Source: a phage
Direction: 5' to 3' (one strand)
Length of the DNA stretch: 64,000 bases
Sequence record: PZ445487.1
The notes below the pieces were generated by a model that saw nothing but the letters and a program-made list of their open reading frames with translations, was not told the DNA's origin and searched no databases. Each line of letters starts with the position of its first letter. The stretch's first letter is position 1. This document shows positions 1-64,000 of this stretch, piece by piece. The position numbers and the translations under genes were made by a program.

Positions 1-360
1 CATAGCGCCGAAGGAGCTAATCCAGCCGTCCAGATACAGAGACAACAACATCTTAAAGCTGTCATGGTTGCCTTGTGCCACCTTGATGATAAAGTTCGGA
101 CGCCAGTCATCGGGAACGGGGCGTCGCTTAAACTCATCAATGTTTCGCTTGGCACCCTCCCGCATCAGGCGAATGAACCCTTCAGCCCCGATGAAGCATA
201 TATCACCAGCCAGTTCAAGAACGTCCCGAGACTTCAACCCCTGAAAGATACTGTCAATGACCGCAGCGTCATGGGCTTCCTGTGTATCAAATCCACGCGG
301 TTTAAAGACCTTCTTATGCCCAAGATGAGTGTCACCAAGGTGCTTTACAATTCCCGCCAT
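1..360 (-). CDS. Calcineurin-like metallophosphoesterase, N-terminal 120 codons (gene runs off the window start); Mre11/SbcD-like motifs
   Basis: ATG at 360..358 preceded by GAGGA; open to position 1. Translation [15 protein letters not shown]...LAGDICFIG...VAQGNHDSF carries metallophosphatase motifs I-III (GDxHLG, GD, GNHD), as in Mre11/SbcD/T4 gp47-type nucleases. Not in ORF track because it has no stop in the window. Confidence 0.5.
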
Positions 361-701
361 TATGGTTTCCTCAGCCATTCTAAAATCGGTACGTTCACAA
401 ACCCTTTATGCCAACGATGCGGTTTGTGACCTCTATTATGTTCGAGCAAACACGTGTCTGGTGGGACACTGAAGTGGATGCCGTCGATGTCGTAGTAATG
501 TCCATCAATCAGAGTATACACATGACCTTCAATCTGGCTATAATGGATCTCTGCTTGAGGATACACATGCTTCAGAACCAGAGCAACCTGATAGCACTTT
601 CCGTTCTTCCCAACATACTCAACATCCACCTGTTGTGGGAAGACGTCTTTGATAAGATTTATCAATCTCGTGATGTCATTTACAACAACCGAACATTTCA
701 T
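360..701 (-). CDS. hypothetical protein (113 aa), His-rich
   Basis: ORF track 360..701; ATG at 701 abuts the stop of the upstream QueC-like gene; stop overlaps the start of the downstream phosphoesterase (TAATG). Confidence 0.5.
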
Positions 702-703
702 CT

Positions 704-1366
704 CTATGATAACTCATGGCGATGTCGAACACAGGCAGGGCAATCACAATTCTTTTTCAAAATTGGCAATTCACACCATGTCATTAAGTCATGTATTGGG
801 GACATGTGATGATAGAACCAAGATTTCTTGAGACTAATCAATGGATATAAAATTTCAATAGATCTTTCCCCGTCTCTGGTCATCATGTTGTATCCTTCAA
901 TAACTTTATTAAAGGCGGGTATCCAGTGTATTGCGTCATCGCCGTTAACATATGCCAAGATATACGTGGGTGGCAAGCCACTGCCTTTAAATTGCGTGTT
1001 TAATAACCATATCGGGGCTTGTGCTAAACAAGCGCGAAAACCACCGTTCGGGACGTTGATGCTACTGATAGGTTCTTGATGATGTGTCCAACGATACATG
1101 AGAAGTGGGGCATTTTTATTAATCCAGTTGTATATTTTATTCCTCGCCCAATTTTCGCGTTTAGATTTAAATTTATTATTTTCGAGGTGGCAATACACAG
1201 TATGAACTGAATATCCTTTCGATAGCAACCAAATCAACATGTATGTGCTATCCACCCCACCAGACCAGAACAACGTCACTTCTTGATTATTCTGCGGCAA
1301 TGGAGCATCCCCTTGAAGAACACGGTATACAAAATCACAATCAGATATTGAGACAACAATTTCCAT
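704..1366 (-). CDS. queC: PP-loop ATPase, QueC-like (7-cyano-7-deazaguanine synthase family)
   Basis: 220 aa; N-terminal LFWSGGVDSTYML resembles the QueC SGGxDS PP-loop, followed by VH.V....E as in E. coli QueC; C-terminal CDCPAC cysteine cluster resembles the QueC zinc site. Confidence 0.55.
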   Translation of the reverse strand: MEIVVSISDCDFVYRVLQGDAPLPQNNQEVTLFWSGGVDSTYMLIWLLSKGYSVHTVYCHLENNKFKSKRENWARNKIYNWINKNAPLLMYRWTHHQEPISSINVPNGGFRACLAQAPIWLLNTQFKGSGLPPTYILAYVNGDDAIHWIPAFNKVIEGYNMMTRDGERSIEILYPLISLKKSWFYHHMSPIHDLMTWCELPILKKNCDCPACVRHRHELS

Positions 1367-1662
1367 TAAAATATTCCTCTTAAAGAATCATTTATCCTGC
1401 GCAATTCGTTTTCCACTTTTATCTTCATATTTTTATCGTCGTTCACGAAAATCATTTTATCTAAATCTTCGCCATTAATCTTTGTATAAAAATAAATGTC
1501 ATGCTCAAAGAAAATCGTTTTTCCAACAGAACGCATGGCAAAGAACGTTGCGATAGTTCTTGGTAAAGGTTTGAATTTAATGGCATTGAAACGCAAAGCC
1601 TGATAGAGAGGTTTTAATGTTCCTAAGCGAATACAATGCTGGATAATTTCTTGCTCTTTCAT
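1366..1662 (-). CDS. hypothetical protein (98 aa)
   Basis: ORF track; same strand and tightly packed with neighbours; start overlaps upstream stop. Confidence 0.45.
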   Translation of the reverse strand: MKEQEIIQHCIRLGTLKPLYQALRFNAIKFKPLPRTIATFFAMRSVGKTIFFEHDIYFYTKINGEDLDKMIFVNDDKNMKIKVENELRRINDSLRGIF

Positions 1663-1718
1663 TTGTTGTGTGCCATAAAGATATGATGGTACAATGATAA
1701 TACATTATACAAATAGAA

Positions 1719-1740
1719 AAGCCCCTTTCGGGGCTTATTT
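1719..1740. terminator. stem-loop aagcccc-tttc-ggggctt followed by T-rich tract
   Basis: Perfect 7-bp GC-rich stem seen directly; overlaps stop of gene 1735..2025. Confidence 0.45.
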
Positions 1741-2025
1741 GTCTTCAGATTCGTACAAACGCCAATTGCCGATGCTAAACCATTCCCCTACATTATTTGA
1801 ATATCTGGTTGTTCGGACTCCTCCGACTTCATACGCCCATTTGAAGAATTTCCATTTGGACGATAAAGAAGGACATTCGCTTCCAGATTTCAAAGAACAC
1901 GCTGTGAGCCAACGTGTAATACTGAGAGCCTGAAAAATCGGATGGATAAATGAAGAATACAATATCCAAAGCGTTATGACAACAAAAACAATGGTCGTGA
2001 TCACCCCGACAATTTGAAAGAACAT
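1735..2025 (-). CDS. small membrane protein (96 aa)
   Basis: ATG at 2025 preceded by GGAGG at 7-nt spacing; N-terminal hydrophobic segment FFQIVGVITTIVFVVITLWIL. Confidence 0.5.
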   Translation of the reverse strand: MFFQIVGVITTIVFVVITLWILYSSFIHPIFQALSITRWLTACSLKSGSECPSLSSKWKFFKWAYEVGGVRTTRYSNNVGEWFSIGNWRLYESEDK

Positions 2026-2102
2026 TTAAGAACCTCCAAAATATTGAACACAGACTATGAAGAAAACTATGATTGTAAACAACCATGAAAACAAGGAAAG
2101 AT

Positions 2103-2735
2103 TCATCCTTCTACCTTCAGCCCCATCAGGTCTTCCATGGTTTTCTGAATGCGTAGCCAGTCAAGCGCCGCATCATAACGAGGATCATGATAGACCATGC
2201 CTTCCAGTTCCCACGCCTTGATACCAGCATATCGATCCTGCTGCCCAACACCCTTCAGCCAGCTTACGATGTCAAATGTGTGGTGATAGTCCCAAGGTTC
2301 GTTGGAATCTTGCTTACACGTCACCTCAATGATGTGCTGAGCCTTGCGTAGGTCAAACAGATTCCTATCACACCAGTCAACCGATCGCGGGTCGATCCCA
2401 AGGCGATGGCATCCCCTGCGAATTTCATCGGCCAATTTGAAAATAGAAATATCCTTGTCGGTCGGATATAGACTGATAGTTCGGGCGGCGTCGCACGGGT
2501 TGCGTTTACCTGTACCCAGCCACCATTCCACAGTGCCCTGGTCTTTCACACGGCCAAGTTCAATCTGTTCTTTGACATTCAGTTTGATAAATGTCGTGCG
2601 CTCTACAACAAGCTGCTGAAGAGTATAACGCTTGGTCAGGTCGGCGATAGTCTGTGCCCAAGACAACATGACAGCATCATCCCAACGACCGAGAGTTTCG
2701 CTATCAGCGACGGCCAAGAAATTAGATTTATACAT
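2103..2735 (-). CDS. 3'-5' exonuclease, DnaQ/DEDDh family (T4 DexA-like)
   Basis: 210 aa; Exo I-like motif AVADSETLG (DxE), WW motif (TVEWWLG), C-terminal YHDPRYDAALD (H-x4-D Exo III motif). Confidence 0.6.
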   Translation of the reverse strand: MYKSNFLAVADSETLGRWDDAVMLSWAQTIADLTKRYTLQQLVVERTTFIKLNVKEQIELGRVKDQGTVEWWLGTGKRNPCDAARTISLYPTDKDISIFKLADEIRRGCHRLGIDPRSVDWCDRNLFDLRKAQHIIEVTCKQDSNEPWDYHHTFDIVSWLKGVGQQDRYAGIKAWELEGMVYHDPRYDAALDWLRIQKTMEDLMGLKVEG

Positions 2736-3072
2736 CAGTTTCCCCTGCTTTCTCTAAAAGGAGTTTCAAAGGATATGTCCCACAAGCGGTGGCATACTCG
2801 ACTTTGAAATATGAATTATCGTTCATGGCGAAATTTCGATGTGGGAAATATTCCCCGTCATCCAACCCGCCTAATCCCCCGCCGACGCGATATTGTTTCA
2901 ACTCAACTTCGCCGCCATAACGGAGTTGGGCATATAGGCCGATAGGAGCGCGAACGTAATGCTCCAGCCATACCCAATTTCCGTCGTGTAAACGTGTAGG
3001 GATAAATGCAAAACGCACCTTGGGATGAAGAACGGCTTTGGCGAGCATCTCTTCTGTTATTTCACGCTTCAT
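2728..3072 (-). CDS. hypothetical protein (114 aa)
   Basis: ORF track; overlapping start/stop with neighbours in an operon-like arrangement. Confidence 0.45.
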   Translation of the reverse strand: MKREITEEMLAKAVLHPKVRFAFIPTRLHDGNWVWLEHYVRAPIGLYAQLRYGGEVELKQYRVGGGLGGLDDGEYFPHRNFAMNDNSYFKVEYATACGTYPLKLLLEKAGETDV

Positions 3073-3674
3073 CCAATACCTTCCTCTTCGATGATATCTT
3101 CTTCACTAGCGACGACAGAGATTCCGTAGTCCACCATCTGGGAAAGTTCTTGTAAATCTTGTTCAAACCCGTCACCCTGTCGGATATAAAAGACGGGTAC
3201 GACACGACGCCTGGTATCTTCGAAGATAGTCTCCGCGATTTTATTAATCTGACTCACTACATGAAACAGTTTCAAACCACCGATGCCACAGCCGATGGCG
3301 GGTAAACCAACATAGACTGTTTCGTCAGTTTTTGCCTCAATGATATCGTGAACTTGTTCAAACATAATCTGAACTGAACTGATAATGGAAGGCATGCGTG
3401 CGTTAGGACCAGGGTAGAACTGAGTATACAAATTGAATCCCCAGACACCAGTGTCATGATCAAACGCATAGGACATGTTCCCCAAACGTTGTTCCGGACC
3501 ACGTTCATCTAATTGGTCGGCTCGGTAAATTTCTGGGAAATCTAATCGAACATGGTTGGCGATACCTGCGCCCATCACAGACCAACAATTTGCTCCATGA
3601 GCGAAAGCATTGATGAGATTAAAACTCGTAGCGGCTTTCAGTAAATCGCCGTTTGTGATAACATATGTGGTCAT
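3069..3674 (-). CDS. macro-domain protein (ADP-ribose binding/hydrolase fold)
   Basis: Start moved to ATG 3674 (GGAG at 9 nt; ATGA overlap with upstream stop). Motifs NAFAHGANCWSVMGAGIA and LPAIGCGIGGL resemble the macro-domain signatures (NAAN...GGGV and PxIGTGxxG). Confidence 0.6.
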   Translation of the reverse strand: MTTYVITNGDLLKAATSFNLINAFAHGANCWSVMGAGIANHVRLDFPEIYRADQLDERGPEQRLGNMSYAFDHDTGVWGFNLYTQFYPGPNARMPSIISSVQIMFEQVHDIIEAKTDETVYVGLPAIGCGIGGLKLFHVVSQINKIAETIFEDTRRRVVPVFYIRQGDGFEQDLQELSQMVDYGISVVASEEDIIEEEGIG

Positions 3675-3907
3675 GCGTAACGTCTCCATTGTATAATTTC
3701 GTTGTTGACACAGCTAACCTGGATGATACACATATTCTGGCGATGGTCAGTGAGTGTCATAATAAAACTATCTGTCTGTGTCATAACGCAATTGACAGAT
3801 ATTCCTCGCATCATCAAACGAACACAGATTTCTTGATATAATCGTTTCATGTATCCTGAAACTGAAGCGGACTCATACACGCGTTCAAATTCATATAACT
3901 CGTTCAT
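3671..3907 (-). CDS. hypothetical protein (78 aa)
   Basis: ORF track; overlaps neighbours by 4 nt at both ends. Confidence 0.4.
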   Translation of the reverse strand: MNELYEFERVYESASVSGYMKRLYQEICVRLMMRGISVNCVMTQTDSFIMTLTDHRQNMCIIQVSCVNNEIIQWRRYA

Positions 3908-4128
3908 TTATTCAGACCATCAATAGCGTGTTCAGAAATATATTCAACAAATTGGTTATCAGCTGCCATCTTTAAAAGTTCAAATAATTCCGTTCCAACG
4001 GTACTCCCAAACATCCCTTCCAATACACCCTGAACATCTTCATCTATTTCTTCGATGACGAGTCCATACGATTTCAGGCGGCGTGAAATAGCACGGAACT
4101 GGGCAATATCACCAATTTCATTTGCCAT
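3904..4128 (-). CDS. hypothetical protein (74 aa)
   Basis: ORF track; ATGA-type overlap with downstream gene. Confidence 0.4.
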   Translation of the reverse strand: MANEIGDIAQFRAISRRLKSYGLVIEEIDEDVQGVLEGMFGSTVGTELFELLKMAADNQFVEYISEHAIDGLNK

Positions 4129-4177
4129 GTTATTTGTCTCATTATGGGGTTAGGCGGCAATTATACCGCCAATTTAT

Positions 4178-4591
4178 TCAATAGAGGTCTTCGGAAAAGA
4201 GTTTTTTGAAAGGAGTGTTCTTCAAACGGACCTGATTAGTTTGTCCGGCTTCACGGGCGACCACAGCGGCCTCTTCACGGGACATCCATTGCCCATAGTT
4301 ATCAATAAACCCTTGTTCACGAGTGTGGGTGGTTTCGATAATACCTGCTTCCTTCAATCGTTTGAGTTGCGTGTTCATCAATTTGTCGTGATGTCGGGCG
4401 CTTACAACGATCACATCACCATATTTGTTGGCAGCAGCCACAACACGCCGATCAAACTTGGTTGGGTCAGGTATATCACGAGCATACAAGGCGATGTGAG
4501 TGTCGTCCACGTCCCCTTTCACTTCAGAGTATAATTGACACCCATTAGGAGATCCAGTAGGCAAAGAACGAAAATATCCAAGTAATTTCAT
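4178..4591 (-). CDS. hypothetical protein (137 aa)
   Basis: ORF track; same strand as flanking genes; no motif recognised. Confidence 0.45.
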   Translation of the reverse strand: MKLLGYFRSLPTGSPNGCQLYSEVKGDVDDTHIALYARDIPDPTKFDRRVVAAANKYGDVIVVSARHHDKLMNTQLKRLKEAGIIETTHTREQGFIDNYGQWMSREEAAVVAREAGQTNQVRLKNTPFKKLFSEDLY

Positions 4592-4594
4592 AAT

Positions 4595-4906
4595 CTAATC
4601 TATCCATATTTCAGGTTCAGGAATATCGACCATCTCCACGGTTTGATTCTTTAATTCGTGGAAACAATCTCCAAGGAATTGTAATTTACCATCAGTCAAG
4701 AACAAATGACAACGACTCGCCGGATGAGAATGATTCACCAACAGACTAGGAGTGAAAGTCGGTGATTCGAGATCGTGATTCCATTGCCATATTGGGCCAG
4801 GCATTTGCCCTGAAATGCGATAAGGATGAAGCATATTACATCCAGGACAATGAAAATATATGGAACCACCCATTGATAATAATTTTGGAGTCAATAATTT
4901 TGACAT
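4595..4906 (-). CDS. hypothetical protein with CxxC zinc-ribbon-like motif (103 aa)
   Basis: Start moved to ATG 4906 (GGAGG at 7 nt); contains HCPGC...C...C. Confidence 0.45.
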   Translation of the reverse strand: MSKLLTPKLLSMGGSIYFHCPGCNMLHPYRISGQMPGPIWQWNHDLESPTFTPSLLVNHSHPASRCHLFLTDGKLQFLGDCFHELKNQTVEMVDIPEPEIWID

Positions 4907-4907
4907 A

Positions 4908-5186
4908 TCACGCCTCCACTTCTTCATCAGGATTGTATGGGTGTAATTCTCCAATTAACTTAGGGAATAATGCGAATCCAAATAAATTAAATGAACGCAT
5001 GGTGCCAACCATACCCACTTCATCCGATTCGGTTACATCAGAAAGAGCGCAAAGAGGTATCCATAAATCTTGTTGGCCTTCATGATTGACAAAAGCAACT
5101 TCCTCTTTAATAAAACGAGGGCATAAGATATCGAACAACCAATAGAAGAAAGTCAGCAATGAGAGACTGCGGAAATATACAAACAT
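4908..5186 (-). CDS. small membrane protein (92 aa)
   Basis: Start moved to ATG 5186; hydrophobic LSLLTFFYWLFDIL segment; stop adjacent to next start. Confidence 0.4.
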   Translation of the reverse strand: MFVYFRSLSLLTFFYWLFDILCPRFIKEEVAFVNHEGQQDLWIPLCALSDVTESDEVGMVGTMRSFNLFGFALFPKLIGELHPYNPDEEVEA

Positions 5187-5228
5187 GGTGAACCCCTTGC
5201 TTGTTTGGAGGGAATTCACCCTCCGGAT

Positions 5229-6560
5229 TTATAGGCCCAATGCCTTTTCAAGATCATCTAAATCTTCAGTATAAAGATCGATGTCTTGCTTATTATTTAA
5301 TTCTTCTCGTTGAACTTCTAAATTCTTTATCTGGTTCAACAAACGTTCACGGGCATCTAGTGTAATTGATGATAAAGACATCTTGAATAAATCATCGAGA
5401 TCGCCATCAAAATCAGGATAGTCTGTCTGGAATAACGCTTTCAGTTCCGTGAGGCTCCGGCGCATATCTGTAACGACAGCCCACCCAATGAATATGGCAC
5501 GATTGTTCAAACGGTGTATTTTGTCGGTCAATTCCTTGATAAGATACTGACGTCTATCTTCATAGCGACTCAGGCGATAATTGAAAAATGGAAGCAACAT
5601 ATCTTTCCAACCATCGTAACGGTGAATAACACCATCTTCATCCCAAGCTGTCCACACGGGCTTATTAGCTGAGTAGAGGCGGAACATTTGTTCAACCTGT
5701 TCGTCATTCAACTTAGACAATTCACCCCGCTTGAATACAACAGTGATATCCCAACCATCTTCGGTCGTATCGTTAGCATATTCAGTGAGTATGCCGGATT
5801 TGTACAACGGCAACAACACTTTGGTCTCATAGGTTTTAGAGAACCAACCAATAGGAACCTCGGTGATGTTCAGAGTGGTTGCATTGACGCGGGTGAACAA
5901 ACCACGACTGTATGCTCTTCCTTCCTCAGTATAGCCTGTCTCTCCTTTGAAACCATTCCAGTACGGTTTTAAGTCCTTCGGGTCTTCGCCACGGAGAAGT
6001 GCTCTCAGGGCACTGAGTACGGACTTAACGCAGTGACATGGGGTGTCGGTGGCATAACCCGAGCCGATACCATTGATACCATTCACGAGAAACATGGGCA
6101 GGATGGGTAAAAAGAATTTCGGCTCCAGTTTCTCTTCCCCAAGATAATTGTATTCCAATATCCCATCGTCCTCCTTTCGGAAGATTTTACGGATAACTTC
6201 AGACACTGCCACTGAAATATAACGAGCGGAAGACGCTTCGCGCCCCATGATTGAACCAAACTGTCCGTCGCGGTCAAAGTATGGGATGTTATTCGTACCT
6301 GGGAACCCCTGAGCCATGTTCACGATCGTACCGCTCATGTTCTCACCACCGGATTTGTAATTCGTGCGAGCGGCGGCGAACATGCCAAGGCGGTCAACAA
6401 TCTCCTCCTTGTTGTATTCAAGAGCAGCGAAGAGTATCTTGCGCTGGCTTGGCTTCAGGCTGTCAATCAGCTGAGGGATTTGACGGATGCTGTTGACCAC
6501 GGAAAACTCCTTGTGGTCAGTGTTGACAAAGTCCGTTACAGTAATGCTCTTGGCAACCAT
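5229..6560 (-). CDS. 52: DNA topoisomerase II medium subunit (T4 gp52-like, GyrA-type)
   Basis: 443 aa from ATG 6560 (GAGG 9 nt upstream), versus 442 aa for T4 gp52; motifs IDSLKPSQRKILFAAL, GQFGS...ARYI, FFLPILPMFLVNGINGIGSGYAT parallel T4 gp52. Confidence 0.85.
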   Translation of the reverse strand: MVAKSITVTDFVNTDHKEFSVVNSIRQIPQLIDSLKPSQRKILFAALEYNKEEIVDRLGMFAAARTNYKSGGENMSGTIVNMAQGFPGTNNIPYFDRDGQFGSIMGREASSARYISVAVSEVIRKIFRKEDDGILEYNYLGEEKLEPKFFLPILPMFLVNGINGIGSGYATDTPCHCVKSVLSALRALLRGEDPKDLKPYWNGFKGETGYTEEGRAYSRGLFTRVNATTLNITEVPIGWFSKTYETKVLLPLYKSGILTEYANDTTEDGWDITVVFKRGELSKLNDEQVEQMFRLYSANKPVWTAWDEDGVIHRYDGWKDMLLPFFNYRLSRYEDRRQYLIKELTDKIHRLNNRAIFIGWAVVTDMRRSLTELKALFQTDYPDFDGDLDDLFKMSLSSITLDARERLLNQIKNLEVQREELNNKQDIDLYTEDLDDLEKALGL

Positions 6561-6561
6561 C

Positions 6562-8475
6562 TTATTCATCCTCGGTTTCAAATAGGCAAACATCGCTAAA
6601 CCAGGTTTTGCGGTAATCGGCGGCCTCATCACCGAAGCCATTCTTCAGTGACTGCTTGTATCCATCGTCCAGCGTGACCGTCGTAGTATACGCATCCAGG
6701 TTGTTTAGAATACGCTTGAAGTCTTCAGTGCTGTTACCGCCAAGACCTTTCAGATATTTCTTCTTCGTGATCTTCTTGGCGTCAGGTGTCTTCAGGAACT
6801 CCTCATATTCGGCATTGTTCATGAATTCATGCATTATATTACCACACCACACGCGCATGTATGGGGTACGAAGGAGCTTCAGCCTACCCTGACGAACGTA
6901 TTCAGGCCAGAACGTACAATACAGAGTTATTAACAACCCACGGATGTGAATGCCGTCGTCATCCGCGTCTGTTGCCACGACGGTCTGTGGATAGCGACTG
7001 ATATCAAGCGGCTGGCCTGGCACAGCACCGCCGTGAATGGTGCATAAATTCTTGAATTCTTCGTTCGCCATCACTTTTGAGCGCGGGGCGTTCAAGCAGT
7101 TGATAAACTTACCACGAAGCGGGAACAAACCAATTTTCTTGGTATCACGAGCGTTCAGGATAGGGTTGGATGCGCTATCACCTTCTGTCAGTAGCAGCGA
7201 ACACCCACTGCGGTCGCCTCTGGCGGTCGCCGGATAATACTTCTCAATCTCACGATAATCCCGTTTGCTGATATCCTTCTTCGCCTTTTCAAATTCGGCA
7301 TCTTCTTGTTCATTGCGTAATGAAGCCAGTTCTTTACTCAGCCCTGCTGTCACGAACTCAAGCGCCTTACGAATCAGACGTTCGCTTGGCTTGTAGGTCG
7401 TGCCAAACTGGCTAACAGGAGTCGTCATGCGCTCCTTGGTCTGGCTGTCAAAGCGAGGGTTGTTGATGTCGGCGGCGATGAACAATGACATGTGGTTCTT
7501 GATCATCGCTGGCTTCAGTTCGGTCTTGAACTTCTTAACCAGCTGAGGGCGTATAGCCGCCACGATCTGGTCAGCAACATAATCAACGTGAGGTCCACCG
7601 ATGTGCGTGGCGATTGAGTTCACGTATGATGCATGCATGAACGCACCAGATGAGGGAGTGATAGCAACAGACCAATCATCCGTTTCATCAACAGCCGAGC
7701 CAGCGTAGAAGTAATCAACGAAATGACCAAATCGATCAATGCGGATTTGCTTGCCGTTGAGAACAACCTTCAGGCGCGGGTTGCATGCCGCCACTTCGAA
7801 TGCACGACGGTAAATCATGAGCAGGTTGTTCTGGTCAAGCCCCTTAACACCCAGGCGCGCATAATCAGGGATCCAGGCAATAGTGGTGCCGAACTCTTTC
7901 GGTGTATTGCCGATGACCGGATTGGACTTCTTGCTCATGTTGTCTTCAAACAGCTGAGTATAAGACTTCTTGCCGTCACTGGTAGCAACGCGGAACCACT
8001 TTGAGAACACGTTGACGAGCGAAGCCCCTTCACCGTTCTGGCCGCCGGACTTCTGGTTGTTGTACTCCTCGTCCTCATCGTTGAAGTTGCTGCCCGCATA
8101 GAGCGAGCCAAACAACATCTCAGGGAGCCACTCATTGGTGACGCCATGCTTGACCACAGGGATACCCCCGTTGTCAGAAACGATGATTTGACCGTTCATA
8201 GGGGAGACCGTGACGGTGATTTCCGTCAAGCCTTTACCCTCAGAGGTCTTGCTGTGGTCAACACAGTTGGTGATGATTTCATCAAACTGTTTGATCAGCG
8301 CAGGGGAGTACTCAAAGTTGTCACGGAAGATGACTTTGTCTTTGGTTGGGTCATACACCCACACCGTCCCCACAGACGAACGGATACTGCCCAGATGACG
8401 CTCTGGGCGAAGTAGGATATGCTCTATGTGAGTGAGCTTTTTGTATTTGCGTTCAATATCAATTTTGTTGGACAT
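6562..8475 (-). CDS. 39: DNA topoisomerase II large subunit (T4 gp39/gp60-like, GyrB-type ATPase)
   Basis: 637 aa; GHKL ATPase and TOPRIM-like content; immediately upstream of gp52 on the same strand. Confidence 0.85.
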   Translation of the reverse strand: MSNKIDIERKYKKLTHIEHILLRPERHLGSIRSSVGTVWVYDPTKDKVIFRDNFEYSPALIKQFDEIITNCVDHSKTSEGKGLTEITVTVSPMNGQIIVSDNGGIPVVKHGVTNEWLPEMLFGSLYAGSNFNDEDEEYNNQKSGGQNGEGASLVNVFSKWFRVATSDGKKSYTQLFEDNMSKKSNPVIGNTPKEFGTTIAWIPDYARLGVKGLDQNNLLMIYRRAFEVAACNPRLKVVLNGKQIRIDRFGHFVDYFYAGSAVDETDDWSVAITPSSGAFMHASYVNSIATHIGGPHVDYVADQIVAAIRPQLVKKFKTELKPAMIKNHMSLFIAADINNPRFDSQTKERMTTPVSQFGTTYKPSERLIRKALEFVTAGLSKELASLRNEQEDAEFEKAKKDISKRDYREIEKYYPATARGDRSGCSLLLTEGDSASNPILNARDTKKIGLFPLRGKFINCLNAPRSKVMANEEFKNLCTIHGGAVPGQPLDISRYPQTVVATDADDDGIHIRGLLITLYCTFWPEYVRQGRLKLLRTPYMRVWCGNIMHEFMNNAEYEEFLKTPDAKKITKKKYLKGLGGNSTEDFKRILNNLDAYTTTVTLDDGYKQSLKNGFGDEAADYRKTWFSDVCLFETEDE

Positions 8476-8524
8476 CGGCCTATCCCGTCAATGGTAAACA
8501 CACAAGATTATGTATGGGGTTGGC

Positions 8525-9103
8525 TTATAGACCAAATTTACCACGCCACTTTTCAACTTTGTGTTCTATGGCATGTTCTACTTTAACGATCGTGTTGATA
8601 TGGTTTTGATTATACCCACACGCCAATTTGGCAGTATTGCGTATCAGATTTGAAACCAGGTCCACCATATTATCTTCTGAACGTTGAGGTTGGTTCAGTA
8701 AACGAGTGATGCGGCCTTTGTAATGATTAACCATCGCAAGATATTTGTCTATAGTTTCAACACCACTGCAGAACCAATAATCCTCCAACGTATGTTGGCT
8801 GAGATCAGTTGTGTGATTGGCCGTAGCCAAAGCAAACACCATGGAGTCAAAGATTTCTTCTTTGGTCATAGACCCATGTTGTTGAACTTGTTGATAATCC
8901 ACAACATATAATAGATCCAGAGCCGAGATGATAACGTCCGCCACTTCACCGTTCAGGGGTTCGGATGCAGCGATTCCATAAAGCACATCTGATAGTTCAC
9001 AAGACTCTTCCACGAGTTTGCAATATACAAACACAGGAGAACGATTAGGATCGCGCTGGCTGAGTTCATATGATGTGTTGAAGATAATTTTTAGAAAATT
9101 CAT
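8525..9103 (-). CDS. MazG-like all-alpha NTP pyrophosphohydrolase (T4 gp56 dCTPase analogue?)
   Basis: 192 aa; KLVEESCELSDVL and EVADVIISALDLLY resemble the paired E-x-x-E / E-x-x-D helices of the MazG/HisE family. Confidence 0.45.
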   Translation of the reverse strand: MNFLKIIFNTSYELSQRDPNRSPVFVYCKLVEESCELSDVLYGIAASEPLNGEVADVIISALDLLYVVDYQQVQQHGSMTKEEIFDSMVFALATANHTTDLSQHTLEDYWFCSGVETIDKYLAMVNHYKGRITRLLNQPQRSEDNMVDLVSNLIRNTAKLACGYNQNHINTIVKVEHAIEHKVEKWRGKFGL

Positions 9104-9116
9104 TTCAAATATCCTT

Positions 9117-9599
9117 CTAGACGGAAGCGGTTAATATGCTGTATGATAAAATCCATAGAGTTTTGAAAACTGTATTTCCCTGATGCTCATATGCATGAAT
9201 AAGGGGAAGACGGCTGTGGGCCAATTGGAATCTCAACTTGGATGGCATTGTCAGCAATTTTTGACTCGTCGCTGCGATAATGTCTCGTTTAAATTTGGGA
9301 TCATCAGGGGACAATACAACGATGCGTGACTTGGCCAGGGTTTGTCCAAATTGCTTGGCGTCGTTCCCGTAAAGACTACGCAAGTCGTCGTGGCGATATT
9401 TTAGCCAATACCAGTAGCCTTCTATTGAGTTGAAATTACCATCAACAGTATCCATGGGATGGTATGCAAAATGGGAAAGGAATCTGCCTAGTTCTGTGCG
9501 ACTTCGACTGTATATGTTGTAATGGGTCTTACCTTCACTATCCGGCGTCATACGTTCTTTTGGAACATTGAGTAATGGGAGCATGATATAGGGTCTCAA
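9117..9599 (-). CDS. hypothetical protein (about 160 aa; start uncertain)
   Basis: ORF track; first codon of the listed ORF is TTG; internal ATGs at 9584 and 9551 lack clear SD. Confidence 0.45.
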   Translation of the reverse strand: MRPYIMLPLLNVPKERMTPDSEGKTHYNIYSRSRTELGRFLSHFAYHPMDTVDGNFNSIEGYWYWLKYRHDDLRSLYGNDAKQFGQTLAKSRIVVLSPDDPKFKRDIIAATSQKLLTMPSKLRFQLAHSRLPLIHAYEHQGNTVFKTLWILSYSILTASV

Positions 9600-9863
9600 A
9601 TCAAAATTGCTGTGTGTGTGTTAAATCAGATCTTTTTGTACGCTTTCAAAGCACTAATAACCGAGACGCCGCCAAATAGAACTAACAATATGAATCGTTC
9701 CATCCTGAAATCAGGAAGGGAAAGCAGTCCCACAAGGCTGTCTAAAGCAATCATGAACGTTACTCCAGTCAGCATGCCCAACTTAAAGGAGTTGGAACCT
9801 CTTTTGCAACGTAGCATAAATCACCTCCGATTCAAATGGGGAGTTCTCTCCCCACACAGATAT

Positions 9864-10373
9864 CTAGCCCAGAAACACTACTAAAGTCAAATTTGTGAGA
9901 CTGGTCCGAGCATCCTGCAACATTTCACGGGCAGCGGCTAAACGTTTTACATCATGTAGAGTGTCAGAGAACACGATTATGTTAGCCTTATCGATCCTGG
10001 TCCCCATGAAATGGGTGATTGTCGTCGTGCTCTCTTTCTTGTCGACATCAGGGATAAGTAATTCTTCGCCCGTCTGAGGGTTGCGGGAAGGATAGAAGAA
10101 TGCATCACGTTCACGAGAAGTATGGAAGACGCCAAACACATATGCGTCGTTTTCGACCTGAAACTTTTTAGAAAGTAGTTTCTTCAGAGCGGCTGTATGT
10201 CCGGTCTGGCGGAGCATTCTGTAGTAGAGCATGTTGCCGGAGCAAATAGGGTCTATCACTCCCCTAATTTGACGTTCCTTTTGTATCTCATACGCATCTG
10301 CCACAAGCTGCTGGATCATATCGACATGGGCATTCATGGAGATTTCTATTTTACGTTTGATCATAGATTGCAT
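9864..10373 (-). CDS. hypothetical protein (169 aa)
   Basis: ATG 10373 preceded by GAGGA at 8 nt. Confidence 0.5.
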   Translation of the reverse strand: MQSMIKRKIEISMNAHVDMIQQLVADAYEIQKERQIRGVIDPICSGNMLYYRMLRQTGHTAALKKLLSKKFQVENDAYVFGVFHTSRERDAFFYPSRNPQTGEELLIPDVDKKESTTTITHFMGTRIDKANIIVFSDTLHDVKRLAAAREMLQDARTSLTNLTLVVFLG

Positions 10374-10424
10374 TTGGTATATCCTCAGTTAGGTTCCGCT
10401 CATGGGGAACGGGTCCATTATACA

Positions 10425-10462
10425 CCCAATGCTGGAAATGAAAAAGAGGCCGAAGCCTCTTT
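10425..10462 (-). terminator. rho-independent terminator-like hairpin (aaagaggc-cgaa-gcctcttt) with T-rich tract on the minus strand
   Basis: 8-bp perfect stem directly at the stop of gene 10461..10682. Confidence 0.5.
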
Positions 10463-10682
10463 AATCGTCGTATTGGCCTGTCCTGAAATTCCATTTTCGC
10501 GCCTTGGATAAATCCAAATCTTTGAAAATGCTGCCAAAGATCTTTTTAAAATCAGACTCTTCTTCAAGATCTTTTGGTTTTTTGACAGGCTCCTTAACCA
10601 TACCGCCTTCGGGTTTCCCCACATCGGCGGTCGTGGTTGCCGGAGCAGAAGAGTCTTCAAGGAAATCCTGGAAGCTCTTCAT
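10461..10682 (-). CDS. hypothetical acidic/lysine-rich protein (73 aa)
   Basis: ORF track; ATG 10682 right after the stop of the Ig-like gene; followed by terminator hairpin. Confidence 0.4.
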   Translation of the reverse strand: MKSFQDFLEDSSAPATTTADVGKPEGGMVKEPVKKPKDLEEESDFKKIFGSIFKDLDLSKARKWNFRTGQYDD

Positions 10683-10685
10683 AAA

Positions 10686-11507
10686 TTACACCACAGCCAT
10701 TTCACAACGAGTAGACGTGACAGAATGGCCATCTGCATCAGAAACAACACACCAATATTCGCCTTCATTTGCGGCTTCAACTGCTGTGATAACCAGGTTA
10801 GCAGTGGCGGCGGTGGCATTAGTGCCAGCATCGATAACTGACCCCGCACCCCCAGGAGTATCAGAGAAATGCCACACATAAGTGTATGGAGTTGTACCGC
10901 CCGCAGCAACAACACTAAAGGTTCCGTCTTGTCCAGAAGTCACGTCTTTGGTGGCAGGTAAATCAGTCGACAGCGATAGAGCGCCTGCAACTGTAATAAC
11001 CGTAGAATCTGTGTGATTCCCTTCAACCGTGACACCATAAACCGTTACAGTTCCTGAAGCCAGCAATTTGAATTTACCACCACCGACATGTACAGCTTTC
11101 GTAATATCACCAGAATACCAATTAACGCCTTGATATGTGGCATTGGCAGGGGATACCGTCGCTAGCAATTCAACAAATTGTCCGATCTCTCCGCTGGCTG
11201 TAGCTGGAGTAATCACAAGTCCGGTGGTTAAAATAGCATTCGGATCGTGGATTTCATAAGATACTTGAAAGCCGATAGGCTTGGTGGGATCCACTTTGGT
11301 GACACCGTCCGCTTGTAAATTGCTCTTGGTGAGCAGAGCGTCAAGACCTTTACATTCGGTCAGGATCTCATCAGGATCTTGGTTGAGGCTGGTCTTTTGC
11401 CAACCCTTTGCAACACCCGTCACGACATGATTGCGTTCGGTTTCGGGTTTGTTGCGGACAACTTCCGGTGCGACTAATACTGTGATTGTTGGCATGGTTT
11501 CCTCCAC
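10686..11507 (-). CDS. Ig-like domain protein (Hoc-like surface or decoration protein?)
   Basis: 273 aa rich in T/S/G/V beta-strand pattern; C-terminal EGEYWCVVSDADGHSVTSTRCEMAV is a typical Ig-domain Y-x-C motif. Confidence 0.55.
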   Translation of the reverse strand: MEETMPTITVLVAPEVVRNKPETERNHVVTGVAKGWQKTSLNQDPDEILTECKGLDALLTKSNLQADGVTKVDPTKPIGFQVSYEIHDPNAILTTGLVITPATASGEIGQFVELLATVSPANATYQGVNWYSGDITKAVHVGGGKFKLLASGTVTVYGVTVEGNHTDSTVITVAGALSLSTDLPATKDVTSGQDGTFSVVAAGGTTPYTYVWHFSDTPGGAGSVIDAGTNATAATANLVITAVEAANEGEYWCVVSDADGHSVTSTRCEMAVV

Positions 11508-11866
11508 TCATCCAAATCGTTGTTCAGAGCCATCATCAGCTCATTATCTGGTTCGTATGAACCGGAACATAAATCATCTCGCCAAACTCCTAACGTCAAC
11601 AGCGCTGCTTTAAGACGAGGATGTTGGTTCTTATCCGTTTTCAACACCAACATTCGGCACACGGCTTCGGTTTCAAAGGTATTGAAAAGAATAATCAATT
11701 GATTGATAAGTACTCGAGGACTTTTCCCTGGCACAAATCTTTTCAATGATTGATTAATTAGCGAAATTCGCTGAATGTCTACCATCAAATCATCTCTTGA
11801 GACACCAGGGGTGATATAATGTCTTAGAGCGTACTCCATCAAATTGCTTTCGTCAACGATAGCCAT
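11474..11866 (-). CDS. hypothetical protein (130 aa)
   Basis: ORF track; same-strand packing. Confidence 0.45.
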   Translation of the reverse strand: MAIVDESNLMEYALRHYITPGVSRDDLMVDIQRISLINQSLKRFVPGKSPRVLINQLIILFNTFETEAVCRMLVLKTDKNQHPRLKAALLTLGVWRDDLCSGSYEPDNELMMALNNDLDEWRKPCQQSQY

Positions 11867-11898
11867 ATTGAATTATAATCAGCAGTTATACACTGGGA

Positions 11899-12312
11899 TT
11901 ATTTAATCTGCAGTTTTTCAGCCAATTGCGAGATTATTTCATTACGGTCAGTCGCGTCGATACCCAGGGGTTCCGCAAGTGTTTTAAGATCATTGATATC
12001 GAGCAAAAGAAGAACTTCAACTGTAATATCGGTTGATACCACAGTACCTGGTTTCATCGGCTTACCGAATTTATCTAACCCATAACGGCGCAAAGTTCCG
12101 GCAAGTCCGGTGAGTTCCTCTAGAAGCTCCTTAGAGCCGTCTTTATATTCACACACCCAACCGTAGTCACCAGCGTAGACAATACCGCCGTCGCCGCCCT
12201 GAGGCACGTTATCCACCACGCGTTGCAGATAACTGGGAAGTTTATTTTCTTCCTGTGCAGTGATTTCTTGGATGGTTTGGGTGTTTTCAATTTTCTTTTG
12301 TGTCTTCGCCAT
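11899..12312 (-). CDS. hypothetical protein (137 aa)
   Basis: Start moved to ATG 12312 (GGAG upstream); the longer ORF start would overlap the upstream gene. Confidence 0.5.
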   Translation of the reverse strand: MAKTQKKIENTQTIQEITAQEENKLPSYLQRVVDNVPQGGDGGIVYAGDYGWVCEYKDGSKELLEELTGLAGTLRRYGLDKFGKPMKPGTVVSTDITVEVLLLLDINDLKTLAEPLGIDATDRNEIISQLAEKLQIK

Positions 12313-12586
12313 GATCAGTTCTCCTATAGACTGTAATATATTTACCACAACAATTGCAGCAATAAACATGCATGGAATATCCGTCGTCGTTAAAGTCACA
12401 GCCGCCACAACGACAAAATAATTTCACGAACTGGTCGCCTATGACTTCTCTCGGAGGAAAATTCCTGAACGAGTATTCCTTGAGTTCTCCATCAAATTGG
12501 AATGAATCAACAAGGAACTTTGTTTTTCGGCGCAGTGATCCAAATGCCTGTTGCTCATACACGAAGTAAACATCTCTGGTTTCCAT
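12287..12586 (-). CDS. Cys-rich zinc-finger-like protein (99 aa)
   Basis: CRCGGCDF...CCNCCGKY cysteine clusters; ORF track. Confidence 0.45.
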   Translation of the reverse strand: METRDVYFVYEQQAFGSLRRKTKFLVDSFQFDGELKEYSFRNFPPREVIGDQFVKLFCRCGGCDFNDDGYSMHVYCCNCCGKYITVYRRTDHGEDTKEN

Positions 12587-12639
12587 ATCGACCTCAAAGA
12601 AAAGGAGGCCGAAGCCCCCTCTTTTATGTCAGTTCGCGG

Positions 12640-14223
12640 TTACTTGTATAGACCTTCAACATCAATGGATTTATGTTGGCGGTTGTATTCCGTGGTGTAA
12701 TCGTCTAATACCAGATATTCACAGCAGCGGATTTTACTGGAGCCATAATCATCAGTGATAGACACGATATCTTTCGGGTTCAGTTTGCAACGGACAACGC
12801 GTTGTCCCAGGCTACCAAAACATTGTTTCAGATAAGCCAGAGAACAAACGTGAAGACCGTAAGAGCACAGATCTTTGTTGTTATCGTTCACGAATGAGCG
12901 AGCCATCCGAACAATGGTGCCAGGAGCATTACTAACTTTTCCTGTGCGCTTGTCCATGTAGTTACCGCGAACGGATTTATACAGAATGATATCACCGTCT
13001 TCATGAATTTCGATATCCGAATATGCCATGAATTCATAGATTCGACCGGACTGAACCAGCGCGGCGCTCGGGTTTTGGAACATTTTGTCCAGGAAACGAC
13101 CCAAGCGTTCCAAGTTCGGATAATCGCCTTTTAATGCCAAAGCCAAAATGCGTTTGGCAACGGAAGTTCCGGTGATATCATAGCCACCCCAGCGAACACG
13201 ATTGTCTGAAAGGTCAACCATGCCTGTGGTGAATTGTTTGATGGCTTCACGCGGTTTCATCAGAGTGTACGCTGTTTTGACGTCACGATTTTTAATCGCT
13301 TCAACAATACGGTCATACGCCTGGTGGCTCGTTGTGATCGTTTCCGGTTTACCATCAACCACGATCACGATACTTTCCGGCAAAATCATGATCTGGTGTT
13401 CGTTCAGGAACACAGACAGATCTTTTTCATTAAATGAATTCTGAGTTTGCTTGTCGCCTGTTTCTCCAACAACTGCAACAGTCTTGACCACGAATAATAC
13501 GGATGACAATGCCAGACGAAGTGTACGGCCTAAAATTACATCAAAGTAACCCACGCGCCGACGGGCATCAAGGGAACCGCGCATCGGGTATGTTTCGCCG
13601 TCATGTTGTACACTGATTACCACGCCATCATTGACTTTGGTAACGCCATCAACCAGTGCTGTCGCCAATTCGGCCAACGGCGAAATATTTTCTTCATTGA
13701 AGCGGCTTGACCGAGTTTCTAACGGTTTCAGTTCTTCGCTTCTGAAAAGTTTGGCCTGAATAGCAGCAGAGCTATCGTAACGCATACAGATAAACACTGT
13801 TTGGTTTTCCAGGAAACGGCCAACATACCATTCTTCGCCTTCAGAATCGACAGACACCGAACCTTCCAGAACTTCATAGGTGTCGGGGATTTTCCCTTCT
13901 TCAGTCAATTCTTTAATTGGCGAAATCACGACCACGTTATTAGATTCTTTGATGATACGAACCATCAGGGCGCGGGCAATTGTTTTGGCACTGACGCCAT
14001 AAACTGATGCCAGAGAAGAATTGCTTTCACCTTTGCTGCTCTTGGTTTGTATTTCTTGAATCTGTTCAGTGGTCAGAGACTTAATCGAAGCTGGATCCAC
14101 TCCCAGTTCTTTATCCGACACGCGTTGTATCATTGAGCGCGGTACGCCCAATTCACTGGCTATTGAACTTTGACTTCTGTTCTCATTCAACAGCTTGAGA
14201 ATACGTTTTTCTATAGCATTCAT
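12640..14223 (-). CDS. rIIB: rIIB-like protein
   Basis: 527 aa; C-terminus (EDGDIILYKSVRGNY...GKVSNAPGTIVRMARSFVNDNN...SYGLHVCSLAYL...RVVRCKLNPKDIVSI) parallels the T4 rIIB C-terminal region; N-terminal HTH-like segment; directly downstream of rIIA. Confidence 0.8.
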   Translation of the reverse strand: MNAIEKRILKLLNENRSQSSIASELGVPRSMIQRVSDKELGVDPASIKSLTTEQIQEIQTKSSKGESNSSLASVYGVSAKTIARALMVRIIKESNNVVVISPIKELTEEGKIPDTYEVLEGSVSVDSEGEEWYVGRFLENQTVFICMRYDSSAAIQAKLFRSEELKPLETRSSRFNEENISPLAELATALVDGVTKVNDGVVISVQHDGETYPMRGSLDARRRVGYFDVILGRTLRLALSSVLFVVKTVAVVGETGDKQTQNSFNEKDLSVFLNEHQIMILPESIVIVVDGKPETITTSHQAYDRIVEAIKNRDVKTAYTLMKPREAIKQFTTGMVDLSDNRVRWGGYDITGTSVAKRILALALKGDYPNLERLGRFLDKMFQNPSAALVQSGRIYEFMAYSDIEIHEDGDIILYKSVRGNYMDKRTGKVSNAPGTIVRMARSFVNDNNKDLCSYGLHVCSLAYLKQCFGSLGQRVVRCKLNPKDIVSITDDYGSSKIRCCEYLVLDDYTTEYNRQHKSIDVEGLYK

Positions 14224-14255
14224 CTTGTAGTTCTCACTGTGGGGTAATGGGGCTA

Positions 14256-16997
14256 TTATGCCCCGAGAATACGTTTTGAAATAGCCTTCACAAATCTAGT
14301 GGCATCTTCAATCGCGTTGTGTGCCGAAGGCTGATATGTTGACATCATGAATTTCACCAAACGATGACATTCAACTCGGTATCGGTTTTTGGCCTTTTGC
14401 TTTTGAGATATAGTGCTAGTGACCTTTATCTCATCAAATCCTTCAGCAGTTAATTTTTCATTCAATAAATCAACAACTTGAGTTAACTGGTTACAGGCGC
14501 GGAAAAATCTCGTAGTTGAGAAAGGCATTTCTATATGATAATGTAATTCCTCAACAGCCTTGCGGAAATAACCGTACCCCGATCCAGACGGATTTCGTTT
14601 GGCCAGCATACGAACAATCTTCCATTCTTCTTCAGTGATTTGTTGTTTCGCATAACTGATGATTGCTTTTGCCCTGTGTTGATGATGGGCATAGCCATCC
14701 GTAACTTTTCCATGGGAATCAATCAACAGCTTGGCACCATAATCAATGCGATGAGACATGATGTTTATGCCCTTGCGAAGTTTCAGGAGTTTCTTAGATT
14801 CAAGCGCCTGAAATTCATCTTTATAATGCTCAAGCAACATATCAAACACTGCGTCAATGGGGATGAATACTTCTGGGAATTTCTTCATCATCGGAACAGA
14901 TTTACGACGCGCAAGAACGATTGTTGGATGTGCTCCCAGCAAATCAAACAGGTTTTCGTTTCCATTCTCGCCGAACTTCGTTCTTTCCATCGCTTCACGC
15001 AAATGTCCAGCCGCGGATTGTCGTAAGGTATTACCATGAATTTTATGGATACCTTCTCGGCCAGATACTTCGATATATACGATCTTTTTGCCCGAATCAA
15101 TAATATCTGAAACGGTTTTTCCATCTAATTCATAAACGCGGTCGAAGTTAAATGAATTGTAATGGAAACTAAACATCCCAGGATCTTTTTCAACGGTCGG
15201 GCGAACATATTCCATTTCATGCATGAAATAGACTTCATCCGGATTGAATAAATCGCCAAAGACCTCGATCAGTTTATCGGCAAAGACCAGGTAGTCCGGC
15301 GTTGTTTCTTGTACACCGATCCATGATTCAAAATAAGACTTCAATTCCTCATGGTTGGTAAATGATTCTTTATGTGCCGCCAGCTGATTCCGATTACTGA
15401 AATAATTTTCATTCGGTTTGACGACGATAACGACATTGAAGTTATTGCGTGCTGTTTGTATCTTCAGGTTTCGAGCACGATTCGAGTTATCAATAATAAC
15501 AGCAATTTTTGATTTAGATTTCAACCAATTTCCGACAGAGTTCACATAAATGCTGTCGTGTACTACACCGTTGTCGTGTACTTCAATTTCGTAAGGACTA
15601 CCAATAGACCGGAAAGGTGCATCCAAAGAGTAATCGCGCACGACGTCCGGCGCTCCGATATAACGGAACGTGCCTTTGTAGAAACGGTTATCTGCAGGAA
15701 ATTCCCGTTCGACCAATTTACGGAAACCACTACCGAACATATCAGTCAGCTGAGTCTTTTTCATATACAACATAAGAGGACCCATAGATTCGGCCTGGCG
15801 AAGTTCATACATCTTCGCCTGCATAATATTGTCAGCCACATGCTTGAACACGCGGTTCAGGCTTTCACGGGTGAACTCGTCATATGACAAGTCTTCACGT
15901 GATGGAGGAACATTCAATTCTCCAAGTTCGAAGAAGGTATAGGAACTCGGGAATTTTTCCAGCACGGTGCATATTTCAGAGTCCAATTGGTCGAGATCTA
16001 TCGGGTAAGAAACCCCGCCCATGACAGCATAGTGGATGTTGTCGGAATCTAACTTCGGTTGGATATATGTGTTGCCTACACGGTTTTCGAAGTTGATGTC
16101 AGACCAACGGAAAGAATAACTGGCGTTTTCAACCTTCGGTCGCATTGAAGGTCGCATCACTCGACCCAAACGGACCAACTCTTGTTCAAAGGCGGTAAAA
16201 CGCTGATTCTTTACAGGAACTTTAACAGTCAGGCCGTTGAACTCATCAGTGTCCTCCGGTTTAGGATCACGGGTATCTAAATCCTTGGTAATGAGATCCA
16301 CAGTTGGGATTCTGTCCGCATTCAGATACATCAGGAAACGATACAGTTTCCCTTCATAGCGACTTTCTACTGTAAATGAATCAGATACAGCAAATGGGGA
16401 TTTAGAACCTAGCCCAAACGCCCCTATTTGCCCGTCGTCGTCCTCTTTTGTACTATGGAAGAGTGTTGTATACAAACCAGGTCCACGAATGATCTCGCCA
16501 TCCTCAGCGCGGAATACCAGTACCCCATTATAATAACCAGGTGTACCAATAACAGCAGTGCTATCAGGGATTTCGTCTTCCTTCACGACGATATTACCTT
16601 CAACCAGCACTTCATCTTCACGCGCTGTAATAGGCTCGCCGATGATCATTTCTAATGGAAGACCAACCCCATAATCTTTAATTTCCAGCCAGGGTTCCAT
16701 AACATCCGGTAAATGTACAACAACAGGAGTTCCCTTGGGGGCAAGATGTTTGCTGTATCGTTGAGGCATAGGAGTGAGAGGAGCATAATGCGATGGCATC
16801 CAGCGTTGTTGGCGATCACGCATATTATGTGAGTCTATACCATTACACAACGTCTCACGCAAAGACGCCGCCTCTTTATATTTGTAGAGACTTGAAAATA
16901 ATGTTTCAAATAATTTATCCGTCATCTTGACATTGAATGTCTGTCCGACGATGGTAGAAGAAGAGCGCACGAAATGCTCGGACTTGCGCATTTTCAT
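14256..16997 (-). CDS. rIIA: rIIA-like protein (GHKL-ATPase-type)
   Basis: 913 aa; position immediately upstream of rIIB; ATG 16997 with AGGAA upstream. Confidence 0.8.
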   Translation of the reverse strand: MKMRKSEHFVRSSSTIVGQTFNVKMTDKLFETLFSSLYKYKEAASLRETLCNGIDSHNMRDRQQRWMPSHYAPLTPMPQRYSKHLAPKGTPVVVHLPDVMEPWLEIKDYGVGLPLEMIIGEPITAREDEVLVEGNIVVKEDEIPDSTAVIGTPGYYNGVLVFRAEDGEIIRGPGLYTTLFHSTKEDDDGQIGAFGLGSKSPFAVSDSFTVESRYEGKLYRFLMYLNADRIPTVDLITKDLDTRDPKPEDTDEFNGLTVKVPVKNQRFTAFEQELVRLGRVMRPSMRPKVENASYSFRWSDINFENRVGNTYIQPKLDSDNIHYAVMGGVSYPIDLDQLDSEICTVLEKFPSSYTFFELGELNVPPSREDLSYDEFTRESLNRVFKHVADNIMQAKMYELRQAESMGPLMLYMKKTQLTDMFGSGFRKLVEREFPADNRFYKGTFRYIGAPDVVRDYSLDAPFRSIGSPYEIEVHDNGVVHDSIYVNSVGNWLKSKSKIAVIIDNSNRARNLKIQTARNNFNVVIVVKPNENYFSNRNQLAAHKESFTNHEELKSYFESWIGVQETTPDYLVFADKLIEVFGDLFNPDEVYFMHEMEYVRPTVEKDPGMFSFHYNSFNFDRVYELDGKTVSDIIDSGKKIVYIEVSGREGIHKIHGNTLRQSAAGHLREAMERTKFGENGNENLFDLLGAHPTIVLARRKSVPMMKKFPEVFIPIDAVFDMLLEHYKDEFQALESKKLLKLRKGINIMSHRIDYGAKLLIDSHGKVTDGYAHHQHRAKAIISYAKQQITEEEWKIVRMLAKRNPSGSGYGYFRKAVEELHYHIEMPFSTTRFFRACNQLTQVVDLLNEKLTAEGFDEIKVTSTISQKQKAKNRYRVECHRLVKFMMSTYQPSAHNAIEDATRFVKAISKRILGA

Positions 16998-17074
16998 AGT
17001 ATAGAATTCCTGTTCAGATCAAAGAAGAACACATTATTGGGTAAGGTTATGATACTGGCGGGTGGTTCAATAGA

Positions 17075-17096
17075 AAAGCCTCCAATCGGAGGCTTT
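17075..17096. terminator. perfect 9-bp hairpin aaagcctcc-aatc-ggaggcttt
   Basis: Seen directly between gene 17105..17458 and rIIA. Confidence 0.5.
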
Positions 17097-17104
17097 AATC
17101 AGGA

Positions 17105-17458
17105 TTAACTTCCCTGAACGTTTACAACGGTGGCGTTGAAATTGAATATCGGGTGGGTGGCACCTGGCTCTAACGTCTCTTCCAGATAACCCACAATATT
17201 GCGTGTCACAGATTTCGGCTCTGCGCGGGAAGGCTTCGTTGCGCCGAGGTCAATAATGCTCGAAGTGACTTGTTCAACCTGAGTGTGATTGACAACAAAA
17301 TGATAACGACTACCGAAGGCCGCAACTTCAACTTCTGTTATTTCTAAACCACTCAATTCAGAGCTGTTCAACTGCTTCACATTCAATTGAGAGCGGAGGT
17401 GCTCTACAATATTGCTGTAAACATATTGTGGTGTGATCAGCTGTTCAATAGAACTCAT
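17105..17458 (-). CDS. hypothetical protein (117 aa)
   Basis: ATG 17458 with GAGGA at 7 nt. Confidence 0.5.
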   Translation of the reverse strand: MSSIEQLITPQYVYSNIVEHLRSQLNVKQLNSSELSGLEITEVEVAAFGSRYHFVVNHTQVEQVTSSIIDLGATKPSRAEPKSVTRNIVGYLEETLEPGATHPIFNFNATVVNVQGS

Positions 17459-17627
17459 GACATATCCTCATTTCTTTGGGGGTTTATTGTTACTTAAACG
17501 GATCACCTCTGCTCGAAGGAAGAGGATTTCATCGGCCATCATTTTACCTTCTTGAAACATAACATGACATCGTGATGATCTGGGTTCACCTTCCGATAAT
17601 GCGTAAAGGCGATATTCGGGGATGACA

Positions 17628-17834
17628 TCATTTACGGCGTTTCTTTTTGTTCTTTCCATGGGTCTTGGCCTTTTTAGGACGACTGACGGAAGGACGAGCA
17701 TGCCCAGGTTCCCCAGGGGTACACCCTTGTGCATAACGATGATCATCCCAGAGACGACCATTATGCGTCATATCTTCAGCCATGGCGGACAAAGCAAGGG
17801 TTGCTACAGCCGCAGCAGATAATGGTTTAGACAT
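17628..17834 (-). CDS. small secreted/exported basic peptide (68 aa)
   Basis: ATG 17834 preceded by AAGGAG at about 6 nt; N-terminus MSKPLSAAAVATLALSAMA is signal-peptide-like; C-terminus KKAKTHGKNKKKRRK highly basic. Overlaps alternative frame 17468..17761. Confidence 0.4.
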   Translation of the reverse strand: MSKPLSAAAVATLALSAMAEDMTHNGRLWDDHRYAQGCTPGEPGHARPSVSRPKKAKTHGKNKKKRRK

Positions 17835-18273
17835 TTGTTTCTCCTTTTGCTGCATACGACAGAGCTTTTACGATCATAACAGCCAAACCGATAGGATCGT
17901 ATGCATTGTCGAATTCTTGTTCTATGTTCTGACGAATTTCATCAGAAGATTGTACTTCAGAGCAGTTCTTACTCTGTCTGCGTTGCTCTTGCTCGACTAG
18001 ATCTTTGAACAGAAGGTCTTTGAAAGAATACTCATCGAAGTTTTCAAGATACCGTTGGATGCTTGGTTGTTTTACATCCATCGTTTGACGCAAATTGCTA
18101 ATAGTTGAACTTGCCTGTTCGCGGTGTTTGTTCATAACAGCAAAGTTAACGGGCTTGCCCCAAGCATTCATCACTGGATTAGAGCATACTTGGCCAAAGA
18201 GATCTTGGAAGGCATCATCCATGTGGATCAACGCAGTGGCCAATTCCTCATAAGTCGGTTTTTGAGTAGTCAT
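17827..18273 (-). CDS. hypothetical protein (148 aa)
   Basis: ORF track; same-strand packing. Confidence 0.5.
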   Translation of the reverse strand: MTTQKPTYEELATALIHMDDAFQDLFGQVCSNPVMNAWGKPVNFAVMNKHREQASSTISNLRQTMDVKQPSIQRYLENFDEYSFKDLLFKDLVEQEQRRQSKNCSEVQSSDEIRQNIEQEFDNAYDPIGLAVMIVKALSYAAKGETNV

Positions 18274-18635
18274 TTTCGTTTACTCCGATTTTTATATTTC
18301 TTAGCCTGACGTTTATGTTGGGCGGCTCCATATAGGCGCGGCGGCTTTTGATAACGTTGTGACGCAATTATGTCTCTGTCATCGGCTTCACAATACGAAA
18401 TATCTGCCTTCCGTAACTGAGCCACCGCTTGAGATACCAAGGTTTTGCGTTCACTTTCTACCAGATCATCACAAATTATCATGCGTTCACCTGGTTCACA
18501 ACAACGTTTAGGAATATCGTCTACACTGATACATTCTACTTCAACACCTTTCAACTTTTCTTGAAGGATAATGGCCATAGTCCGAGCGCCGATTCCTCCT
18601 CCAATAATCGCTATCTTTCTTGTCTTGTCTGTCAT
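18270..18635 (-). CDS. hypothetical protein with N-terminal Rossmann-like GxGxxG motif
   Basis: KIAIIGGGIGARTMA dinucleotide-binding-like motif; start ambiguous (TTG 18665, ATG 18647 or 18635). Confidence 0.4.
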   Translation of the reverse strand: MTDKTRKIAIIGGGIGARTMAIILQEKLKGVEVECISVDDIPKRCCEPGERMIICDDLVESERKTLVSQAVAQLRKADISYCEADDRDIIASQRYQKPPRLYGAAQHKRQAKKYKNRSKRK

Positions 18636-18650
18636 GTTCTTGCCCATGAA

Positions 18651-18695
18651 AAGGGGATAGAGCAATAATACCCTATCCCCATTTATTGAAGAACT
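18651..18695 (-). promoter_or_regulatory. conserved intergenic hairpin element (ggggatag / ctatcccc, loop with TATTAT) preceded on the sense strand by TTCAATAAA
   Basis: One of three similar elements upstream of minus-strand genes (also 21637..21680 and 26262..26300). Confidence 0.35.
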
Positions 18696-18696
18696 A

Positions 18697-19119
18697 TTAG
18701 TCTTCCGAACCTACAACCCCACCACGCAGATCCTGTGCTGGCTTACCATCAGGTGCCATGACATAGATGGTATTGATAGTCTCAAACCAAGACAATAAAT
18801 CAACTCCTTCGGTGTATGGCGTTACCGGAACAGAAGTTTTGATTTCTTTCTGTTCATCCTTCAAATCCGGATGACTTCCCGATAGGGTTAACCAAGCGAA
18901 TCTTCCATTGGGATAAATAATGCCTTCTTTGAACATTACAATCTTTTTGCGAGGATTATTGGCTTCACCCAGGCACACCACCAGATGATGGATCATTTCG
19001 GGGCGCGTCAACAACGTGTCATCTTTGATAATGCCCTGCTTGACAGCAGAGATTACCACTTCATCCAGCAACGCCTGTTGCTGTTCCAGCGTCAGAGATT
19101 CGGTTAGTTTCACGCTCAT
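18697..19119 (-). CDS. hypothetical protein (140 aa)
   Basis: Start moved to ATG 19119, just after the stop of the upstream gene. Confidence 0.5.
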   Translation of the reverse strand: MSVKLTESLTLEQQQALLDEVVISAVKQGIIKDDTLLTRPEMIHHLVVCLGEANNPRKKIVMFKEGIIYPNGRFAWLTLSGSHPDLKDEQKEIKTSVPVTPYTEGVDLLSWFETINTIYVMAPDGKPAQDLRGGVVGSED

Positions 19120-19123
19120 AAGA

Positions 19124-19693
19124 TCAGCCTTTGAAGTTAATCGGAGTCTGGACACCAGAGTCAAATGCGGCCTGGGTGCGGGTGTCACTCACCACCTGAC
19201 ATGTCTTGTCAAGATCGATACGCGGATATCCAAAGATTCCTGCTATCAGAGAACCAGGGAACTGGCCAAGTTTAGTTTCATAGATCGCACATGCGTCCAA
19301 TTTTTTAGTTTGGCTAATGCGGAATTCATCCCGACCTGAGCTGATAACAACCTGAATCTCTTTGTACAAAGATGAATCAAACTGAATATTCTGTTCCTGA
19401 ATCCATTGCATTACTGCTTTAGAACCGTCTGCGCCATAACGGCCTTGGAAAGTATCTTTGATCACTTCCTTCAAACCGTTTTTGTACATGTCAGGAATCT
19501 GCGCCGTCTCCTGAACTTTGAGCGTGTAGTTGCTCAGGTGGTTTTCAGAATCTTTGTTGAACTTTTTGACCTGTTGTTCAATGCGGTTGAAGTCATTGAA
19601 ATAGCTAACCACACTGCCAATCCCAATTACAGCAAATGCTAGAATCGCCAACCCAACAATCCAACCAATTGAAATACCTTTACGTTGTGACAT
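19124..19693 (-). CDS. membrane-anchored protein (189 aa, N-terminal TM helix)
   Basis: N-terminal ISIGWIVGLAILAFAVIGIGSVV hydrophobic helix; ORF track. Confidence 0.55.
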   Translation of the reverse strand: MSQRKGISIGWIVGLAILAFAVIGIGSVVSYFNDFNRIEQQVKKFNKDSENHLSNYTLKVQETAQIPDMYKNGLKEVIKDTFQGRYGADGSKAVMQWIQEQNIQFDSSLYKEIQVVISSGRDEFRISQTKKLDACAIYETKLGQFPGSLIAGIFGYPRIDLDKTCQVVSDTRTQAAFDSGVQTPINFKG

Positions 19694-19708
19694 CTTTACT
19701 TCCTCTTG

Positions 19709-20818
19709 TTAAAACAAACGTTTATAAGTTCGACCATTGTACTGCATGCGGCCTAATATGAAAACTGCGGTAAAAGGGATACATCCAAACAGCACGACGA
19801 TAATCACTTCCCAAGTTTTAAGATCTCGCCATTTCAGATATTCCATTTCCTTCATCTCAACTCGGTTGTATCCCTTACTGATATTGACCGCAACTTCTTG
19901 GAACACGGATATGCCCATTGGTTTCCCAGTCAATGAAAGTCCGTTACGAGAATGGAGTTCCATGTTGTTCATGCCGTCGGCAAATGACGTAGACTTACCC
20001 CAATTAATTTTCATATCCTTTGAAATATCGGTGACTACAATAACATCGTTCTTTTTACCGCCAGACCATGCATATAGAAGTCCCTGAAAATATTCAACAG
20101 GCTGGCCAGAAGTCACAACCCAAACGATATTAACCTGACGTGAAGCACCTAATGTTTTCAGAGTATTGTTCAGATAATCATTCCAGTAATCAACAGGAAT
20201 GTCCATCCCTGACATATTCAGAACACGAGTTACTCGGTAATAATCATACACCCTCGGATATGAAGGGATATGCTCTTTGAACTTCTCGGCGAATTTCTGG
20301 TCAGATTTAGAGAATAATGAATCTTTGTTGCCCAGCACATAATTCATATATGAATGTTCACGTGCCGCAGGTTCCCCGATTTTAACTTGTGCCCAACGCG
20401 GAGGCTCTGTAGTACCCTGACGATCAATACGGTCAATGCTCAGATCACCGACGGTTGTTAATACGTCCCAATCAACGTCATAAGAGTGCTCATAGCATGT
20501 GCTGCAATGACGCGTTTGTGTACAAGATCGGTTATTTCCTGAACCTGTACAAGATGTTGTGTAATAACACATACATTCATAAGAATGTTCACAACCCACC
20601 TTATTCCGTTGCTTATCAGTTACATATCCATTCAGGATTTCCACGTCCCCAGAACTACCAAGGGAGAAAGCAGCATATAATCCCGACTGGATAAGGCAAG
20701 ACAATACGATAACAATGGCCGTGGCGATCAAAGTCTCCTTTGGCTCATGAGTCTTGCGGTGATATATCACAAACAAGATGGCCAAAATTACAGGAACCAC
20801 AAACAGAAGGTAAATCAT
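19709..20818 (-). CDS. membrane protein with N- and C-terminal TM helices and Cys-rich central domain (369 aa)
   Basis: N-terminal LLFVVPVILAILFVIY and C-terminal VIIVVLFGCIPFTAVFILG hydrophobic segments; central region with at least 10 Cys. Confidence 0.55.
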   Translation of the reverse strand: MIYLLFVVPVILAILFVIYHRKTHEPKETLIATAIVIVLSCLIQSGLYAAFSLGSSGDVEILNGYVTDKQRNKVGCEHSYECMCYYTTSCTGSGNNRSCTQTRHCSTCYEHSYDVDWDVLTTVGDLSIDRIDRQGTTEPPRWAQVKIGEPAAREHSYMNYVLGNKDSLFSKSDQKFAEKFKEHIPSYPRVYDYYRVTRVLNMSGMDIPVDYWNDYLNNTLKTLGASRQVNIVWVVTSGQPVEYFQGLLYAWSGGKKNDVIVVTDISKDMKINWGKSTSFADGMNNMELHSRNGLSLTGKPMGISVFQEVAVNISKGYNRVEMKEMEYLKWRDLKTWEVIIVVLFGCIPFTAVFILGRMQYNGRTYKRLF

Positions 20819-21201
20819 AACACACCATCCACGAGTTGTTCCTTCGTCATACCAAGAAGTTGATTTTTATGCTCAGATTTAGCCCCATTTTTCAACAACA
20901 GATCCCAACGTTCTTCATGATACTGTGGAGTCATTGCATCGTCAAAAGAAACATGGTGGAGATGCATAATTGTTGCAACGGTATGAAGAACGATTGCTGT
21001 TTCTCTTTTTAAAGCACGTGTATCCGTGATATGGTCTTCATATTCGATTCCCATCAAATCGAGTTCTTTTCGGATATATGCTATAGACAAATCACCTTCA
21101 GAATGCAATTTAACAATAGTCGCTTTCTTAGGATGTAACACGCCGTCTGTTTCTTTCATGAACAGATCGTACAGGTACTGTTTGTATTCGGACTGTGTCA
21201 T
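20815..21201 (-). CDS. hypothetical protein (128 aa)
   Basis: ORF track; 4-nt overlaps with neighbours. Confidence 0.5.
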   Translation of the reverse strand: MTQSEYKQYLYDLFMKETDGVLHPKKATIVKLHSEGDLSIAYIRKELDLMGIEYEDHITDTRALKRETAIVLHTVATIMHLHHVSFDDAMTPQYHEERWDLLLKNGAKSEHKNQLLGMTKEQLVDGVL

Positions 21202-21410
21202 TTAGATTCTCCCATGACGATAACAGGAGCGCCATTACGGAAACAACTATATTCTGCAGGAAGACCTTCGCGAACCTTCTGGGCGAACGCTTCAGAAACA
21301 ACCAAACGACCAACCAGAGGTTCTTTTTGTTTTGGGGTGGACTCAAAGTAATCACCAAAAGTCGCTTCCATATCGAGCACAGACATGTCTTCAATTCGTT
21401 GCATTGCCAT
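21198..21410 (-). CDS. hypothetical protein (70 aa)
   Basis: ORF track; ATGA-type overlap. Confidence 0.4.
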   Translation of the reverse strand: MAMQRIEDMSVLDMEATFGDYFESTPKQKEPLVGRLVVSEAFAQKVREGLPAEYSCFRNGAPVIVMGESK

Positions 21411-21421
21411 GATATAGGACC

Positions 21422-21613
21422 TCAGTATAATTTCGTATAAACTTGTTTAACGCCAATATCGGCAGGAGCTGTGCTCTGCTGCATATTATAGAATGCCAAA
21501 TCTGCTTGTTCTTTGTTTTCAAAATCAACTACAACTGTGTGTACTGATATTGCTTCACCCTGTCCATAAGCATAACAACGGCTGGTGACCAATATTTTGT
21601 ATTGAGGTGTCAT
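21422..21613 (-). CDS. hypothetical protein (63 aa)
   Basis: ORF track. Confidence 0.4.
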   Translation of the reverse strand: MTPQYKILVTSRCYAYGQGEAISVHTVVVDFENKEQADLAFYNMQQSTAPADIGVKQVYTKLY

Positions 21614-21636
21614 AAAATCAATCCTTGCAAAAAGAA

Positions 21637-21680
21637 AGGGGAACGGGCTAATAATAACCCATTCCCCTTTATTGAAGAAC
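21637..21680 (-). promoter_or_regulatory. conserved intergenic hairpin element (aggggaa / ttcccct, loop with TATTATT) plus TTCAATAAA
   Basis: Paralogue of the element at 18651..18695; upstream of gene 21422..21613. Confidence 0.35.
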
Positions 21681-21695
21681 GCAATCGCAATCAGA

Positions 21696-21863
21696 TTACT
21701 TTTTCTTCAGCTCGTCCAGTTTGGCTTCGATTTGTTCCAGGATGTCTTTACCCTTCTGAACAATCACTTCACCGTCTTGCGCGTGTTTGCGAAAGACCAG
21801 AGCGCCAGCGATGAAGCCGACAACCACACCAGGAAGCGCATAAACCAACAGATCTTGTAACAT
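21696..21863 (-). CDS. small membrane protein (55 aa)
   Basis: Not in ORF track (<60 aa). ATG 21863 preceded by GAGGA at 8 nt; translation MLQDLLVYALPGVVVGFIAGALVF... has one TM helix. Confidence 0.4.
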   Translation of the reverse strand: MLQDLLVYALPGVVVGFIAGALVFRKHAQDGEVIVQKGKDILEQIEAKLDELKKK

Positions 21864-21898
21864 GATAATATCCTCACTTTATAGCGAGGATATTTATA

Positions 21899-23140
21899 TC
21901 AGCGTTTCAAGAGTGTCATGAGGTTCACACTTTTAGAAGGATACACAGTACCATTTCGGCTCATGGTGTCCAATTTACCAACTGACAAACAAACCTCAGA
22001 CGGTTCCCAACGTGTACCCTGCTGTAAATGCCAGATATGTAGAGGAACACCCGTCTCAAAGAACACGGGCATCTTCCACTTCTGGACGCCTGGAACGTGC
22101 CCTGCAGGAGCCTTCTCACATAACAGGGTATCTGGTAGCCAGAGTGAACGGGCTTCCCAGAGAGGTGCACAGGAGTATTCAGGCCAAATACGTTCCATAT
22201 AATCGATCTCGTCCCATGTACGCTCGGCGTCCCACCCGATGTAACGGGTATTCTTCAGTCGGAAGAATTTCTTCAACCAACAAGCACCGGAGGTCTCAAA
22301 GTTCAGACGATTGATAAACGTGATGTGGCCAAACTCTTCAACGCATTCCTGAAACGCTTTCTCAAGGTCGGTTTCGAGTATATCACATTCTTCGTCTGTA
22401 ATAGGACAACCGTTAATCTTTTTCTTCCCGTGCTTGGTCACCCAATCATCACGGTTGGATAAGAATGCCGCGCCGTTACGATTGGATTCGCTACCATCAC
22501 GGTCACGCAACATGAAACCAGGGACGTCTATATCCCATATGTTACCGAAGACCATGTTCAGGGCTTCCAGGAAGTTCCATGCGCTCAGGCGACCGAAGTA
22601 TTTCCATGACATCGCCGTATTCCACAGTTCGGTGAATTGGTCTTCCTTGGTAGTGCATTCCAACATCCAACGAAAAGAATCCATTTGGGTTTTACCACCC
22701 AACCAATCGATATAGGACTGAACGCACGGAATCATCTTCGACTTACGATAACGACAATCTGTATCGAAGCGCATACGATCAAAGTTCAGGTTATACCAAT
22801 CAGAAAATCGCTGAAACTCTTTCGGAGATTGTGGGGGTACAGGAAATTCACTGTAAATTGTCCATGGTCCAATCCCATTATAGCAACAACCCCACAAAAA
22901 GGCCATCCAAATCTTGCGCTCGATCTTCTCGAGCTGTGTGATGCCTTCTGTAACCTCGATGGCATAATCCATCAGACGGACTTGCTGGTTATGCTCTTCA
23001 GTGTAGGATAGCGCCTCCACCCATGCCTTGAGCAGGTACATGCGATTTTCTGGCTTACGATAATCTACTGCCAGATCAATCGGGTATTTCCATTTTTCAG
23101 GGGCTTTATATCCCTGCGGCATTTTAGAAATGTGTATCAT
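21899..23140 (-). CDS. hypothetical protein (413 aa), Trp/Cys-rich
   Basis: Long ORF on the coding strand; no motif recognised. Confidence 0.55.
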   Translation of the reverse strand: MIHISKMPQGYKAPEKWKYPIDLAVDYRKPENRMYLLKAWVEALSYTEEHNQQVRLMDYAIEVTEGITQLEKIERKIWMAFLWGCCYNGIGPWTIYSEFPVPPQSPKEFQRFSDWYNLNFDRMRFDTDCRYRKSKMIPCVQSYIDWLGGKTQMDSFRWMLECTTKEDQFTELWNTAMSWKYFGRLSAWNFLEALNMVFGNIWDIDVPGFMLRDRDGSESNRNGAAFLSNRDDWVTKHGKKKINGCPITDEECDILETDLEKAFQECVEEFGHITFINRLNFETSGACWLKKFFRLKNTRYIGWDAERTWDEIDYMERIWPEYSCAPLWEARSLWLPDTLLCEKAPAGHVPGVQKWKMPVFFETGVPLHIWHLQQGTRWEPSEVCLSVGKLDTMSRNGTVYPSKSVNLMTLLKR

Positions 23141-23322
23141 CCGATTTTACTCCCGAGTTCAACACGGAACGCCAGATAGAAGAAAGTGGCGATCGATACT
23201 GGACAGATCACCAAGAATGGGCGCTGTTGCACCCCTTCTGTGACCATGACGCCGACCAGCGAAACCGTAAAGATAACGAACATCAGCATCATGAAGATAA
23301 AATCAACATGCTTGATTTTCAT
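23137..23322 (-). CDS. small membrane protein (61 aa)
   Basis: Two hydrophobic segments; ATGA overlap with downstream gene. Confidence 0.4.
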   Translation of the reverse strand: MKIKHVDFIFMMLMFVIFTVSLVGVMVTEGVQQRPFLVICPVSIATFFYLAFRVELGSKIG

Positions 23323-23689
23323 CTTTCACTTCCTCTACAGGAGAAACAACTTCAGGCTCAGCTTCGGGAGCCAGCTGAATTTCTTCGGGGCTTACTACGG
23401 GCTGTCCCAGAGACCAGATAGGCAGGAAACGACGATCATTCGTCACCAACCAAATTTGCTTGGCGGTTTTCGTCTTTTCGGAAATAAAATGCTGGGCATT
23501 GACCTGGGTACGAGCCAAACCCACCTGACGCCAAGAACCGAAATCCTTAGAAGAAGGATTGGTATTCAGTTGAAATTGTGGGACGATTTTATTCTGTTCC
23601 GGATAATAACGGACAGCGTTAATCATCTTCGCATCACCACGGTAATCAATAGCAACAGCGACAACGTTGCGTGGAATGAGGATTTTCAT
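23303..23689 (-). CDS. hypothetical protein (128 aa)
   Basis: ORF track. Confidence 0.45.
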   Translation of the reverse strand: MKILIPRNVVAVAIDYRGDAKMINAVRYYPEQNKIVPQFQLNTNPSSKDFGSWRQVGLARTQVNAQHFISEKTKTAKQIWLVTNDRRFLPIWSLGQPVVSPEEIQLAPEAEPEVVSPVEEVKDENQAC

Positions 23690-23690
23690 T

Positions 23691-23894
23691 TTAATTCCTT
23701 TTGAAACTCTGAATTATGTTATAGACGAAAGGCGTTAATAAGATAGCACCCCCCAAATAATATAACGCGTAAACGTTCAATATTTCGGTTGAATCCAACT
23801 CAACGATGCCCAAATATTTCATGACACCGACAAGCACAGCTGTGATACACATCACCAATCCGACGAACACAAAATATTTAGACATCTGTTTCAT
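23691..23894 (-). CDS. small membrane protein (67 aa)
   Basis: Two hydrophobic helices (FVFVGLVMCITAVLVGV, YYLGGAILLTPFVY). Confidence 0.45.
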   Translation of the reverse strand: MKQMSKYFVFVGLVMCITAVLVGVMKYLGIVELDSTEILNVYALYYLGGAILLTPFVYNIIQSFKRN

Positions 23895-23896
23895 TT

Positions 23897-24802
23897 CTAA
23901 CCCTTACTCAACAGGCCGAGAAGGGATACAGAGGACTTTGTTACCTCTCCCTTGGCGCTCGCCTTGGTTTTAGATTTGGTCGCCTTCTCAGGGACTCGAT
24001 GCGCTAGAGGATCATCCCCACCGACTTCACGCGTCATTGGGTCAGTTTCACAGAATCCGTAGAAATCTTTGATGTCCAGACCCATGGCGTGAAACTCACC
24101 ACGCATTTGATGATGAATAGCGTTGCCAATCACCCATAAAGGTGCATCAAACGGCATCATGGCTAATTCGCTATCATTTCCTGTTTTGAATTCTTGAGTG
24201 TTTGTAGGCGATTGACGGTACAACACGTCTTGCCCGCTGTAGTCATTGACCACCACTTCCCAACCCAGCACCAGCATTTCAGTCTTCGACTTCTCAAACT
24301 CCTTGGAGTAAGATTCGTTGCGTGACCAGCCGGAGTCCCCTGCTTCCTTACCAGAGCGACCACGGATGCGTGCATCATACTGATAGCGGTCTGGGTATGC
24401 AAAATAAAGCAACGCCAGAGATTCAATCGGATAGTTCTTGAACATCCATTCAGGACGCCATTTATCCGATAGCATGAGGGGTTCACCCTCGCACACCAAA
24501 GTGTAACCCTGAGCCAGCCAGCCTTTGACCAGATCACGGGCGATATCACCCGAGCCTGTGGCGGCGTGGATGGCGTCCATGGAAGTCCAGGAAGCCAGGC
24601 CGGATTTGTTGGACACAGTATACTGGCCAACGAAGATTAACTTCAGCTCTTCGAACTTCAGGCCGAATGGGCGCGTCTTGTCACCAATGGTGTAGGTGAG
24701 TTCAGTAGGCTCCAGCTTAGTTCGGAGCCATTCGATGAACTGGACTACTCTCGTACCCTTGCCCGTGGCCGAGGTGCCTTTCACTACAATTATTTTAGCC
24801 AT
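23897..24802 (-). CDS. P-loop kinase (dNMP kinase gp1-like or 5-hydroxymethyluracil DNA kinase-like)
   Basis: N-terminal Walker A IIVVKGTSATGKGT resembles the T4 gp1 N-terminus pattern. Confidence 0.55.
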   Translation of the reverse strand: MAKIIVVKGTSATGKGTRVVQFIEWLRTKLEPTELTYTIGDKTRPFGLKFEELKLIFVGQYTVSNKSGLASWTSMDAIHAATGSGDIARDLVKGWLAQGYTLVCEGEPLMLSDKWRPEWMFKNYPIESLALLYFAYPDRYQYDARIRGRSGKEAGDSGWSRNESYSKEFEKSKTEMLVLGWEVVVNDYSGQDVLYRQSPTNTQEFKTGNDSELAMMPFDAPLWVIGNAIHHQMRGEFHAMGLDIKDFYGFCETDPMTREVGGDDPLAHRVPEKATKSKTKASAKGEVTKSSVSLLGLLSKG

Positions 24803-25050
24803 TATGCATCTTCCTCAATACGCCAGCTCACACCGCCCAACCAGGGAGACCAGAAAACAGCAACCTGTGGACGTTCGTTTTCTACAAACTTCACTTTATA
24901 CTGGTCTTCAAAGTTATAGAAAATTTCATCGTCATCTGGTGCCATACCGTTTTCTATCAGAACACGCTTTAACTCCAGCGCCGCACCAACGGAAGTGGGT
25001 GTGGTTTGTTTACGAATGAAGTTGTTCACATGGATAATAACGCCATCCAT
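24802..25050 (-). CDS. hypothetical protein (82 aa; start uncertain)
   Basis: Start moved to ATG 25050 to avoid overlap with the HAD gene; stop overlaps kinase start. Confidence 0.35.
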   Translation of the reverse strand: MDGVIIHVNNFIRKQTTPTSVGAALELKRVLIENGMAPDDDEIFYNFEDQYKVKFVENERPQVAVFWSPWLGGVSWRIEEDA

Positions 25051-25117
25051 ATCGCTATCACCGGAACGCTTGTCTGGGGTTTCCCCAAACTTAGATTGTT
25101 CTTGCACGATGTCCTCC

Positions 25118-25900
25118 TCAACGGACGTATTGATAATGGCCAATCAGGCGATTCACCACTTCGACAATATTACGGTTCAGGAAGTCGAAGTGGTTCTGGC
25201 CTTCTACTGGTTTAATATAAAGCATATCTTCCGAGTTCGAAAGATCCAGTTTTTCATAATTTCCCTGAGGAACAAAGATGACAAAAATATTGTTCATCGC
25301 ACAGGGTTCAACGTATTTCGGGTTATCATCAATTAAAACATCACCTGCCAAAAGATGCTTTTCGTCGGTGCTGACAAACCCGTTGAAGATGCCAGGGAAC
25401 TTGTCATAGACAAACTGGCGCTTGCTGCGCTCGTGTTCTGGCTCACACTTAGATACTGCGATCAATTCAACATTTTCAAAGTCTTCGAGTAGGATCTTCT
25501 TCAGATTCACCAGGAACTCGTAAGCGCCTGGAAGCGGGTTCATCTTGGCATACAGGTCCGGCATGCGCCACCAATCCATAGGATCACGTCCTGTAGGTGA
25601 ATCCATCCATTGACCAGCAACAAACACACGGCGTGTCAACCATGCTGGGTGAGCGCGTTCCCGCATGAGGATCGCCAGATCACCAGCATGAGCCATATAG
25701 CACTCTTTGGTGATTGGTTGAAATTCAGATGGGTAGTCGTGACAACCCATGTTTTCCGCAGCAGCTTTTGAATTGGAAATATTAAACCAATCCACCCAAG
25801 GGGAGAGGCTATCAACCAAAGTCAAGTCTACGTCTACCAGGATACGATACATTCCACCGATTTTAGAATTGGCATCATACAGACCAACATGATTATTCAT
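25118..25900 (-). CDS. HAD-superfamily phosphatase (5'-deoxynucleotidase-like)
   Basis: Start ATG 25900 (GGAG at 8 nt); motif I ILVDVDLTLVD (DxDxT) and later LIDDNPKY (DD motif). Confidence 0.5.
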   Translation of the reverse strand: MNNHVGLYDANSKIGGMYRILVDVDLTLVDSLSPWVDWFNISNSKAAAENMGCHDYPSEFQPITKECYMAHAGDLAILMRERAHPAWLTRRVFVAGQWMDSPTGRDPMDWWRMPDLYAKMNPLPGAYEFLVNLKKILLEDFENVELIAVSKCEPEHERSKRQFVYDKFPGIFNGFVSTDEKHLLAGDVLIDDNPKYVEPCAMNNIFVIFVPQGNYEKLDLSNSEDMLYIKPVEGQNHFDFLNRNIVEVVNRLIGHYQYVR

Positions 25901-26237
25901 CAGACTTCTCCACTTGATCATAACCAGTTGCGGTGCATTGCTCTTCTGTGCAATCTGCATACAGAACCACAGAAGATTCCTTCACGTAAGTGGTGCAGTG
26001 ATAGGTTTCATCTTCCTGGATGGAATCATCATAATTGCAAACAGTTTGCAACGGACCAGGAGTGGTGTTGTCCAAAGCTGCATGTGCCTTGATGGTGTCT
26101 TCCATCTTATTCACCGCTTGCTGATTGGTGAACGTCGGCGCATCGAGGTCAACAGTAGACGCAACGTCCAGAAGGGTAGAGCATGCAGTGGTAGAGAAAG
26201 CCAGAGCACACACCAGAAGAATCTTATTGAGTTTCAT
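25893..26237 (-). CDS. putative lipoprotein (114 aa)
   Basis: Start ATG 26237; N-terminus MKLNKILLVCALAFSTTAC is signal-peptide plus lipobox-like. Confidence 0.5.
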   Translation of the reverse strand: MKLNKILLVCALAFSTTACSTLLDVASTVDLDAPTFTNQQAVNKMEDTIKAHAALDNTTPGPLQTVCNYDDSIQEDETYHCTTYVKESSVVLYADCTEEQCTATGYDQVEKSDE

Positions 26238-26261
26238 AACAATACCTGTTGTCAAAGGGAT

Positions 26262-26300
26262 AACAGGGGGAATTATATCCCCCTTTGGTTTATTGAATCA
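26262..26300 (-). promoter_or_regulatory. hairpin ggggg-aattatat-ccccc (sense loop GATATAAT) between DNA polymerase stop and lipoprotein start
   Basis: Third copy of the TTCAATAAA-plus-hairpin motif; the -10-like TATAAT lies in the loop. Confidence 0.35.
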
Positions 26301-29294
26301 ACCTTTCTTGCCCATCATGGACAACAGATTAACTCGACGTTTATGAGACCAACCAACCACATCCAAGATAGACTGAATTGGCTCTATAAAGGTCTTTTCA
26401 AACGTGGTGTGGTAATCCACCCATTTATCCAATCCCAATTCTGGAGGAAGGAAGTCAGGGAAGGCTATGCGATCATTCCCCACAGGATTGCCAGGTTTCA
26501 GGTTGATGATTTTAACCTTATCACCGGATTCGATAGGCGGAAGACCGAGATCTTCGTGCTTATCGATCAGCTTGTTGTACATAATACAAGCCTTGGCAGC
26601 AAAGTGCGTACCGCTGATGTAATTCCCGTTCGCGTCTAACCACTTCTCAATATCGCTCACACCAGATGCCTGAGCGATATCATCCACGGTGAGTTCCATA
26701 TATTCCTTTTTGTATCCAGCGATTAATTCCTGAACCTCCGCCTCAGTACCGAGCAGGACTTTCTCATAACATTTGACAAGACGCTCACGACACCATTCCG
26801 GCGTTGTAGATTTACGCGCTTCCAGACCTTTGAATTTGATCTTTGGTTTCTCATACTTGATGCCTTCGCTATCGTATACTGCCATGCAATACATCTTCTT
26901 GGCTCGCCATACAGCAGACGATGCGATGACCTCACGTTCCCAGACCATGCGCTGCTCAAACCCGTTCATGGTATTACACAGCAATTGCGCCCATTCACTA
27001 GTTTTTGGTTGGTAATTCTCTTTGATCCATTGGTCGATGTTATCAACAAGTTTATGATGATCCTTTTCATCAGGCCATAATTGCTTGACCAGGCGTTCAA
27101 TGCAAATATAATTGGAGTCTGTATCACCTGCGATAACAAAATCCTGACCAGTAGTACCACAAAGTTTGTTCAGATAATCATCAGTGTGGCGTTTGTTCCA
27201 TTTATTGATCAGCTGGCCGGAAGTGGTAATTGCTTCAGCGATGTTGATGTTGAAGTATTCTTTAAACCAGACGTTAGAAATTGCACCATATCCTGCGTTC
27301 ATCAAGATCTTCAGACCTTGTTGTAACGTATCTTGGGCAACTCCCAAATCTTCCCACTTGTGCATGACTTCGGTCAGGTGATCAAGGTCGATATGCTTGT
27401 GTTCTTCATACCATTCAGGATCGTAGAAACGAGACTTCATGGCGGATTCAAGGTGGAAATCACCTTTAGACATTTCCTTACACCAACCAGCCCATTGCTC
27501 ATACTTCAGGCCAGTTGCTTTCTCTCCTTTACGGTCAGCGTATATGCCTCGCATAATTTCGGAAAGGAAGGACATCTTCTCATTACTGAAGAACTGAACG
27601 TTCGGGGTAAAAGAAACGTTATAACGGCGTAACGTTTCAAAATGGAATTCACCCAGCGCGACCAATTCATCAACAACTTGTATGCGTTCATCAATAGCAC
27701 GCTGCAGCTTGTCGTGAAGATTTTTGAGATGACGGCGCTTGTTCATAGGCGTTGTCATATCATTCATCGCTTTGGTCAATTCTTCACACATGGACTCAAT
27801 GATATCGCGACGTGTGTGCTTGTCAGAAACGATAGTCTCAGGACCAAGGTTGTATTGCTGTATGATGTGGGGATACAGGGAGTTTAAGTCCTCAGAGAAT
27901 ACCCAGAAATATATCCCTGGTGCAACCTCCATGACATATGCGCCTTCAAAGTCCGTTGGACCATCATATACACGCTGTATTTTAGGGACAATCCCCTTTT
28001 CATAAAGACGATAGTAACACATCGCCAGCCATGGTGCTACAGTCCCAAGACCGTCTTCATAGTTAGATTTGGTGCGATACGCCAATACGAACATCAGCTG
28101 TATCAAACGCAGCTTTTGTTCTAAACGCCACACGAGTTTGACGTCTTTGATACCATATCGGGTGTGTTTGCAATAATCATTAAAATATAGATCATACAAT
28201 GACTTGCTTTCACTATAATCCAACTTCTTCTCACCGAGTTCACAATAAGCGATCCAATCCAGTGAGTATTTTTCGCGGGTCGTGTACGTGTGTTTCTTGT
28301 AAACTTGCATGTAGTCCATCATAGGACAACCGACGAATTGATAAGAAGTCACGTCGCCTTTACGGTCTTTGATGAAACGTTTCTTGAGTTTGCTCCAAGG
28401 ACTGAGACGCTCTGCCTGAGTTTCACCGAGAACCTGCGTAATACGTTCAACCAAGTACGGGCTATCAAACGTTTCGATGTTCCAGCCAGTCCAACCATCA
28501 AATTGACGTTCAGACCAATAATCTAAGAAAGCGCGAAGAAGTTCTTGTTCAGTAGTGTATTCTTTGTATTCAACCTCAAGACCACCTATCTCTTCATCAT
28601 TTGGATCATATTTGAATTTATGGCGATCCTTAGAGCACGGCATACCCCAGACATAGAACTTGTTGGTGTTCATGTCTTGAAGCTGGATGAGCGTAATAGG
28701 GAAGGCGGCATTCATGTTCTGTGTGATCTTCCCATTACTATCAATGATAGGGAACTGGTCAGTCACGTTGTTGGAAATAAAGGAACCTGGGAAATGCTCT
28801 CGAACGAAATCATGGTTGGCCAACACTTGCTTATGAAATCGGCGAACACGCGCCTCGCTCCCCTTAAACGTGTGGGATTCAATCGTCGCGTGAGGAAATG
28901 GACCTTTAGTCATTTCTCCATCGCGCCACCCAGCCGAGAAAACTTCGATATCCACGTTGGCGATGTGAATATTTGAGTAATCGGGGGTAATCATCCCAGG
29001 AAAACTATGCGCTATGAATTGATATGCATAATCCGTTTGCCCGTAAACGGCAGCGCCTTCGACCTCCTTATATTCCTCCAGATAGTTGTCGGCGTCACGC
29101 ATTGACGCAAATTTTTTAGACACCAACGGTTCATTGAGGAGGCCAATCTTTTCAACTTTGGAATAATCGGCTGTGGGTAAATACAAGGTGGGTTCGAATT
29201 TCTTACGCAACATACGGCGATTGCCGTTGTCGTCTGCAATACGAATCAGAAGGTCGTTACCCTGTCGGGCAACGTTCGTATAGAAAACAGTCAT
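26298..29294 (-). CDS. 43: DNA polymerase (T4 gp43-like, family B)
   Basis: 998 aa from ATG 29294 (MTVFYTNVARQGNDLLIRIADDNGNRRMLRK parallels the T4 gp43 N-terminus); the ORF-track start at 29453 adds 53 unsupported residues. Confidence 0.9.
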   Translation of the reverse strand: MTVFYTNVARQGNDLLIRIADDNGNRRMLRKKFEPTLYLPTADYSKVEKIGLLNEPLVSKKFASMRDADNYLEEYKEVEGAAVYGQTDYAYQFIAHSFPGMITPDYSNIHIANVDIEVFSAGWRDGEMTKGPFPHATIESHTFKGSEARVRRFHKQVLANHDFVREHFPGSFISNNVTDQFPIIDSNGKITQNMNAAFPITLIQLQDMNTNKFYVWGMPCSKDRHKFKYDPNDEEIGGLEVEYKEYTTEQELLRAFLDYWSERQFDGWTGWNIETFDSPYLVERITQVLGETQAERLSPWSKLKKRFIKDRKGDVTSYQFVGCPMMDYMQVYKKHTYTTREKYSLDWIAYCELGEKKLDYSESKSLYDLYFNDYCKHTRYGIKDVKLVWRLEQKLRLIQLMFVLAYRTKSNYEDGLGTVAPWLAMCYYRLYEKGIVPKIQRVYDGPTDFEGAYVMEVAPGIYFWVFSEDLNSLYPHIIQQYNLGPETIVSDKHTRRDIIESMCEELTKAMNDMTTPMNKRRHLKNLHDKLQRAIDERIQVVDELVALGEFHFETLRRYNVSFTPNVQFFSNEKMSFLSEIMRGIYADRKGEKATGLKYEQWAGWCKEMSKGDFHLESAMKSRFYDPEWYEEHKHIDLDHLTEVMHKWEDLGVAQDTLQQGLKILMNAGYGAISNVWFKEYFNINIAEAITTSGQLINKWNKRHTDDYLNKLCGTTGQDFVIAGDTDSNYICIERLVKQLWPDEKDHHKLVDNIDQWIKENYQPKTSEWAQLLCNTMNGFEQRMVWEREVIASSAVWRAKKMYCMAVYDSEGIKYEKPKIKFKGLEARKSTTPEWCRERLVKCYEKVLLGTEAEVQELIAGYKKEYMELTVDDIAQASGVSDIEKWLDANGNYISGTHFAAKACIMYNKLIDKHEDLGLPPIESGDKVKIINLKPGNPVGNDRIAFPDFLPPELGLDKWVDYHTTFEKTFIEPIQSILDVVGWSHKRRVNLLSMMGKKG

Positions 29295-29373
29295 TGTTTG
29301 TCTCCGGTTAACCGTGCCGTTAGCACGTCCCCGTAATTTAGCCGAGGAACGTTCAATGACCAAGGAGTTTATT

Positions 29374-29946
29374 ATGGCAATCCCCTTTGTGAGTATGATC
29401 CCAGGGGCGCTCAAGCAACTCTGGAACCTCGGGACTGATTTGATCCAATACAAGCGGGAAGTTGTTCAGGCCAAACACGATGTCAAGCTAGAGGCTATCA
29501 AGTCCTCCTCAGATTGGGAGCTGTCTAAGATCACCGAAGTCGGCGGGTCTTGGAAAGACGAATTCTGGACTATCGTGTTAGCTGTTCCCGCTATCCTCGT
29601 CATGACTGCTCCGGTTGTGGAACTAATTCTGTTCCCTGATGAGTATCATAAAGGGGATTTCATCAAAGCAGTAATCGACGGCCTCCAGGCGCTCGATACC
29701 GCACCTGAATGGTATACCTATTCGTTATTGACAGCAATTAGTGCATCATTCGGTATCAAGGGGTATAACCATTACAAAAGCAACAGCCGGAAGGCGCAAG
29801 CTGTGGATGCTCTCAAGCAGTTTGGGGTCAAAGTGGTTAACAAAGATCCCACTGTTGTTACTCAGTCGGGTTCTCCCGATCTTGAGTCTGCTCCCCCAGC
29901 TGGGTCTACTGCGACCTCTGGTGCGTGGCCTGATCTGAAGAAATAA
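29374..29946 (+). CDS. hypothetical protein with central TM segment (190 aa)
   Basis: ATG 29374 preceded by AAGGAG at 6 nt; divergent from the polymerase; FWTIVLAVPAILVMTAPVV hydrophobic. Confidence 0.5.
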   Translation: MAIPFVSMIPGALKQLWNLGTDLIQYKREVVQAKHDVKLEAIKSSSDWELSKITEVGGSWKDEFWTIVLAVPAILVMTAPVVELILFPDEYHKGDFIKAVIDGLQALDTAPEWYTYSLLTAISASFGIKGYNHYKSNSRKAQAVDALKQFGVKVVNKDPTVVTQSGSPDLESAPPAGSTATSGAWPDLKK

Positions 29947-29987
29947 GTTAGAGGGGAGGAAACTCCCCTTTCTTTTGGTGTTAAGGA

Positions 29988-30200
29988 ATGAAAGTGGTAA
30001 ACAAGAGATTGCTGGTCACCCAAGGCGGGGCGACGATAGTGAGAGGAAGGATTTACGAACAGATTCAGCTGGGTGATCATAAGACACGCCTGACTGTCAA
30101 AGCACCGGACGGCGGATGGCCCACAAAGGTGGTTGTCCCCGACGGCCTCATAGAACGAGGGAAAGCAGTGTACAAAGGAGCAGAGTTCAAAATTTATTAA
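29988..30200 (+). CDS. hypothetical protein (70 aa)
   Basis: ORF track; AAGGA upstream. Confidence 0.45.
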   Translation: MKVVNKRLLVTQGGATIVRGRIYEQIQLGDHKTRLTVKAPDGGWPTKVVVPDGLIERGKAVYKGAEFKIY

Positions 30201-30295
30201 AATATTTATTGAATAAAGTTTACTTCTTCAATAACTGGCGTATACTTCTAATTGTAGTACGAACAAACAACAATCTGAAGAGAAGGAAATACATC

Positions 30296-30853
30296 ATGGC
30301 AATCGAAATTATCGCTCAATCTAAATCCGGCAAAACTGTATTGTTCGGCACCGAAGAAGGCCGTGTAATCACCACTTTGGGCACAGTTGACGGCAGCAAC
30401 CCCGTAAAAGGCGGTCGCTTCCTGGTTGAGTACGGTTCTCGTGTCGTGATGGTAAGTAAAATTGATGGGCGTGATATCACCGCTCCTCGTCAAGAATTCT
30501 TTGATTCACGTTCTGCCGCCATGCAATTCTTTCTCTTCCAGAAACGTCATGAACTCTTTGTAGAAGCGAAAGACGCAGGTCTGGACGACGAAACGGCTGA
30601 GCTGATTGCCGAAGGTAAAATGACTCTTGAGACTGCTCTGGGAGACATGGATTGCGAAGCCGAAGCGCATTATATTGAATATTCCGCATATCAGAACGAA
30701 TGTGAAGATGATCCGGAAGACGACGGATTCGACCCTGACCTCCACGGCGGCGAAGACGATAACACCCCTTCCTTAGAAGTTCTGATGGCTGGCGGCCAGG
30801 CCGCTTGGGAATGGCAGAACGAGAAGAACGCCTGGCTGGATTCCCGTATCTAA
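30296..30853 (+). CDS. hypothetical acidic protein (185 aa)
   Basis: Start moved to ATG 30296 (AGAAGGAAAT upstream); acidic C-terminus. Confidence 0.5.
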   Translation: MAIEIIAQSKSGKTVLFGTEEGRVITTLGTVDGSNPVKGGRFLVEYGSRVVMVSKIDGRDITAPRQEFFDSRSAAMQFFLFQKRHELFVEAKDAGLDDETAELIAEGKMTLETALGDMDCEAEAHYIEYSAYQNECEDDPEDDGFDPDLHGGEDDNTPSLEVLMAGGQAAWEWQNEKNAWLDSRI

Positions 30854-30860
30854 TTGACTG

Positions 30861-30885
30861 AAGCCCCTTCGGGGGCTTACTTTGA
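30861..30885 (+). terminator. rho-independent terminator (aagcccc-ttcg-ggggctt, then T-rich)
   Basis: Perfect 7-bp stem directly after the stop at 30853. Confidence 0.55.
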
Positions 30886-30901
30886 ACTGAAGGACTATAT
30901 C

Positions 30902-31054
30902 ATGATTTTAATCTTATGGTTTGTATTCACATTTCTGGCCATGGCCGACATCGGCAAGTATCACGTTCTCCCAAGCGACCTGACCGTCCTGCTATACGGC
31001 ATAGTTTCGTTTGTGCTGGGTTCCTTGCGCGCCCATATGAGGACTATATCATGA
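30902..31054 (+). CDS. small membrane protein (50 aa)
   Basis: ATG 30902 after AAGGACTATATC; two hydrophobic helices; ATGA overlap with next gene. Confidence 0.4.
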   Translation: MILILWFVFTFLAMADIGKYHVLPSDLTVLLYGIVSFVLGSLRAHMRTIS

Positions 31055-31593
31055 GCACCCCAAAAACTCCTGTCCGTATCGCTGTTGAGCCTCTGCTGGT
31101 TGATGCTGAGAATGCTGCTGAGCAGTACGCGAACAAAATCATCAAGAACATAATGGACGATCTAGCATCCAACGGCTGGGACGTTGAGAAGTGCGCTCCG
31201 TGGCCATCTTCGGTTGGCGTCAAGTTTGGTGATCCAGATTACCAACGAATGAAATCAAAACACGCACTCTACCGTTCTTTGACCCAGGCAGTGAATCCTT
31301 CTTACACACCTGGGAAGCCGGATATTGTCAAAGCTGATCCTGAACGCCATGCTCTATTTGTCAAGGAAGCACGTCGAAACGCTGCGATGCAATATGAGTC
31401 TTTCATTTGTAAACTGGAAGACAAAATTGGTGGGCACAGCGCGGCTGTGCTGAATGGTTCCCATATATGGGGTTATTCAATCCTAACCGTGACTACACCA
31501 GAGGGGATCGAGCGCTGGAAGACTCAGACGATTATCAATGTGTCCAAGCTGGGCAAACTCTTTAACCAATATCCAACGAGGAAGGTGAAATGA
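31051..31593 (+). CDS. hypothetical protein (180 aa)
   Basis: ATG 31051 preceded by the same GGACTATATC context as the previous gene. Confidence 0.5.
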   Translation: MSTPKTPVRIAVEPLLVDAENAAEQYANKIIKNIMDDLASNGWDVEKCAPWPSSVGVKFGDPDYQRMKSKHALYRSLTQAVNPSYTPGKPDIVKADPERHALFVKEARRNAAMQYESFICKLEDKIGGHSAAVLNGSHIWGYSILTVTTPEGIERWKTQTIINVSKLGKLFNQYPTRKVK

Positions 31594-31964
31594 TGAAAAA
31601 CTTCGCACAAGAATTACAGACTACGATTGACCAGGCTCAGATTTGGGAAGCCATGGGGATAGTTGAAAAAGCCGTTGATATCTTTGTTTGCAAAATGAAG
31701 AAGCAACTCGTTTCCCAAGCAAATCGCGGAGTTGAAATTGATGACATGGTGTACGCTGTTGGTGGCCACAGGTTTGACGAAATATTAACCGCATTTCAAC
31801 AGGCATATAAGTCTCAAAAATACCCAACAGACAAGCAAGTCGAAAAGTTCAAAACATTGTTGGTGGCGAGTCTTCTGAAGGAAGGTTTGAAGTTCGAATT
31901 ACACAAGGATGAAAGAACAGATGTCGTAACAATGAGATTCACAGTACACACAAACGATATCTAA
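31590..31964 (+). CDS. hypothetical protein (124 aa)
   Basis: ORF track; ATGA overlap with upstream gene. Confidence 0.5.
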   Translation: MMKNFAQELQTTIDQAQIWEAMGIVEKAVDIFVCKMKKQLVSQANRGVEIDDMVYAVGGHRFDEILTAFQQAYKSQKYPTDKQVEKFKTLLVASLLKEGLKFELHKDERTDVVTMRFTVHTNDI

Positions 31965-31995
31965 AACAAAGGGGCATTAAGCCCCTTTGTTTATT
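31965..31995. terminator. bidirectional terminator hairpin (aaaggggc-attaa-gcccctt) between convergent genes
   Basis: 8-bp stem flanked by A-run and T-run. Confidence 0.55.
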
Positions 31996-32449
31996 TCCCA
32001 TCCCAAAAGTCGTCTTCATCGTCTACTTCATCAAACGCAGAATCCAATTCTTCGTCAGAGTACTCTGGAAGACGACCATTCTGTTTCAGATATTCAATTT
32101 CGTCATCTTCCAATTGAAGATCCGTGGCTATAAACAGCGCCCCTGTTTCTTCATCGTGCTCAATACTGTAAGATGTATATTCAGCACCCTGGACTGTAAT
32201 GATGATAGACGTCGGGTCTTCTGGGTCCACATGGGCTTCAAACGGGATACCGTCAATCGGGGCGTCCTCTAAAAATGTAGCAAGAGCTACGGCGGCGCGG
32301 ACGACGTCTGTCCCTTGCACGGAAGCATAAATCTCTTCAGCGCCTGTTTCCCCGCGCTCAAAGAATTCAATCGTAGTCCCGTCTTGAACACCAGTCCAGA
32401 TAGGCATGTCTGCTGGGGAATCCGCTTCAAATAATTTCGAAATTGGCAT
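31991..32449 (-). CDS. hypothetical acidic protein (152 aa)
   Basis: ORF track; highly acidic C-terminus. Confidence 0.5.
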   Translation of the reverse strand: MPISKLFEADSPADMPIWTGVQDGTTIEFFERGETGAEEIYASVQGTDVVRAAVALATFLEDAPIDGIPFEAHVDPEDPTSIIITVQGAEYTSYSIEHDEETGALFIATDLQLEDDEIEYLKQNGRLPEYSDEELDSAFDEVDDEDDFWDGK

Positions 32450-32484
32450 GGTAATGTCCTCTTGAATAAACCGCTTTGGACTAT

Positions 32485-32934
32485 TTAGGCTTCTCTGGTC
32501 GCCAACCCTGGCTTAAACACCACCATTTCCTCAACGTTATTGGCACTCATAGAGGCTATAGAATCGAACCCTTTGTTGATAAGTTCTTTCACATTATCAT
32601 GTATCTTACCAGGCTTTATCCCCAACTCTCGCATTTTATTTTCCCACACCGAAACATTGTTGGAATCTATTACAAGAGTCTTCTTGGCCTTGACACGAAA
32701 TGCCATGACAATAGGTTCACCAGATTGACGATAGCGCACGGCATTTTCTGCGTAGATCTGTGCCTTTTCTGGATCCCCCGTCAGGTAAAACCCAGCACCC
32801 ATCGTACCAGAGTCAGTCTGGCCAAATTTTTCAAAATCAAAGATATCGAATTCAACATTAGACCCATGATACAAAACGATATTCGTAAAATCAGGTAACG
32901 TTGATTCGCGATAAAATTCTAGAAAGGTTTTCAT
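32485..32934 (-). CDS. ADP-ribosyltransferase-fold protein (PARP-like H-Y-E class; Tpt1/KptA C-domain-like)
   Basis: 149 aa; VLYHGSNVEF ... MGAGFYLTGDPEKAQIYAENA parallels the PARP/Tpt1 NAD-binding signature (HGS, GxGxYFA, second Tyr). Confidence 0.4.
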   Translation of the reverse strand: MKTFLEFYRESTLPDFTNIVLYHGSNVEFDIFDFEKFGQTDSGTMGAGFYLTGDPEKAQIYAENAVRYRQSGEPIVMAFRVKAKKTLVIDSNNVSVWENKMRELGIKPGKIHDNVKELINKGFDSIASMSANNVEEMVVFKPGLATREA

Positions 32935-32973
32935 AGATACCCCACACTGGTCGTATGGGGTATTTAGGATGGA

Positions 32974-34167
32974 TTAGCTGGGGACAAACTCATTCACAGG
33001 AACATGTTCAGGTATTGATAATTCAGGACAAGCAGCTTTCATCGCTTCCAGATATGGCTTGCTACCCACGATCCAAAACAATGAGTTCTCATTAAGCAAT
33101 TCTGGTTTGTGTTCCTGTATCCATGTCATCACCTTCCCTTCATAACGAGGATGCAACTCAATATCTCCCCACTGGTAATCCATGAGGTCGTTGTAACGAA
33201 CCCAATTAGTGGTATGAAGATCCCAATGGTGTACCTCAAAACGAGGAAGCACGATATCCGGCTCGTTCTTTGGCCTGATACCACTTAGGAGGCCAGCCAG
33301 CGAAACGCTCTTAGAGGCATGCTGGAGATCCTTCTTACCATACACATAGTCTGGGTTGTCGTGATAGCGACGAGTGAAATCAGTTATGTGAGGGAGGTTT
33401 GCTTGCTTACCGATAATGCGCAAACGACTTTCAATGAAATCTAATCGGTTTGGGCCAATCCCGATCAGATAAACATTCTTCAGATTTGGTTTCGGATGCA
33501 TCGCCAAACCTGTCAGGATACTGGTGCATGAATTACAAGAACCAGCAGGAATGATCAGATCAGTGATATGGTCTGGGATATTGGCAACCTGCTCGCCACC
33601 CAGCATATGGAATCCAGCAATGCGTTCTGGTGAATGAACGGTATGATCCAATGTAATGCCATATTCCAGATAATACGCCTTTGGATTTAATTGTTCAATG
33701 AGTTTCTTACAGCGCGGCTGAATGGTGCTATTGTAACCAGATCCAACAAAGTTGAACTCACTACCAAACCATGCTGACATTGAAACCATATCATGATTCA
33801 TGCATGTGGTTGGTTTAGTGGCACCCAGCACAGTGGTTGTCTTACCGCCGAAATGCCGTGAGACTGCCGTCGCCATAGGGGACTGCGGACTACCAACGAC
33901 AGTACCATGGATAAGATCTGGGGATCCTCCAGCTTTCAGATGCTCCATCATGAGCCAGATGGCCTGACGGAGTTTGCTGCCATTGATCCCCTGCTTGCCA
34001 TTCATATAGCATGACAAAGGCGCGAAGTAATCTTCACGTTTGAACCAAACCTGCTGATTGGTTTCTGGATTGGCAATGAGTTCGCACGGGGTGTGTTTGT
34101 AGAGATAATCTTCCCAATGAACCAGATCGCGGTTGAGGGAAAGAGTATCGAAGATGGTTTTGTTCAT
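32974..34167 (-). CDS. PLP-dependent enzyme, fold-type II (ACC deaminase / D-cysteine desulfhydrase-like)
   Basis: 397 aa; NGSKLRQAIWLMMEHLKAGG resembles the GGNKxRKLEF PLP-lysine motif. Confidence 0.5.
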   Translation of the reverse strand: MNKTIFDTLSLNRDLVHWEDYLYKHTPCELIANPETNQQVWFKREDYFAPLSCYMNGKQGINGSKLRQAIWLMMEHLKAGGSPDLIHGTVVGSPQSPMATAVSRHFGGKTTTVLGATKPTTCMNHDMVSMSAWFGSEFNFVGSGYNSTIQPRCKKLIEQLNPKAYYLEYGITLDHTVHSPERIAGFHMLGGEQVANIPDHITDLIIPAGSCNSCTSILTGLAMHPKPNLKNVYLIGIGPNRLDFIESRLRIIGKQANLPHITDFTRRYHDNPDYVYGKKDLQHASKSVSLAGLLSGIRPKNEPDIVLPRFEVHHWDLHTTNWVRYNDLMDYQWGDIELHPRYEGKVMTWIQEHKPELLNENSLFWIVGSKPYLEAMKAACPELSIPEHVPVNEFVPS

Positions 34168-34236
34168 TCTATTTCTCCTGTAGGCATTGGCTTATCATAG
34201 CGTATCTACAGGAGTATAGAAAAGGAGAATCTCAGA

Positions 34237-34923
34237 TTACTTAGTCAGGAAGTCCAGCAGACGGCGGAAGAACGATTTGCGATCTACTGGTTTCTTCGAT
34301 TCCGGTACAGGATATTGAAGGATAGGTGGGAGTTCAGGGTATCCACCAGGGAAACATTTATCCAGATCATTTAAACTACAACTGGCCAGAGGAGTCGGCT
34401 TCAAAGATTTAATTGCCTGATTCAAATCGGAATTATCCACGACACCCACTTCTTCACCGACCGTAACGCATGGTTTGATTAGAACGGATTTCTTAGATTG
34501 CTCATATTGATGAGCGATATCCAGATATTTCTTGCGCTCTGCGTAGAAATCAACATTCTTTACTTTACGGCGGCGAGCAGTAGAACTCTCTTCACCATAG
34601 AAATCATAACCATTTTTGAATAACCAATTCACGGCTTGCTCAAATGAATTGAATACCATATACAGGCCGCGCCGCCCGTTGACCATATCGTCTTCGCTGG
34701 AATAACCGATGAACACCGCTTGGCCTTTCTTGTTCAGATCAAATGGGGTGCAGACGCCCGTATCATCTAGGGAACGCGGTGCGAGGTGCCCGTCTCTGTA
34801 AATGTAAGCCGGATACAAGAACTCATTCAGAGTGCGCTTGTTGCCTTTATATGTGTACAGACGAGCAAATGGAGGCAGATCACAAACAACATCATTGTAA
34901 TCCCAAATTGTTACATTGCGCAT
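34237..34923 (-). CDS. hypothetical protein (228 aa)
   Basis: ORF track. Confidence 0.5.
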   Translation of the reverse strand: MRNVTIWDYNDVVCDLPPFARLYTYKGNKRTLNEFLYPAYIYRDGHLAPRSLDDTGVCTPFDLNKKGQAVFIGYSSEDDMVNGRRGLYMVFNSFEQAVNWLFKNGYDFYGEESSTARRRKVKNVDFYAERKKYLDIAHQYEQSKKSVLIKPCVTVGEEVGVVDNSDLNQAIKSLKPTPLASCSLNDLDKCFPGGYPELPPILQYPVPESKKPVDRKSFFRRLLDFLTK

Positions 34924-34994
34924 GGTGTTTCCTCAAATCAATGAAGGGGTTTATAAACGGTTAAATTTTAAACCCCTCTTCCTCATTGAACAAA

Positions 34995-35513
34995 TCAAAT
35001 ACTAGTCATATAGAGTGGGACAACCTGCTCAGCGATCAACACGACCTCGGTAATGGTAAAATCACCACCATAAGAGTACAGTTTCATTTGCGCCCCGTTG
35101 GTCGCCAGGTTCCCATCCTTGTCAACGCTGAAGAATGTAATGAAAGACAAAGTGTCCGGCGGCGGTACGCTAGCATCACGACTTCTTGATAACTGGTTCC
35201 CCACAGAACCCACAAAATCTAATATCATGGTTCTATTAGAAGTAGACCCAGACCATGATCCGACAATATTAACCTTCACAGGAAGAATAGAATCATAGGG
35301 AAACGCATGAAATTTGTGATCTGATAATTTAAAGAACGGAGCCAAACCAGTAGGAGAAGAAGGGTTCGGAGTCTTCCCATCCAACACAGTTAACAAATCT
35401 ATTCCAGTTGCCCCAGAAGTTAGAAGTTGTGACAAACCGGAAAATCTGACTTCTGTTTTGATGCGATGGGTCTGAAGCATATTCCCCAAATAGGGAGATA
35501 TCAAAATGGCCAT
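34995..35513 (-). CDS. hypothetical protein (172 aa)
   Basis: ORF track. Confidence 0.5.
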   Translation of the reverse strand: MAILISPYLGNMLQTHRIKTEVRFSGLSQLLTSGATGIDLLTVLDGKTPNPSSPTGLAPFFKLSDHKFHAFPYDSILPVKVNIVGSWSGSTSNRTMILDFVGSVGNQLSRSRDASVPPPDTLSFITFFSVDKDGNLATNGAQMKLYSYGGDFTITEVVLIAEQVVPLYMTSI

Positions 35514-35522
35514 ACTCCCTCC

Positions 35523-35756
35523 TTAAGAAACGATAACCGTCGCATCAGAATTAATTGCCTTAACCCATCCCACCGTCGGCGGGGTTAAAACGACCATATT
35601 TCCTTGATATATGACATGCGCGTTGTTACCCGTTGGAGTGCTGGGGCTATCACACAGATACACAGAACCGTGAGTCACTTGAAGAGTTTTCAAAGATGTG
35701 CCGTCTGAGACTTGCGTCCATGTACTTGCGTTTGGTGTGATCTTAGCAGTTGCCAT
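35523..35756 (-). CDS. hypothetical protein (77 aa)
   Basis: ORF track. Confidence 0.4.
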   Translation of the reverse strand: MATAKITPNASTWTQVSDGTSLKTLQVTHGSVYLCDSPSTPTGNNAHVIYQGNMVVLTPPTVGWVKAINSDATVIVS

Positions 35757-35884
35757 AATAGACCTCCTTTACAAGTCAGATCTATTTATTACAGACAAAA
35801 AGAAACCCGATCATCCTGATCGGGCTATGTTAAACCATCGTGGGGATGGAAAGACTACTCACAGCAATTTCTGATAATGGGCGT

Positions 35885-35913
35885 TGGGAGAGTGCGTCGG
35901 GAATCGAACCCGA
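35885..35913 (-). other. orphan tRNA 3'-module (T-arm tcggg/cccga, 7-nt acceptor strand, no cloverleaf completed)
   Basis: Sense reads ...TCGGG-TTCGATT-CCCGA-CGCACTC-T-CCCA; nearest complementary 5' acceptor strand (GAGTGTG) is about 150 nt upstream at 36034..36040. Confidence 0.3.
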
Positions 35914-36047
35914 AACCGTCAGGACAATGAAAAGCTATTGCATTTCACCTTGCATATCCTCCGGCTTTCTTAACTTCCTTAACCCCAGATTGTTATGAAG
36001 TCGGCATGCACACCTTCTTCATCTTCAGGAAGTCACACTCATTGTTC

Positions 36048-36136
36048 TGGTTGCTTCAACTGGATTCGAACCAGTGACCTCAGGCACCTTGTTCTCTCGA
36101 AACTTTCCTGCGCTCTACCACTCGAGCTATGAAGCA
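36048..36136 (-). tRNA. tRNA-like gene with non-canonical anticodon domain (possible pseudo-tRNA or insertion)
   Basis: Perfect 7-bp acceptor stem (TGCTTCA/TGAAGCA), D-arm GCTC-GAGTGGTA-GAGC, T-arm ACTGG-TTCGAAT-CCAGT and encoded CCA; the anticodon region is a 4-bp stem CAGG/CCTG enclosing 22 nt, and no 5-7-5 anticodon hairpin is found. Confidence 0.4.
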
Positions 36137-36139
36137 ATT

Positions 36140-36228
36140 TGGCGGAAGGTGAAGGATTCGAACCTTCGGGGGCTAAAAGCCCCACTCGATTAGCAGTCGA
36201 GTCCCTTAAACCTCTCGGGCAACCTTCC
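36140..36228 (-). tRNA. tRNA-Ser (anticodon GCU), class II, encoded CCA
   Basis: Hand-folded: acceptor GGAAGGT/ACCTTCC, anticodon arm CTCGA-CTGCTAA-TCGAG, long variable arm TGGGGC-TTTTA-GCCCCC, T-arm GAAGG-TTCGAAT-CCTTC, discriminator G, CCA. Confidence 0.85.
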
Positions 36229-36232
36229 AATT

Positions 36233-36316
36233 TGGAGCGGGAGAACAGGATTCGAACCTGTCCAGTGATCGTCGCCGATGATCAGTCGGCTACTGGCCAA
36301 CCCCTATGGCTCCCGC
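36233..36316 (-). tRNA. tRNA-Ile-like (anticodon GAU), atypical (12-nt variable region, one-nt bulge before acceptor 3' strand)
   Basis: Acceptor GCGGGAG/CTCCCGC (7 bp), anticodon arm GCCGA-CTGATCA-TCGGC (perfect), T-arm ACAGG-TTCGAAT-CCTGT, CCA encoded; D-stem has one A.A mismatch. Confidence 0.45.
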
Positions 36317-36319
36317 GAA

Positions 36320-36930
36320 ATTAGGACGGGCTTCACACCCGATTGTGCATTTGATCTGCCGTAGCCCAACTCCCCGCGCTTATCAGCGCCGATTGGTTAA
36401 CTGGCACCAGTGCCTTCTGGTTCGATCTCCTGGAACTTTACAGGCTTCGCGCCCGACCATTTCTGGAAGTTGGGGCATCGTTTTCGATGTGGAGTCACCC
36501 CATTTTATACACAGCTGGCTGCAACGCTTACTGTGTTTGGTCTACCACCACGTGCTGGGCCACGCTTGAGGACATCGGCCATCCTTCCTCAGCTAATCCA
36601 CGCAGTGATAGATTTGTATCAGAGTGTCCGGTGTAGCTTTCCGTGAGGTGCGCACTACTGTAGCCTCTACACTCTGAATTTGGTGGGCGTTACTTTCGTC
36701 GGGTTCAGATTCCGTTCGGCTATTGGACGTCGCTCGAGAGAACTTGTCGTTCGCGTACTTCGTGCTTACTTGCTTTCGTTTCACACCCATTGTTTGTCGT
36801 CGGGCGGGGGATTCAAACCCCAATCTTTAGTTTGCGTTTCTTCAAAGCTATCATATGTTCACTTTGAATACTAGACTCCCCTGGACATCAAAACAGGATC
36901 TCTATTCCATCCTGCAAGACCCGACATAAT
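36320..36930 (-). other. GC-rich ORF-poor spacer between tRNA genes with a T-arm-like motif (ggggattcaaacccc at 36806..36820)
   Basis: No convincing ORF; only a low-complexity 76-aa frame; candidate stable RNA. Confidence 0.3.
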
Positions 36931-36932
36931 CC

Positions 36933-37008
36933 TGGCGACGACGGCAGGACTTGAACCTGCGACATACGATTTAACAGACCGCCGTTCTACCGACTGAACT
37001 ACATCGTC
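36933..37008 (-). tRNA. tRNA-Asn (anticodon GUU), encoded CCA
   Basis: Hand-folded: acceptor GACGATG/CGTCGTC, D-arm GTTC-AGTCGGTA-GAAC, anticodon arm GCGGT-CTGTTAA-ATCGT, T-arm GCAGG-TTCAAGT-CCTGC, discriminator G, CCA. Confidence 0.8.
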
Positions 37009-37182
37009 TCTATTCTTACTTTCGTAAACATTCTTTATTCTGCATGAAGACCCAGGGCAGGATCATAACGATCGTAAGTTTTTGGATGAGACCCGTTCTT
37101 GATGCTCACCATCCGACCTTCCCAACTAGCGCGAATTCTGTTGGAAATTACCACCCAAATATTCTTCATAATATAGAACCCT

Positions 37183-37383
37183 TCAACTATGTTTATTCGC
37201 TTCGATCGCCCCTAATTGGGCGTCCGCGTCAGCTTTGGTGTCATGTGTCCCAAGAACTTTAGTCTTGGTGTGGTCAAGGACAACCCACTTATCGCCTCGC
37301 TTTTCAACAAACTCAACAATCTCTTTGTTGTCAGTAGCGAGACCATCCCACTCAGTAAGAAACTCACCGAACGTTTTCATCAT
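37183..37383 (-). CDS. small hypothetical protein (about 66 aa) inside the tRNA island
   Basis: ATG 37383/37380 after GGTGAG; CTAAATA-like motif (plus-strand tatttag at 37412..37418) upstream. Confidence 0.3.
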   Translation of the reverse strand: MMKTFGEFLTEWDGLATDNKEIVEFVEKRGDKWVVLDHTKTKVLGTHDTKADADAQLGAIEANKHS

Positions 37384-37420
37384 ACTCACCAATTGTTTAT
37401 TGAACAACTGGTTTATTTAG

Positions 37421-37495
37421 TGGTGACCCTGGCTGGACTTGAACCAGCGACCAATCCCTTATGAGGGGGCTGCTCTACCACTGAGCTACAGGACC
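37421..37495 (-). tRNA. tRNA-Met or tRNA-Ile2 (anticodon CAU), encoded CCA
   Basis: Hand-folded: acceptor GGTCCTG/CAGGGTC (two G.U), D-arm GCTC-AGTGGTA-GAGC, anticodon loop CTCATAA (one C.A mismatch in stem), T-arm GCTGG-TTCAAGT-CCAGC. Confidence 0.7.
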
Positions 37496-37941
37496 TTTTG
37501 TTTCTTCAAATTATCTAACACATGTGGATTGGATTTCAACATCTTCTTCATGTTGGCCTCCTTACTCAGCAATTGTAAATTCCACAATACGCAATTATAC
37601 TTATTTTCATCAACATGATCTATTTCAAACCCTTCTGGGACTAGACCATTAAATGCAACCCAGACAAACCAGTGTAGATATTTCCTGAAATATTTGCCCT
37701 TATATTCTACTTTGATTTGCAAATAACCAGTTCCATTGTCTACGCCCACCAAATATCTTTCAGGTAGTTTTTGTTCATATTCTCCAAACTGATTTTTACG
37801 GCGTATAGTCAGTTCTGGCTTTTTAATTTTTCCATAGTTGCTGACAAATACATGAATGCCAATTTTGTCTAAATACAACTCTTTCCAAATCTCTTCCATA
37901 ACAACTACCCACAGCAATATGAATTTGTTGTGTCCAATCAA
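37486..37941 (-). mobile_element. HNH homing endonuclease gene (free-standing, abutting tRNA-Met)
   Basis: EIDHVDENKYNCVLWNLQLLSKEANMKK is a classic HNH motif; AT-rich relative to surroundings; 3' end overlaps the 5' end of tRNA-Met; start ambiguous (ATG 37899 or alternative start 37941). Confidence 0.55.
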
Positions 37942-38132
37942 GGACTGTCAACCTTTTATCCCGTTTGTGCATGATCAGTTCATGCAGGCCTCTTTGTGCG
38001 CCTCACGGCAACGCGCTTCTGTAGGTCATTGACTTGCACCGTAGTCTCACCACAGGCGTTTATTTTTCCAGGGCTTTCCACTTACAAGTCTTAACCAGAT
38101 CGGGATACGGGCTTGTAAGATCAGATTGGACA

Positions 38133-38210
38133 CAACTTTGATGGCTCTAGGACTAAAGATCCCGCGTCACCCATAGACTTGGTTTATAAAATCTAGAGCC
38201 ATCAAAGTTG
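38133..38210. repeat. perfect 18-bp inverted repeat (caactttgatggctctag / ctagagccatcaaagttg) enclosing 42 nt
   Basis: Seen directly; arms at 38133..38150 and 38193..38210. Confidence 0.7.
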
Positions 38211-38585
38211 CAACCAATGTCGCAACTCGCACTTCAGCGTCTTCGTCTCGCTTCAGCACTTGTCCTCTACGCTCGGACCAAACGAGGCTGGCCGACAGAA
38301 ACATGACACCACTCATCACTAGAGCGAGGATGTGGTTGATAGCCACGATGCTATATCTCTGTCGCAGAGTGATCACACTTGTCAGGATGATCACTGTTTT
38401 GCGAACTTGAAAATACTGCGCCTGTCTCGGGTTTCCCCTTAGTTCGGCCTCTCATTGTTCGTCTAGTCAGGGAGCTACCCTTGATGACCAGCTTATTTTG
38501 AGATCTTCGCCAGCACCCACTAGTGTCTAGAATATGTAGGTGTCGAGGTCTGCAAGGCATTGCCCTATTTCATACAACGCTCTCT

Positions 38586-38730
38586 CAAGTACGCAAATCG
38601 AAGTTCTCTGGGCTTAACAGGTTCGACCCAACATGTTGTATATCGCCTAACTTACTCATGGGACGGCCACTTCTGTGTACAGACCTTGAGGGTTAAAAGA
38701 TATACCCAAAGAACTTCGATTTGCGTTGTG
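38586..38730. repeat. long-range inverted repeat (17-bp core acgcaaatcgaagttct / agaacttcgatttgcgt) enclosing about 100 nt, followed by hairpin gtgggggc-aaa-cccccac
   Basis: Core arms at 38591..38607 and 38710..38726; hairpin at 38728..38745. Confidence 0.6.
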
Positions 38731-38884
38731 GGGGCAAACCCCCACACGGCTACTTCTTTGACAGGGATTGCTAGCCCTGGGGATTCCACTGTTTAAGGCT
38801 TTATCCCATAACGCCCGAGGCGCGTTTTAACTTATTGAAGCTTGCATAACTGCAAACTGATGCGCTGTGAGACACATCTTTGAG

Positions 38885-38992
38885 GGCACTCAGTGTACGA
38901 CAGGCTCCGATATTTCATAGGGCATTACTGCCTCGGATTTAAGTTGCCTTTCTCCTGAAACTCCATACAGTCTCGCGTCTGACGCGGAATGC
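38885..38992. repeat. long-range inverted repeat (atctttgagggca / tgccctcaaagat) enclosing about 82 nt
   Basis: Arms at 38885..38897 and 38980..38992. Confidence 0.55.
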
Positions 38993-39003
38993 CCTCAAAG
39001 ATA

Positions 39004-39031
39004 TGGAGCCGTTTTAGGGAGTCGAACCCAA
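39004..39031 (-). other. orphan tRNA 3'-module with encoded CCA (T-arm TTGGG-TTCGACT-CCCTA, acceptor AAACGGC)
   Basis: No canonical D/anticodon arms within 120 nt upstream; a possible 5' partner GCCGTTA lies at 39121..39127. Confidence 0.3.
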
Positions 39032-39130
39032 ATGCTTGGCCAGCGCTGACCTTACATCCCATCTGACTTAGGCAACCCACCTCTGCTTACTCAGGAGCTT
39101 ATCCCCTTTGGACAGTCAGATATAACGGCT

Positions 39131-39158
39131 TTGGGATTGGAGGAAGGACTCGAACCTT
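39131..39158 (-). other. orphan tRNA 3'-module with encoded CCA (T-arm GAAGG-TTCGAGT-CCTTC, acceptor CTCCAAT)
   Basis: Upstream 41 nt is too short for D plus anticodon arms and no 5-7-5 hairpin is found. Confidence 0.3.
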
Positions 39159-39231
39159 CTCATGTACGCTCCTGATTTCTCAGAAGTAGTCTGCTCCCAT
39201 CGACCTATTAAGTACACGCTCCGCTCATTGT

Positions 39232-39262
39232 CGGCGGGAGATTATTAATCACACCCTCCCGC
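39232..39262. repeat. hairpin ggcgggag-(15 nt)-ctcccgcc
   Basis: 8-bp GC-rich stem seen directly. Confidence 0.5.
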
Positions 39263-39545
39263 CTATTTTAGTGCGCCGAATTTTGTTATGAGGAATCGGA
39301 AGACCTCACTGGTGTATGGCTATTAAGCTACTGCCAGGAACGTGTTATCATTAGCGATTATTTTTGTGGTCAGTTTCTAAAAACCCGCAAAGTCACGCAC
39401 AACGAAAACGAAAACCTGTTTGAGTCCTAAACCTACCTGTCTTGGTCTCACATCGCTATGAGTGGCCAGGACTCAAACAGCTTGCCGTTCAGTGAGTTAA
39501 CTATACTTTGTAACCCGTTATTGATAAAACCTTTTATTTTTGTTG

Positions 39546-39569
39546 ACGAGGGTGTGGAATCGAACCACA
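39546..39569 (-). other. orphan tRNA 3'-module without CCA (T-arm TGTGG-TTCGATT-CCACA)
   Basis: Possible 5' acceptor partner about 100 nt upstream (39644..39650). Confidence 0.25.
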
Positions 39570-40273
39570 CTTCTGAGCGCCACCCCGTGTCACCAATGCA
39601 CCACCTCACCATCGATTTGCCGGAACTTACGCATCCGGCCTCGTCCTGTCGGTGTTCTTCTGAATCCGGGAAGATCAGCAGGAACTATGAATCAAGTTAA
39701 TTCAACCAACAGGAATCCTCTTGTTGCCCTTTGACGCAACATTATGAACCCTCTATGAAGACTCATAATGTTGTCGGCGTGATGGAGATTAGCGCCCCCG
39801 ACCTCCCCTTATATGTTGGTGTCGACTTGCCAACGGGGTGCTCTCGTTTTTCTGAGCTAATCACGCTACAACAGGGAGTTTCGTTCTCCGACGGTCAAGT
39901 GCGTCCACTGACACCAGCGAGGTGGCTATTACGCCTCTATTCACACAAGCCCCTGAGACTAGGGGTTAACTGGTTTTGGGCTGCAAACCCGACTCCCACT
40001 GTGTTATTTCCCTCATGTTTAATACTTTACCGCAGCCCAGCTAATTTGAAAAGTCCTCTCCCCTTTGAGCTACACTGCCCACAGCAGTGCGGACGAACCT
40101 TCACTCAAAACCGGATGCGCCGAAGTGGGCAACTGTTTACCGGACTGATCAGGTAGACCCAGGAGAGAGCAGGTAATCCCGATCAGGAGGATGAGGAGTA
40201 ACATCATGTAAAACATAGTGTTCCCTCCCTTCCATGCAACTAACTTTACTACAATTATTTATTGAATAAAGCG

Positions 40274-40846
40274 TTATTTTACCACTTTTAACTTCACATC
40301 GCGCTCAATCAGATACACATATTCACGGGCGGCGGCCTGTGACATATAATGAGTGGAAGGAGTGCTGTGTTTGTTCAGTGTCTCTTTTAATTCAACGCGC
40401 TCAGCCCACCCATTGATGGAGGTGCCGTAGAAACCGATCACGGCGGCAAAATAAATGTGTTGAGAGCCTGGCTCGACAATATAATTTATCGTGAAGCAAG
40501 TGTCAGAACGGATTGCCTCCAATTTGATTCCAACGCGGGTGATCGGTAAATCATTAGCAACACATAAATGACGAAAGCGGTCACGGCGAGATTGTGTTGA
40601 CTGCATTAATTCACCCATTAGTGTCGCAGTGGCATCGATATTAAAAGAGAATGTCGAAGATGTTTTGAAGTCAGACTTTGCAAGTTCTACCCCAGAAGAA
40701 AGTACACGACGGTAATTGACATCTTTATTTGTCAGACGCTTTATTTCGGTGCGAATTTTCTCAAATGGCACTTCAGACATTACTTTCCCTTCATATTTTT
40801 CTAACAAAGGGATGATATGTTTTAATACAGCAGTGTTGATATGCAT
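40274..40846 (-). CDS. hypothetical protein (190 aa)
   Basis: ORF track; divergent from the late structural module. Confidence 0.5.
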   Translation of the reverse strand: MHINTAVLKHIIPLLEKYEGKVMSEVPFEKIRTEIKRLTNKDVNYRRVLSSGVELAKSDFKTSSTFSFNIDATATLMGELMQSTQSRRDRFRHLCVANDLPITRVGIKLEAIRSDTCFTINYIVEPGSQHIYFAAVIGFYGTSINGWAERVELKETLNKHSTPSTHYMSQAAAREYVYLIERDVKLKVVK

Positions 40847-41151
40847 GAGAGGTTCCTTGATAACGGTTGTTTGTCCAGACTATTATATTCGTACAAGTGT
40901 TATTGAATTAAAGGCCAACAAAATAGGAGCGTGATTTATTAATAGGTAAAAACTACTTTTCTACAACATCAAGAAACTGTATCTTAACGCGGTGCCCTTC
41001 GAGTTGTGAGTGTTAACGAACAACGAGAAGCAGCCTCCATGGCTGTGGAATGGGACTGCCTGTCAAGGCGGTGTTACGAGCGAGGGCGTCAGCCCCCTCG
41101 CGAGTATATTCGAATAAATTAAACGCGCGCGAGCGTTTTGATTCCCGTTGG

Positions 41152-41162
41152 CTAAATATCTT
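41152..41162 (+). promoter_or_regulatory. late-promoter-like motif CTAAATAtCtt upstream of gp6
   Basis: T4-type late promoters are TATAAATA; CTAAATA-plus-pyrimidine-run recurs upstream of late genes here. Confidence 0.45.
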
Positions 41163-41198
41163 CAACACCATATTCAAACTCAGGTGATGGAGATTATC

Positions 41199-42980
41199 AT
41201 GGCCACGCAAACAGTTCCTTCACTCGACGTCAGAGCATTTGAATACATTATTAAACAGCGAATGAAAGCTGATCCCACCTTTAAAGATTATGACTTTGAA
41301 GGTTCTGGTCTTAGTGCGATTATTCGTTTGTTGGCATCTGACGCGAACGCCATAGCCTTTATGCAAAACATGCTTAATGGTGAAGGCCATTTGAAGACAG
41401 CAAATCAACGTTCAAACGTCGGTTTATCTGCTGCATTTCTTTCCTACACGCCTGACAACTATCGGGCAGCATACATGTATGTCAACATCAAAGTTACGCC
41501 TTATGACGCCAGCACAGCCCCCAATGAGATCATCATGGATCGGCGCGTAATGTTCGTTGGGGCAAAAGACGGCAGTTCCTACAACTTTACTGTTGAGAAA
41601 CCAGTGTCGGCAACGTTGACTGCAGACGGTTATTACATGTTCAACAATGTAAAGTTGGTACAGGGGAATTGGTTGTACAAGACATATGATGTTGAAGGAA
41701 GCGCGATTTCAACATATACGATTCCTTCTGGGAATGTCGATATCAATCATATGGTCGTGCAAGTACAAGAATCAGAGTCTTCCGACGTTTCGACGACATA
41801 TCAACGTTACAACAGTCCATTTGATCTGAGCCAATATGCCTACCTGTATTTCGTAGAATTGGGTATTGATGGTCTGTATGTGTTTGAATTCGGAGATGGT
41901 TATCTTTCGCGTCGAGTAGAAGATGGGAACGTCATATTCCTTCAATACTTAGAAACTTCTGGTGCTGATGGGAATGATATTACAAGCCTGTCATCAGCGT
42001 CATCCATAGGCGGGTTTAACCAGGTCGACGTAGAATTGGTTTCCGAACGTAGCGCAGGTGGAGACGATCCGGAATCTATTGAGGACACTAAACGGTTGGC
42101 TCCTTTAGCTTATCAGGCTGATGGTGCTGCGGTTACAGAAACAGATTATGGTGTATTGACTGAAAGGTTATTCTCCAACGTCTCCCGAGCTAAATCATAT
42201 GGTGGTGACACGCTGTCTCCTCCTGATTCTGGCTATGTTTACATCGCTGTTATACCTTCTGTTGGTGAGACACTTTCGGACGCTGAGAAGGCCGATATCG
42301 TTGCTGCTCTGGACAAGTATAATGTGGGATCTATTACCCCCAAAATAGTAGACTCCGAGATCACATATATCCAAGTCTCAACGACTATATTTTGGGATCC
42401 TACTTCTACAGTCTACGTTGAAGAACAGATGAAAGTTGTTGTTGGAAACAGTATCGTTAAATGGGGTGAAAATAATCTCGGCGGATTTGACCAATTGTTT
42501 GACAAAGAAATATTGCAGGAAGCAATTACGAAAATGGAACGTTCTATCAACTCGAATATTACTTCAGTTGGTTATAAACGCCATTTCAAACCTGATTATG
42601 GAGTCTTAGACAGTTTCACATTCAGTTATGGACGAAGTATCAAACCTGGTTCTGTGAAAATAACGGGGTTCAAACCGCTTCCTGCCGAGGTGGATTTCAC
42701 TTACTACATGCGCGACAATAATGGCGATTTGAACATGTATAAAGTGAATAACAATGACACGACAAAAGAGTTTTTAGTTCAAAAAACAGGGGTTGTGGAT
42801 TATGCAAATGGGGTTGTAGACCTTCAACAGATCACGGTCTCCAACTATAACCCTGAAGGGGTGACCATAGTCGTGTTACCGGATGGACTGAACCAGAACA
42901 TACAGGCTACACAAAACCAAGTATTCAAGATTGGTGATGTGGTTGTTACGCCAGAGGTGCGCTATGTCCAAAGATCTTAA
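41199..42980 (+). CDS. 6: baseplate wedge protein (T4 gp6-like)
   Basis: 593 aa from ATG 41199 (GGAG at 6 nt); FKDYDFEGSGLSAIIRLLA...TANQRSNVGLSAAFLSYTP parallels the T4 gp6 N-terminal region. Confidence 0.8.
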   Translation: MATQTVPSLDVRAFEYIIKQRMKADPTFKDYDFEGSGLSAIIRLLASDANAIAFMQNMLNGEGHLKTANQRSNVGLSAAFLSYTPDNYRAAYMYVNIKVTPYDASTAPNEIIMDRRVMFVGAKDGSSYNFTVEKPVSATLTADGYYMFNNVKLVQGNWLYKTYDVEGSAISTYTIPSGNVDINHMVVQVQESESSDVSTTYQRYNSPFDLSQYAYLYFVELGIDGLYVFEFGDGYLSRRVEDGNVIFLQYLETSGADGNDITSLSSASSIGGFNQVDVELVSERSAGGDDPESIEDTKRLAPLAYQADGAAVTETDYGVLTERLFSNVSRAKSYGGDTLSPPDSGYVYIAVIPSVGETLSDAEKADIVAALDKYNVGSITPKIVDSEITYIQVSTTIFWDPTSTVYVEEQMKVVVGNSIVKWGENNLGGFDQLFDKEILQEAITKMERSINSNITSVGYKRHFKPDYGVLDSFTFSYGRSIKPGSVKITGFKPLPAEVDFTYYMRDNNGDLNMYKVNNNDTTKEFLVQKTGVVDYANGVVDLQQITVSNYNPEGVTIVVLPDGLNQNIQATQNQVFKIGDVVVTPEVRYVQRS

Positions 42981-43818
42981 TAATGGACACAACGGGGTTA
43001 AGTATGAAACTCCGTTGTTCTACCAGAATGATTTCCCTCTGTTCATAGAATTTATGGACACGTTCTTCAATTGGTTGTATAGACAGCAGGGGTTTACTCA
43101 AGAAGAGATCTTGGCATATCTGGCAGATACGTCTAGTTGGATGAATCCTGAGAGTGAAGATTCTCCAGTTAAGCAGCTGATTGATTTAAAGGCTGACAAG
43201 ACCCCAGGCTCAGAGGCCAAGGATTATTTGTCAGATAAATTTTTGGTCAGAACATTTGAGAACATGATGGCTCTGGATGCCGAAGAACTTTTAGATGCCG
43301 ACGGAAGGCCGCTACTGTCAATAGAAGATAAGAACAAACAGATAGATGACTGGTATAATGATTTTGGTTTCCAACGAACTGTTGATAAATCATTTCAGGA
43401 ATTTGGTCATTTTATCCCAGTTGGTTCGGATTCTTTATTGACGGCCACGGGCGATACGTTCTCTGTTTATATCGAAGGAACGAAACGAAGAACTCTGGAT
43501 CATCCGCGTTGGCTGAAATTGTTGAAACACATCTATAAAATACGTGGAACAAAGAAAGCGATTGAATTGTTCTTTTGGATATATTTCGGTTGTCCAGTCA
43601 GCGTCTATTTTACGAAAGAAGACATAGGCGGTCTGGACGGAAATTTTGAATGTGACGGCACGACAGGGATGCGTGATGATTACTATTATGATGAATACAC
43701 TTATGTTATAGGAGTCCCAGGCGACGTATCTGATTTTGAAGGTGTGTTTGAGCGCGTCTTCCGTCAGCATTTTCATCCTGCTGGATTTACTGTATTCCTA
43801 GAAAGCACAAGGAGCTAA
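42964..43818 (+). CDS. baseplate-associated protein (284 aa)
   Basis: Start ATG 42964, overlapping the gp6 stop; position within the baseplate/fibre operon. Confidence 0.5.
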   Translation: MSKDLNNGHNGVKYETPLFYQNDFPLFIEFMDTFFNWLYRQQGFTQEEILAYLADTSSWMNPESEDSPVKQLIDLKADKTPGSEAKDYLSDKFLVRTFENMMALDAEELLDADGRPLLSIEDKNKQIDDWYNDFGFQRTVDKSFQEFGHFIPVGSDSLLTATGDTFSVYIEGTKRRTLDHPRWLKLLKHIYKIRGTKKAIELFFWIYFGCPVSVYFTKEDIGGLDGNFECDGTTGMRDDYYYDEYTYVIGVPGDVSDFEGVFERVFRQHFHPAGFTVFLESTRS

Positions 43819-43820
43819 AA

Positions 43821-45011
43821 ATGGCCGATTTCCTGAGTCAATATACAGGTCAGCAGATAGATCAGATATTGGGTTCTGTTGACGACAAAGTAAGTAAAAA
43901 CGACGTCATTGATGATTTTGAAGTCAGCGACTCATTGTTTCCACCGTCTGCTCGCCTGACATACGAGTTGAAAAGATCTGTTGACACAATCAATGATACT
44001 CTGGCCAACAAAGTTATTCGGACAGATAGTGGTGAACAAACAATCAATGGCAAAAAGACTTTCAATGCGTTGTTGGTGACCAATGGGGGCATACAAGTCC
44101 CTGCTGGAAAATCCGTTTCAATCACAGATGAACCAACGAACTCGACAGATGGTGTTAACCTGAGCATGTTGAGAAAGCATGGCGTCAGTGAAGACACAAC
44201 CCCGCCCGGTTCTGGTTTAGCTGGGGAGTTGTTGACATCCGGATATTACAAATTCAATTTGGATTTCACCAGATTGTCTGCGTATACCGGACCAACGTTG
44301 CCGACTTCAGTTCCAGTACAAACAGATTCTGGAGCGCATTATTGGACAATGACTGCATTTTTTGATGCGTTGTTTGCAGATAACCGATTTAATGGATATG
44401 TGACAACGACAGCGTATGATGCAGATATGCTGAGTTTAGAGTCCCAGATTAATAACATCAACACGTCGTTGAACGGGAAAGTCAACACCTCGACTTACAA
44501 CACTAAGATGGCGTCATTGGATTTGAGTATCTCCAATATCAATACGTCTCTGGGTAATAAAGTCGAGGTTAGCACGTACAACACGAAGATGACATCTCTG
44601 GATAACAGCATCAGTTCTCTTTCCAGTGATAAAGTTAGTGTATCAACGTATAATGCCAAGATGACCTCTATCGACAATAGTTTGGGGAACGCCGTTTATC
44701 GTACCAAAACGAATTTGTCGTCATACACGGTTTCGGCTTCTGGAACGACGGCTCTTCCAGATTTTGATTTGGTGAACCTTTGTCAAATACTGGTAACTGC
44801 GCAATGGGGGACAGGTAACGTTGTTGACACATATCGAGTAACCATAACTCGTGACGGAACGATCAAAACAGAGTTGTTGGTTCAGAAAAGTACGAGCGGT
44901 ACAGTGACGTTCACAGGGGCTGTGGTGGGTGGTAAATTGAGAATTTCCGTTGTTAATGCAAACACGACAACTGCTTGTTCTGTCGACTATTCTATTGCAG
45001 CTTCTTTCTAA
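43821..45011 (+). CDS. tail fibre protein with tandem 21-aa repeats
   Basis: AAGGAG RBS; repeats NINTSLNGKVNTSTYNTKMASLD / NINTSLGNKVEVSTYNTKMTSLD / KVSVSTYNAKMTSID. Confidence 0.7.
   Translation: MADFLSQYTGQQIDQILGSVDDKVSKNDVIDDFEVSDSLFPPSARLTYELKRSVDTINDTLANKVIRTDSGEQTINGKKTFNALLVTNGGIQVPAGKSVSITDEPTNSTDGVNLSMLRKHGVSEDTTPPGSGLAGELLTSGYYKFNLDFTRLSAYTGPTLPTSVPVQTDSGAHYWTMTAFFDALFADNRFNGYVTTTAYDADMLSLESQINNINTSLNGKVNTSTYNTKMASLDLSISNINTSLGNKVEVSTYNTKMTSLDNSISSLSSDKVSVSTYNAKMTSIDNSLGNAVYRTKTNLSSYTVSASGTTALPDFDLVNLCQILVTAQWGTGNVVDTYRVTITRDGTIKTELLVQKSTSGTVTFTGAVVGGKLRISVVNANTTTACSVDYSIAASF
44451..44690 (+). repeat. three tandem copies of an approximately 63-nt (21-codon) repeat inside the tail fibre gene
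   Basis: Seen directly in nucleotide and protein sequence. Confidence 0.6.
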
Positions 45012-45013
45012 AA

Positions 45014-45053
45014 CTAAATACCCCTAGATGACATGAATACATTTAGGGGTATT
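45014..45053 (+). promoter_or_regulatory. late promoter motif CTAAATACCCC overlapping a 9-bp hairpin (atacccctA...Taggggtat) upstream of TSP4
   Basis: Same architecture upstream of TSP3 and TSP2. Confidence 0.5.
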
Positions 45054-45057
45054 ACAA

Positions 45058-48000
45058 ATGGCCAACAAACCAACACAGCCTCTTTTCCCTTTGGGTTTAG
45101 AAACTTCTGAGTCTTCGAACATAAAAGGCTTCAACAACTCCGGCACTATTGAGCATTCCCCTGGTGCCGTAATGACATTTCCTGAAGATACTGAAGTTAC
45201 AGGTCTTCCATCTTCTGTGCGTTACAATCCTGATAGTGATGAATTTGAAGGTTATTACGAAAACGGTGGTTGGTTGTCTTTGGGGGGTGGTGGAATACGC
45301 TGGGAAACGCTCCCTCACGCTCCCTCTAGCAATTTGTTAGAAGGTCGTGGATATCTCATTAATAATACCACAGGGACATCTACAGTGGTTCTCCCTTCCC
45401 CTACGCGTATTGGGGATTCCGTTACTATTTGTGATGCTTATGGGAAATTTGCCACTTACCCATTGACCGTGTCTCCTTCTGGAAATAATTTGTATGGCTC
45501 CACTGAAGACATGGCTATAACAACTGATAACGTATCAGCAACGTTCACTTGGTCTGGACCTGAACAAGGTTGGGTTATTACATCCGGCGTCGGTCTTGGT
45601 CAAGGCCGTGTCTACAGTCGTGAAATCTTTACACAAATTTTGGCGTCTGAAACAAGTGCTGTCACTCTCAATACTCCACCAACAATTGTGGACGTGTATG
45701 CTGACGGAAAACGTCTTGCGGAATCCAAATATTCATTAGATGGGAATGTAATCACTTTCAGTCCTTCTTTGCCAGCCAGCACTGAATTGCAGGTAATAGA
45801 ATATACTCCTATTCAATTGGGTAATGGCGGTGGTTCTGGTTCTTCTACGATTACCTGGGTCTATAATGGGGGTTCAGCGATTGGCGGTGAAACCGAAATC
45901 ACGTTAGACATCGTTGTTGATGATGTTCCGGCCATTGATATAAACGGAAGTCGCCAGTATAAAAATCTGGGGTTCACATTCGATCCATTAACCAGTAAAA
46001 TCACTCTTGCGCAAGAACTGGATGCAGAGGATGAAGTTGTTGTAATTATCAATGGAACGCCAAACATCTATAATCAAATTGATTATACTTTGCGGGAAGT
46101 GGCTCGCGTAACCAATGTTAAAGATACAGAGGTCATTTATTTTAGTGTTGGTGCTGTGTTAAGCGGGTATAAAGTTATCTATGATAAAGTAACACAGAGA
46201 TCATATTTTATTCCAGAGCTACCGACTGGAACCACGGCAGTCAGCCTTAGTTCTTCGGCTATACTTGTGCATTCTGCTGGTAGTGTTGATCTGGGCGCAT
46301 TAGCTGTATCTCGTGAAGAATATGTTACATTGTCTGGGACATTTGATTCTGGTGCTGTCATCAATACTAAAAATGAATTACTCACCCATACTGATGGAAA
46401 GTATCGTTGGGATGGTACACTTCCTAAAACTGTAGCTGCTGGCTCAACTCCAGCAACAACTGGAGGTGTTGGTTCGGGAGCGTGGTTGAGTGTTGGTGAT
46501 GCATCTCTGAAAAGTAATTTAAATAAACCAAATGGCTTATCTTATATAGGAACCGTATCATCAGTTTCTGAATTATCATCAATAGCAGGATTAATTGGTG
46601 ATTCTATAATTCTTGATTCGTATGTTGACGGGTTTAATCTTGGTGGCGGTGTTATGGTGGCTGTTAACTCAGATACTGTGGTGGATAATATCGTTACTTT
46701 CCAAGGCAATGGTGTCGTTTGGAAAAGGAAATTATTCAACGGTGTGGCGGATGTGTACGAAGCTGGTTATACTGGAACCGGAGATTTGGCTATATTCATC
46801 AATAAAATAAATGCCGTCGGATTTGACTGTATAGTCCCTGTTTCTGGTGAGATAACAACACCGATTATTTTTGATATAGCAAAAGGTGCACTTATTGGAA
46901 AAAATAAATGTACTCTAATAGAATCTGCATCTGCAACGGGCGACTACTATCTAACCATCGTTAATACAGACACGGATTACACCAATAGAGATGTAATTAA
47001 CGCAACTGCGTTAATGACTGGAGTGTCATTTGTTGGAAAAGGGACCAGGAAATTGGCGATCGGTGGTTCTACCAGTGGAGAAGTCTCAGAGTTAAGAATA
47101 TCTAATTGCGGGTTTATCTCAACTGCTGGAATTGAGTTTCTTGATAATGCATATCGTATTCTTTTTGATAAATGTGCGTTGTCCAGAAGTTTTACAAATT
47201 CTGTTATTTTCAATTCACCAGCGAATTCCGGTGAAGTTATAAAATTTAATCATTGTTGGATGGTTGACAACGGTGGACCTTTTACATTCAAGAATGGACA
47301 ATTTATATTCGATAGCTGCTCTCTACCAGCAGGTAAAAAATCAGGATATTTTGACCCTGTTGTTGCGTTATCAGATAACGCAACAACAGTTTTCACAAAT
47401 GGCAACATTGAGTACCAACCTGGTCAGAGTTTCGTTGGGTTTACTGTAGATGGTAGTTCACGATTAAGCATCAGTGATTCGACAATACTGTTGCCGAATG
47501 ATTATTCTACAGTACCTATTGTAAACAACGGGGATGGGGTTGTTAGTCTAAATAATTGCTCGTTACCTCTCTATGGAAGCACAACGATTGCTACTGGGTT
47601 TGCCACACGGCAGTTGATAGGTGGGTTGAGTAAAAAAATAATGTCCAGAGGTTGCTATCCACGAGCAGGGTTTATAACAAGTAACTGGAATTTAGGGTGC
47701 ATTGTAAGCCCTTATATTAATAGTGTTAGTAATGGCTCAGGGCAGTTTGAAAATATATCTAACTGGACACTCTCACAAACTGGAACAGACGTTGTCACTG
47801 TTACTACAGGAAACGATGTTCCTAACGATTTAATGTTTTCAACTTCTTTTGTCTTATCCGTACCAACAGTGGGTGCAGCGGCTAATTTCACCCAGACAAT
47901 CATTGACTGTGAGCCTGGGCGTTATTTTCAACTTGGGTTTTGGGCTAAAAATACAACAACCACCCTGGCATCAATTAGATTCCTGGACCAGCAAGGAAAT

Positions 48001-48168
48001 GCTGTCGCGGATTCCATAGGATATAACATCCCAGTAGGAAACACGTTCAACTTTTATGCTTTGGTGGATTGCGTTCCGCCAGGAGCTTACAAAGCTGAAA
48101 TTAATTTCAATGTTTCCTCTATTGTTGGTGGTATCGCAATACACAATGTCATTTACGGATTGATATGA
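45058..48168 (+). CDS. tailspike protein TSP4-like (1036 aa)
   Basis: Size equals the 1036 aa I recall for CBA120 TSP4; long N-terminal extension plus shared module (VKDTEVIYF...AVSREEYVTL...GKYRWDG) and beta-helix-like C-terminus. Confidence 0.8.
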   Translation: MANKPTQPLFPLGLETSESSNIKGFNNSGTIEHSPGAVMTFPEDTEVTGLPSSVRYNPDSDEFEGYYENGGWLSLGGGGIRWETLPHAPSSNLLEGRGYLINNTTGTSTVVLPSPTRIGDSVTICDAYGKFATYPLTVSPSGNNLYGSTEDMAITTDNVSATFTWSGPEQGWVITSGVGLGQGRVYSREIFTQILASETSAVTLNTPPTIVDVYADGKRLAESKYSLDGNVITFSPSLPASTELQVIEYTPIQLGNGGGSGSSTITWVYNGGSAIGGETEITLDIVVDDVPAIDINGSRQYKNLGFTFDPLTSKITLAQELDAEDEVVVIINGTPNIYNQIDYTLREVARVTNVKDTEVIYFSVGAVLSGYKVIYDKVTQRSYFIPELPTGTTAVSLSSSAILVHSAGSVDLGALAVSREEYVTLSGTFDSGAVINTKNELLTHTDGKYRWDGTLPKTVAAGSTPATTGGVGSGAWLSVGDASLKSNLNKPNGLSYIGTVSSVSELSSIAGLIGDSIILDSYVDGFNLGGGVMVAVNSDTVVDNIVTFQGNGVVWKRKLFNGVADVYEAGYTGTGDLAIFINKINAVGFDCIVPVSGEITTPIIFDIAKGALIGKNKCTLIESASATGDYYLTIVNTDTDYTNRDVINATALMTGVSFVGKGTRKLAIGGSTSGEVSELRISNCGFISTAGIEFLDNAYRILFDKCALSRSFTNSVIFNSPANSGEVIKFNHCWMVDNGGPFTFKNGQFIFDSCSLPAGKKSGYFDPVVALSDNATTVFTNGNIEYQPGQSFVGFTVDGSSRLSISDSTILLPNDYSTVPIVNNGDGVVSLNNCSLPLYGSTTIATGFATRQLIGGLSKKIMSRGCYPRAGFITSNWNLGCIVSPYINSVSNGSGQFENISNWTLSQTGTDVVTVTTGNDVPNDLMFSTSFVLSVPTVGAAANFTQTIIDCEPGRYFQLGFWAKNTTTTLASIRFLDQQGNAVADSIGYNIPVGNTFNFYALVDCVPPGAYKAEINFNVSSIVGGIAIHNVIYGLI

Positions 48169-48179
48169 TTAACAACCAT

Positions 48180-48207
48180 CCCCCGCTTTTGGCGGGGGTC
48201 TTATTAT
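48180..48207 (+). terminator. rho-independent terminator (cccccgc-tttt-gcggggg plus T-rich)
   Basis: Directly after the TSP4 stop. Confidence 0.6.
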
Positions 48208-48264
48208 AAATTTTATTGGTTCTCAGACTAAATACCCCATATTGGTCATCCTTTATGGGGTATT
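48208..48264 (+). promoter_or_regulatory. 57-nt conserved element: late promoter CTAAATACCCC (48228..48238) plus hairpin ataccccat/atggggtat
   Basis: Nearly identical to 50202..50258. Confidence 0.5.
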
Positions 48265-48267
48265 AAC

Positions 48268-50151
48268 ATGATTTCTCAATTCAATCAACCACGCGGCTCC
48301 ACTTCCATAGAAGTTAACAAACAATCTATCGCTCGAAATTTCGGTGTCAAAGAAGACGAAGTCATTTATTTCACTGCTGGTATTGATCTCAGTGGATTTA
48401 AAGTAATTTATGATGAGTCTACCCAACGGGCTTATTCTCTCCCTTTCGGTATTGTTTCAGGGACAACTGCAATTAGTCTGGATGAAAGAGCTATCCTCAC
48501 TCATTCCGCTGGCTCTGTTGACCTTGGGGAATTAGCAGTAAGCCGCGAAGAATATGTGACTTTACCTGGTTCTTTTAATTTCGGCCATACCATTAATGTG
48601 AAAAATGAACTTCTTGTTCACGATGATAAAAAATATCGATGGGATGGTTCTTTGCCAAAGGTAGTTGCCGCTGGTTCTACTCCAGATAGTTCAGGTGGTG
48701 TTGGTTTAGGTGCATGGTTGAGTGTTGGTGACGCGGCATTGAGGGCTGAGTTAAATACAAAGGTCTCAGATGGAACCTTCCCTGCAACTATAAAATATAA
48801 ATATGGGTTGCCATCTGTTATTGATGGTGCTATATACAGAACTGTACAAGATAAGCTGGATGATTTTGTTTTTCTGGAAGACTTTGGAGGCAAGGATGAT
48901 GCTGGTAGTACCGACAATAGCATAGCGTTTCGGAAGGCTTTTGCTTCTGGTGCAAGAAAAATTAGGCTGCGTGGTTCTGGTGTTTATGGTATGGCGACCA
49001 GAGATATTGAGCTTCCAGCAAAATATGAAATTATCGGCAATGCAAAAAATCCAGAAATCAAATATTTAGGCACAGATACATCATTCACTATGTTCACCCT
49101 CACTGGTAGTGGGCCTGCTTCTAACCAGTGGAAACAGGGTGGCATGTTCCGTGATTTAATCATTTCTTCTGATGTGAAGATCAACTGGATGCTAGGCCGA
49201 CATGTACAGAACTTGGATTATGATCGTGTATTCTTCTACAACTCAGCTACTGTGCTGAACAACTATCACTATGTGAACTTTACTCGATGCGAGCGTTGGG
49301 GTAGTGCCTTCATTGGTCGTGCTGATTTGAACACAATACAGTTCATTAGTGAGTCACCTAAGTTCCACTTGTGCTTTAGCTCTGGTTCACCAATTGATGT
49401 GTGGGACACAGCAGACTTGGCAATCACCAAGTGTACTATGTTCGCAGGTGATTATGCAGTTCGTACCCGTGTAACACAGAAACAGGTAACAGCACCAGAC
49501 TTGTTCGCAGGATACCCTGTGCTCATCACGTGTAGTGTGTTCGATGCGGTACGTGGCCATGCTTGGGATTTGGAGGGTTCGGTCTACTCTACCATCACTG
49601 GCAACCTTGTGAGTGCTGGACGTGATACAAACAGTCACGGTGCATACATCAAGGGCGGGCGTAGTTTGTCACTTACTGGCAATGTGTTCACTTACTGTGG
49701 TAACTATGGATTGGTCCTCGAAGATGTACAGCAGTCTGGTTTCGTTGGTAATGTCTTCAACGGTAATAAGACAGGCGGTCTAGGAACCCTCGCCTGCAAA
49801 GACCTCAGCATTGTTGGTGGTAGTATGGGTACAACCTATGTACGTGGTGGGTACTACACTCAGCCTGTAGGTTATTCTGATATATCAAGTAACTCAACTG
49901 GCATTTTACTTAGTGGTGTTGCTTTCGATGAAGCCTTAACTACTAAGGTCTACTTGGACACTAGCATCACTACAAGGAACAAAGTTATTAACTGCTCAGG
50001 TGTTCCTGATACAATAGCTCGTGGTAGTACAGCCAATAGACCTGCCAATCCACAGGCAAGTTATCAATATTATGATACTACTTTAGGCATTCCTATCTGG
50101 TGGAACTCAGTTAGCGGCACATGGAAAAACGCGGCTGGAGCTGATGTTTGA
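48268..50151 (+). CDS. tailspike protein TSP3-like (627 aa)
   Basis: Size equals the 627 aa I recall for CBA120 TSP3; shared N-terminal module; beta-helix-like C-terminus. Confidence 0.8.
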   Translation: MISQFNQPRGSTSIEVNKQSIARNFGVKEDEVIYFTAGIDLSGFKVIYDESTQRAYSLPFGIVSGTTAISLDERAILTHSAGSVDLGELAVSREEYVTLPGSFNFGHTINVKNELLVHDDKKYRWDGSLPKVVAAGSTPDSSGGVGLGAWLSVGDAALRAELNTKVSDGTFPATIKYKYGLPSVIDGAIYRTVQDKLDDFVFLEDFGGKDDAGSTDNSIAFRKAFASGARKIRLRGSGVYGMATRDIELPAKYEIIGNAKNPEIKYLGTDTSFTMFTLTGSGPASNQWKQGGMFRDLIISSDVKINWMLGRHVQNLDYDRVFFYNSATVLNNYHYVNFTRCERWGSAFIGRADLNTIQFISESPKFHLCFSSGSPIDVWDTADLAITKCTMFAGDYAVRTRVTQKQVTAPDLFAGYPVLITCSVFDAVRGHAWDLEGSVYSTITGNLVSAGRDTNSHGAYIKGGRSLSLTGNVFTYCGNYGLVLEDVQQSGFVGNVFNGNKTGGLGTLACKDLSIVGGSMGTTYVRGGYYTQPVGYSDISSNSTGILLSGVAFDEALTTKVYLDTSITTRNKVINCSGVPDTIARGSTANRPANPQASYQYYDTTLGIPIWWNSVSGTWKNAAGADV

Positions 50152-50162
50152 TTGTGATTAAT

Positions 50163-50190
50163 AACTCCGCTTCAGCGGGGTTATTATTAT
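50163..50190 (+). terminator. terminator-like hairpin (ctccgc-ttca-gcgggg) plus TTATTATTAT
   Basis: Directly after the TSP3 stop. Confidence 0.5.
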
Positions 50191-50201
50191 GCCTTTGTTC
50201 A

Positions 50202-50258
50202 TAAATTTTATTAGTTCAGACTAAATACCCCATATTGGCAAATCCTTTATGGGGTATT
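50202..50258 (+). promoter_or_regulatory. 57-nt conserved element: late promoter CTAAATACCCC (50221..50231) plus hairpin
   Basis: Paralogue of 48208..48264. Confidence 0.5.
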
Positions 50259-50263
50259 TTCAA

Positions 50264-53029
50264 ATGACTAGAAATGTAGAAGAATTATTCGGCGGTGTAA
50301 TCACAGCTCCCCACCAGATTCCTTTCACGTATAAATCAAATGTCGGTGGAGAAACTTTCCTTTCCTTGCCGTTCTATCCTGTCACTGGCGTAGTCACAAT
50401 CAACGGTGGTATGCAAGTTCCGTTAGACAACTTTGAAATCGAAGGAAATACATTGAATCTCGGACGCGCATTGTCCAAAGGCGATGTTGTGTATTGCTTA
50501 TTCGATAAAATTCTTTCGCCAGAAGATACAGCCAAAGGTATCCGCATATACAAATTTCAGGCCGTAGGAGGTGAAACCGAGTTCACTCCTGATTTCACAT
50601 CTTATGGAGTCCAATCTCTTTATATCGGTGGCGAGTACAAAACACCCGAAATTGAATATTCCTATGACAGCACGACAGGAAAAGTATCTTTGCAAACTGC
50701 ACTGTCTGCAGGCGTTTGGGTAGTCGCTGAAATGTCTGTTAAACAACCGAATATCAGTCCGGCGTTTGACCGAAGTATTCAAGAAATCGCCCGTTCTGCT
50801 AATGTGAAAGACTCTGAAGTCATCGTTAGTACGGACACCATATCTTTGTTGGATGGGAAGAAAGTTGTTTATGATATAGCGACGCAAACCAGTTATGGTT
50901 TACCAACCATTCCTGATGGTTCTGTCATTTCTTCTGTATCTGCTGGGAAATTGAATTACAACCCAGGTGATGTGCAGGTTGATTTGTTGCCTTTAGAAGA
51001 TTCATTTATTAACGTGATAAACACTCTGGGGCGCAATGATGGTGCCAAGTATATTGGAGAATGCCATTCTGTTGCTGATCTCAGGAATACTGAACCCACT
51101 ATGGATGGACAACGCATTATTCTTAAGCAACACACTGCGGGTACTCTTCTTGGTGGAGGGGTATTCCGTGCGTTAATTGATGGTACAGGAAAGACTGATA
51201 ATAACGGTACTGTGATCAAAACTGTTGGCGGCGCAGCATGGTTACGTGTTAATGCTGATAGAGTTAACCCATTCATGTTTGGTGCTTTGGGTGGTTCTAA
51301 TGATGATACTATTCCAGTACAATCTTGTGTGGATAGTGGTAAGGCCACACAATTAACTGATGCACATTACGTTAGCAATATCCAGTTAAAATATAATACG
51401 TCGTCTATTTATGGGTCTGGATTACATTACTCAAGGTTGCATCAGTTGCCTTCTGCTACTGGGAATTGTATTACCATAAAAGATACATGCTCCCTTATTG
51501 TATTAGACGCCTTTGGGGTATATGGCACAGGTGCACAACAAGGCACGTCATTTACTGCGGGTACAACAGGTATCTATGTAGAAACTCCTTCAGGTCTCTC
51601 AGCCGATTATCCGTTCCACACTACCGCAGACCCAAGACGCGACTTGTGTATTTCTAAAGTCCATATAGCAGGTTTTGATGAATATGGGTTAAATATTGAT
51701 AGTGGTAACTTTAGTGTTACTACAGATTCTCTTTTAGTCAACCACATCAATCAGGTGGGTGTCCGTTGTGCTACTACTGATTGGACTTGGACAAATATCC
51801 AGGTTAATACCTGCGGTAAACAATGTCTAGTTCTTGATGGTTGTGGTAATGGTCGTATTATTGGCGGTAAATTCATTTGGGCTAACTGGCAACCTTATGG
51901 TACAGTAGGACAGTTTCCAGGCATTACTATTAATAACAGCCAGAATATGGTTATTAATGGTATTGAGGTACAAGATTGTGGCGGGAATGGTATTGAGATT
52001 AGCGAGTCATATTCAATTTCCATGAACGGATTGAACACCAATCGTAACGGCATCAATGCTAACAACACTTTCTACAACATCGTATTTAACAAAAGTGATG
52101 CAGTTATCAACGGATTCGTAGGACTCAATTATGCCGCGAATAGTGGTTCAGGTGCTAACTCTAGTGCAGGCAATTTTCAGTTCCTGTCTAATGATTGTAG
52201 TGTCACCATTAATGGTGTGGTTGAGACTGGTTATATGGGCATTAACTTTATTGGTGATAACAATATTATCAACCCCACCAATTCCGACCTGAGCATTAAC
52301 GGATTGGTTAATTATTCCAAGACTGGTTTGCAAACCATGAACGAGACCCCTACATTTGATGGTGTTAGCACTACACCTGTTTATGTAAGTGTCCCATCTT
52401 CTGTGGGGCAAGTAAATGGTCTGAGACTATCACAAGCCAACAAAGATAAATTACTGTACTCAAGAACAGCAGGTCCAGAAGGTATTACCATGGCTGCTGT
52501 TATAGTACCTACCATATCTGGAGCTGAAGTATTTAACTTCATGGCCATTGGTTCAGGGTTTAGTGATACATCCAACAGTCTTCATCTTCAATTAGTTATA
52601 GACGCTTCTGGAAAACAAACAATTGCTTTGCTATTGGGGGGCGATGGTACAACCCAAATTTTATCTGGGGATTTACCTAACGACCTTAAACTACAAAGTG
52701 GTGTGCCATATCATATAGCTATTGGTGCTAAACCTGGATATTTCTGGTGGAGTATTCTTAATATTCAGACGGGTAAGAGAATCAGACGGTCATTCCGAGG
52801 CGCTTATTTAGCCGTACCATTTAATTCTATATTCGGATTAACTTCCTCATTAACATTCTTCTCGGATAGCAATGCTGGTGGGGATGCTTGTTCTGGGGTG
52901 GGCGCTAAAGTGTATGTTGGTATGTTCTCTTCTGAGAACGATTATGTAGCTTCACGATACTACAACCTGATTAATCCTGTAGACCCTACTAAGTTAATTA
53001 GTTACCGTATATTGGATTCTTCTATTTAA
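50264..53029 (+). CDS. tailspike protein TSP2-like (921 aa)
   Basis: Start at the second ATG (50264, MTRNVEELFGG) gives 921 aa, matching the size I recall for CBA120 TSP2; ORF-track start 50249 lies inside the promoter hairpin. Confidence 0.8.
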   Translation: MTRNVEELFGGVITAPHQIPFTYKSNVGGETFLSLPFYPVTGVVTINGGMQVPLDNFEIEGNTLNLGRALSKGDVVYCLFDKILSPEDTAKGIRIYKFQAVGGETEFTPDFTSYGVQSLYIGGEYKTPEIEYSYDSTTGKVSLQTALSAGVWVVAEMSVKQPNISPAFDRSIQEIARSANVKDSEVIVSTDTISLLDGKKVVYDIATQTSYGLPTIPDGSVISSVSAGKLNYNPGDVQVDLLPLEDSFINVINTLGRNDGAKYIGECHSVADLRNTEPTMDGQRIILKQHTAGTLLGGGVFRALIDGTGKTDNNGTVIKTVGGAAWLRVNADRVNPFMFGALGGSNDDTIPVQSCVDSGKATQLTDAHYVSNIQLKYNTSSIYGSGLHYSRLHQLPSATGNCITIKDTCSLIVLDAFGVYGTGAQQGTSFTAGTTGIYVETPSGLSADYPFHTTADPRRDLCISKVHIAGFDEYGLNIDSGNFSVTTDSLLVNHINQVGVRCATTDWTWTNIQVNTCGKQCLVLDGCGNGRIIGGKFIWANWQPYGTVGQFPGITINNSQNMVINGIEVQDCGGNGIEISESYSISMNGLNTNRNGINANNTFYNIVFNKSDAVINGFVGLNYAANSGSGANSSAGNFQFLSNDCSVTINGVVETGYMGINFIGDNNIINPTNSDLSINGLVNYSKTGLQTMNETPTFDGVSTTPVYVSVPSSVGQVNGLRLSQANKDKLLYSRTAGPEGITMAAVIVPTISGAEVFNFMAIGSGFSDTSNSLHLQLVIDASGKQTIALLLGGDGTTQILSGDLPNDLKLQSGVPYHIAIGAKPGYFWWSILNIQTGKRIRRSFRGAYLAVPFNSIFGLTSSLTFFSDSNAGGDACSGVGAKVYVGMFSSENDYVASRYYNLINPVDPTKLISYRILDSSI

Positions 53030-53036
53030 AAAATAT

Positions 53037-53062
53037 ACCCCTCTTCGGAGGGGTCTTTACTA
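53037..53062 (+). terminator. rho-independent terminator (acccctc-ttcg-gaggggt plus T-rich)
   Basis: Directly after the TSP2 stop. Confidence 0.55.
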
Positions 53063-53081
53063 GAAAAACAATGAGGTACTT

Positions 53082-55394
53082 ATGAACGAAATGTTTAGTC
53101 AAGGTGGTAAAGGTTCAACTGGAATCTTAACCAATAAACAAGCAGTAGCCAGACACTTTGGAGTTAAACAATCTGAGGTTGTTTATTTCTCAGTTGGTGT
53201 AGATTTAGGTGGGTATAAAGTTATCTATGACAAGGAAACGCAAAGAGCTTATTCCTTACCTGTTGGTATTGCTTCTGGTACTACTGCCGTCAGTCTTAGT
53301 ACTGCTGCTGTACTTGTACATTCAGCAGGTTCTGTAGACTTAGGTTCATTAGCTGTATCTAGGGAAGAATATGTAACTTTACCTGGTTCATTTGATTCTG
53401 GTTCTACGCTTAATGTTAAAAATGAATTACTTACTTATACGGATGGTAAGTATCGCTGGGATGGGATACTACCTAAAACTGTAGCTCCTGGTTCAACTCC
53501 TGCATCAACTGGCGGCGTTGGTTTAGGCGCGTGGATTAGTGTTGGTGATGCTTCTTTGAGAACACAACTGGCAAACGGCGATGGCTCGTTGATTGGAATT
53601 CATCCACAGGGAACGCTAAATAATGTATTAACTGTACGCACACCTGAACAGTACAATGCGGTAGGCGACGGAATAGCTGACGACACTTCAAAATTAAAAG
53701 AAATGCTTTCAGATATAAACAACGTTCCTGAAACACTTCCTGATGCTGCGGCTGTAAACTCATACATGGAGCAAGTAGCAGTAAAAATTGACCTGACCAA
53801 GTTATACCGTTTCACGGAGACGCTATACATACCACCAGGTGTTTCAATTGAAATACCAACATCAAACTTTTTTACTCGTGAGTGTAAGCAAGGATTGTTT
53901 TATGACCCAGTAGATAAGAATACAGCAGCAATTAGCTTAATGGTGTACCGTAAACAGCCAGATGGTTCATACAAACTCAATAAAGATGTAGATTATTATC
54001 CTACTGGGTTAGATATTGATAATGGGGATGCTATAACATGTGCCAGAAAAATTGATATTAATAACCTTAACCTGATTACAGCACCGGGTGTAAAGGTCGG
54101 TGTTAAATGGATAGGTGGGGCAGGTTGCACTACAAAAGGGTTATCCATTGGGGAGAATACAGGGAGCGATATTACAACAGCAAGACTGCCAAGAGTAGGA
54201 TTATTGCAGTCAGCATCATGGGGTTCTATTCATGAAAATCTACGTATCCTGTATAAAACTCAGGGCGCAGTGTTCATTGACTCTAATGGCGGGGCTGCTG
54301 TAAACAATGCTTACATTTCTCGCCTTGGTAATACTAATGGTGAGTTGGAACAAGCGGTGTATAAACCAGCAGGGTTTACTGAGGTAGGTGATGTTGCCGT
54401 CACTCAGTTTGCAGGTTCAGAGGTTAAGTTTAATAGCCCAATCATCGAACAAGCATCCTTCGACTTTGTTCACGCTGGTCGGGATACTGATTCCTATGGT
54501 TTATTTATGGTTGATAAACCCCATATTGAGTCATCTGGCGGGAAGAAAAAACATAGCTTCTATCTTATCAATACCAGTTCGAATGTTACGTTGTCAGGAG
54601 TAGGTCTTTCAGGACAAGACCCTGATTTGGATAGCATGTACTTCCTTAAAAACTGTCCAGAAACTGCCAGAAATGTTGTTAGAGGACAAATGCCAATAAG
54701 TGGCGTAAAACTCGTTAGGGGTACTGGTAATTACCCCACATTGGTACTCGACTGTACAAATATGGGAAGTCAATTCCAATTTGGAGAAGTTGGTGACATT
54801 TTCTATATCAAAGATGTTGTTGGTGTAAAAGCAGATACTCTTTATATAGACCCAGTGAATGGTAATAATTATAACTGGGGGACCAATGGGACTAAACCTA
54901 TACGGGAATTAACTAATATTGCAAAGATATGCCAGCTTTTTAGATGTAAAAGTGTTTATCTTAATGCTGGAGAATCAGTTATTACATCTAACACAGAATT
55001 GCCTATGGTGGTGTTTGAAGGTCCTGGAAGCTTAAAAGCAAATTCTGGTAGTAGTTTCCTTATTAAAGCAGGTGGCACATTATCACTAATTGGCCTTTCT
55101 GGAATATCTACAGATGGTGGTCATATGTTCAGGGTGTCCACAGTAGAGAAGGTAAATATACACACAAACTGTTCAGTTAATGCTGGTGCGGCTTATGTTG
55201 TTCTAAGTGAGGTTCAAGGTAATATTGAATACAGGCAATTATTTTATTCAGTAAACTGTTCTAAGTATATTGGTGCAACTGCTGGACAAACTATCGCTGG
55301 TATTATGGTTAAGACTGCAACAAGACCGACAGGAATCGATGCTGCTCCAGTTGATGGTAATGTTTCTCTAACCTATAAAATTATAGAATCATAA
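53082..55394 (+). CDS. tailspike protein TSP1-like (770 aa)
   Basis: Size equals the 770 aa I recall for CBA120 TSP1; shared N-terminal module (VKQSEVVYF...AVSREEYVTL...GKYRWDG). Confidence 0.8.
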   Translation: MNEMFSQGGKGSTGILTNKQAVARHFGVKQSEVVYFSVGVDLGGYKVIYDKETQRAYSLPVGIASGTTAVSLSTAAVLVHSAGSVDLGSLAVSREEYVTLPGSFDSGSTLNVKNELLTYTDGKYRWDGILPKTVAPGSTPASTGGVGLGAWISVGDASLRTQLANGDGSLIGIHPQGTLNNVLTVRTPEQYNAVGDGIADDTSKLKEMLSDINNVPETLPDAAAVNSYMEQVAVKIDLTKLYRFTETLYIPPGVSIEIPTSNFFTRECKQGLFYDPVDKNTAAISLMVYRKQPDGSYKLNKDVDYYPTGLDIDNGDAITCARKIDINNLNLITAPGVKVGVKWIGGAGCTTKGLSIGENTGSDITTARLPRVGLLQSASWGSIHENLRILYKTQGAVFIDSNGGAAVNNAYISRLGNTNGELEQAVYKPAGFTEVGDVAVTQFAGSEVKFNSPIIEQASFDFVHAGRDTDSYGLFMVDKPHIESSGGKKKHSFYLINTSSNVTLSGVGLSGQDPDLDSMYFLKNCPETARNVVRGQMPISGVKLVRGTGNYPTLVLDCTNMGSQFQFGEVGDIFYIKDVVGVKADTLYIDPVNGNNYNWGTNGTKPIRELTNIAKICQLFRCKSVYLNAGESVITSNTELPMVVFEGPGSLKANSGSSFLIKAGGTLSLIGLSGISTDGGHMFRVSTVEKVNIHTNCSVNAGAAYVVLSEVQGNIEYRQLFYSVNCSKYIGATAGQTIAGIMVKTATRPTGIDAAPVDGNVSLTYKIIES

Positions 55395-55395
55395 T

Positions 55396-55425
55396 AAAAA
55401 CCCCGCTTCGGCGGGGTTTTTATTT
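55396..55425 (+). terminator. strong rho-independent terminator (aaaaaccccgc-ttcg-gcggggttttt)
   Basis: Perfect GC stem plus U-tract after the TSP1 stop. Confidence 0.7.
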
Positions 55426-55448
55426 CTATCCTGTTTGTTGGCTGTATA

Positions 55449-55459
55449 CTAAATATCTC
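55449..55459 (+). promoter_or_regulatory. late-promoter-like motif CTAAATAtCtc upstream of the 1612-aa gene
   Basis: Motif family as above. Confidence 0.4.
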
Positions 55460-55488
55460 TATAAAATGGCACTCTATGGAGCATCAAA

Positions 55489-58400
55489 ATGCAATCTACA
55501 AATTTAAACCGTCGCCCGTATTGGGATGACTGGAATCCTGGGAAACGTTTTTCACGGATTCTTTTTCGTCCGATGCCTATCAAGGTTCAGACTCGCGAAC
55601 TGAACCAGATGCAGACTATTCTTCAGGATCAAATTGAAAAACTGGGCAACCATTTGTTCAAAGATGGTTCTATGGTTATCCCTGGCGGTTTGACGATCAC
55701 TAACGCCGCAGTCTCTTTGAAATTCACTTTGGCGGGTGGTACTGAATTCACCGATCTGGAAGGTATTTCTGAACTCTACGTTTTGGGGAAAGACAATAAC
55801 GCCAAAGCGCGTGTGTTGTCTCTTGAACGTGATCTGTCTGCTCCTGATACGATGTTAGCCATCCTTGAGATGACTGAAGCGGGTAATGCTGACGGATTCC
55901 ATGTTAACGATAATCTGTATTTCCAGACTTACGACGTGAATGATAATTTCATTCGTATTGGTTATGGTATCGCAGCTGCGGTGACTGGTTCTATCGTTGC
56001 TCGTATGACGAAAGGCGTTTACTTCATTCGTGGGATGTTCCTAGACGTTGATGACGCGACTCTTATCGTTGATAAAACTTCGAACACGTCTTCCCACCGC
56101 GTCGGATTTAAAGTCACTGAAACCATCGTGACTGAATCTGAAGACGAATCCCTTTATTCAAATGCTCAGGGAACGATTAACTCCAAAGCCCCAGGCGCTC
56201 ATCGTCTTCGAATAGATCTGGTCTTATCCCGATTTGACTATGACGCGGTGGTTGAAGACTTTGTTGAATTGGCCAAAGTCCGTGATGGTAAAATCCAGTC
56301 TATGGTGACTCAGTCTACCTATAATATTCTGGAAGACACGTTAGCCCAACGGACTTATGAAACCAATGGCGATTACAACGTTTCAACCCATCAGATCGAC
56401 ATCCGCGAACACCTGAAAGTCAATAACAATGGTGGTGTATTCAATGCTGCTGATGGCGGTGACGAAAGTAAATTCGTGTCTGTAATGAAACCAGGTATTT
56501 CCTATGTTCGTGGTCGCCGTATCGAAAACGTCGGGGAAGAGTTGGTGATCGTTGATAAGGCGCGGGATACCGATGTCCTGAACAACACTCCTGTTGCGGT
56601 GGCCACAGGCAATTATCTGGTCACTAAGAATTCTAAAGGTGTGCCAGTGATATCCCGCACCGTCCGATACAAATTACTGAATGCTTCAGGCGTTACCCAG
56701 GCTACAGCACTTTGTATATCAGCTGAACGTAATTCAACAGAATTTCGTCTGTATATGCGCGACCTGGTCGTTACTGGCGATGCATCCACTATCACCAAAG
56801 TGTCTTACGAAGAAAGCGGTATCACCATGTTCTCTGCTGAACTGGAATCCAATCAGTTTAACCAGAGTTCTATGATAGATCTGATCTTCTCTCTTCCGGT
56901 ATTCGGTGTCAAGACTTTAGCACCAACTGGCTCCGTGGATATCAACTACACTGTTCTCAGAACGTATAAAGTGACGTTGGACAACAGCGGCGCGGGTTCT
57001 ATTTCTGCTCCATTGGGATATAGTTTTTCCCCAGAATTTTCGTTATACTCTGCAGCGAAATCAGATGGTTCGGAAGCGCAGTTCGATATCTCTGGTTCTT
57101 TGTCTTTGACTGGTTCTCCGGTCGGTTCGGCGCTGCAGATTTCTCTGGGCAGTGGTAATGCTAACCAGTCAATCAATTTGCTGGCGCTGATGATTCGTAC
57201 CACGGCCACAATCAAAACGAAGACCATCACTGAAACAACTGAAACAGTGACGTTCACCTCGCAGACTAGCCGCCCTTTGGCGAATCACGATGGTTGGAAA
57301 TTGGTGTCGGTCAAAAACGATACTGGCGCAGACGTGACCTCCAGCTTCGTCCTAGATGGCGGACAGCGTGATGCAGGGTATTACAAGTCTAACTTGTTAT
57401 CCAGCGCTGGAGCAATCTCAGGGACGTATACAGTGGTGTATCAATACTTCGCCCACAGTTCCGGTGATTTCTTCTCTGCTGATTCGTATACTTCGATGGA
57501 TTATAAAGATATCCCGAATTATACATCTTCTACATCAGGCGCGGTGTACGGCCTGGCAGATAGTTTGGATTTCCGTCCGAAAATCACCAACGGAACTTCT
57601 GACACAGATATGGTTCGTCCAAACACTGCAGTTATTCTGGACACAGAATATTATCTGCCGCGTATTGACGCGATTTATCTGGCAGACAACGGCGTGTTCG
57701 GAGTGGCTCGTGGCATCAGTTCGAACAATCTGGCTTCTCCAGCAATCCCAGCGAACGCCATGCGTTTGTATGAATTGTTGATCCCGCCGTATACACCGAA
57801 TATTGATGATATTCAAATTCGAACTATTGATAATCGTCGTTATACGATGCGCGATATTGGTAAACTGGAAACCCGTATTTCCAATGTTGAATACTATACC
57901 TCTCTATCACAGCTGGAATCTTCAGCGATGACACAGCAAGTGTTCGACCCCATCACGGGCAATCCCCGTTTCAAAAATGGTATTGCAGCTGATCCGTTCA
58001 AAGACTTCCGGTTGATTGATGACTTGTCTGAAGATTGGATGGGTTCTATCGATACCGAAAACGGACGTCTACGCCCGTTTGTACAACAGAACGTTGTTGA
58101 CATGACTCCTGTTGGCTGGAACAAAGTGATGGATGGGATGGTGGTTTGTAATTACACGCCTGAAATCTCAGTGAACCAAGAATATGCGACGACGACGATC
58201 AACGTTAACCCGTATGCAGTATTCAATTGGGAAGGTTTCTTGAAGATTAACCCGACCACAGACTACTGGTTCGAAAACTATTATGTTGCGCCGCGTATTA
58301 TCAATGAAACGATCAACACCCGTGGTACTGTACAAGAAGGTTCAGTGTACGGAACATGGCGTACTGTTTCTGTTTCTGATCGTGTTTGGGAACCGCATGG

Positions 58401-60327
58401 TGCTGGTGGTGTGTGGTGGGGATATCGTTACCGCACGACTGTTTCTGCCCGTGATGTCACCACATATACATACACGGACAAAACAACCACGACCATGACT
58501 GGTGAACAGATTGTGGAGACGCAAGTTATCCCATACATGCGCGAGATCGATATTTCTTTCGACGCATCTGGGCTGCGACCTTTCACTCGTATGTATGCGT
58601 TCTTCTCTGGTCGTGACGTCAATCTGTATTGCAAACCGAATGGCGGTAATTTCGGAGACCCAATCACCACTGATGCCAATGGTGCTGTTAAGGGTGTATT
58701 CCGCGTTCCACAGAACGATACAATCAAGTTCAACACAGGCGACAACGTGTTCCGCTTAACGGATAGCCCTGTTGACAGTAAATCTGCGGATGATACACTG
58801 ACCAATGCAGAAATTGTTCATAAATCTTTCGGTAAGAAACAAGGTATTCAAAAGACCTTTGTCAACACTCGTGTCCTGGGTTACACTGCCAGTACTCGCA
58901 CCGAAACCAGCACTTCTGAAGTTGTGGTCGACCAATGGCGTGATCCGATTGCCCAATCGTTTATGGTGGCGACTAAGAATGGCGGCGAGTATATCGAAGG
59001 CGTGGAAGTATTCTTCTCTACCAAGTCACGTGATGTTCCGATCACTCTGGAAATTCGAGAGATGGAGAATGGCTTACCTTCTCACACAGTCATTACTCGT
59101 AAGACTTTGAACCCATCTGAAGTGACGATCTCTACAGACTCTTCCGGCGGTACGAAGTTCACCTTTGATTATCCGGTGTATCTGCAAGCATCTACTGAGT
59201 TTGCTATCGTTTTGTTGGCGAATACCCAGGATTACAACGCGTATATCGCGGAAATGGGCAAGAAAAACCTTCTGTCCAACGAATATATCGCCAAACAACC
59301 GTATACAGGGGTGTTCTTCACTTCTTCAAACGGTTCTACATGGTCTCCAAACCAAATGGCTGATATGAAATTCCGCATATATCGTTGTAACTTCGCTGCG
59401 GGGCAGAACGTTGTAACATTTGATCCGAAGCTCGGGCCAAAACAACGTCCGTTGGGATTGAATACTCTGAACTGCGTAAGCGGGTCTTCTGTTGTGACTG
59501 TGTTTGCACCTGGTCATGGTTTGGTTGCTGGGAACAATGTCACTCTTTCTGAATTGACAGGCGGTTGTGGCTTTACTCCTGAACAACTTAACAAAACGTT
59601 TACTGTGACAGATGCGAGCTATACTTCATTCAAGATTGACGTCGGTACGGCAGCAGACAGCAATGGACAAATCGGTGGAGATAATGCTTCTTTCTTGGGC
59701 AATTATCTGGTTGATATGTTCTATGCCAGCGTTACCAATTCGGCTCTGGAAGGTTCAATTCTGAAATTGGAATACCGTTATCGCGATGCCACTTCAAATT
59801 CTATGTCTGATTGGGCTGAGTTTGAAACTGACACTGACGTGGCATTGCCGACTGAAGGTATCTATCGTCAGGTCGGGGATTTCCAAATCCGAGCCACCAT
59901 GACGCGTAGTGAAAACAACGTGTACACTGCTCCAATGATTGATGGCGATGACCTGAGCGTAATCTTCAACTCATACGGTGTGGATCCATTTGAAGATGTC
60001 TTCAAATACGTGACAAAGGACATCGGATTTGATAATCCGTGTTCTACTGTGAAGTTGTTCTTTGGTGCAATGCTCCCATCTCAGTCTTCGATGAAGGTGC
60101 AGGTGAAACTTCTACGAGCAGGGCAAGAGATGGATAGTGTGGCTTGGGAAGACGTCACCCCAACTTCGCCTCTGGTTAACGACGGTTCCACATTCTTTGA
60201 ATATGAGTATGACAAGACTGTGGCGAGCAATAACCCGTTTGTTGGCCTGAAAGTCCGAGCGCTTGTACGGGGGAACCGCGTTGCTCCTCCTTCATTTAAA
60301 GACTTCCGTCTTATTGCTCTGGCATAA
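55489..60327 (+). CDS. large virion structural protein (1612 aa; putative baseplate or tail-associated)
   Basis: Single long ORF with GGAG RBS in the late structural module between tailspikes and neck genes; function inferred from position only. Confidence 0.75.
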   Translation: MQSTNLNRRPYWDDWNPGKRFSRILFRPMPIKVQTRELNQMQTILQDQIEKLGNHLFKDGSMVIPGGLTITNAAVSLKFTLAGGTEFTDLEGISELYVLGKDNNAKARVLSLERDLSAPDTMLAILEMTEAGNADGFHVNDNLYFQTYDVNDNFIRIGYGIAAAVTGSIVARMTKGVYFIRGMFLDVDDATLIVDKTSNTSSHRVGFKVTETIVTESEDESLYSNAQGTINSKAPGAHRLRIDLVLSRFDYDAVVEDFVELAKVRDGKIQSMVTQSTYNILEDTLAQRTYETNGDYNVSTHQIDIREHLKVNNNGGVFNAADGGDESKFVSVMKPGISYVRGRRIENVGEELVIVDKARDTDVLNNTPVAVATGNYLVTKNSKGVPVISRTVRYKLLNASGVTQATALCISAERNSTEFRLYMRDLVVTGDASTITKVSYEESGITMFSAELESNQFNQSSMIDLIFSLPVFGVKTLAPTGSVDINYTVLRTYKVTLDNSGAGSISAPLGYSFSPEFSLYSAAKSDGSEAQFDISGSLSLTGSPVGSALQISLGSGNANQSINLLALMIRTTATIKTKTITETTETVTFTSQTSRPLANHDGWKLVSVKNDTGADVTSSFVLDGGQRDAGYYKSNLLSSAGAISGTYTVVYQYFAHSSGDFFSADSYTSMDYKDIPNYTSSTSGAVYGLADSLDFRPKITNGTSDTDMVRPNTAVILDTEYYLPRIDAIYLADNGVFGVARGISSNNLASPAIPANAMRLYELLIPPYTPNIDDIQIRTIDNRRYTMRDIGKLETRISNVEYYTSLSQLESSAMTQQVFDPITGNPRFKNGIAADPFKDFRLIDDLSEDWMGSIDTENGRLRPFVQQNVVDMTPVGWNKVMDGMVVCNYTPEISVNQEYATTTINVNPYAVFNWEGFLKINPTTDYWFENYYVAPRIINETINTRGTVQEGSVYGTWRTVSVSDRVWEPHGAGGVWWGYRYRTTVSARDVTTYTYTDKTTTTMTGEQIVETQVIPYMREIDISFDASGLRPFTRMYAFFSGRDVNLYCKPNGGNFGDPITTDANGAVKGVFRVPQNDTIKFNTGDNVFRLTDSPVDSKSADDTLTNAEIVHKSFGKKQGIQKTFVNTRVLGYTASTRTETSTSEVVVDQWRDPIAQSFMVATKNGGEYIEGVEVFFSTKSRDVPITLEIREMENGLPSHTVITRKTLNPSEVTISTDSSGGTKFTFDYPVYLQASTEFAIVLLANTQDYNAYIAEMGKKNLLSNEYIAKQPYTGVFFTSSNGSTWSPNQMADMKFRIYRCNFAAGQNVVTFDPKLGPKQRPLGLNTLNCVSGSSVVTVFAPGHGLVAGNNVTLSELTGGCGFTPEQLNKTFTVTDASYTSFKIDVGTAADSNGQIGGDNASFLGNYLVDMFYASVTNSALEGSILKLEYRYRDATSNSMSDWAEFETDTDVALPTEGIYRQVGDFQIRATMTRSENNVYTAPMIDGDDLSVIFNSYGVDPFEDVFKYVTKDIGFDNPCSTVKLFFGAMLPSQSSMKVQVKLLRAGQEMDSVAWEDVTPTSPLVNDGSTFFEYEYDKTVASNNPFVGLKVRALVRGNRVAPPSFKDFRLIALA

Positions 60328-60379
60328 ATAATGTTGAAAGGTGGGCGTAAAGCCCACCAAACCAATAGAGGATAAAGAT

Positions 60380-60628
60380 ATGCGTGGAGTGAAAGTACAG
60401 GGGCACGCATCCATGTTGAGAAGCAGTTCTTGCCCTGGCGCGATTATTTGCACCGATCACGCCGCTGGCATGGCTGCATTGCAAGCCCGTCAACGCAATG
60501 AAACTCGTGAAGCCACCATTGTTGAACAATCAAACCAGATATCTAATCTGGAGGCGACAATCAAAATGATGGCCGAAAAGTTGGGGATCGAAATCCCCGA
60601 AGGAGGTCAGAATGGCGACGCAAGCTGA
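60380..60628 (+). CDS. hypothetical protein (82 aa)
   Basis: Start moved to ATG 60380 (GAGGA at 7 nt). Confidence 0.45.
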   Translation: MRGVKVQGHASMLRSSSCPGAIICTDHAAGMAALQARQRNETREATIVEQSNQISNLEATIKMMAEKLGIEIPEGGQNGDAS

Positions 60629-60953
60629 AAGAACGGGGCTTGACATCCGTGGTATCTTAACCGCTGTCGTGGCTTCTGCATTGGTCTCGGCAGCATCGTT
60701 CCTTTGGTTCATGGGCGGGATGGAAACGCGCGTGAATGTATTGGAACGAGATTCCAACAAGATGGATCAAGTTCTTCAGAAAGTGAATGACATGAGTGAA
60801 CGTATGGCGATCATGAATACTGACCTCGCATATGTCAAACAAAACATGGCTGAGTTAAAACTCAATAGCAGCAGTCTTTCAGATGATGTTCGCACACTGC
60901 GGATTACTGTATCTGATTTGCAGCAAAAGGGGAATAACAATGGCCGTCAATAA
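60612..60953 (+). CDS. membrane-anchored coiled-coil protein (113 aa)
   Basis: GAAGGAGG RBS; TM helix ILTAVVASALVSAASFLWF followed by heptad-like segment. Confidence 0.5.
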   Translation: MATQAERTGLDIRGILTAVVASALVSAASFLWFMGGMETRVNVLERDSNKMDQVLQKVNDMSERMAIMNTDLAYVKQNMAELKLNSSSLSDDVRTLRITVSDLQQKGNNNGRQ

Positions 60954-61692
60954 GATTCGAGACAAAAAATCTTTTATGAATTATGTCTTGCGTAAATTGG
61001 GCGCTCCTGTGATCCAAATTAACCTTGACAGTTCACAAGTCGAAGATGCAGTCGATGATGCTCTGCAGAAATTTTGGGAATATCATCGTGATGGTAGCCA
61101 AGATGCGTTCTTCCTGTACCAAGTTAAACAAGAAGATATCGACAAGGGATATATAGAATTTCCCGATGATATTGACGATGTGATTGAAGTTATCCCTGGA
61201 CCTCCTATTGAGTCAATCGGAAACTGGGCAACTCCTCAATGGCAAATGGCTCAAGCAATGCTTGTCCCCAAAGCAGCGCTGGTTTCTATTCGTCTCATTG
61301 ATTATGTTTCCATGCAACAACGCCTGTCGGATATCACAAGCGTCTTAAATGTTCGCCGTAATTTTGTGTACAAGAAGTTCCAGCGACGCCTTTACCCGCA
61401 GTTTGCTGCCATTGTTGATGAAACCCTGGCTTTTCGTTGTTATCAAAATATCGACCCCGAATCGGAAGAAAACGCTGAAGCATGGAATGATATGTGGTTG
61501 AAAGCGTATGCGACTGCATTGGTCAAGCGCCGTTGGGCAGAGGTGCTTAAGAAGGCAAGAGGCATCCGTCTCCCTGGTGGTATCGAACTGGATGGTGATA
61601 GTATGTTCAGTGAGGCCGAGACCGAGATAGAGCGGTTGGAGGAAGAATTGCGTACTGGCCAGCAATACCCTATCGATTTTATGATGGGATAA
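60940..61692 (+). CDS. 13: neck protein (T4 gp13-like)
   Basis: Start ATG 60940; MNYVLRKLGAPVIQINLDSSQVEDAVDDALQKFWEYHRDG parallels the T4 gp13 N-terminus, and C-terminal LPGGIELDG...EIERLEEEL parallels the gp13 C-terminus. Confidence 0.75.
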   Translation: MAVNKIRDKKSFMNYVLRKLGAPVIQINLDSSQVEDAVDDALQKFWEYHRDGSQDAFFLYQVKQEDIDKGYIEFPDDIDDVIEVIPGPPIESIGNWATPQWQMAQAMLVPKAALVSIRLIDYVSMQQRLSDITSVLNVRRNFVYKKFQRRLYPQFAAIVDETLAFRCYQNIDPESEENAEAWNDMWLKAYATALVKRRWAEVLKKARGIRLPGGIELDGDSMFSEAETEIERLEEELRTGQQYPIDFMMG

Positions 61693-61695
61693 GAG

Positions 61696-61722
61696 AAGGC
61701 GGGATAACCCGCCTTTCTTTTT
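61696..61722. terminator. bidirectional terminator hairpin (aaggcggg-ataa-cccgcctt plus T-run)
   Basis: Between convergent gp13 (+) and gene 61721..61933 (-). Confidence 0.55.
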
Positions 61723-61933
61723 ATAACTTGATGTCGCGTCCGGAAGGATCTGAATTTGCTAGAATATAACCATCAACCACGTTCTTTTCGTCCCACCATT
61801 CAATAAAATCATTTCCCTTTTCGCCTTTGATAAGACCCACAATGTTATATGAACCATCGGCGATTTTAGCATCTACACAGATAATTCTCACACGCCTTCC
61901 GTCACGAGTTTCTTTAATATCTTCAACCTTCAT
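61721..61933 (-). CDS. small hypothetical protein (70 aa) on the opposite strand inside the late module
   Basis: ATG 61933 with GAGGAA at 8 nt; flanked by terminator. Confidence 0.45.
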   Translation of the reverse strand: MKVEDIKETRDGRRVRIICVDAKIADGSYNIVGLIKGEKGNDFIEWWDEKNVVDGYILANSDPSGRDIKL

Positions 61934-61964
61934 TTATCAATTCCTCAAAAGAATTAATGATTGA

Positions 61965-61975
61965 CTAAATACCTT
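61965..61975 (+). promoter_or_regulatory. late-promoter-like motif CTAAATACCtt upstream of gp14
   Basis: Motif family as above. Confidence 0.4.
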
Positions 61976-61994
61976 CAAAATTGAGGGTAAAGTC

Positions 61995-62636
61995 ATGGCT
62001 ACTTCAAAATATTTCAACTATACAGCACATCAAGGTACTCAAAAATTAATTGATGACTTGGTGGTCGAGATGATACAATTGCGTGGGATTGACGTCAAGT
62101 ATATCCCACGTTCTATTGTTGAAAAATACCCAATTTTAAACGAGGCCGAACACAAATTCGACCAAGCGTTTGACATCGAAGTGTATATGCAGGATTATCA
62201 AGGCTTCAACACACAGATGTGGGAAAAGTTCGGCGGTATCCAATTACAAGATGAAGTGACATTCACTATTGCTCGTCGTCGTTTTTCAGAAGTTATTGGT
62301 AATGGTCCAGGCCTTGAACAAATGCCTCAAGAAGGTGATTTGATATATCTGCCTATGGCTAACAAAATATTTAAAGTGAATAACCCGAATAACGATGAAG
62401 AATTCATGCAATTTGGGAAATGGTACACATATTCCCTACCATGTACGTTGTTCCAATACGGTAACGAAGATTTCGATACAGGTGTATCTGAAATAGACGA
62501 TATCGATAAACGATTGCAGGATCTGGAAGGAGACGGTGTGTACAAAGACGCCAGCCTGCAAACGGATAACCAATTTGCGGACGAAATAGAGAAAGATCTT
62601 TCGCCCAATAAAATGAAGATAGACTTCGGGGAATAA
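61995..62636 (+). CDS. 14: neck protein (T4 gp14-like, by position)
   Basis: 213 aa between the gp13-like and gp15-like genes; GAGGG RBS. Confidence 0.55.
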   Translation: MATSKYFNYTAHQGTQKLIDDLVVEMIQLRGIDVKYIPRSIVEKYPILNEAEHKFDQAFDIEVYMQDYQGFNTQMWEKFGGIQLQDEVTFTIARRRFSEVIGNGPGLEQMPQEGDLIYLPMANKIFKVNNPNNDEEFMQFGKWYTYSLPCTLFQYGNEDFDTGVSEIDDIDKRLQDLEGDGVYKDASLQTDNQFADEIEKDLSPNKMKIDFGE

Positions 62637-62638
62637 TC

Positions 62639-63337
62639 ATGGCCAGACCATTTGAAAAATATTTCTATCATGAATCATTGTTGAAATACATACATGTGTT
62701 CAACGCTATCATGTCAGATTTAAAAGTCAAAACCGAACGTGGCTTGATGGAAATCCCGCTGCATATGGCCATTGGCCGCCGTAATGACCTCAACAGGAAC
62801 GTGCCAGCCAATATGCTGCCATTTGCAACAATGTCCTTTGGTCAGTTCGAAATCAATAAACAGGTGACGAAGTCATACCACAACCAAATATCGACCGCTA
62901 CGGCACGGTCCAAACAACGCATTCCGATCATTATAGATTTTGAATACAATATCAGAACTAAAAAATTGGTCGAAATGTTGCAAGTATTAGAACAAATTTA
63001 TTCTGTGTTCACTCCTTCTATTGATTGTCAGATAAAAGACAACGATACTTTATCTCAAGATCAGAACGTGAAGATAATGTTGGTAAATCACACGATTTCT
63101 GACAACTGGGAAGGAGACGCAACAGAATCACCACACATAGATTGTTCATTCAATTTTCAATTACATGGTCACATCTATGGAGAAGATTATTGGGTTGATG
63201 ATGGTTCGGGCGGTGGGGATCCAAACGTCATCAAAGAGATAATTATTGAAATGTCTAATGATTTGAACATGCCATGGTCGGAACTTCCTGAATGGTTCCG
63301 AGTTGATAAAGACGGCATACATCATCCGGAGGATTGA
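62639..63337 (+). CDS. 15: tail sheath stabiliser/completion protein (T4 gp15-like)
   Basis: LLKYIHVFNAIMSDLKVKTE and IIDFEYNIRTKKLVEMLQVLEQIYSVF parallel T4 gp15 segments. Confidence 0.65.
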   Translation: MARPFEKYFYHESLLKYIHVFNAIMSDLKVKTERGLMEIPLHMAIGRRNDLNRNVPANMLPFATMSFGQFEINKQVTKSYHNQISTATARSKQRIPIIIDFEYNIRTKKLVEMLQVLEQIYSVFTPSIDCQIKDNDTLSQDQNVKIMLVNHTISDNWEGDATESPHIDCSFNFQLHGHIYGEDYWVDDGSGGGDPNVIKEIIIEMSNDLNMPWSELPEWFRVDKDGIHHPED

Positions 63338-63339
63338 TC

Positions 63340-64000
63340 ATGAGCAATATGTCAGAAAGGTTACTCGCCACACTTGATGCGGTGACTGCCCGAGACGAAG
63401 TTGGGAAGGAGGCAATGGAGGCTGTCGCCCCTCGTCCAGGTATTGACTTCGATGAAAATACAGGTGAATGGTTTGGTGAACGTCCGGAAGGGTATCAGCC
63501 GATTCCTGAACCGCCTTCATTGGAGGATATTGCTTCCAAGGAATCCAAAGTACCTGAGTTTGCGGACACTGATGCTACAACGGATTACAAACGGATACGC
63601 GACACAACATATGCCATGCAAGAAGCCACAATGTTCATGATGGGACAAGCCGCTAAATTGGCTGCATCCACAGAAGCTCCGCGAGCATTTTCTGTTTTCC
63701 GTGAATTGGGTGAACTCATGCGAGGTCTGAATAAAGACTTGATGGAAAACCAGAAAACCATCAAGGCAGTAACAGGTGATAAAGAACCACCTGTTGATGA
63801 CACGACAGTGGATGTTACAACTTCACCAGACGGAACAACAACAGTATCGGTTGGGAAAAAGGCGCGATCTTCTCGCGATTTATTGAAGACGATCGAAGAT
63901 GCACGCCGCCGCGCTGAAGAAAGAGCACAAGCAAAGGCCGCACAACAACCAGAAGATGAAATCATTGATGGTGAAACAGTTGATGTGAAGGAAGAAGACG
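63340..64000 (+). CDS. 16: terminase small subunit (T4 gp16-like), 5' portion (runs off window end)
   Basis: ATG 63340 with GGAGGA at 7 nt; TDYKRIRDTTYAMQEATMFMMGQAAKLAASTEAPRAFSVFRELGELMRGLNKDL parallels the T4 gp16 central region as recalled. Confidence 0.5.
   Translation, partial: MSNMSERLLATLDAVTARDEVGKEAMEAVAPRPGIDFDENTGEWFGERPEGYQPIPEPPSLEDIASKESKVPEFADTDATTDYKRIRDTTYAMQEATMFMMGQAAKLAASTEAPRAFSVFRELGELMRGLNKDLMENQKTIKAVTGDKEPPVDDTTVDVTTSPDGTTTVSVGKKARSSRDLLKTIEDARRRAEERAQAKAAQQPEDEIIDGETVDVKEED

Follow-up and report, generated by a model that had tools for sequence, protein, structure and literature searches.

A paralogous TD1-TD2 head module in three tailspike genes of phage CBA120 and its likely place at the 5' boundary of receptor-binding cassettes

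The tailspike genes and their shared module

The window examined here, a 64,000-nt stretch of record PZ445487.1, is that of Escherichia phage CBA120, being 100% identical to JN593240 across orf213-orf210. The names TSP4, TSP3, TSP2 and TSP1 given to its tailspike genes in the initial annotation are correct, and belong to orf213, orf212, orf211 and orf210, respectively. The four tailspikes set host range in Ackermannviridae phages, which are in use for the biocontrol and detection of E. coli O157 and Salmonella and for which CBA120 is the structural model.

A module recurring in TSP4, TSP3 and TSP1 had been described in the same annotation, and we confirm it, with coordinates that were right to within a few bases. 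A segment of about 430 nt lies on the plus strand at 46093..46503 in TSP4 (aa 346-482), where it is internal, and at 48322..48744 in TSP3 (aa 19-159) and 53139..53560 in TSP1 (aa 20-160), where it is N-terminal. The copies are 63-71% identical in amino acids and 61-76% identical in nucleotides (61-69% when codon-aligned, 67-76% in blastn cores). TSP4 and TSP1 match at 76.3% over 400 nt (blastn E 6e-80) and at 71% between aa 346-498 and 20-172 (blastp E 2e-60); TSP3 and TSP1 at 67.5% over 428 nt (E 3e-37) and at 70% between aa 1-162 and 1-163; and TSP4 and TSP3 at 70% over 233 nt (E 4e-25) and at 63% between aa 335-489 and 8-163. A repeat search recovers two direct-repeat families of three copies each, one of 288 nt at 46226/48458/53275 (66% and 80% identity to the TSP4 copy) and one of 91 nt at 46117/48346/53163 (66% and 75%). 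Among all pairs of copies, the longest stretch without a mismatch is the 20-nt run GGGTATAAAGTTATCTATGA at 46165..46184 on the plus strand, found also at 53211-53230 in TSP1, and the longest between TSP4 and TSP3 is the 17-nt run TGGTTGAGTGTTGGTGA at 46483..46499, likewise on the plus strand and found also at 48715-48731.

The module encodes the tandem TD1-TD2 domains of CBA120 tailspikes, elsewhere named D1-D2 or the "head". By phmmer it matches 5W6H (the TSP4 copy, of identical sequence; E 2e-97, residues 5-162), 4OJ5 of TSP1 (E 9e-64, residues 20-168), 6NW9/5W6F of TSP3 (E 1e-56; residues 13-164 of 6NW9) and 4QNL, the gp63.1 protein of G7C (E 7e-50, residues 21-166), and the TSP4, TSP3 and TSP1 segments show the same fold in crystal structures 5W6H, 6NW9 and 4OJ5. 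The family PF18668 (Tail_spike_N), which covers the TD2 half, is found in TSP4 (84.1 bits, aa 416-481), TSP3 (101.2 bits, aa 90-155) and TSP1 (82.3 bits, aa 91-156), against a curated gathering cutoff of 25 bits; in the TSP4 copy TD1 extends to ~46320, and TD2, by this Pfam match, spans ~46303-46500. That the similarity is an accident of chance or composition (low complexity, codon bias) would agree with the modest nucleotide identity and with nothing else, and this is refuted by blastn E-values of 6e-80 to 4e-25, by blastp E-values of 1e-55 to 1e-71, and by one fold in three crystal structures and a Pfam family above threshold.

TSP1 docks through its TD1 (D1) domain on the XD3 domain of TSP4, as established by analytical ultracentrifugation, and docking of the TSP3 head needs the assembly of TSP2 with TSP4 XD3 (PMC8825819). 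In TSP4 itself, the module is placed between XD3 and the receptor-binding β-helix. The module as such plugs three of the four CBA120 tailspikes into the branched host-recognition complex, a system already well studied, and the need for this domain in assembly is the main reason for the repeat (PMC8825819). The published TD1-TD2 or D1-D2 head of Ackermannviridae tailspikes (Plattner et al. 2019, via PMC8432352; Chao et al. 2022, PMC8825819) and this module are one and the same: the crystallised sequences are those of CBA120, TSP2 is TD1-only as published, and there is no difference at the protein level.

TSP2 (orf211) carries a half-copy of the module, comprising TD1 only, at 50780..50995 on the plus strand, recognisable at the protein level with 35-38% amino acid identity. 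Residues 178-249 (926-aa ORF numbering) are 38% identical to aa 20-92 of TSP1, residues 162-244 of the TSP2 structure 6W4Q match the first half of the module only (query residues 1-83), and PF18668 has no match in TSP2, which fits a protein that contains TD1 only (PMC8432352). No blastn match to this copy was found at word size 7, which means that at the DNA level it does not count as a repeat. The diverged fourth copy proposed earlier thus stands as protein homology to the module's first half, and with DNA-level similarity absent it cannot join in recombination.

Directly C-terminal to the module lies the variable β-helix receptor-binding/depolymerase part, marked in TSP3 by Beta_helix and NosD matches at aa 376-506, and homology to both paralogs and orthologs collapses there, at ~46500, 48744 and 53560. 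Among the matches listed, partial matches to relatives stop at 48731-48744 in TSP3 and at 53551-53560 in TSP1. A conserved sequence repeated beside variable segments is the arrangement expected of a recombination linker.

Age and constraint of the copies

Synonymous divergence between the copies is saturated, with dS of 0.99-3.1, dN/dS of 0.08-0.21, identity at third codon positions of 43-52% and longest exact runs of 20, 17 and 14 nt. The copies are ancient intragenomic paralogs maintained by purifying selection on the protein. Concerted evolution, in which ongoing intragenomic gene conversion keeps the three copies similar, calls for low synonymous divergence between them, and apart from the TSP4/TSP1 pair, whose dS is lower in the TD2 half (0.66) than in the TD1 half (1.63), a hint of less ancient exchange in the former, the observations run against it: dS is 1-3 overall, third positions are as divergent as stated, exact runs do not exceed 20 nt, and a survey of 16 kuttervirus clusters (16 genomes) turned up no match of at least 85% that was both cross-slot and confined to the module. 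We regard gene conversion as effectively refuted.

Given the saturated dS and exact runs of 14-20 nt, the copies are poor substrates for classical homologous recombination. The tens of nucleotides of uninterrupted identity needed for efficient homologous recombination are not present, and such runs, together with the low nucleotide identity, are marginal for RecA-type recombination, so that between copies short-homology or homeologous events alone are plausible. The CBA120 genome gives no sign of recent exchange between the copies, which are 61-76% identical and saturated at synonymous sites. The idea that these repeats are recombination substrates is accordingly weak within CBA120; it does gain, however, from chimeric and deleted tailspike genes of related phages, whose junctions lie in the module.

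Junctions in related phages

The relatives sampled comprise 11 IMG/VR loci, recovered by a scan with the TSP4 N-terminus, and GenBank phage records. They supplied some five cross-slot genes and a single deletion, with junctions placed by using the CBA120 paralogs as proxies for the true parents. The cross-slot genes join a 5' part of slot-4 or slot-3 type to a 3' RBD found in another slot of CBA120, and the switch is inside the module. In the cross-slot chimeras of FEC14, SF02, BRM 13314 and SS3, the switch in parent falls in the final ~115 nt of the module, 46387..46500 on the plus strand, which is the 3' end of TD2, ending ...THTDGKYRWDGTLPKTVAAGSTPATTGGVGSGAWLSVGD. Through 46386 the slot-4 genes of these four phages are 96-100% identical to TSP4 against 76-79% to TSP1, and beyond ~46500 their identity to TSP1 is 95-96%. 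Nowhere are the TSP4 and TSP1 copies more alike than in the zone 46387-46500 (96/114 nt), and because the copies are ~84% identical there, it holds few informative sites; some chimeras display a mosaic A/B pattern across it. SF02 has a clean switch at 46443-46452 (53492-53501 in TSP1), and in the slot-3 gene of FEC14 TSP3-type sequence gives way to TSP4-type sequence at 48649/46419. Three TSP genes are present in phage maane, which carries a TSP4::TSP3 fusion and no separate tsp3; the fusion junction is inside the 17-nt run at 46483-46499, and beyond the fused gene the sequence is the same as that found 3' of TSP3.

Natural junctions thus lie inside conserved sequence. The initial annotation had reasoned that nucleotide identity too low for homologous recombination, with breakpoints in relatives lying elsewhere, would speak against its proposal; identity is indeed only 61-76%, but breakpoints do not lie elsewhere, since the relatives' junctions, that of maane included, map inside the module. 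In contrast, the suggestion that direct repeats could swap receptor-binding C-termini fails for a single genome, in which recombination between them deletes the intervening genes, as in the maane type. To swap a C-terminus, another genome must take part and a further crossover must occur; this crossover maps to the intergenic repeats that carry a terminator and late promoter.

One alternative, which we consider unlikely, is that the repeat is a conserved domain and nothing else, its DNA similarity being mechanistically idle, and that chimeras arose through random or illegitimate joining or else by same-slot crossing-over in N-terminal regions that are 95-99% identical. Selection for proteins able to assemble would then make junctions appear at the domain boundary. 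Low paralog identity, short exact runs and saturated dS are all in keeping with this; the boundaries of same-slot identity at the 3' end of the module (46502-46520, 48731-48744 and 53551-53560), which we rejected as crossover evidence, for the most part mark just the end of homology; engineered fusions indicate that the boundary is structurally permissive; and selection that kept the slot-specific TD1 while the RBD was replaced would concentrate surviving junctions in TD2 anyway. It accounts less well, however, for junctions that fall within shared sequence (the 17-nt run in maane, identical intervals of 8-15 nt in SF02 and FEC14) and within the sub-segment of highest paralog similarity (~84%), and all cross-slot junctions are in frame, in register and without indels, as homology-guided exchange predicts.

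The start of cross-slot similarity in megablast (TSP1 nt 82-124 / window 46270) was rejected as a breakpoint because megablast extends through paralogous similarity, and informative sites place the switch 160-270 nt further 3'. A hairpin at 46448-46465, within the junction zone, has no counterpart in the TSP1 and TSP3 copies and was not taken as meaningful; terminator-like hairpins across the region number 10, versus 8.1 expected from shuffled sequence.

On the 3' side, the TSP4-TSP3 spacer (48180..48238, plus strand) contains a terminator-like hairpin at 48180-48198, ATAAATTTTAT at 48206-48216 and CTAAATACCCC at 48228-48238. The TSP3-TSP2 spacer (50165..50231, plus strand) is paralogous to it, with a hairpin at 50165-50180, ATAAATTTTAT at 50201-50211, CTAAATACCCC at 50221-50231, and an exact 23-nt repeat shared between the two at 48223 and 50216. 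The 3' junctions of exchanged RBD cassettes fall in the interval bounded by the terminator hairpin and CTAAATACCCC, and the TSP4-TSP3 spacer is the 3' boundary zone of such cassettes.

Proposed cassette exchange and comparison with known systems

The best explanation for these observations, to which we assign a probability of about 80%, is that the repeat reflects TD1-TD2 paralogy and that the 3' end of the module is the 5' boundary of RBD cassettes exchanged through short-homology crossovers. The module's 3' end would delimit exchangeable receptor-binding cassettes on one side, a role that the junctions bear out in part and that in part we infer, and the terminator/late-promoter spacer after each gene would delimit them on the other. 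On rare occasions, copies belonging to different slots may have crossed over through short homology (homeologous exchange) within the terminal ~115 nt of the module; such events may have moved RBDs between slots in other kutterviruses, and in maane may have removed the TSP4 RBD and the TSP3 N-terminus to leave a three-TSP phage. Such crossovers were probably guided by homology rather than random and then selected; a recombinase would presumably act on them, and CBA120 would be expected to undergo them at a measurable rate.

A broader proposition, which we put forward tentatively and with some doubt, is that the TSP array evolves by unequal short-homology crossing-over in the zone 46387-46500 rather than at the motif GTTAVSL, and that this zone and the spacers together make up a two-sided cassette system. 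If so, RBDs would hop between slots, deletions to three TSPs (as in maane) and, reciprocally, expanded arrays would arise, and CBA120 lysates would hold predictable, measurable slot-shuffled and deletion variants.

The repeat is real but already known, and the recombination idea has been published. Sørensen et al. 2021 (PMC8432352) put forward RBD movement between TSP slots via the shared module, proposed GTTAVSL in TD1 as the site, and reported the cross-slot subtypes TSP1-1≈TSP4-7, TSP3-3≈TSP4-2 and TSP3-1≈TSP4-8. For TSP1, TSP3 and TSP4 of Kuttervirus, the hypothesis and the example phages (FEC14, SS3, Se-E and maane) are alike, whereas the site differs: past GTTAVSL (46228) the slot-4 chimeras remain 96-100% TSP4-like for 159 nt more before switching within 46387-46500, and maane has its junction at 46483-46499. 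At the protein level similarity starts at aa 65/391, apparently because the paralogs themselves are better conserved beyond that point. The only increment here is the mapping of junctions at the nucleotide level, which makes for modest additions: junctions unlike the published motif, a natural direct-repeat deletion in maane, and a 3' cassette boundary in the spacers.

Engineered fusions are functional at TSP4 aa 479/480, TSP3 aa 157, TSP1 aa ~150 and TSP2 aa 249/250 (PMC9965104; Viruses 2023;15:286), and the engineers' fusion points coincide with the module's 3' end. Exact points of cassette exchange can guide the engineering of chimeric tailspikes and the prediction of host-range shifts, uses that are already established. 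Derivatives of S117 underwent spontaneous tsp4/tsp5 recombination with tsp3 deletion (PMC11414711), and like the engineered fusions this is a related observation that bears on the paralogous module copies indirectly.

In the two-tailspike system of G7C-like phages (Schitoviridae; gp63.1/gp66; Prokhorov et al. 2017, via PMC8825819; bioRxiv 10.1101/542787), gp63.1 has the TD1-TD2 module, as its match to 4QNL shows. FSL SP-076 shares 53034-53551 at 92.9% nucleotide identity, and PhAPEC5 shares the module together with the TSP4 RBD. RBD swaps in this group are likewise bounded by a conserved N-terminus and a terminator-like stem-loop, but unlike CBA120 these phages have a single docking tailspike per genome, and therefore no intragenomic paralogous repeats, so that cross-slot events are impossible.

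Conserved-motif recombination is also said to operate in the distal tail-fibre genes of T-even phages, where, in the His-box model credited to Tétart et al. 1998, short conserved coding motifs reportedly flank variable adhesin segments and crossovers in them reshuffle host specificity. The T-even motifs are short and repeated inside a single gene, whereas in CBA120 the shared element is a whole folded docking domain in separate genes, and the evidence for its role is comparative.

The tailspike array and its shared module

Ackermannviridae carry a branched complex of four tailspikes, for which CBA120 serves as the structural model. The corresponding region of CBA120 (JN593240/NC_016570, 118908-129244, opposite strand) is 100% identical to window 45058-55394 and holds TSP4/orf213 (45058-48168, 1036 aa), TSP3/orf212 (48268-50151, 627 aa), TSP2/orf211 (50249 or 50264 to 53029, 926 or 921 aa) and TSP1/orf210 (53082-55394, 770 aa). 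The ATG at 50249 that starts the mechanical TSP2 ORF sits within the GGGGTAT arm of an upstream inverted repeat, and the published length of 921 aa implies a start at 50264 (MTRNVEE...).

The coding repeat in TSP4, TSP3 and TSP1 claimed in the initial annotation is borne out by repeat search, blastn and blastp. The repeat search returned a three-copy direct-repeat family of 288 nt (46226/48458/53275) in register with another of 91 nt (46117/48346/53163), and blastn identity is 76.3% over 400 nt (E 6e-80) for TSP4/TSP1, 67.5% over 428 nt (E 3e-37) for TSP3/TSP1 and 70% over 233 nt (E 4e-25) for TSP4/TSP3; the same pairs share 71%, 70% and 63% by blastp, and 69%, 64% and 61% when codon-aligned over ~495 nt with the flanks counted in. 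The diverged TSP2 copy also proposed there stands at the protein level, across the first half of the module only (35-38% amino-acid identity), but not as a DNA repeat, since no nucleotide similarity between TSP2 and the other copies was detectable. TSP2 and TSP4 share a further domain just 5' of the module, XD3 (TSP4 aa 273-345, 45874-46092; TSP2 aa 104-177, 50558-50779; ~35% aa identity), and their paralogy thus comprises XD3 plus TD1. Within their β-helices, TSP4 (aa 629-703, 46942-47166) and TSP1 (aa 304-391, 53991-54254) are weakly similar (26% aa, E ~4e-4).

The N-terminus of PDB 5W6H is the translation of the TSP4 segment, which also matches TSP1 4OJ5 (E 9e-64), TSP3 6NW9/5W6F (1e-56) and G7C gp63.1 4QNL (7e-50); its match to TSP2 6W4Q is limited to the segment's first 83 residues. 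A Pfam search placed PF18668 (Tail_spike_N) across the second half of the module in TSP4, TSP3 and TSP1 and gave no match to it in TSP2. The two domains have been named TD1-TD2 (Plattner 2019, via PMC8432352) or the D1-D2 head (PMC8825819), and ultracentrifugation demonstrated that the TSP1 D1 domain binds TSP4 XD3 and that the TSP3 head enters the TSP2:TSP4 complex only with TSP4 XD3 present (PMC8825819). By tblastn, the module is found in 986 phage records: in full in Ackermannviridae and G7C-like Schitoviridae, as TD1 alone in some ~150-kb coliphages, and as TD2 alone in many ~40-kb and ~48-kb phages.

In Salmonella phage FSL SP-076 (Schitoviridae, 72-kb, N4-like), positions 5952-6470 match window 53034-53551 at 92.9% over 519 nt; this block comprises the TSP2-TSP1 spacer hairpin and the entire TSP1 TD1-TD2 module, its identity stops exactly at the module 3' end, and it suggests that the docking module was recently transferred between phage families. 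The variable receptor-binding part (RBD) of TSP4 (46246-48168, O78-specific) is 78-88% identical in nucleotides to tailspikes of unrelated 44-150 kb coliphages (PD06/PD114, PJ16, ASO78B, AVIO78A, PhAPEC5/7, EC1-UPM and Bp4), several with O78 hosts, and in PhAPEC5 the similarity starts within the module. A 27-nt perfect palindrome, TTGTTGCGTTATCAGATAACGCAACAA (47360-47386), lies within this region and extends by self-blast to a 33-nt near-palindrome.

Divergence of the copies and same-slot boundaries

Third codon positions are just 43-52% identical between copies, Nei-Gojobori dS is 0.99 (TSP4/TSP1), 2.6 (TSP4/TSP3) and 3.1 (TSP3/TSP1), and dN/dS is 0.08-0.21. Exact runs reach at most 20 nt for TSP4/TSP1 (46165-46184 = 53211-53230), 17 nt for TSP4/TSP3 (46483-46499 = 48715-48731) and 14 nt for TSP3/TSP1 (48559-48572 = 53376-53389), and none of 16 kuttervirus clusters shows module-only similarity across slots of 85% or more. 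On these features the copies are ancient paralogs under protein-level constraint; gene conversion does not homogenise them, and they offer classical homologous recombination only a weak substrate. The TSP4/TSP1 dS is 0.66 in the TD2 half versus 1.63 in the TD1 half, which hints at a later exchange in TD2; nothing in the data points to recent exchange in CBA120 itself.

Among 11 IMG/VR loci compared within the same slot (position in the array), high identity to CBA120 stops in TSP4 at 46502-46535 in eight, 46108-46138 in two and 46055 in one; in TSP3 at 48743-48744 in all 10 gene-bearing loci; in TSP1 at 53555-53558, 53482 or 53186; and in TSP2, where the RBD differs, at 50631-51003. All partial matches listed for GenBank phages end at 46502-46520 (TSP4), 53551-53560 (TSP1) and 48731-48744 (TSP3). 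These ends show the module 3' end as the divide between the conserved part and the variable RBD. They do not locate the crossovers, since identity within a slot is 92-99% upstream of them and a crossover is possible anywhere in that stretch.

Cross-slot junctions and the probable maane deletion

The breakpoints in relatives that the initial annotation named as a check are therefore uninformative on crossovers where the slot is unchanged, but in four phages cross-slot switches do lie inside the module. FEC14, SF02, BRM 13314 and SS3 each have a slot-4 gene (anchor and XD domains) with the RBD of CBA120 TSP1, and the FEC14 slot-3 gene has that of CBA120 TSP4. At informative sites (positions where two CBA120 paralogs differ) the switch of parent is sharp: 46443-46452 (TSP1 53492-53501) in SF02 slot 4, ~46422-46438 in FEC14 slot 4, from ~46387 with a short mosaic stretch in BRM 13314 and SS3 slot 4, and 48649/46419 in FEC14 slot 3. 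Over 46228-46386 the slot-4 chimeras match TSP4 at 153-159 of 159 nt and TSP1 at 121-125, and in the 300 nt past 46500 they match TSP1 at 284-287. Since they are TSP4-like over the former interval, the DNA switch is not at GTTAVSL (window 46228), the recombination site proposed in the module (PMC8432352); crossovers appear to fall in the last ~115 nt, the stretch of greatest TSP4/TSP1 likeness (96/114 nt). Next to where SF02 switches, this zone also holds a small hairpin (CTCCAG-CAACAA-CTGGAG, 46448-46465) that neither the TSP1 nor the TSP3 copy has and that probably reflects chance.

In Salmonella phage maane (MT074480, 6589-14368) the stretch from the baseplate genes to VrlC holds three tailspike genes rather than four. 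The first is TSP4-like to the equivalent of window 46482 and from 46500 is of the same type as the common slot-3 RBD, the interval being the 17-nt exact run TGGTTGAGTGTTGGTGA; past its stop, the sequence is identical to that after TSP3 in other phages. The gene is consistent with the product expected if the module copies of TSP4 and TSP3 recombined, with loss of the TSP4 RBD, the TSP3 N-terminus and the spacer between the two genes. That module recombination can reshape RBDs has here a natural case, but with fusion and deletion as its outcome; the proposal that intragenomic repeats could swap C-termini needs correction, as recombination within one genome would delete spikes.

The best-supported reading has two parts: the repeat would exist because each spike needs the TD1-TD2 fold, and the module DNA, the TD2 3' end above all, would occasionally have acted as a short homology in exchange between slots and in deletion. 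Selection probably holds the slot-specific TD1 to its slot, which would drive surviving junctions into TD2, an effect not separable here from homology guidance. Experiments with related phages support plasticity and a permissive boundary: engineered fusions are functional at TSP4 aa 479/480, TSP3 aa 157, TSP1 aa ~150 and TSP2 aa 249/250 (PMC9965104), and S117 derivatives displayed spontaneous tsp4/tsp5 recombination and tsp3 deletion (PMC11414711).

The 3' cassette boundary and published systems

GC-rich terminator-like hairpins (CCCCGC-TTCG-GCGGGG type) lie 3' of all four TSP genes (48180-48198, 50165-50180, 53038-53053, 55401-55416). The spacer between TSP4 and TSP3 is a paralog of that between TSP3 and TSP2, and the two share an exact 23-nt repeat (48223 and 50216). 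The motif CTAAATACCCC, with a GGGGTAT inverted partner 20-25 nt downstream, occurs just upstream of TSP4 (45014-45052), TSP3 (48228-48263) and TSP2 (50221-50257); with a further copy on the minus strand (32957-32967), there are four exact copies in the window versus 0.65 expected, and it resembles the late-promoter consensus reported in ViI-like phages. The motif is absent upstream of TSP1, where there is only the hairpin and a ribosome-binding site, so that TSP1 and TSP2 may share a transcript. In FEC14 and SF02, the chimeras are donor-type through the stop codon and hairpin, and then slot-type before CTAAATACCCC.

Publications on Ackermannviridae already describe the domain, its occurrence as a repeat in TSP1, TSP3 and TSP4, the TD1-only TSP2, RBDs shared across slots and the hypothesis of recombination; the finding of the initial annotation is correct, yet already known. 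Added here are junctions mapped at nucleotide level, 160-270 nt downstream of the GTTAVSL motif, the interpretation of maane as a deletion between direct repeats at 17 nt of identity, and the location of the cassette's 3' boundary, which lies between the genes, in their spacers. The chimeras found here agree with two published subtype pairs, TSP1-1≈TSP4-7 and TSP4-2≈TSP3-3 (PMC8432352), and the spacer switch of FEC14 and SF02 is similar to the RBD exchange of G7C-like phages, which is bounded by a terminator (bioRxiv 10.1101/542787).

Follow-up and report, generated by a model that had tools for sequence, protein, structure and literature searches.

The tailspike genes TSP3 and TSP2 of Escherichia phage CBA120 (genus Kuttervirus), from whose DNA the window analyzed here derives (a 64,000-nt stretch, record PZ445487.1), are each preceded by nearly the same sequence, which raises the question of what this repeat carries and what it is for. 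When 48208-48264 was aligned with 50202-50258, 53 of 60 alignment columns were identical (88%), confirming the near-identity given in a preliminary description. Both copies contain an exact 23-nt core (TCAGACTAAATACCCCATATTGG), and their likeness ends at the start codon, the downstream coding sequences being unrelated. The variant third copy announced upstream of TSP4 was read directly in the sequence. The coordinates of these and related features are collected in Table 1.

Table 1. Coordinates of the promoter-hairpin elements and neighboring features within the window
Feature	Position	Strand	Parts	Basis or values
orf249 element	21867..21898	-	Perfect T4 box TATAAATA 21898-21891; hairpin 21894-21883 / 21878-21867; SD GAGGA; ATG 21863	ddG -14.3, p<1/300
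orf229 element (fourth CTAAATACCCC)	32937..32967	-	Box 32967-32961; hairpin 32963-32953 / 32947-32937; ATG 32934	
orf217 element (weaker member)	41152..41201	+	CTAAATA 41152-41158; SD GGAG pairs just past the box	ddG -11.2, p<1/300
TSP4 element	45014..45053	+	Box CTAAATA 45014-45020; hairpin 45017-45030 / 45040-45053; SD GGGGT 45046-45050; ATG 45058; predicted late start about 45026	
Intrinsic terminator after TSP4	48180..48198	+	CCCCCGCTTTTGGCGGGGG then T-rich tail	Terminator scan
AT-rich spacer, upstream half of the 57-nt repeat	48208..48227	+	AAATTTTATTGGTTCTCAGA	Resembles 50203-50220
Late-promoter box, TSP3	48228..48234	+	CTAAATA (T4 consensus TATAAATA); predicted late start ~48239-48241	
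TSP3 hairpin	48231..48264	+	48231-48241 (AATACCCCATA) / 48254-48264 (TATGGGGTATT); inner GG/CC pair 48244-45 / 48250-51; SD GGGGT 48257-48261; ATG 48268	
Terminator-like hairpin after TSP3	50165..50180	+	CTCCGCTTCAGCGGGG then TTATTATTAT	Read from sequence
Late-promoter box, TSP2	50221..50227	+	CTAAATA; predicted late start ~50232-50234	
TSP2 hairpin	50223..50259	+	50223-50234 / 50248-50259; SD GGGGT 50251-50255	
orf203 (neck/head-closure) element	61965..61989	+	CTAAATA 61965-61971; hairpin 61970-61977 / 61982-61989; SD GAGGG; ATG 61995	ddG -13.2, p<1/300

In the tailspike elements, (C)TAAATA lies 33 to 37 nt before the ATG and the hairpin is longer than the 9 bp first reported, with 11 bp at TSP3, 12 bp at TSP2, and 14 bp, one of them G.U, at TSP4. 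The late-promoter motif does sit in the 5' arm, as had been described, but the 3' arm does more than border the start codon, since the entire Shine-Dalgarno (SD) sequence GGGGU lies within it, 7 to 8 nt before the ATG. In each of the three tailspike leaders the SD belongs to the 3' side of a stable hairpin. The full-length RNAs folded at -21.3 kcal/mol (z -3.96) for TSP3, -20.7 (z -4.90) for TSP2, and -19.1 (z -5.39) for TSP4, while RNAs beginning at the predicted late start gave -5.0 (z 0.00), -4.5 (z -0.22), and -3.2 (z -0.06), respectively. None of 200 shuffles matched the full-length folds of these three elements or of the one at orf229 (-18.7 kcal/mol, z -5.39). The TSP4 element begins 3 nt past the orf215 stop codon, with no intervening terminator. 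An Rfam scan of 44800-50400 (E<=1) returned one chance miRNA match only.

The box itself belongs to a larger population. CBA120 has annotated homologues of gp55 (the late sigma factor), gp33, and gp45 (the clamp), and its late-promoter sequence was called unidentified in the genome paper (PMC3184105). The window holds more copies of CTAAATA than expected (15 versus 7.6), the motif precedes many structural genes, and 25 copies are present genome-wide. Most of these late boxes lack CCCC, among them the boxes of orf209, the tail sheath gene, and the scaffold gene; the CCCC arm accompanies four copies, with a GGGGTAT partner every time. A genome-wide search for the element located four CTAAATACCCC sites, all of them in the window: 45014, 48228, and 50221 on the plus strand and 32957-32967 on the minus strand, the latter being a fourth copy upstream of orf229. 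Only 0.65 would be expected with up to one mismatch, and four copies were reached in 0 of 100 shuffles. GGGGTAT lies 24 to 33 nt past the box start, just before the start codon, at all four sites, and among the fetched loci GGGG[CT]AT begins 19 to 33 nt after the T of TAAATA in 37 of 39 distinct TAAATACCCC contexts.

Since T4 late promoters are AT-rich directly downstream of the box (PMC2988020), the CCCC run is not explained by promoter function and reads as an anti-SD. A simpler account would take CCCC as late-promoter consensus and GGGG as SD, their complementarity being a functionless coincidence. It could draw on the citation of CTAAATAcCcc as a unitary regulatory motif (PMC7283392) and on one relative (L093) that has CTAAATACCCC with no downstream partner. 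However, the complementarity reaches 11 to 14 bp, past CCCC/GGGG, and differs among paralogues, and coincidence is contradicted by the CCCC-less majority of CTAAATA boxes, by z values of -4 to -5.4, and by the compensatory changes described below, which leave it a practically negligible probability.

Pairing between the box region and the start region is not confined to the tailspikes. Among 34 CBA120 TAAATA-to-start pairs, 11 had a ddG of -11 kcal/mol or lower, the remaining pairs clustering near 0, and for 10 of these 11 the observed ddG was reached by 0 of 300 shuffles of the 5' arm (p = 0.01 for the eleventh). In all 11, SD bases pair with the 5' arm (8 to 12 nt of the SD region paired), and a codirectional gene lies directly upstream in 10. 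The class includes the endolysin and a RuvC-like Holliday-junction resolvase, together with orf171, orf203, orf217, orf229, and orf249; neither orf249 nor orf229 could be assigned a function by a PHROG search.

Comparison among relatives indicated what is being maintained. Between genera, compensatory change has struck the resolvase hairpin three times independently (A:U to U:A, A:U to G:C, and the insertion of a G:C pair), and its stem has also been extended. MAFFT alignments of the resolvase leaders misregistered the arms because the loops differ in length and one base pair is inserted, and per-sequence folds with an arms-only alignment were used instead. In the endolysin, orf229, and TSP elements the stems are preserved while the loops differ, as is also seen among the orf229 orthologues. 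The TSP4 element is retained in other genera, where the pairs of its distal stem differ, and orthologous elements in other Ackermannviridae genera retain their stems via compensatory changes. In the arms-only alignment of 18 elements, whose register was each sequence's own minimum-energy fold and thus biases the counts toward pairing, 94.4% of cells were paired (77% in shuffles; 0/500), double-sided changes occurred in 36 cells (8.8 in shuffles; 0/500), and the covariation score was 0.49, against 0.13 in shuffles (0/500) and at most 0.16 in slid registers. The hairpin structure has been kept by selection, both for the class as a whole and for the resolvase element.

The TSP2/3-type stem, by contrast with this class-wide variation, is invariant across genera, as is the proximal TSP4 stem, and shows no covariation of its own. 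A site bound by a protein could also account for sequence conservation this strong. We weighed control at the protein or DNA level, with the stem acting as an operator (for a RegA-like repressor or a late-transcription factor) or as a DNA inverted repeat that modulates promoter opening. The invariance of both stems exceeds what pairing needs, a gene for a RegA-like translational repressor (orf160) is annotated, and the single-stranded DNA fold of the element is significant too. However, independent constraints on the two arms (box and start region on one side, SD on the other) explain the invariance, and paralogous elements differ in sequence while retaining pairing. Nine cells of the arms-only alignment are G.U wobbles, which pair on the sense strand only and in a cruciform would be A.C mismatches on the opposite strand; this disfavors the DNA-level structure offered as one option in the preliminary description. 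Loops of 12 to 14 nt also disfavor cruciform extrusion. Altogether we assign this alternative a very slight probability. An N4-type DNA-hairpin promoter was also considered and rejected, as CBA120 shows no sign here of a virion RNA polymerase and uses a gp55-type system.

The arrangement has a counterpart in T4-like phages. In T4 e, soc, 49, I-TevI, and segB, and in Aeh1 mobE, the late box occupies the 5' strand of a hairpin and the SD the 3' strand; no translation occurs from the long transcripts, and the late ones begin within the stem (PMC3014915, PMC2988022). The T4 e leader (TAAATACCTTC...GGAGGTATT) folds like the CBA120 elements (-14.9 kcal/mol, z -3.6), and its arms, with ATG directly after GGAGGTATT, match in geometry, and nearly in sequence as well, those of the CBA120 endolysin (TAAATACCTTCGC...GCGGAGGTATT) and tailspikes (TAAATACCCC...GGGGTATT). 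The gene classes also correspond, lysozyme to endolysin and endonuclease VII (gene 49) to RuvC-like resolvase. The hairpin device of the gene e leader was reportedly described by McPheeters et al. in 1986. The two systems differ in several respects. CBA120 belongs to the Ackermannviridae and T4 to the Straboviridae; the CBA120 box is (C/A/T)TAAATA and not the strict TATAAATA; the putative device is found at about one-third of the candidate late promoters; and it precedes three consecutive tailspike genes in an all-late cluster, with TSP3 and TSP2 placed behind terminators. The same design was present, among the matches listed in a collection-wide scan for TAAATACCCC-N4-30-GGGGTAT, at a T4-like lysozyme gene and on aquatic T4-like contigs; about two-thirds of the matches listed had no nearby start codon, and the scan is no measure of taxonomic spread.

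T4-style translational gating, by a late promoter placed inside an SD-masking hairpin, is the best explanation of these observations and, in our judgment, a probable one. The gp55-type box (C/A/T)TAAATA is followed directly by an anti-SD run (CCCC, CCTC, or CCTT) that forms the 5' arm together with the last box bases, the 3' arm being the SD of the gene with its flanking bases (GGGGUAUU), 7 to 8 nt before the AUG. RNA arriving from upstream, whether from the preceding gene, from terminator read-through, or as any earlier-class transcript, would carry both arms, fold at about -19 kcal/mol, and mask the ribosome-binding site, so that the tailspike would be poorly translated. The phage late sigma factor with RNA polymerase would start about 6 nt past the box, within the 5' arm, yielding a late transcript that lacks the anti-SD arm and should be freely translated. 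These starts were placed according to the T4 late-promoter box, which spans -13..-6 (PMC2988020); a literature search turned up neither start-site maps nor transcriptomes for Kuttervirus or any other Ackermannviridae. Because the late start would fall inside the 5' arm, as in the T4 geometry, only upstream-derived transcripts could fold the hairpin. The earlier suggestion of regulation by structure would thus apply as SD masking in upstream-derived RNA, and not as a 5'-UTR hairpin of the RNA made from the embedded promoter, in which none is expected. TSP4, TSP3, TSP2, and at least seven other genes, including those for the endolysin and the RuvC-like resolvase, would need their own late promoters to be translated. 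In this scheme we infer where late transcription starts, whether and in what amount read-through RNA is made, and how translation responds.

What the tailspikes gain from gating is the least certain part. The genes upstream in their cluster all look late, and the sole plus-strand promoter-like signal ahead of orf217 (which encodes the gp6 baseplate protein and opens the tail cluster) is a late box, so gating of early versus late expression is not obviously needed. The benefit is more likely to be an uncoupling of tailspike yield from read-through than a matter of timing. The terminators ahead of TSP3 and TSP2 should limit read-through, which past them into both genes is plausible. The one after TSP4, with which the intergenic cassette begins, is kept as AAAAACCCCGCTTYGGCGGGGTTCTTATTAT in most Kuttervirus loci; the hairpin after TSP3 was not flagged by the terminator scan, and relatives carry a canonical terminator at the homologous position.

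Could the promoter-hairpin instead be a transcript-end element that serves upstream transcripts as terminator, attenuator, or stabilizer of the 3' end against exonucleases, with its overlap of promoter and SD being secondary? U-rich runs do follow some of the hairpins (orf171 GGGGGTATTTTTATG, resolvase GGGTATTTTTATG, endolysin GGAGGTATTTTCTT, and TSP2 GGGGTATTTTC), but these members pair the first U's to the AAA of the box, and TSP3 (TATTAAC) and TSP4 (TATTACAAA) have no U tracts. The TSP hairpins were not flagged by the terminator scan, separate terminators already lie about 30 nt upstream at TSP3 and TSP2, and this reading offers no reason for the SD always occupying the 3' arm at the spacing from the AUG that ribosome binding needs. 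We regard it as very unlikely.

Translational gating also gives a meaning to a sequence already on record. CTAAATAcCcc, one of the "two unique regulatory motifs" of ViI-like phages, is the same sequence as that of the CBA120 elements and was listed without a structural or translational reading (PMC7283392). On this view it is the late-promoter box CTAAATA followed by the anti-SD arm CCCC, and the motif, unexplained when listed, gains a mechanistic reading. The hairpin goes unmentioned in the AG3, LIMEstone, CBA120, SW16-7, and Vi01-like genome papers. The motif is said to appear in the 2012 proposal of the genus Viunalikevirus.

The functional unit is not the 57-nt repeat as a whole: the upstream 20 nt are swapped out in some Kuttervirus phages and in every other genus, and where they are replaced the core that runs from CTAAATA to GGGGTATT remains. 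Unrelated sequence stands in place of the spacer at 48208..48227 in two Kuttervirus-type loci (L010 and L013) and in other genera; on this comparison the spacer is Kuttervirus-specific and dispensable. A sigma-70 promoter scan (34 hits versus a shuffle expectation of 31.6) showed no enrichment and was uninformative about this upstream half. The CBA120 copies at TSP3 and TSP2 share loop and spacer sequence beyond functional need, which points to duplication or gene conversion.

This sharing bears on the other proposal made for the repeat, that it is a recombination site marking module boundaries. In its fullest form, the unit of terminator, spacer, late promoter, and hairpin would serve mainly as shared sequence through which tailspike modules are exchanged, deleted, or inserted, as a late analogue of the promoter-early stem-loop cassettes (PeSLs) for which T4-like phages offer a precedent (PMC4122927, PMC2839356). 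Most Kuttervirus loci carry a cassette of about 110 nt as a direct repeat, one copy ahead of TSP3 and one ahead of TSP2 (CBA120 has a shortened repeat of about 57 to 105 nt), and blocks of homology to CBA120 start at 48181, 48206, or 48228 and at 50155-50167. For other genera the homology starts at 50205-50221, and in four of the six loci that have this block it begins at the box itself (50219-50221). That part of the proposal has partial, descriptive support: homology blocks start at or just upstream of the element. A dedicated recombination site was not supported. Conserved blocks have their left borders in or at the cassette and their right borders within coding sequence, and the sole rearrangement detected, a clear deletion (L011/L082), crossed over in a coding repeat and not in the cassette. 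Moreover, full copies number only two, the same design stands at eight other, nonvariable genes where shuffling is not apparent, the conserved N-terminal coding blocks (about 500 to 1500 bp) offer far more homology, and the compensatory changes indicate selection on RNA pairing.

PeSLs resemble the cassette in being a composite of terminator stem-loop and promoter, repeated between genes and bordering segments that vary among close relatives. However, they have early sigma-70-type promoters, many copies, hyperplastic small-ORF regions, and experimental support for recombination (PMC2839356, PMC4122927), whereas the CBA120 cassette has a T4 late-type box and not the early promoter of a PeSL, occurs in two full copies, and includes a hairpin that masks the SD, and it is tailspike receptor-binding domains that are exchanged. 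Recombination as the main function is improbable, and a secondary role of the ~110-nt cassette in it is possible. It is rather doubtful that one portable late cassette both insulates tailspike expression and serves as a crossover for the exchange, gain, or loss of tailspike modules in Kuttervirus and its relatives; if it did, gene regulation would be tied directly to host-range evolution.

If translational gating operates as proposed, the T4 lysozyme device extends to a second family of gp55-encoding phages, and strict dependence of translation on the gene's own late promoter is predicted for the three tailspikes, the endolysin, the resolvase, the neck protein, and several other proteins without an assigned function, one of them a small membrane protein. 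In the retargeting of Kuttervirus tailspikes, expression should change when a gene is swapped without its promoter-hairpin or when a new gene is placed behind an intact hairpin. The hairpin also calls for caution in annotation. TSP2 starts at ATG 50264, the RefSeq start, and a second in-frame ATG at 50249, inside the hairpin arm, was rejected as the true start, as it has no SD and lies within the stem.

The region 44800-50400 is 100% identical to Escherichia phage CBA120 (Kuttervirus, Ackermannviridae; NC_016570/JN593240, reverse strand). Relative to that GenBank record, the window as a whole is reverse-complemented and circularly permuted, with the junction at 16997/16998. The two 57-nt stretches upstream of the tailspike genes TSP3 and TSP2 were found as the preliminary description had them; 53 of 60 alignment columns are identical, with an exact 23-nt core (TCAGACTAAATACCCCATATTGG). 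Similarity stops at the start codons, and the N-termini of the two proteins are unrelated. All four genomic copies of CTAAATACCCC fall in the window and each is followed by GGGGTAT, 24 to 33 nt from the box start. Since this heptamer is expected only about five times per window (both strands combined), its presence at four out of four sites is far beyond chance; coincidence is almost inconceivable, and the reported pattern is both real and non-random.

The stems exceed the 9 bp proposed before, with 11 bp at TSP3, 12 bp at TSP2, 14 bp (one G.U) at TSP4, and 11 bp at orf229. Folding energies range from -18.7 to -21.3 kcal/mol (z -4.0 to -5.4), and none of 200 shuffles folded as well. In all four, the 5' arm begins among the final bases of the TAAATA box and extends through CCCC, and the 3' arm, ...GGGGUAU(U), ends 3 to 7 nt ahead of the AUG. 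The GGGGU, 7 to 8 nt upstream of the AUG, can by its sequence pair with the anti-Shine-Dalgarno (anti-SD) of 16S rRNA with one wobble. Thus, the 3' arm is near the start codon, as first described, but it does more than abut it: the ribosome-binding site lies inside the arm and the hairpin therefore sequesters it. An in-frame ATG within the 3' arm of the TSP2 hairpin (50249-50266) makes mechanical ORF calls begin five codons early (MGYFQ-MTR...), and the RefSeq start is consistent with SD spacing.

In T4, the late promoter is an 8-bp TATAAATA box spanning -13 to -6, with an AT-rich segment downstream that melts (PMC2988020). CBA120 encodes homologues of gp55 (late sigma factor), gp33, and the gp45 clamp. 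If the T4 geometry holds, late starts would lie at about 48240 (TSP3), 50233 (TSP2), and 45026 (TSP4), downstream of the CCCC run, and RNAs from these positions fold at only -5.0, -4.5, and -3.2 kcal/mol, respectively (z 0.00, -0.22, and -0.06, not significant). The GC-rich CCCC directly 3' of the box is atypical of a T4-type late promoter and exactly suits an anti-SD arm. The earlier idea of regulation by structure was right in spirit and needs refinement, in that read-through RNA would have its ribosome-binding site masked, and transcription from the embedded late promoter would bypass the mask by producing late RNA without the 5' arm. We infer where late transcription starts, that read-through RNA exists, and how translation responds; the literature searched yielded neither mapped transcription starts nor transcriptomes for Ackermannviridae.

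The genome-wide search suggested in the preliminary description was run on the whole of CBA120, taking each TAAATA that has a start codon, with its SD-like sequence, no more than 60 nt downstream, and comparing how the full leader folds with how RNA from the predicted late start does. The energy difference was bimodal, with 11 of the 34 pairs at -11 to -17 kcal/mol, forming the hairpin class, and the rest near zero. For 10 members none of 300 shuffles of the 5' arm reached the observed value (for the eleventh, orf165, P = 0.01), and all 11 have 5 to 12 bases of the SD region paired to the 5' arm.

Coordinates of the elements, genes, and motifs (window positions unless stated otherwise)
Feature	Position	Strand	Remarks
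Window segment	1-16997		record 16997-1
Window segment	16998-64000		record 157304-110302
orf213 (TSP4)	45058-48168
orf212 (TSP3)	48268-50151
orf211 (TSP2)	50264-53029		annotated start
orf210 (TSP1)	53082-55394
TSP4 leader	45014-45053		class member; CTAAATACCCC site; variant
TSP3 leader	48208-48264		class member; CTAAATACCCC site; 57-nt repeat
TSP2 leader	50202-50258		class member; CTAAATACCCC site; 57-nt repeat
orf229 leader (position of the CTAAATACCCC site)	32967-32957	other	class member; CTAAATACCCC site
orf249 leader	21898-21867	-	class member; perfect TATAAATA box
orf203 leader	61965-61989		class member; neck/head-closure protein
orf217 leader	41152-		class member, weaker; gp6 baseplate protein
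orf171 leader			class member, outside window
orf165 leader			class member, outside window; helicase
orf102 leader	NC_016570 55339-55380		class member, outside window; endolysin
orf087 leader	NC_016570 44215-44260		class member, outside window; RuvC-like (Holliday-junction) resolvase
Endolysin/resolvase loci			L016-L034, L038-L059
orf249	21696-21898	-
Region upstream of TSP1	53030-53084
Terminator-like hairpin ATACCCCTCTTCGGAGGGGT	about 53035-53054		upstream of TSP1
Coding repeats, ~400 nt	46117-46513, 48346-48745, 53163-53562		TSP4, TSP3, TSP1
TTCAAT-N14-TATAAT, exact	26272-26297, 40882-40907	-
Box in hairpin loop	record ~58650-58690	-	upstream of orf108, outside window
TAAATACCCC...GGGGTAT	6193 of reversed locus L146	-	T4-like lysozyme gene

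Hairpin and CCCC are both absent at many other CTAAATA boxes, for example at orf209 and at the tail sheath and scaffold genes. The motif published as CTAAATAcCcc (cited in PMC7283392) is therefore more aptly interpreted as a late box that is optionally joined by an anti-SD arm. Upstream of orf108, a terminator-like hairpin (CCCCCTAAATACAGGGGGATTTTCTTTTT) carries a CTAAATA box in its loop, a different mode of overlap between late box and structure. Neither a late box nor an SD-masking hairpin lies ahead of TSP1; the terminator-like hairpin found there has the same first bases, ATACCCC, as the promoter arms, with a free SD (GAGGT) after it. TSP1 may rely on the TSP2 transcript for its expression. 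That the class hairpins themselves serve as terminators or 3'-end stabilisers is quite improbable.

Orthologous loci were collected from IMG/VR using the TSP2 N-terminus, orf215, endolysin, resolvase, orf171, and orf229 as anchors, and came from Kuttervirus and from three or more groups further removed (51 to 86% protein identity). The resolvase leader showed three independent compensatory events (AAC/GUU to AUC/GAU, CCCAUAAC/GUUAUGGG to CCCGUAAC/GUUACGGG, and an inserted G:C pair, AUAGCCC/GGGCUAU), and its stem is two pairs longer in Limestone-like phages (G-UAAAUA/UAUUUA-C). At the endolysin, wobble-compatible changes in the 5' arm keep the pairing, with a fixed SD arm and a variable loop; at orf229 the stem is constant and the loop variable. 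Distal pairs of the TSP4-type stem change between genera (AUG/CAU to AC/GU; G.U to G:C), and the TSP2/3-type stem is invariant, with changes only in the apical loop (UCAU, CAAAU, UAACG, CGAU). In an arms-only alignment of 18 distinct elements (paralogues and orthologues), with the register taken from each sequence's own fold and hence biased toward pairing, 94.4% of cells pair versus 77% in shuffles (0/500), two-sided changes occupy 36 cells versus 8.8 (0/500), and the covariation score is 0.49 versus 0.13 for shuffles and ≤0.16 for slid registers. A protein operator or an effect at the DNA level is highly improbable. Nine G.U cells of the aligned stems become A.C mismatches on the opposite strand, which favors sense-strand RNA over a DNA cruciform, and single-stranded DNA folds more weakly (-10 to -11 kcal/mol).

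A comparable device is known in T4 for genes e, soc, 49, and I-TevI, as well as for segB and Aeh1 mobE, in which long early or middle transcripts form a helix holding the SD and/or AUG, while a late promoter placed within the sequence for the 5' strand gives late transcripts that lack this strand and are well translated, with an effect of ca. 100-fold at gene e (PMC3014915, PMC2988022). The T4 e leader (UAUAAAUACCUUCUAUAAAUACUUAGGAGGUAUUAUG) forms the hairpin AAUACCUUCU/AGGAGGUAUU (-14.9 kcal/mol, z -3.6). Set beside it, the CBA120 endolysin leader is TTTAAATACCTTCGC-ATACATT-GCGGAGGTATTTTCTTATG; the two are nearly alike and therefore share the same layout, down to the box bases that open the stem, the sole difference of the tailspike leaders being CCCC/GGGG. 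Judged by sequence, this is probably the well-known T4 mechanism, here in Ackermannviridae, for which no description was found in the literature searched; a specialist in T4 gene expression would not be surprised. The analogy is stronger for the endolysin and resolvase than for the tailspikes because the gene functions are parallel (T4 lysozyme and endonuclease VII, respectively). By this analogy, the T4 logic, i.e., translation blocked from earlier or longer transcripts, would apply directly to both and probably to orf249. The class as a whole predicts a set of strictly late-translated genes. The orf249 product (55 aa, PHROG 3879, function unknown) starts with a hydrophobic helix and has a coiled, charged tail, and is a candidate lysis-timing or holin-like gene given that no holin was identified in the CBA120 genome paper (PMC3184105). 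The design TAAATACCCC...GGGGTAT also lies upstream of a T4-like lysozyme gene (MNIFE...) in IMG/VR contig 2706795401 (L146, 170.8 kb) and, among the matches listed, upstream of a 267- to 271-aa ORF in many aquatic T4-like contigs (TATAAATACCCCTAGG..CTAGGGGTATTTTTTATG; L105, L148, L155, L161, L170, L184, L196, L211). The device appears to occur widely in phages whose late boxes are of the T4 type.

In the tailspike cluster, all upstream genes back to orf217 appear late, the divergent region upstream of orf217 has the early-type TTCAAT-N14-TATAAT on the opposite strand only, and terminators precede TSP3 and TSP2. This other conserved ViI-like motif, a putative early promoter, occurs at 26 sites with up to two mismatches (11.5 expected). 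Here, the hairpin most likely ties the translation of each gene to its own promoter, independent of read-through from its neighbor, and could help to balance the four tailspikes in one branched complex. The promoter-hairpin design is relevant for tailspike engineering.

In most Kuttervirus genomes, the leaders of TSP3 and TSP2 have in common the 20 nt that precede the box (AAATTTTATTGGTTCTCAGA), as part of a ~110-nt unit (AAAAACCCCGCTTYGGCGGGGTTCTTATTAT-ACCTTTGTTCATAAATTTTATTAGTTCAGA-CTAAATACCCC...GGGGTATT; terminator, spacer, late box, and hairpin) that flanks TSP3 on both sides as a direct repeat. Unrelated sequence replaces these 20 nt in two Kuttervirus loci (L010, L013) and in every other genus; outside Kuttervirus, conservation starts at the box. 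From their sequence, the two copies clearly reflect common ancestry or gene conversion. In BLAST comparisons with CBA120, the conserved TSP3 block begins at 48181, 48206, or 48228, and the TSP2 block at 50155-50167 in Kuttervirus and 50205-50221 in other genera, where four of six loci start at the box itself (50219-50221). Between these blocks lie the variable receptor-binding parts (~46505-48180 and ~48744-50155), and the element thus marks the 5' edge of each conserved block of expression signal plus N-terminal domain. The unit also resembles the PeSL (promoter-early stem-loop) cassettes of T4-like phages, which combine terminator and promoter and have been linked to modular shuffling (PMC2839356, PMC4122927). 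However, its promoter is of the late type, only two full copies exist, and the same hairpin design is found at eight non-variable genes. Moreover, the only resolved rearrangement, a chimeric TSP4-TSP3 gene in one Kuttervirus genome (IMG/VR contig 2974516482; locus L011, identical to L082, 3701-7100), crossed over in a ~400-nt coding repeat common to TSP4, TSP3, and TSP1, not in the cassette, with loss of the C-terminus of TSP4, the N-terminus of TSP3, and the intergenic cassette between them. Of the proposal that the element is a recombination site at module boundaries, the location at block edges thus stands, but recombination is improbable as its function and is better seen as a possible secondary consequence.
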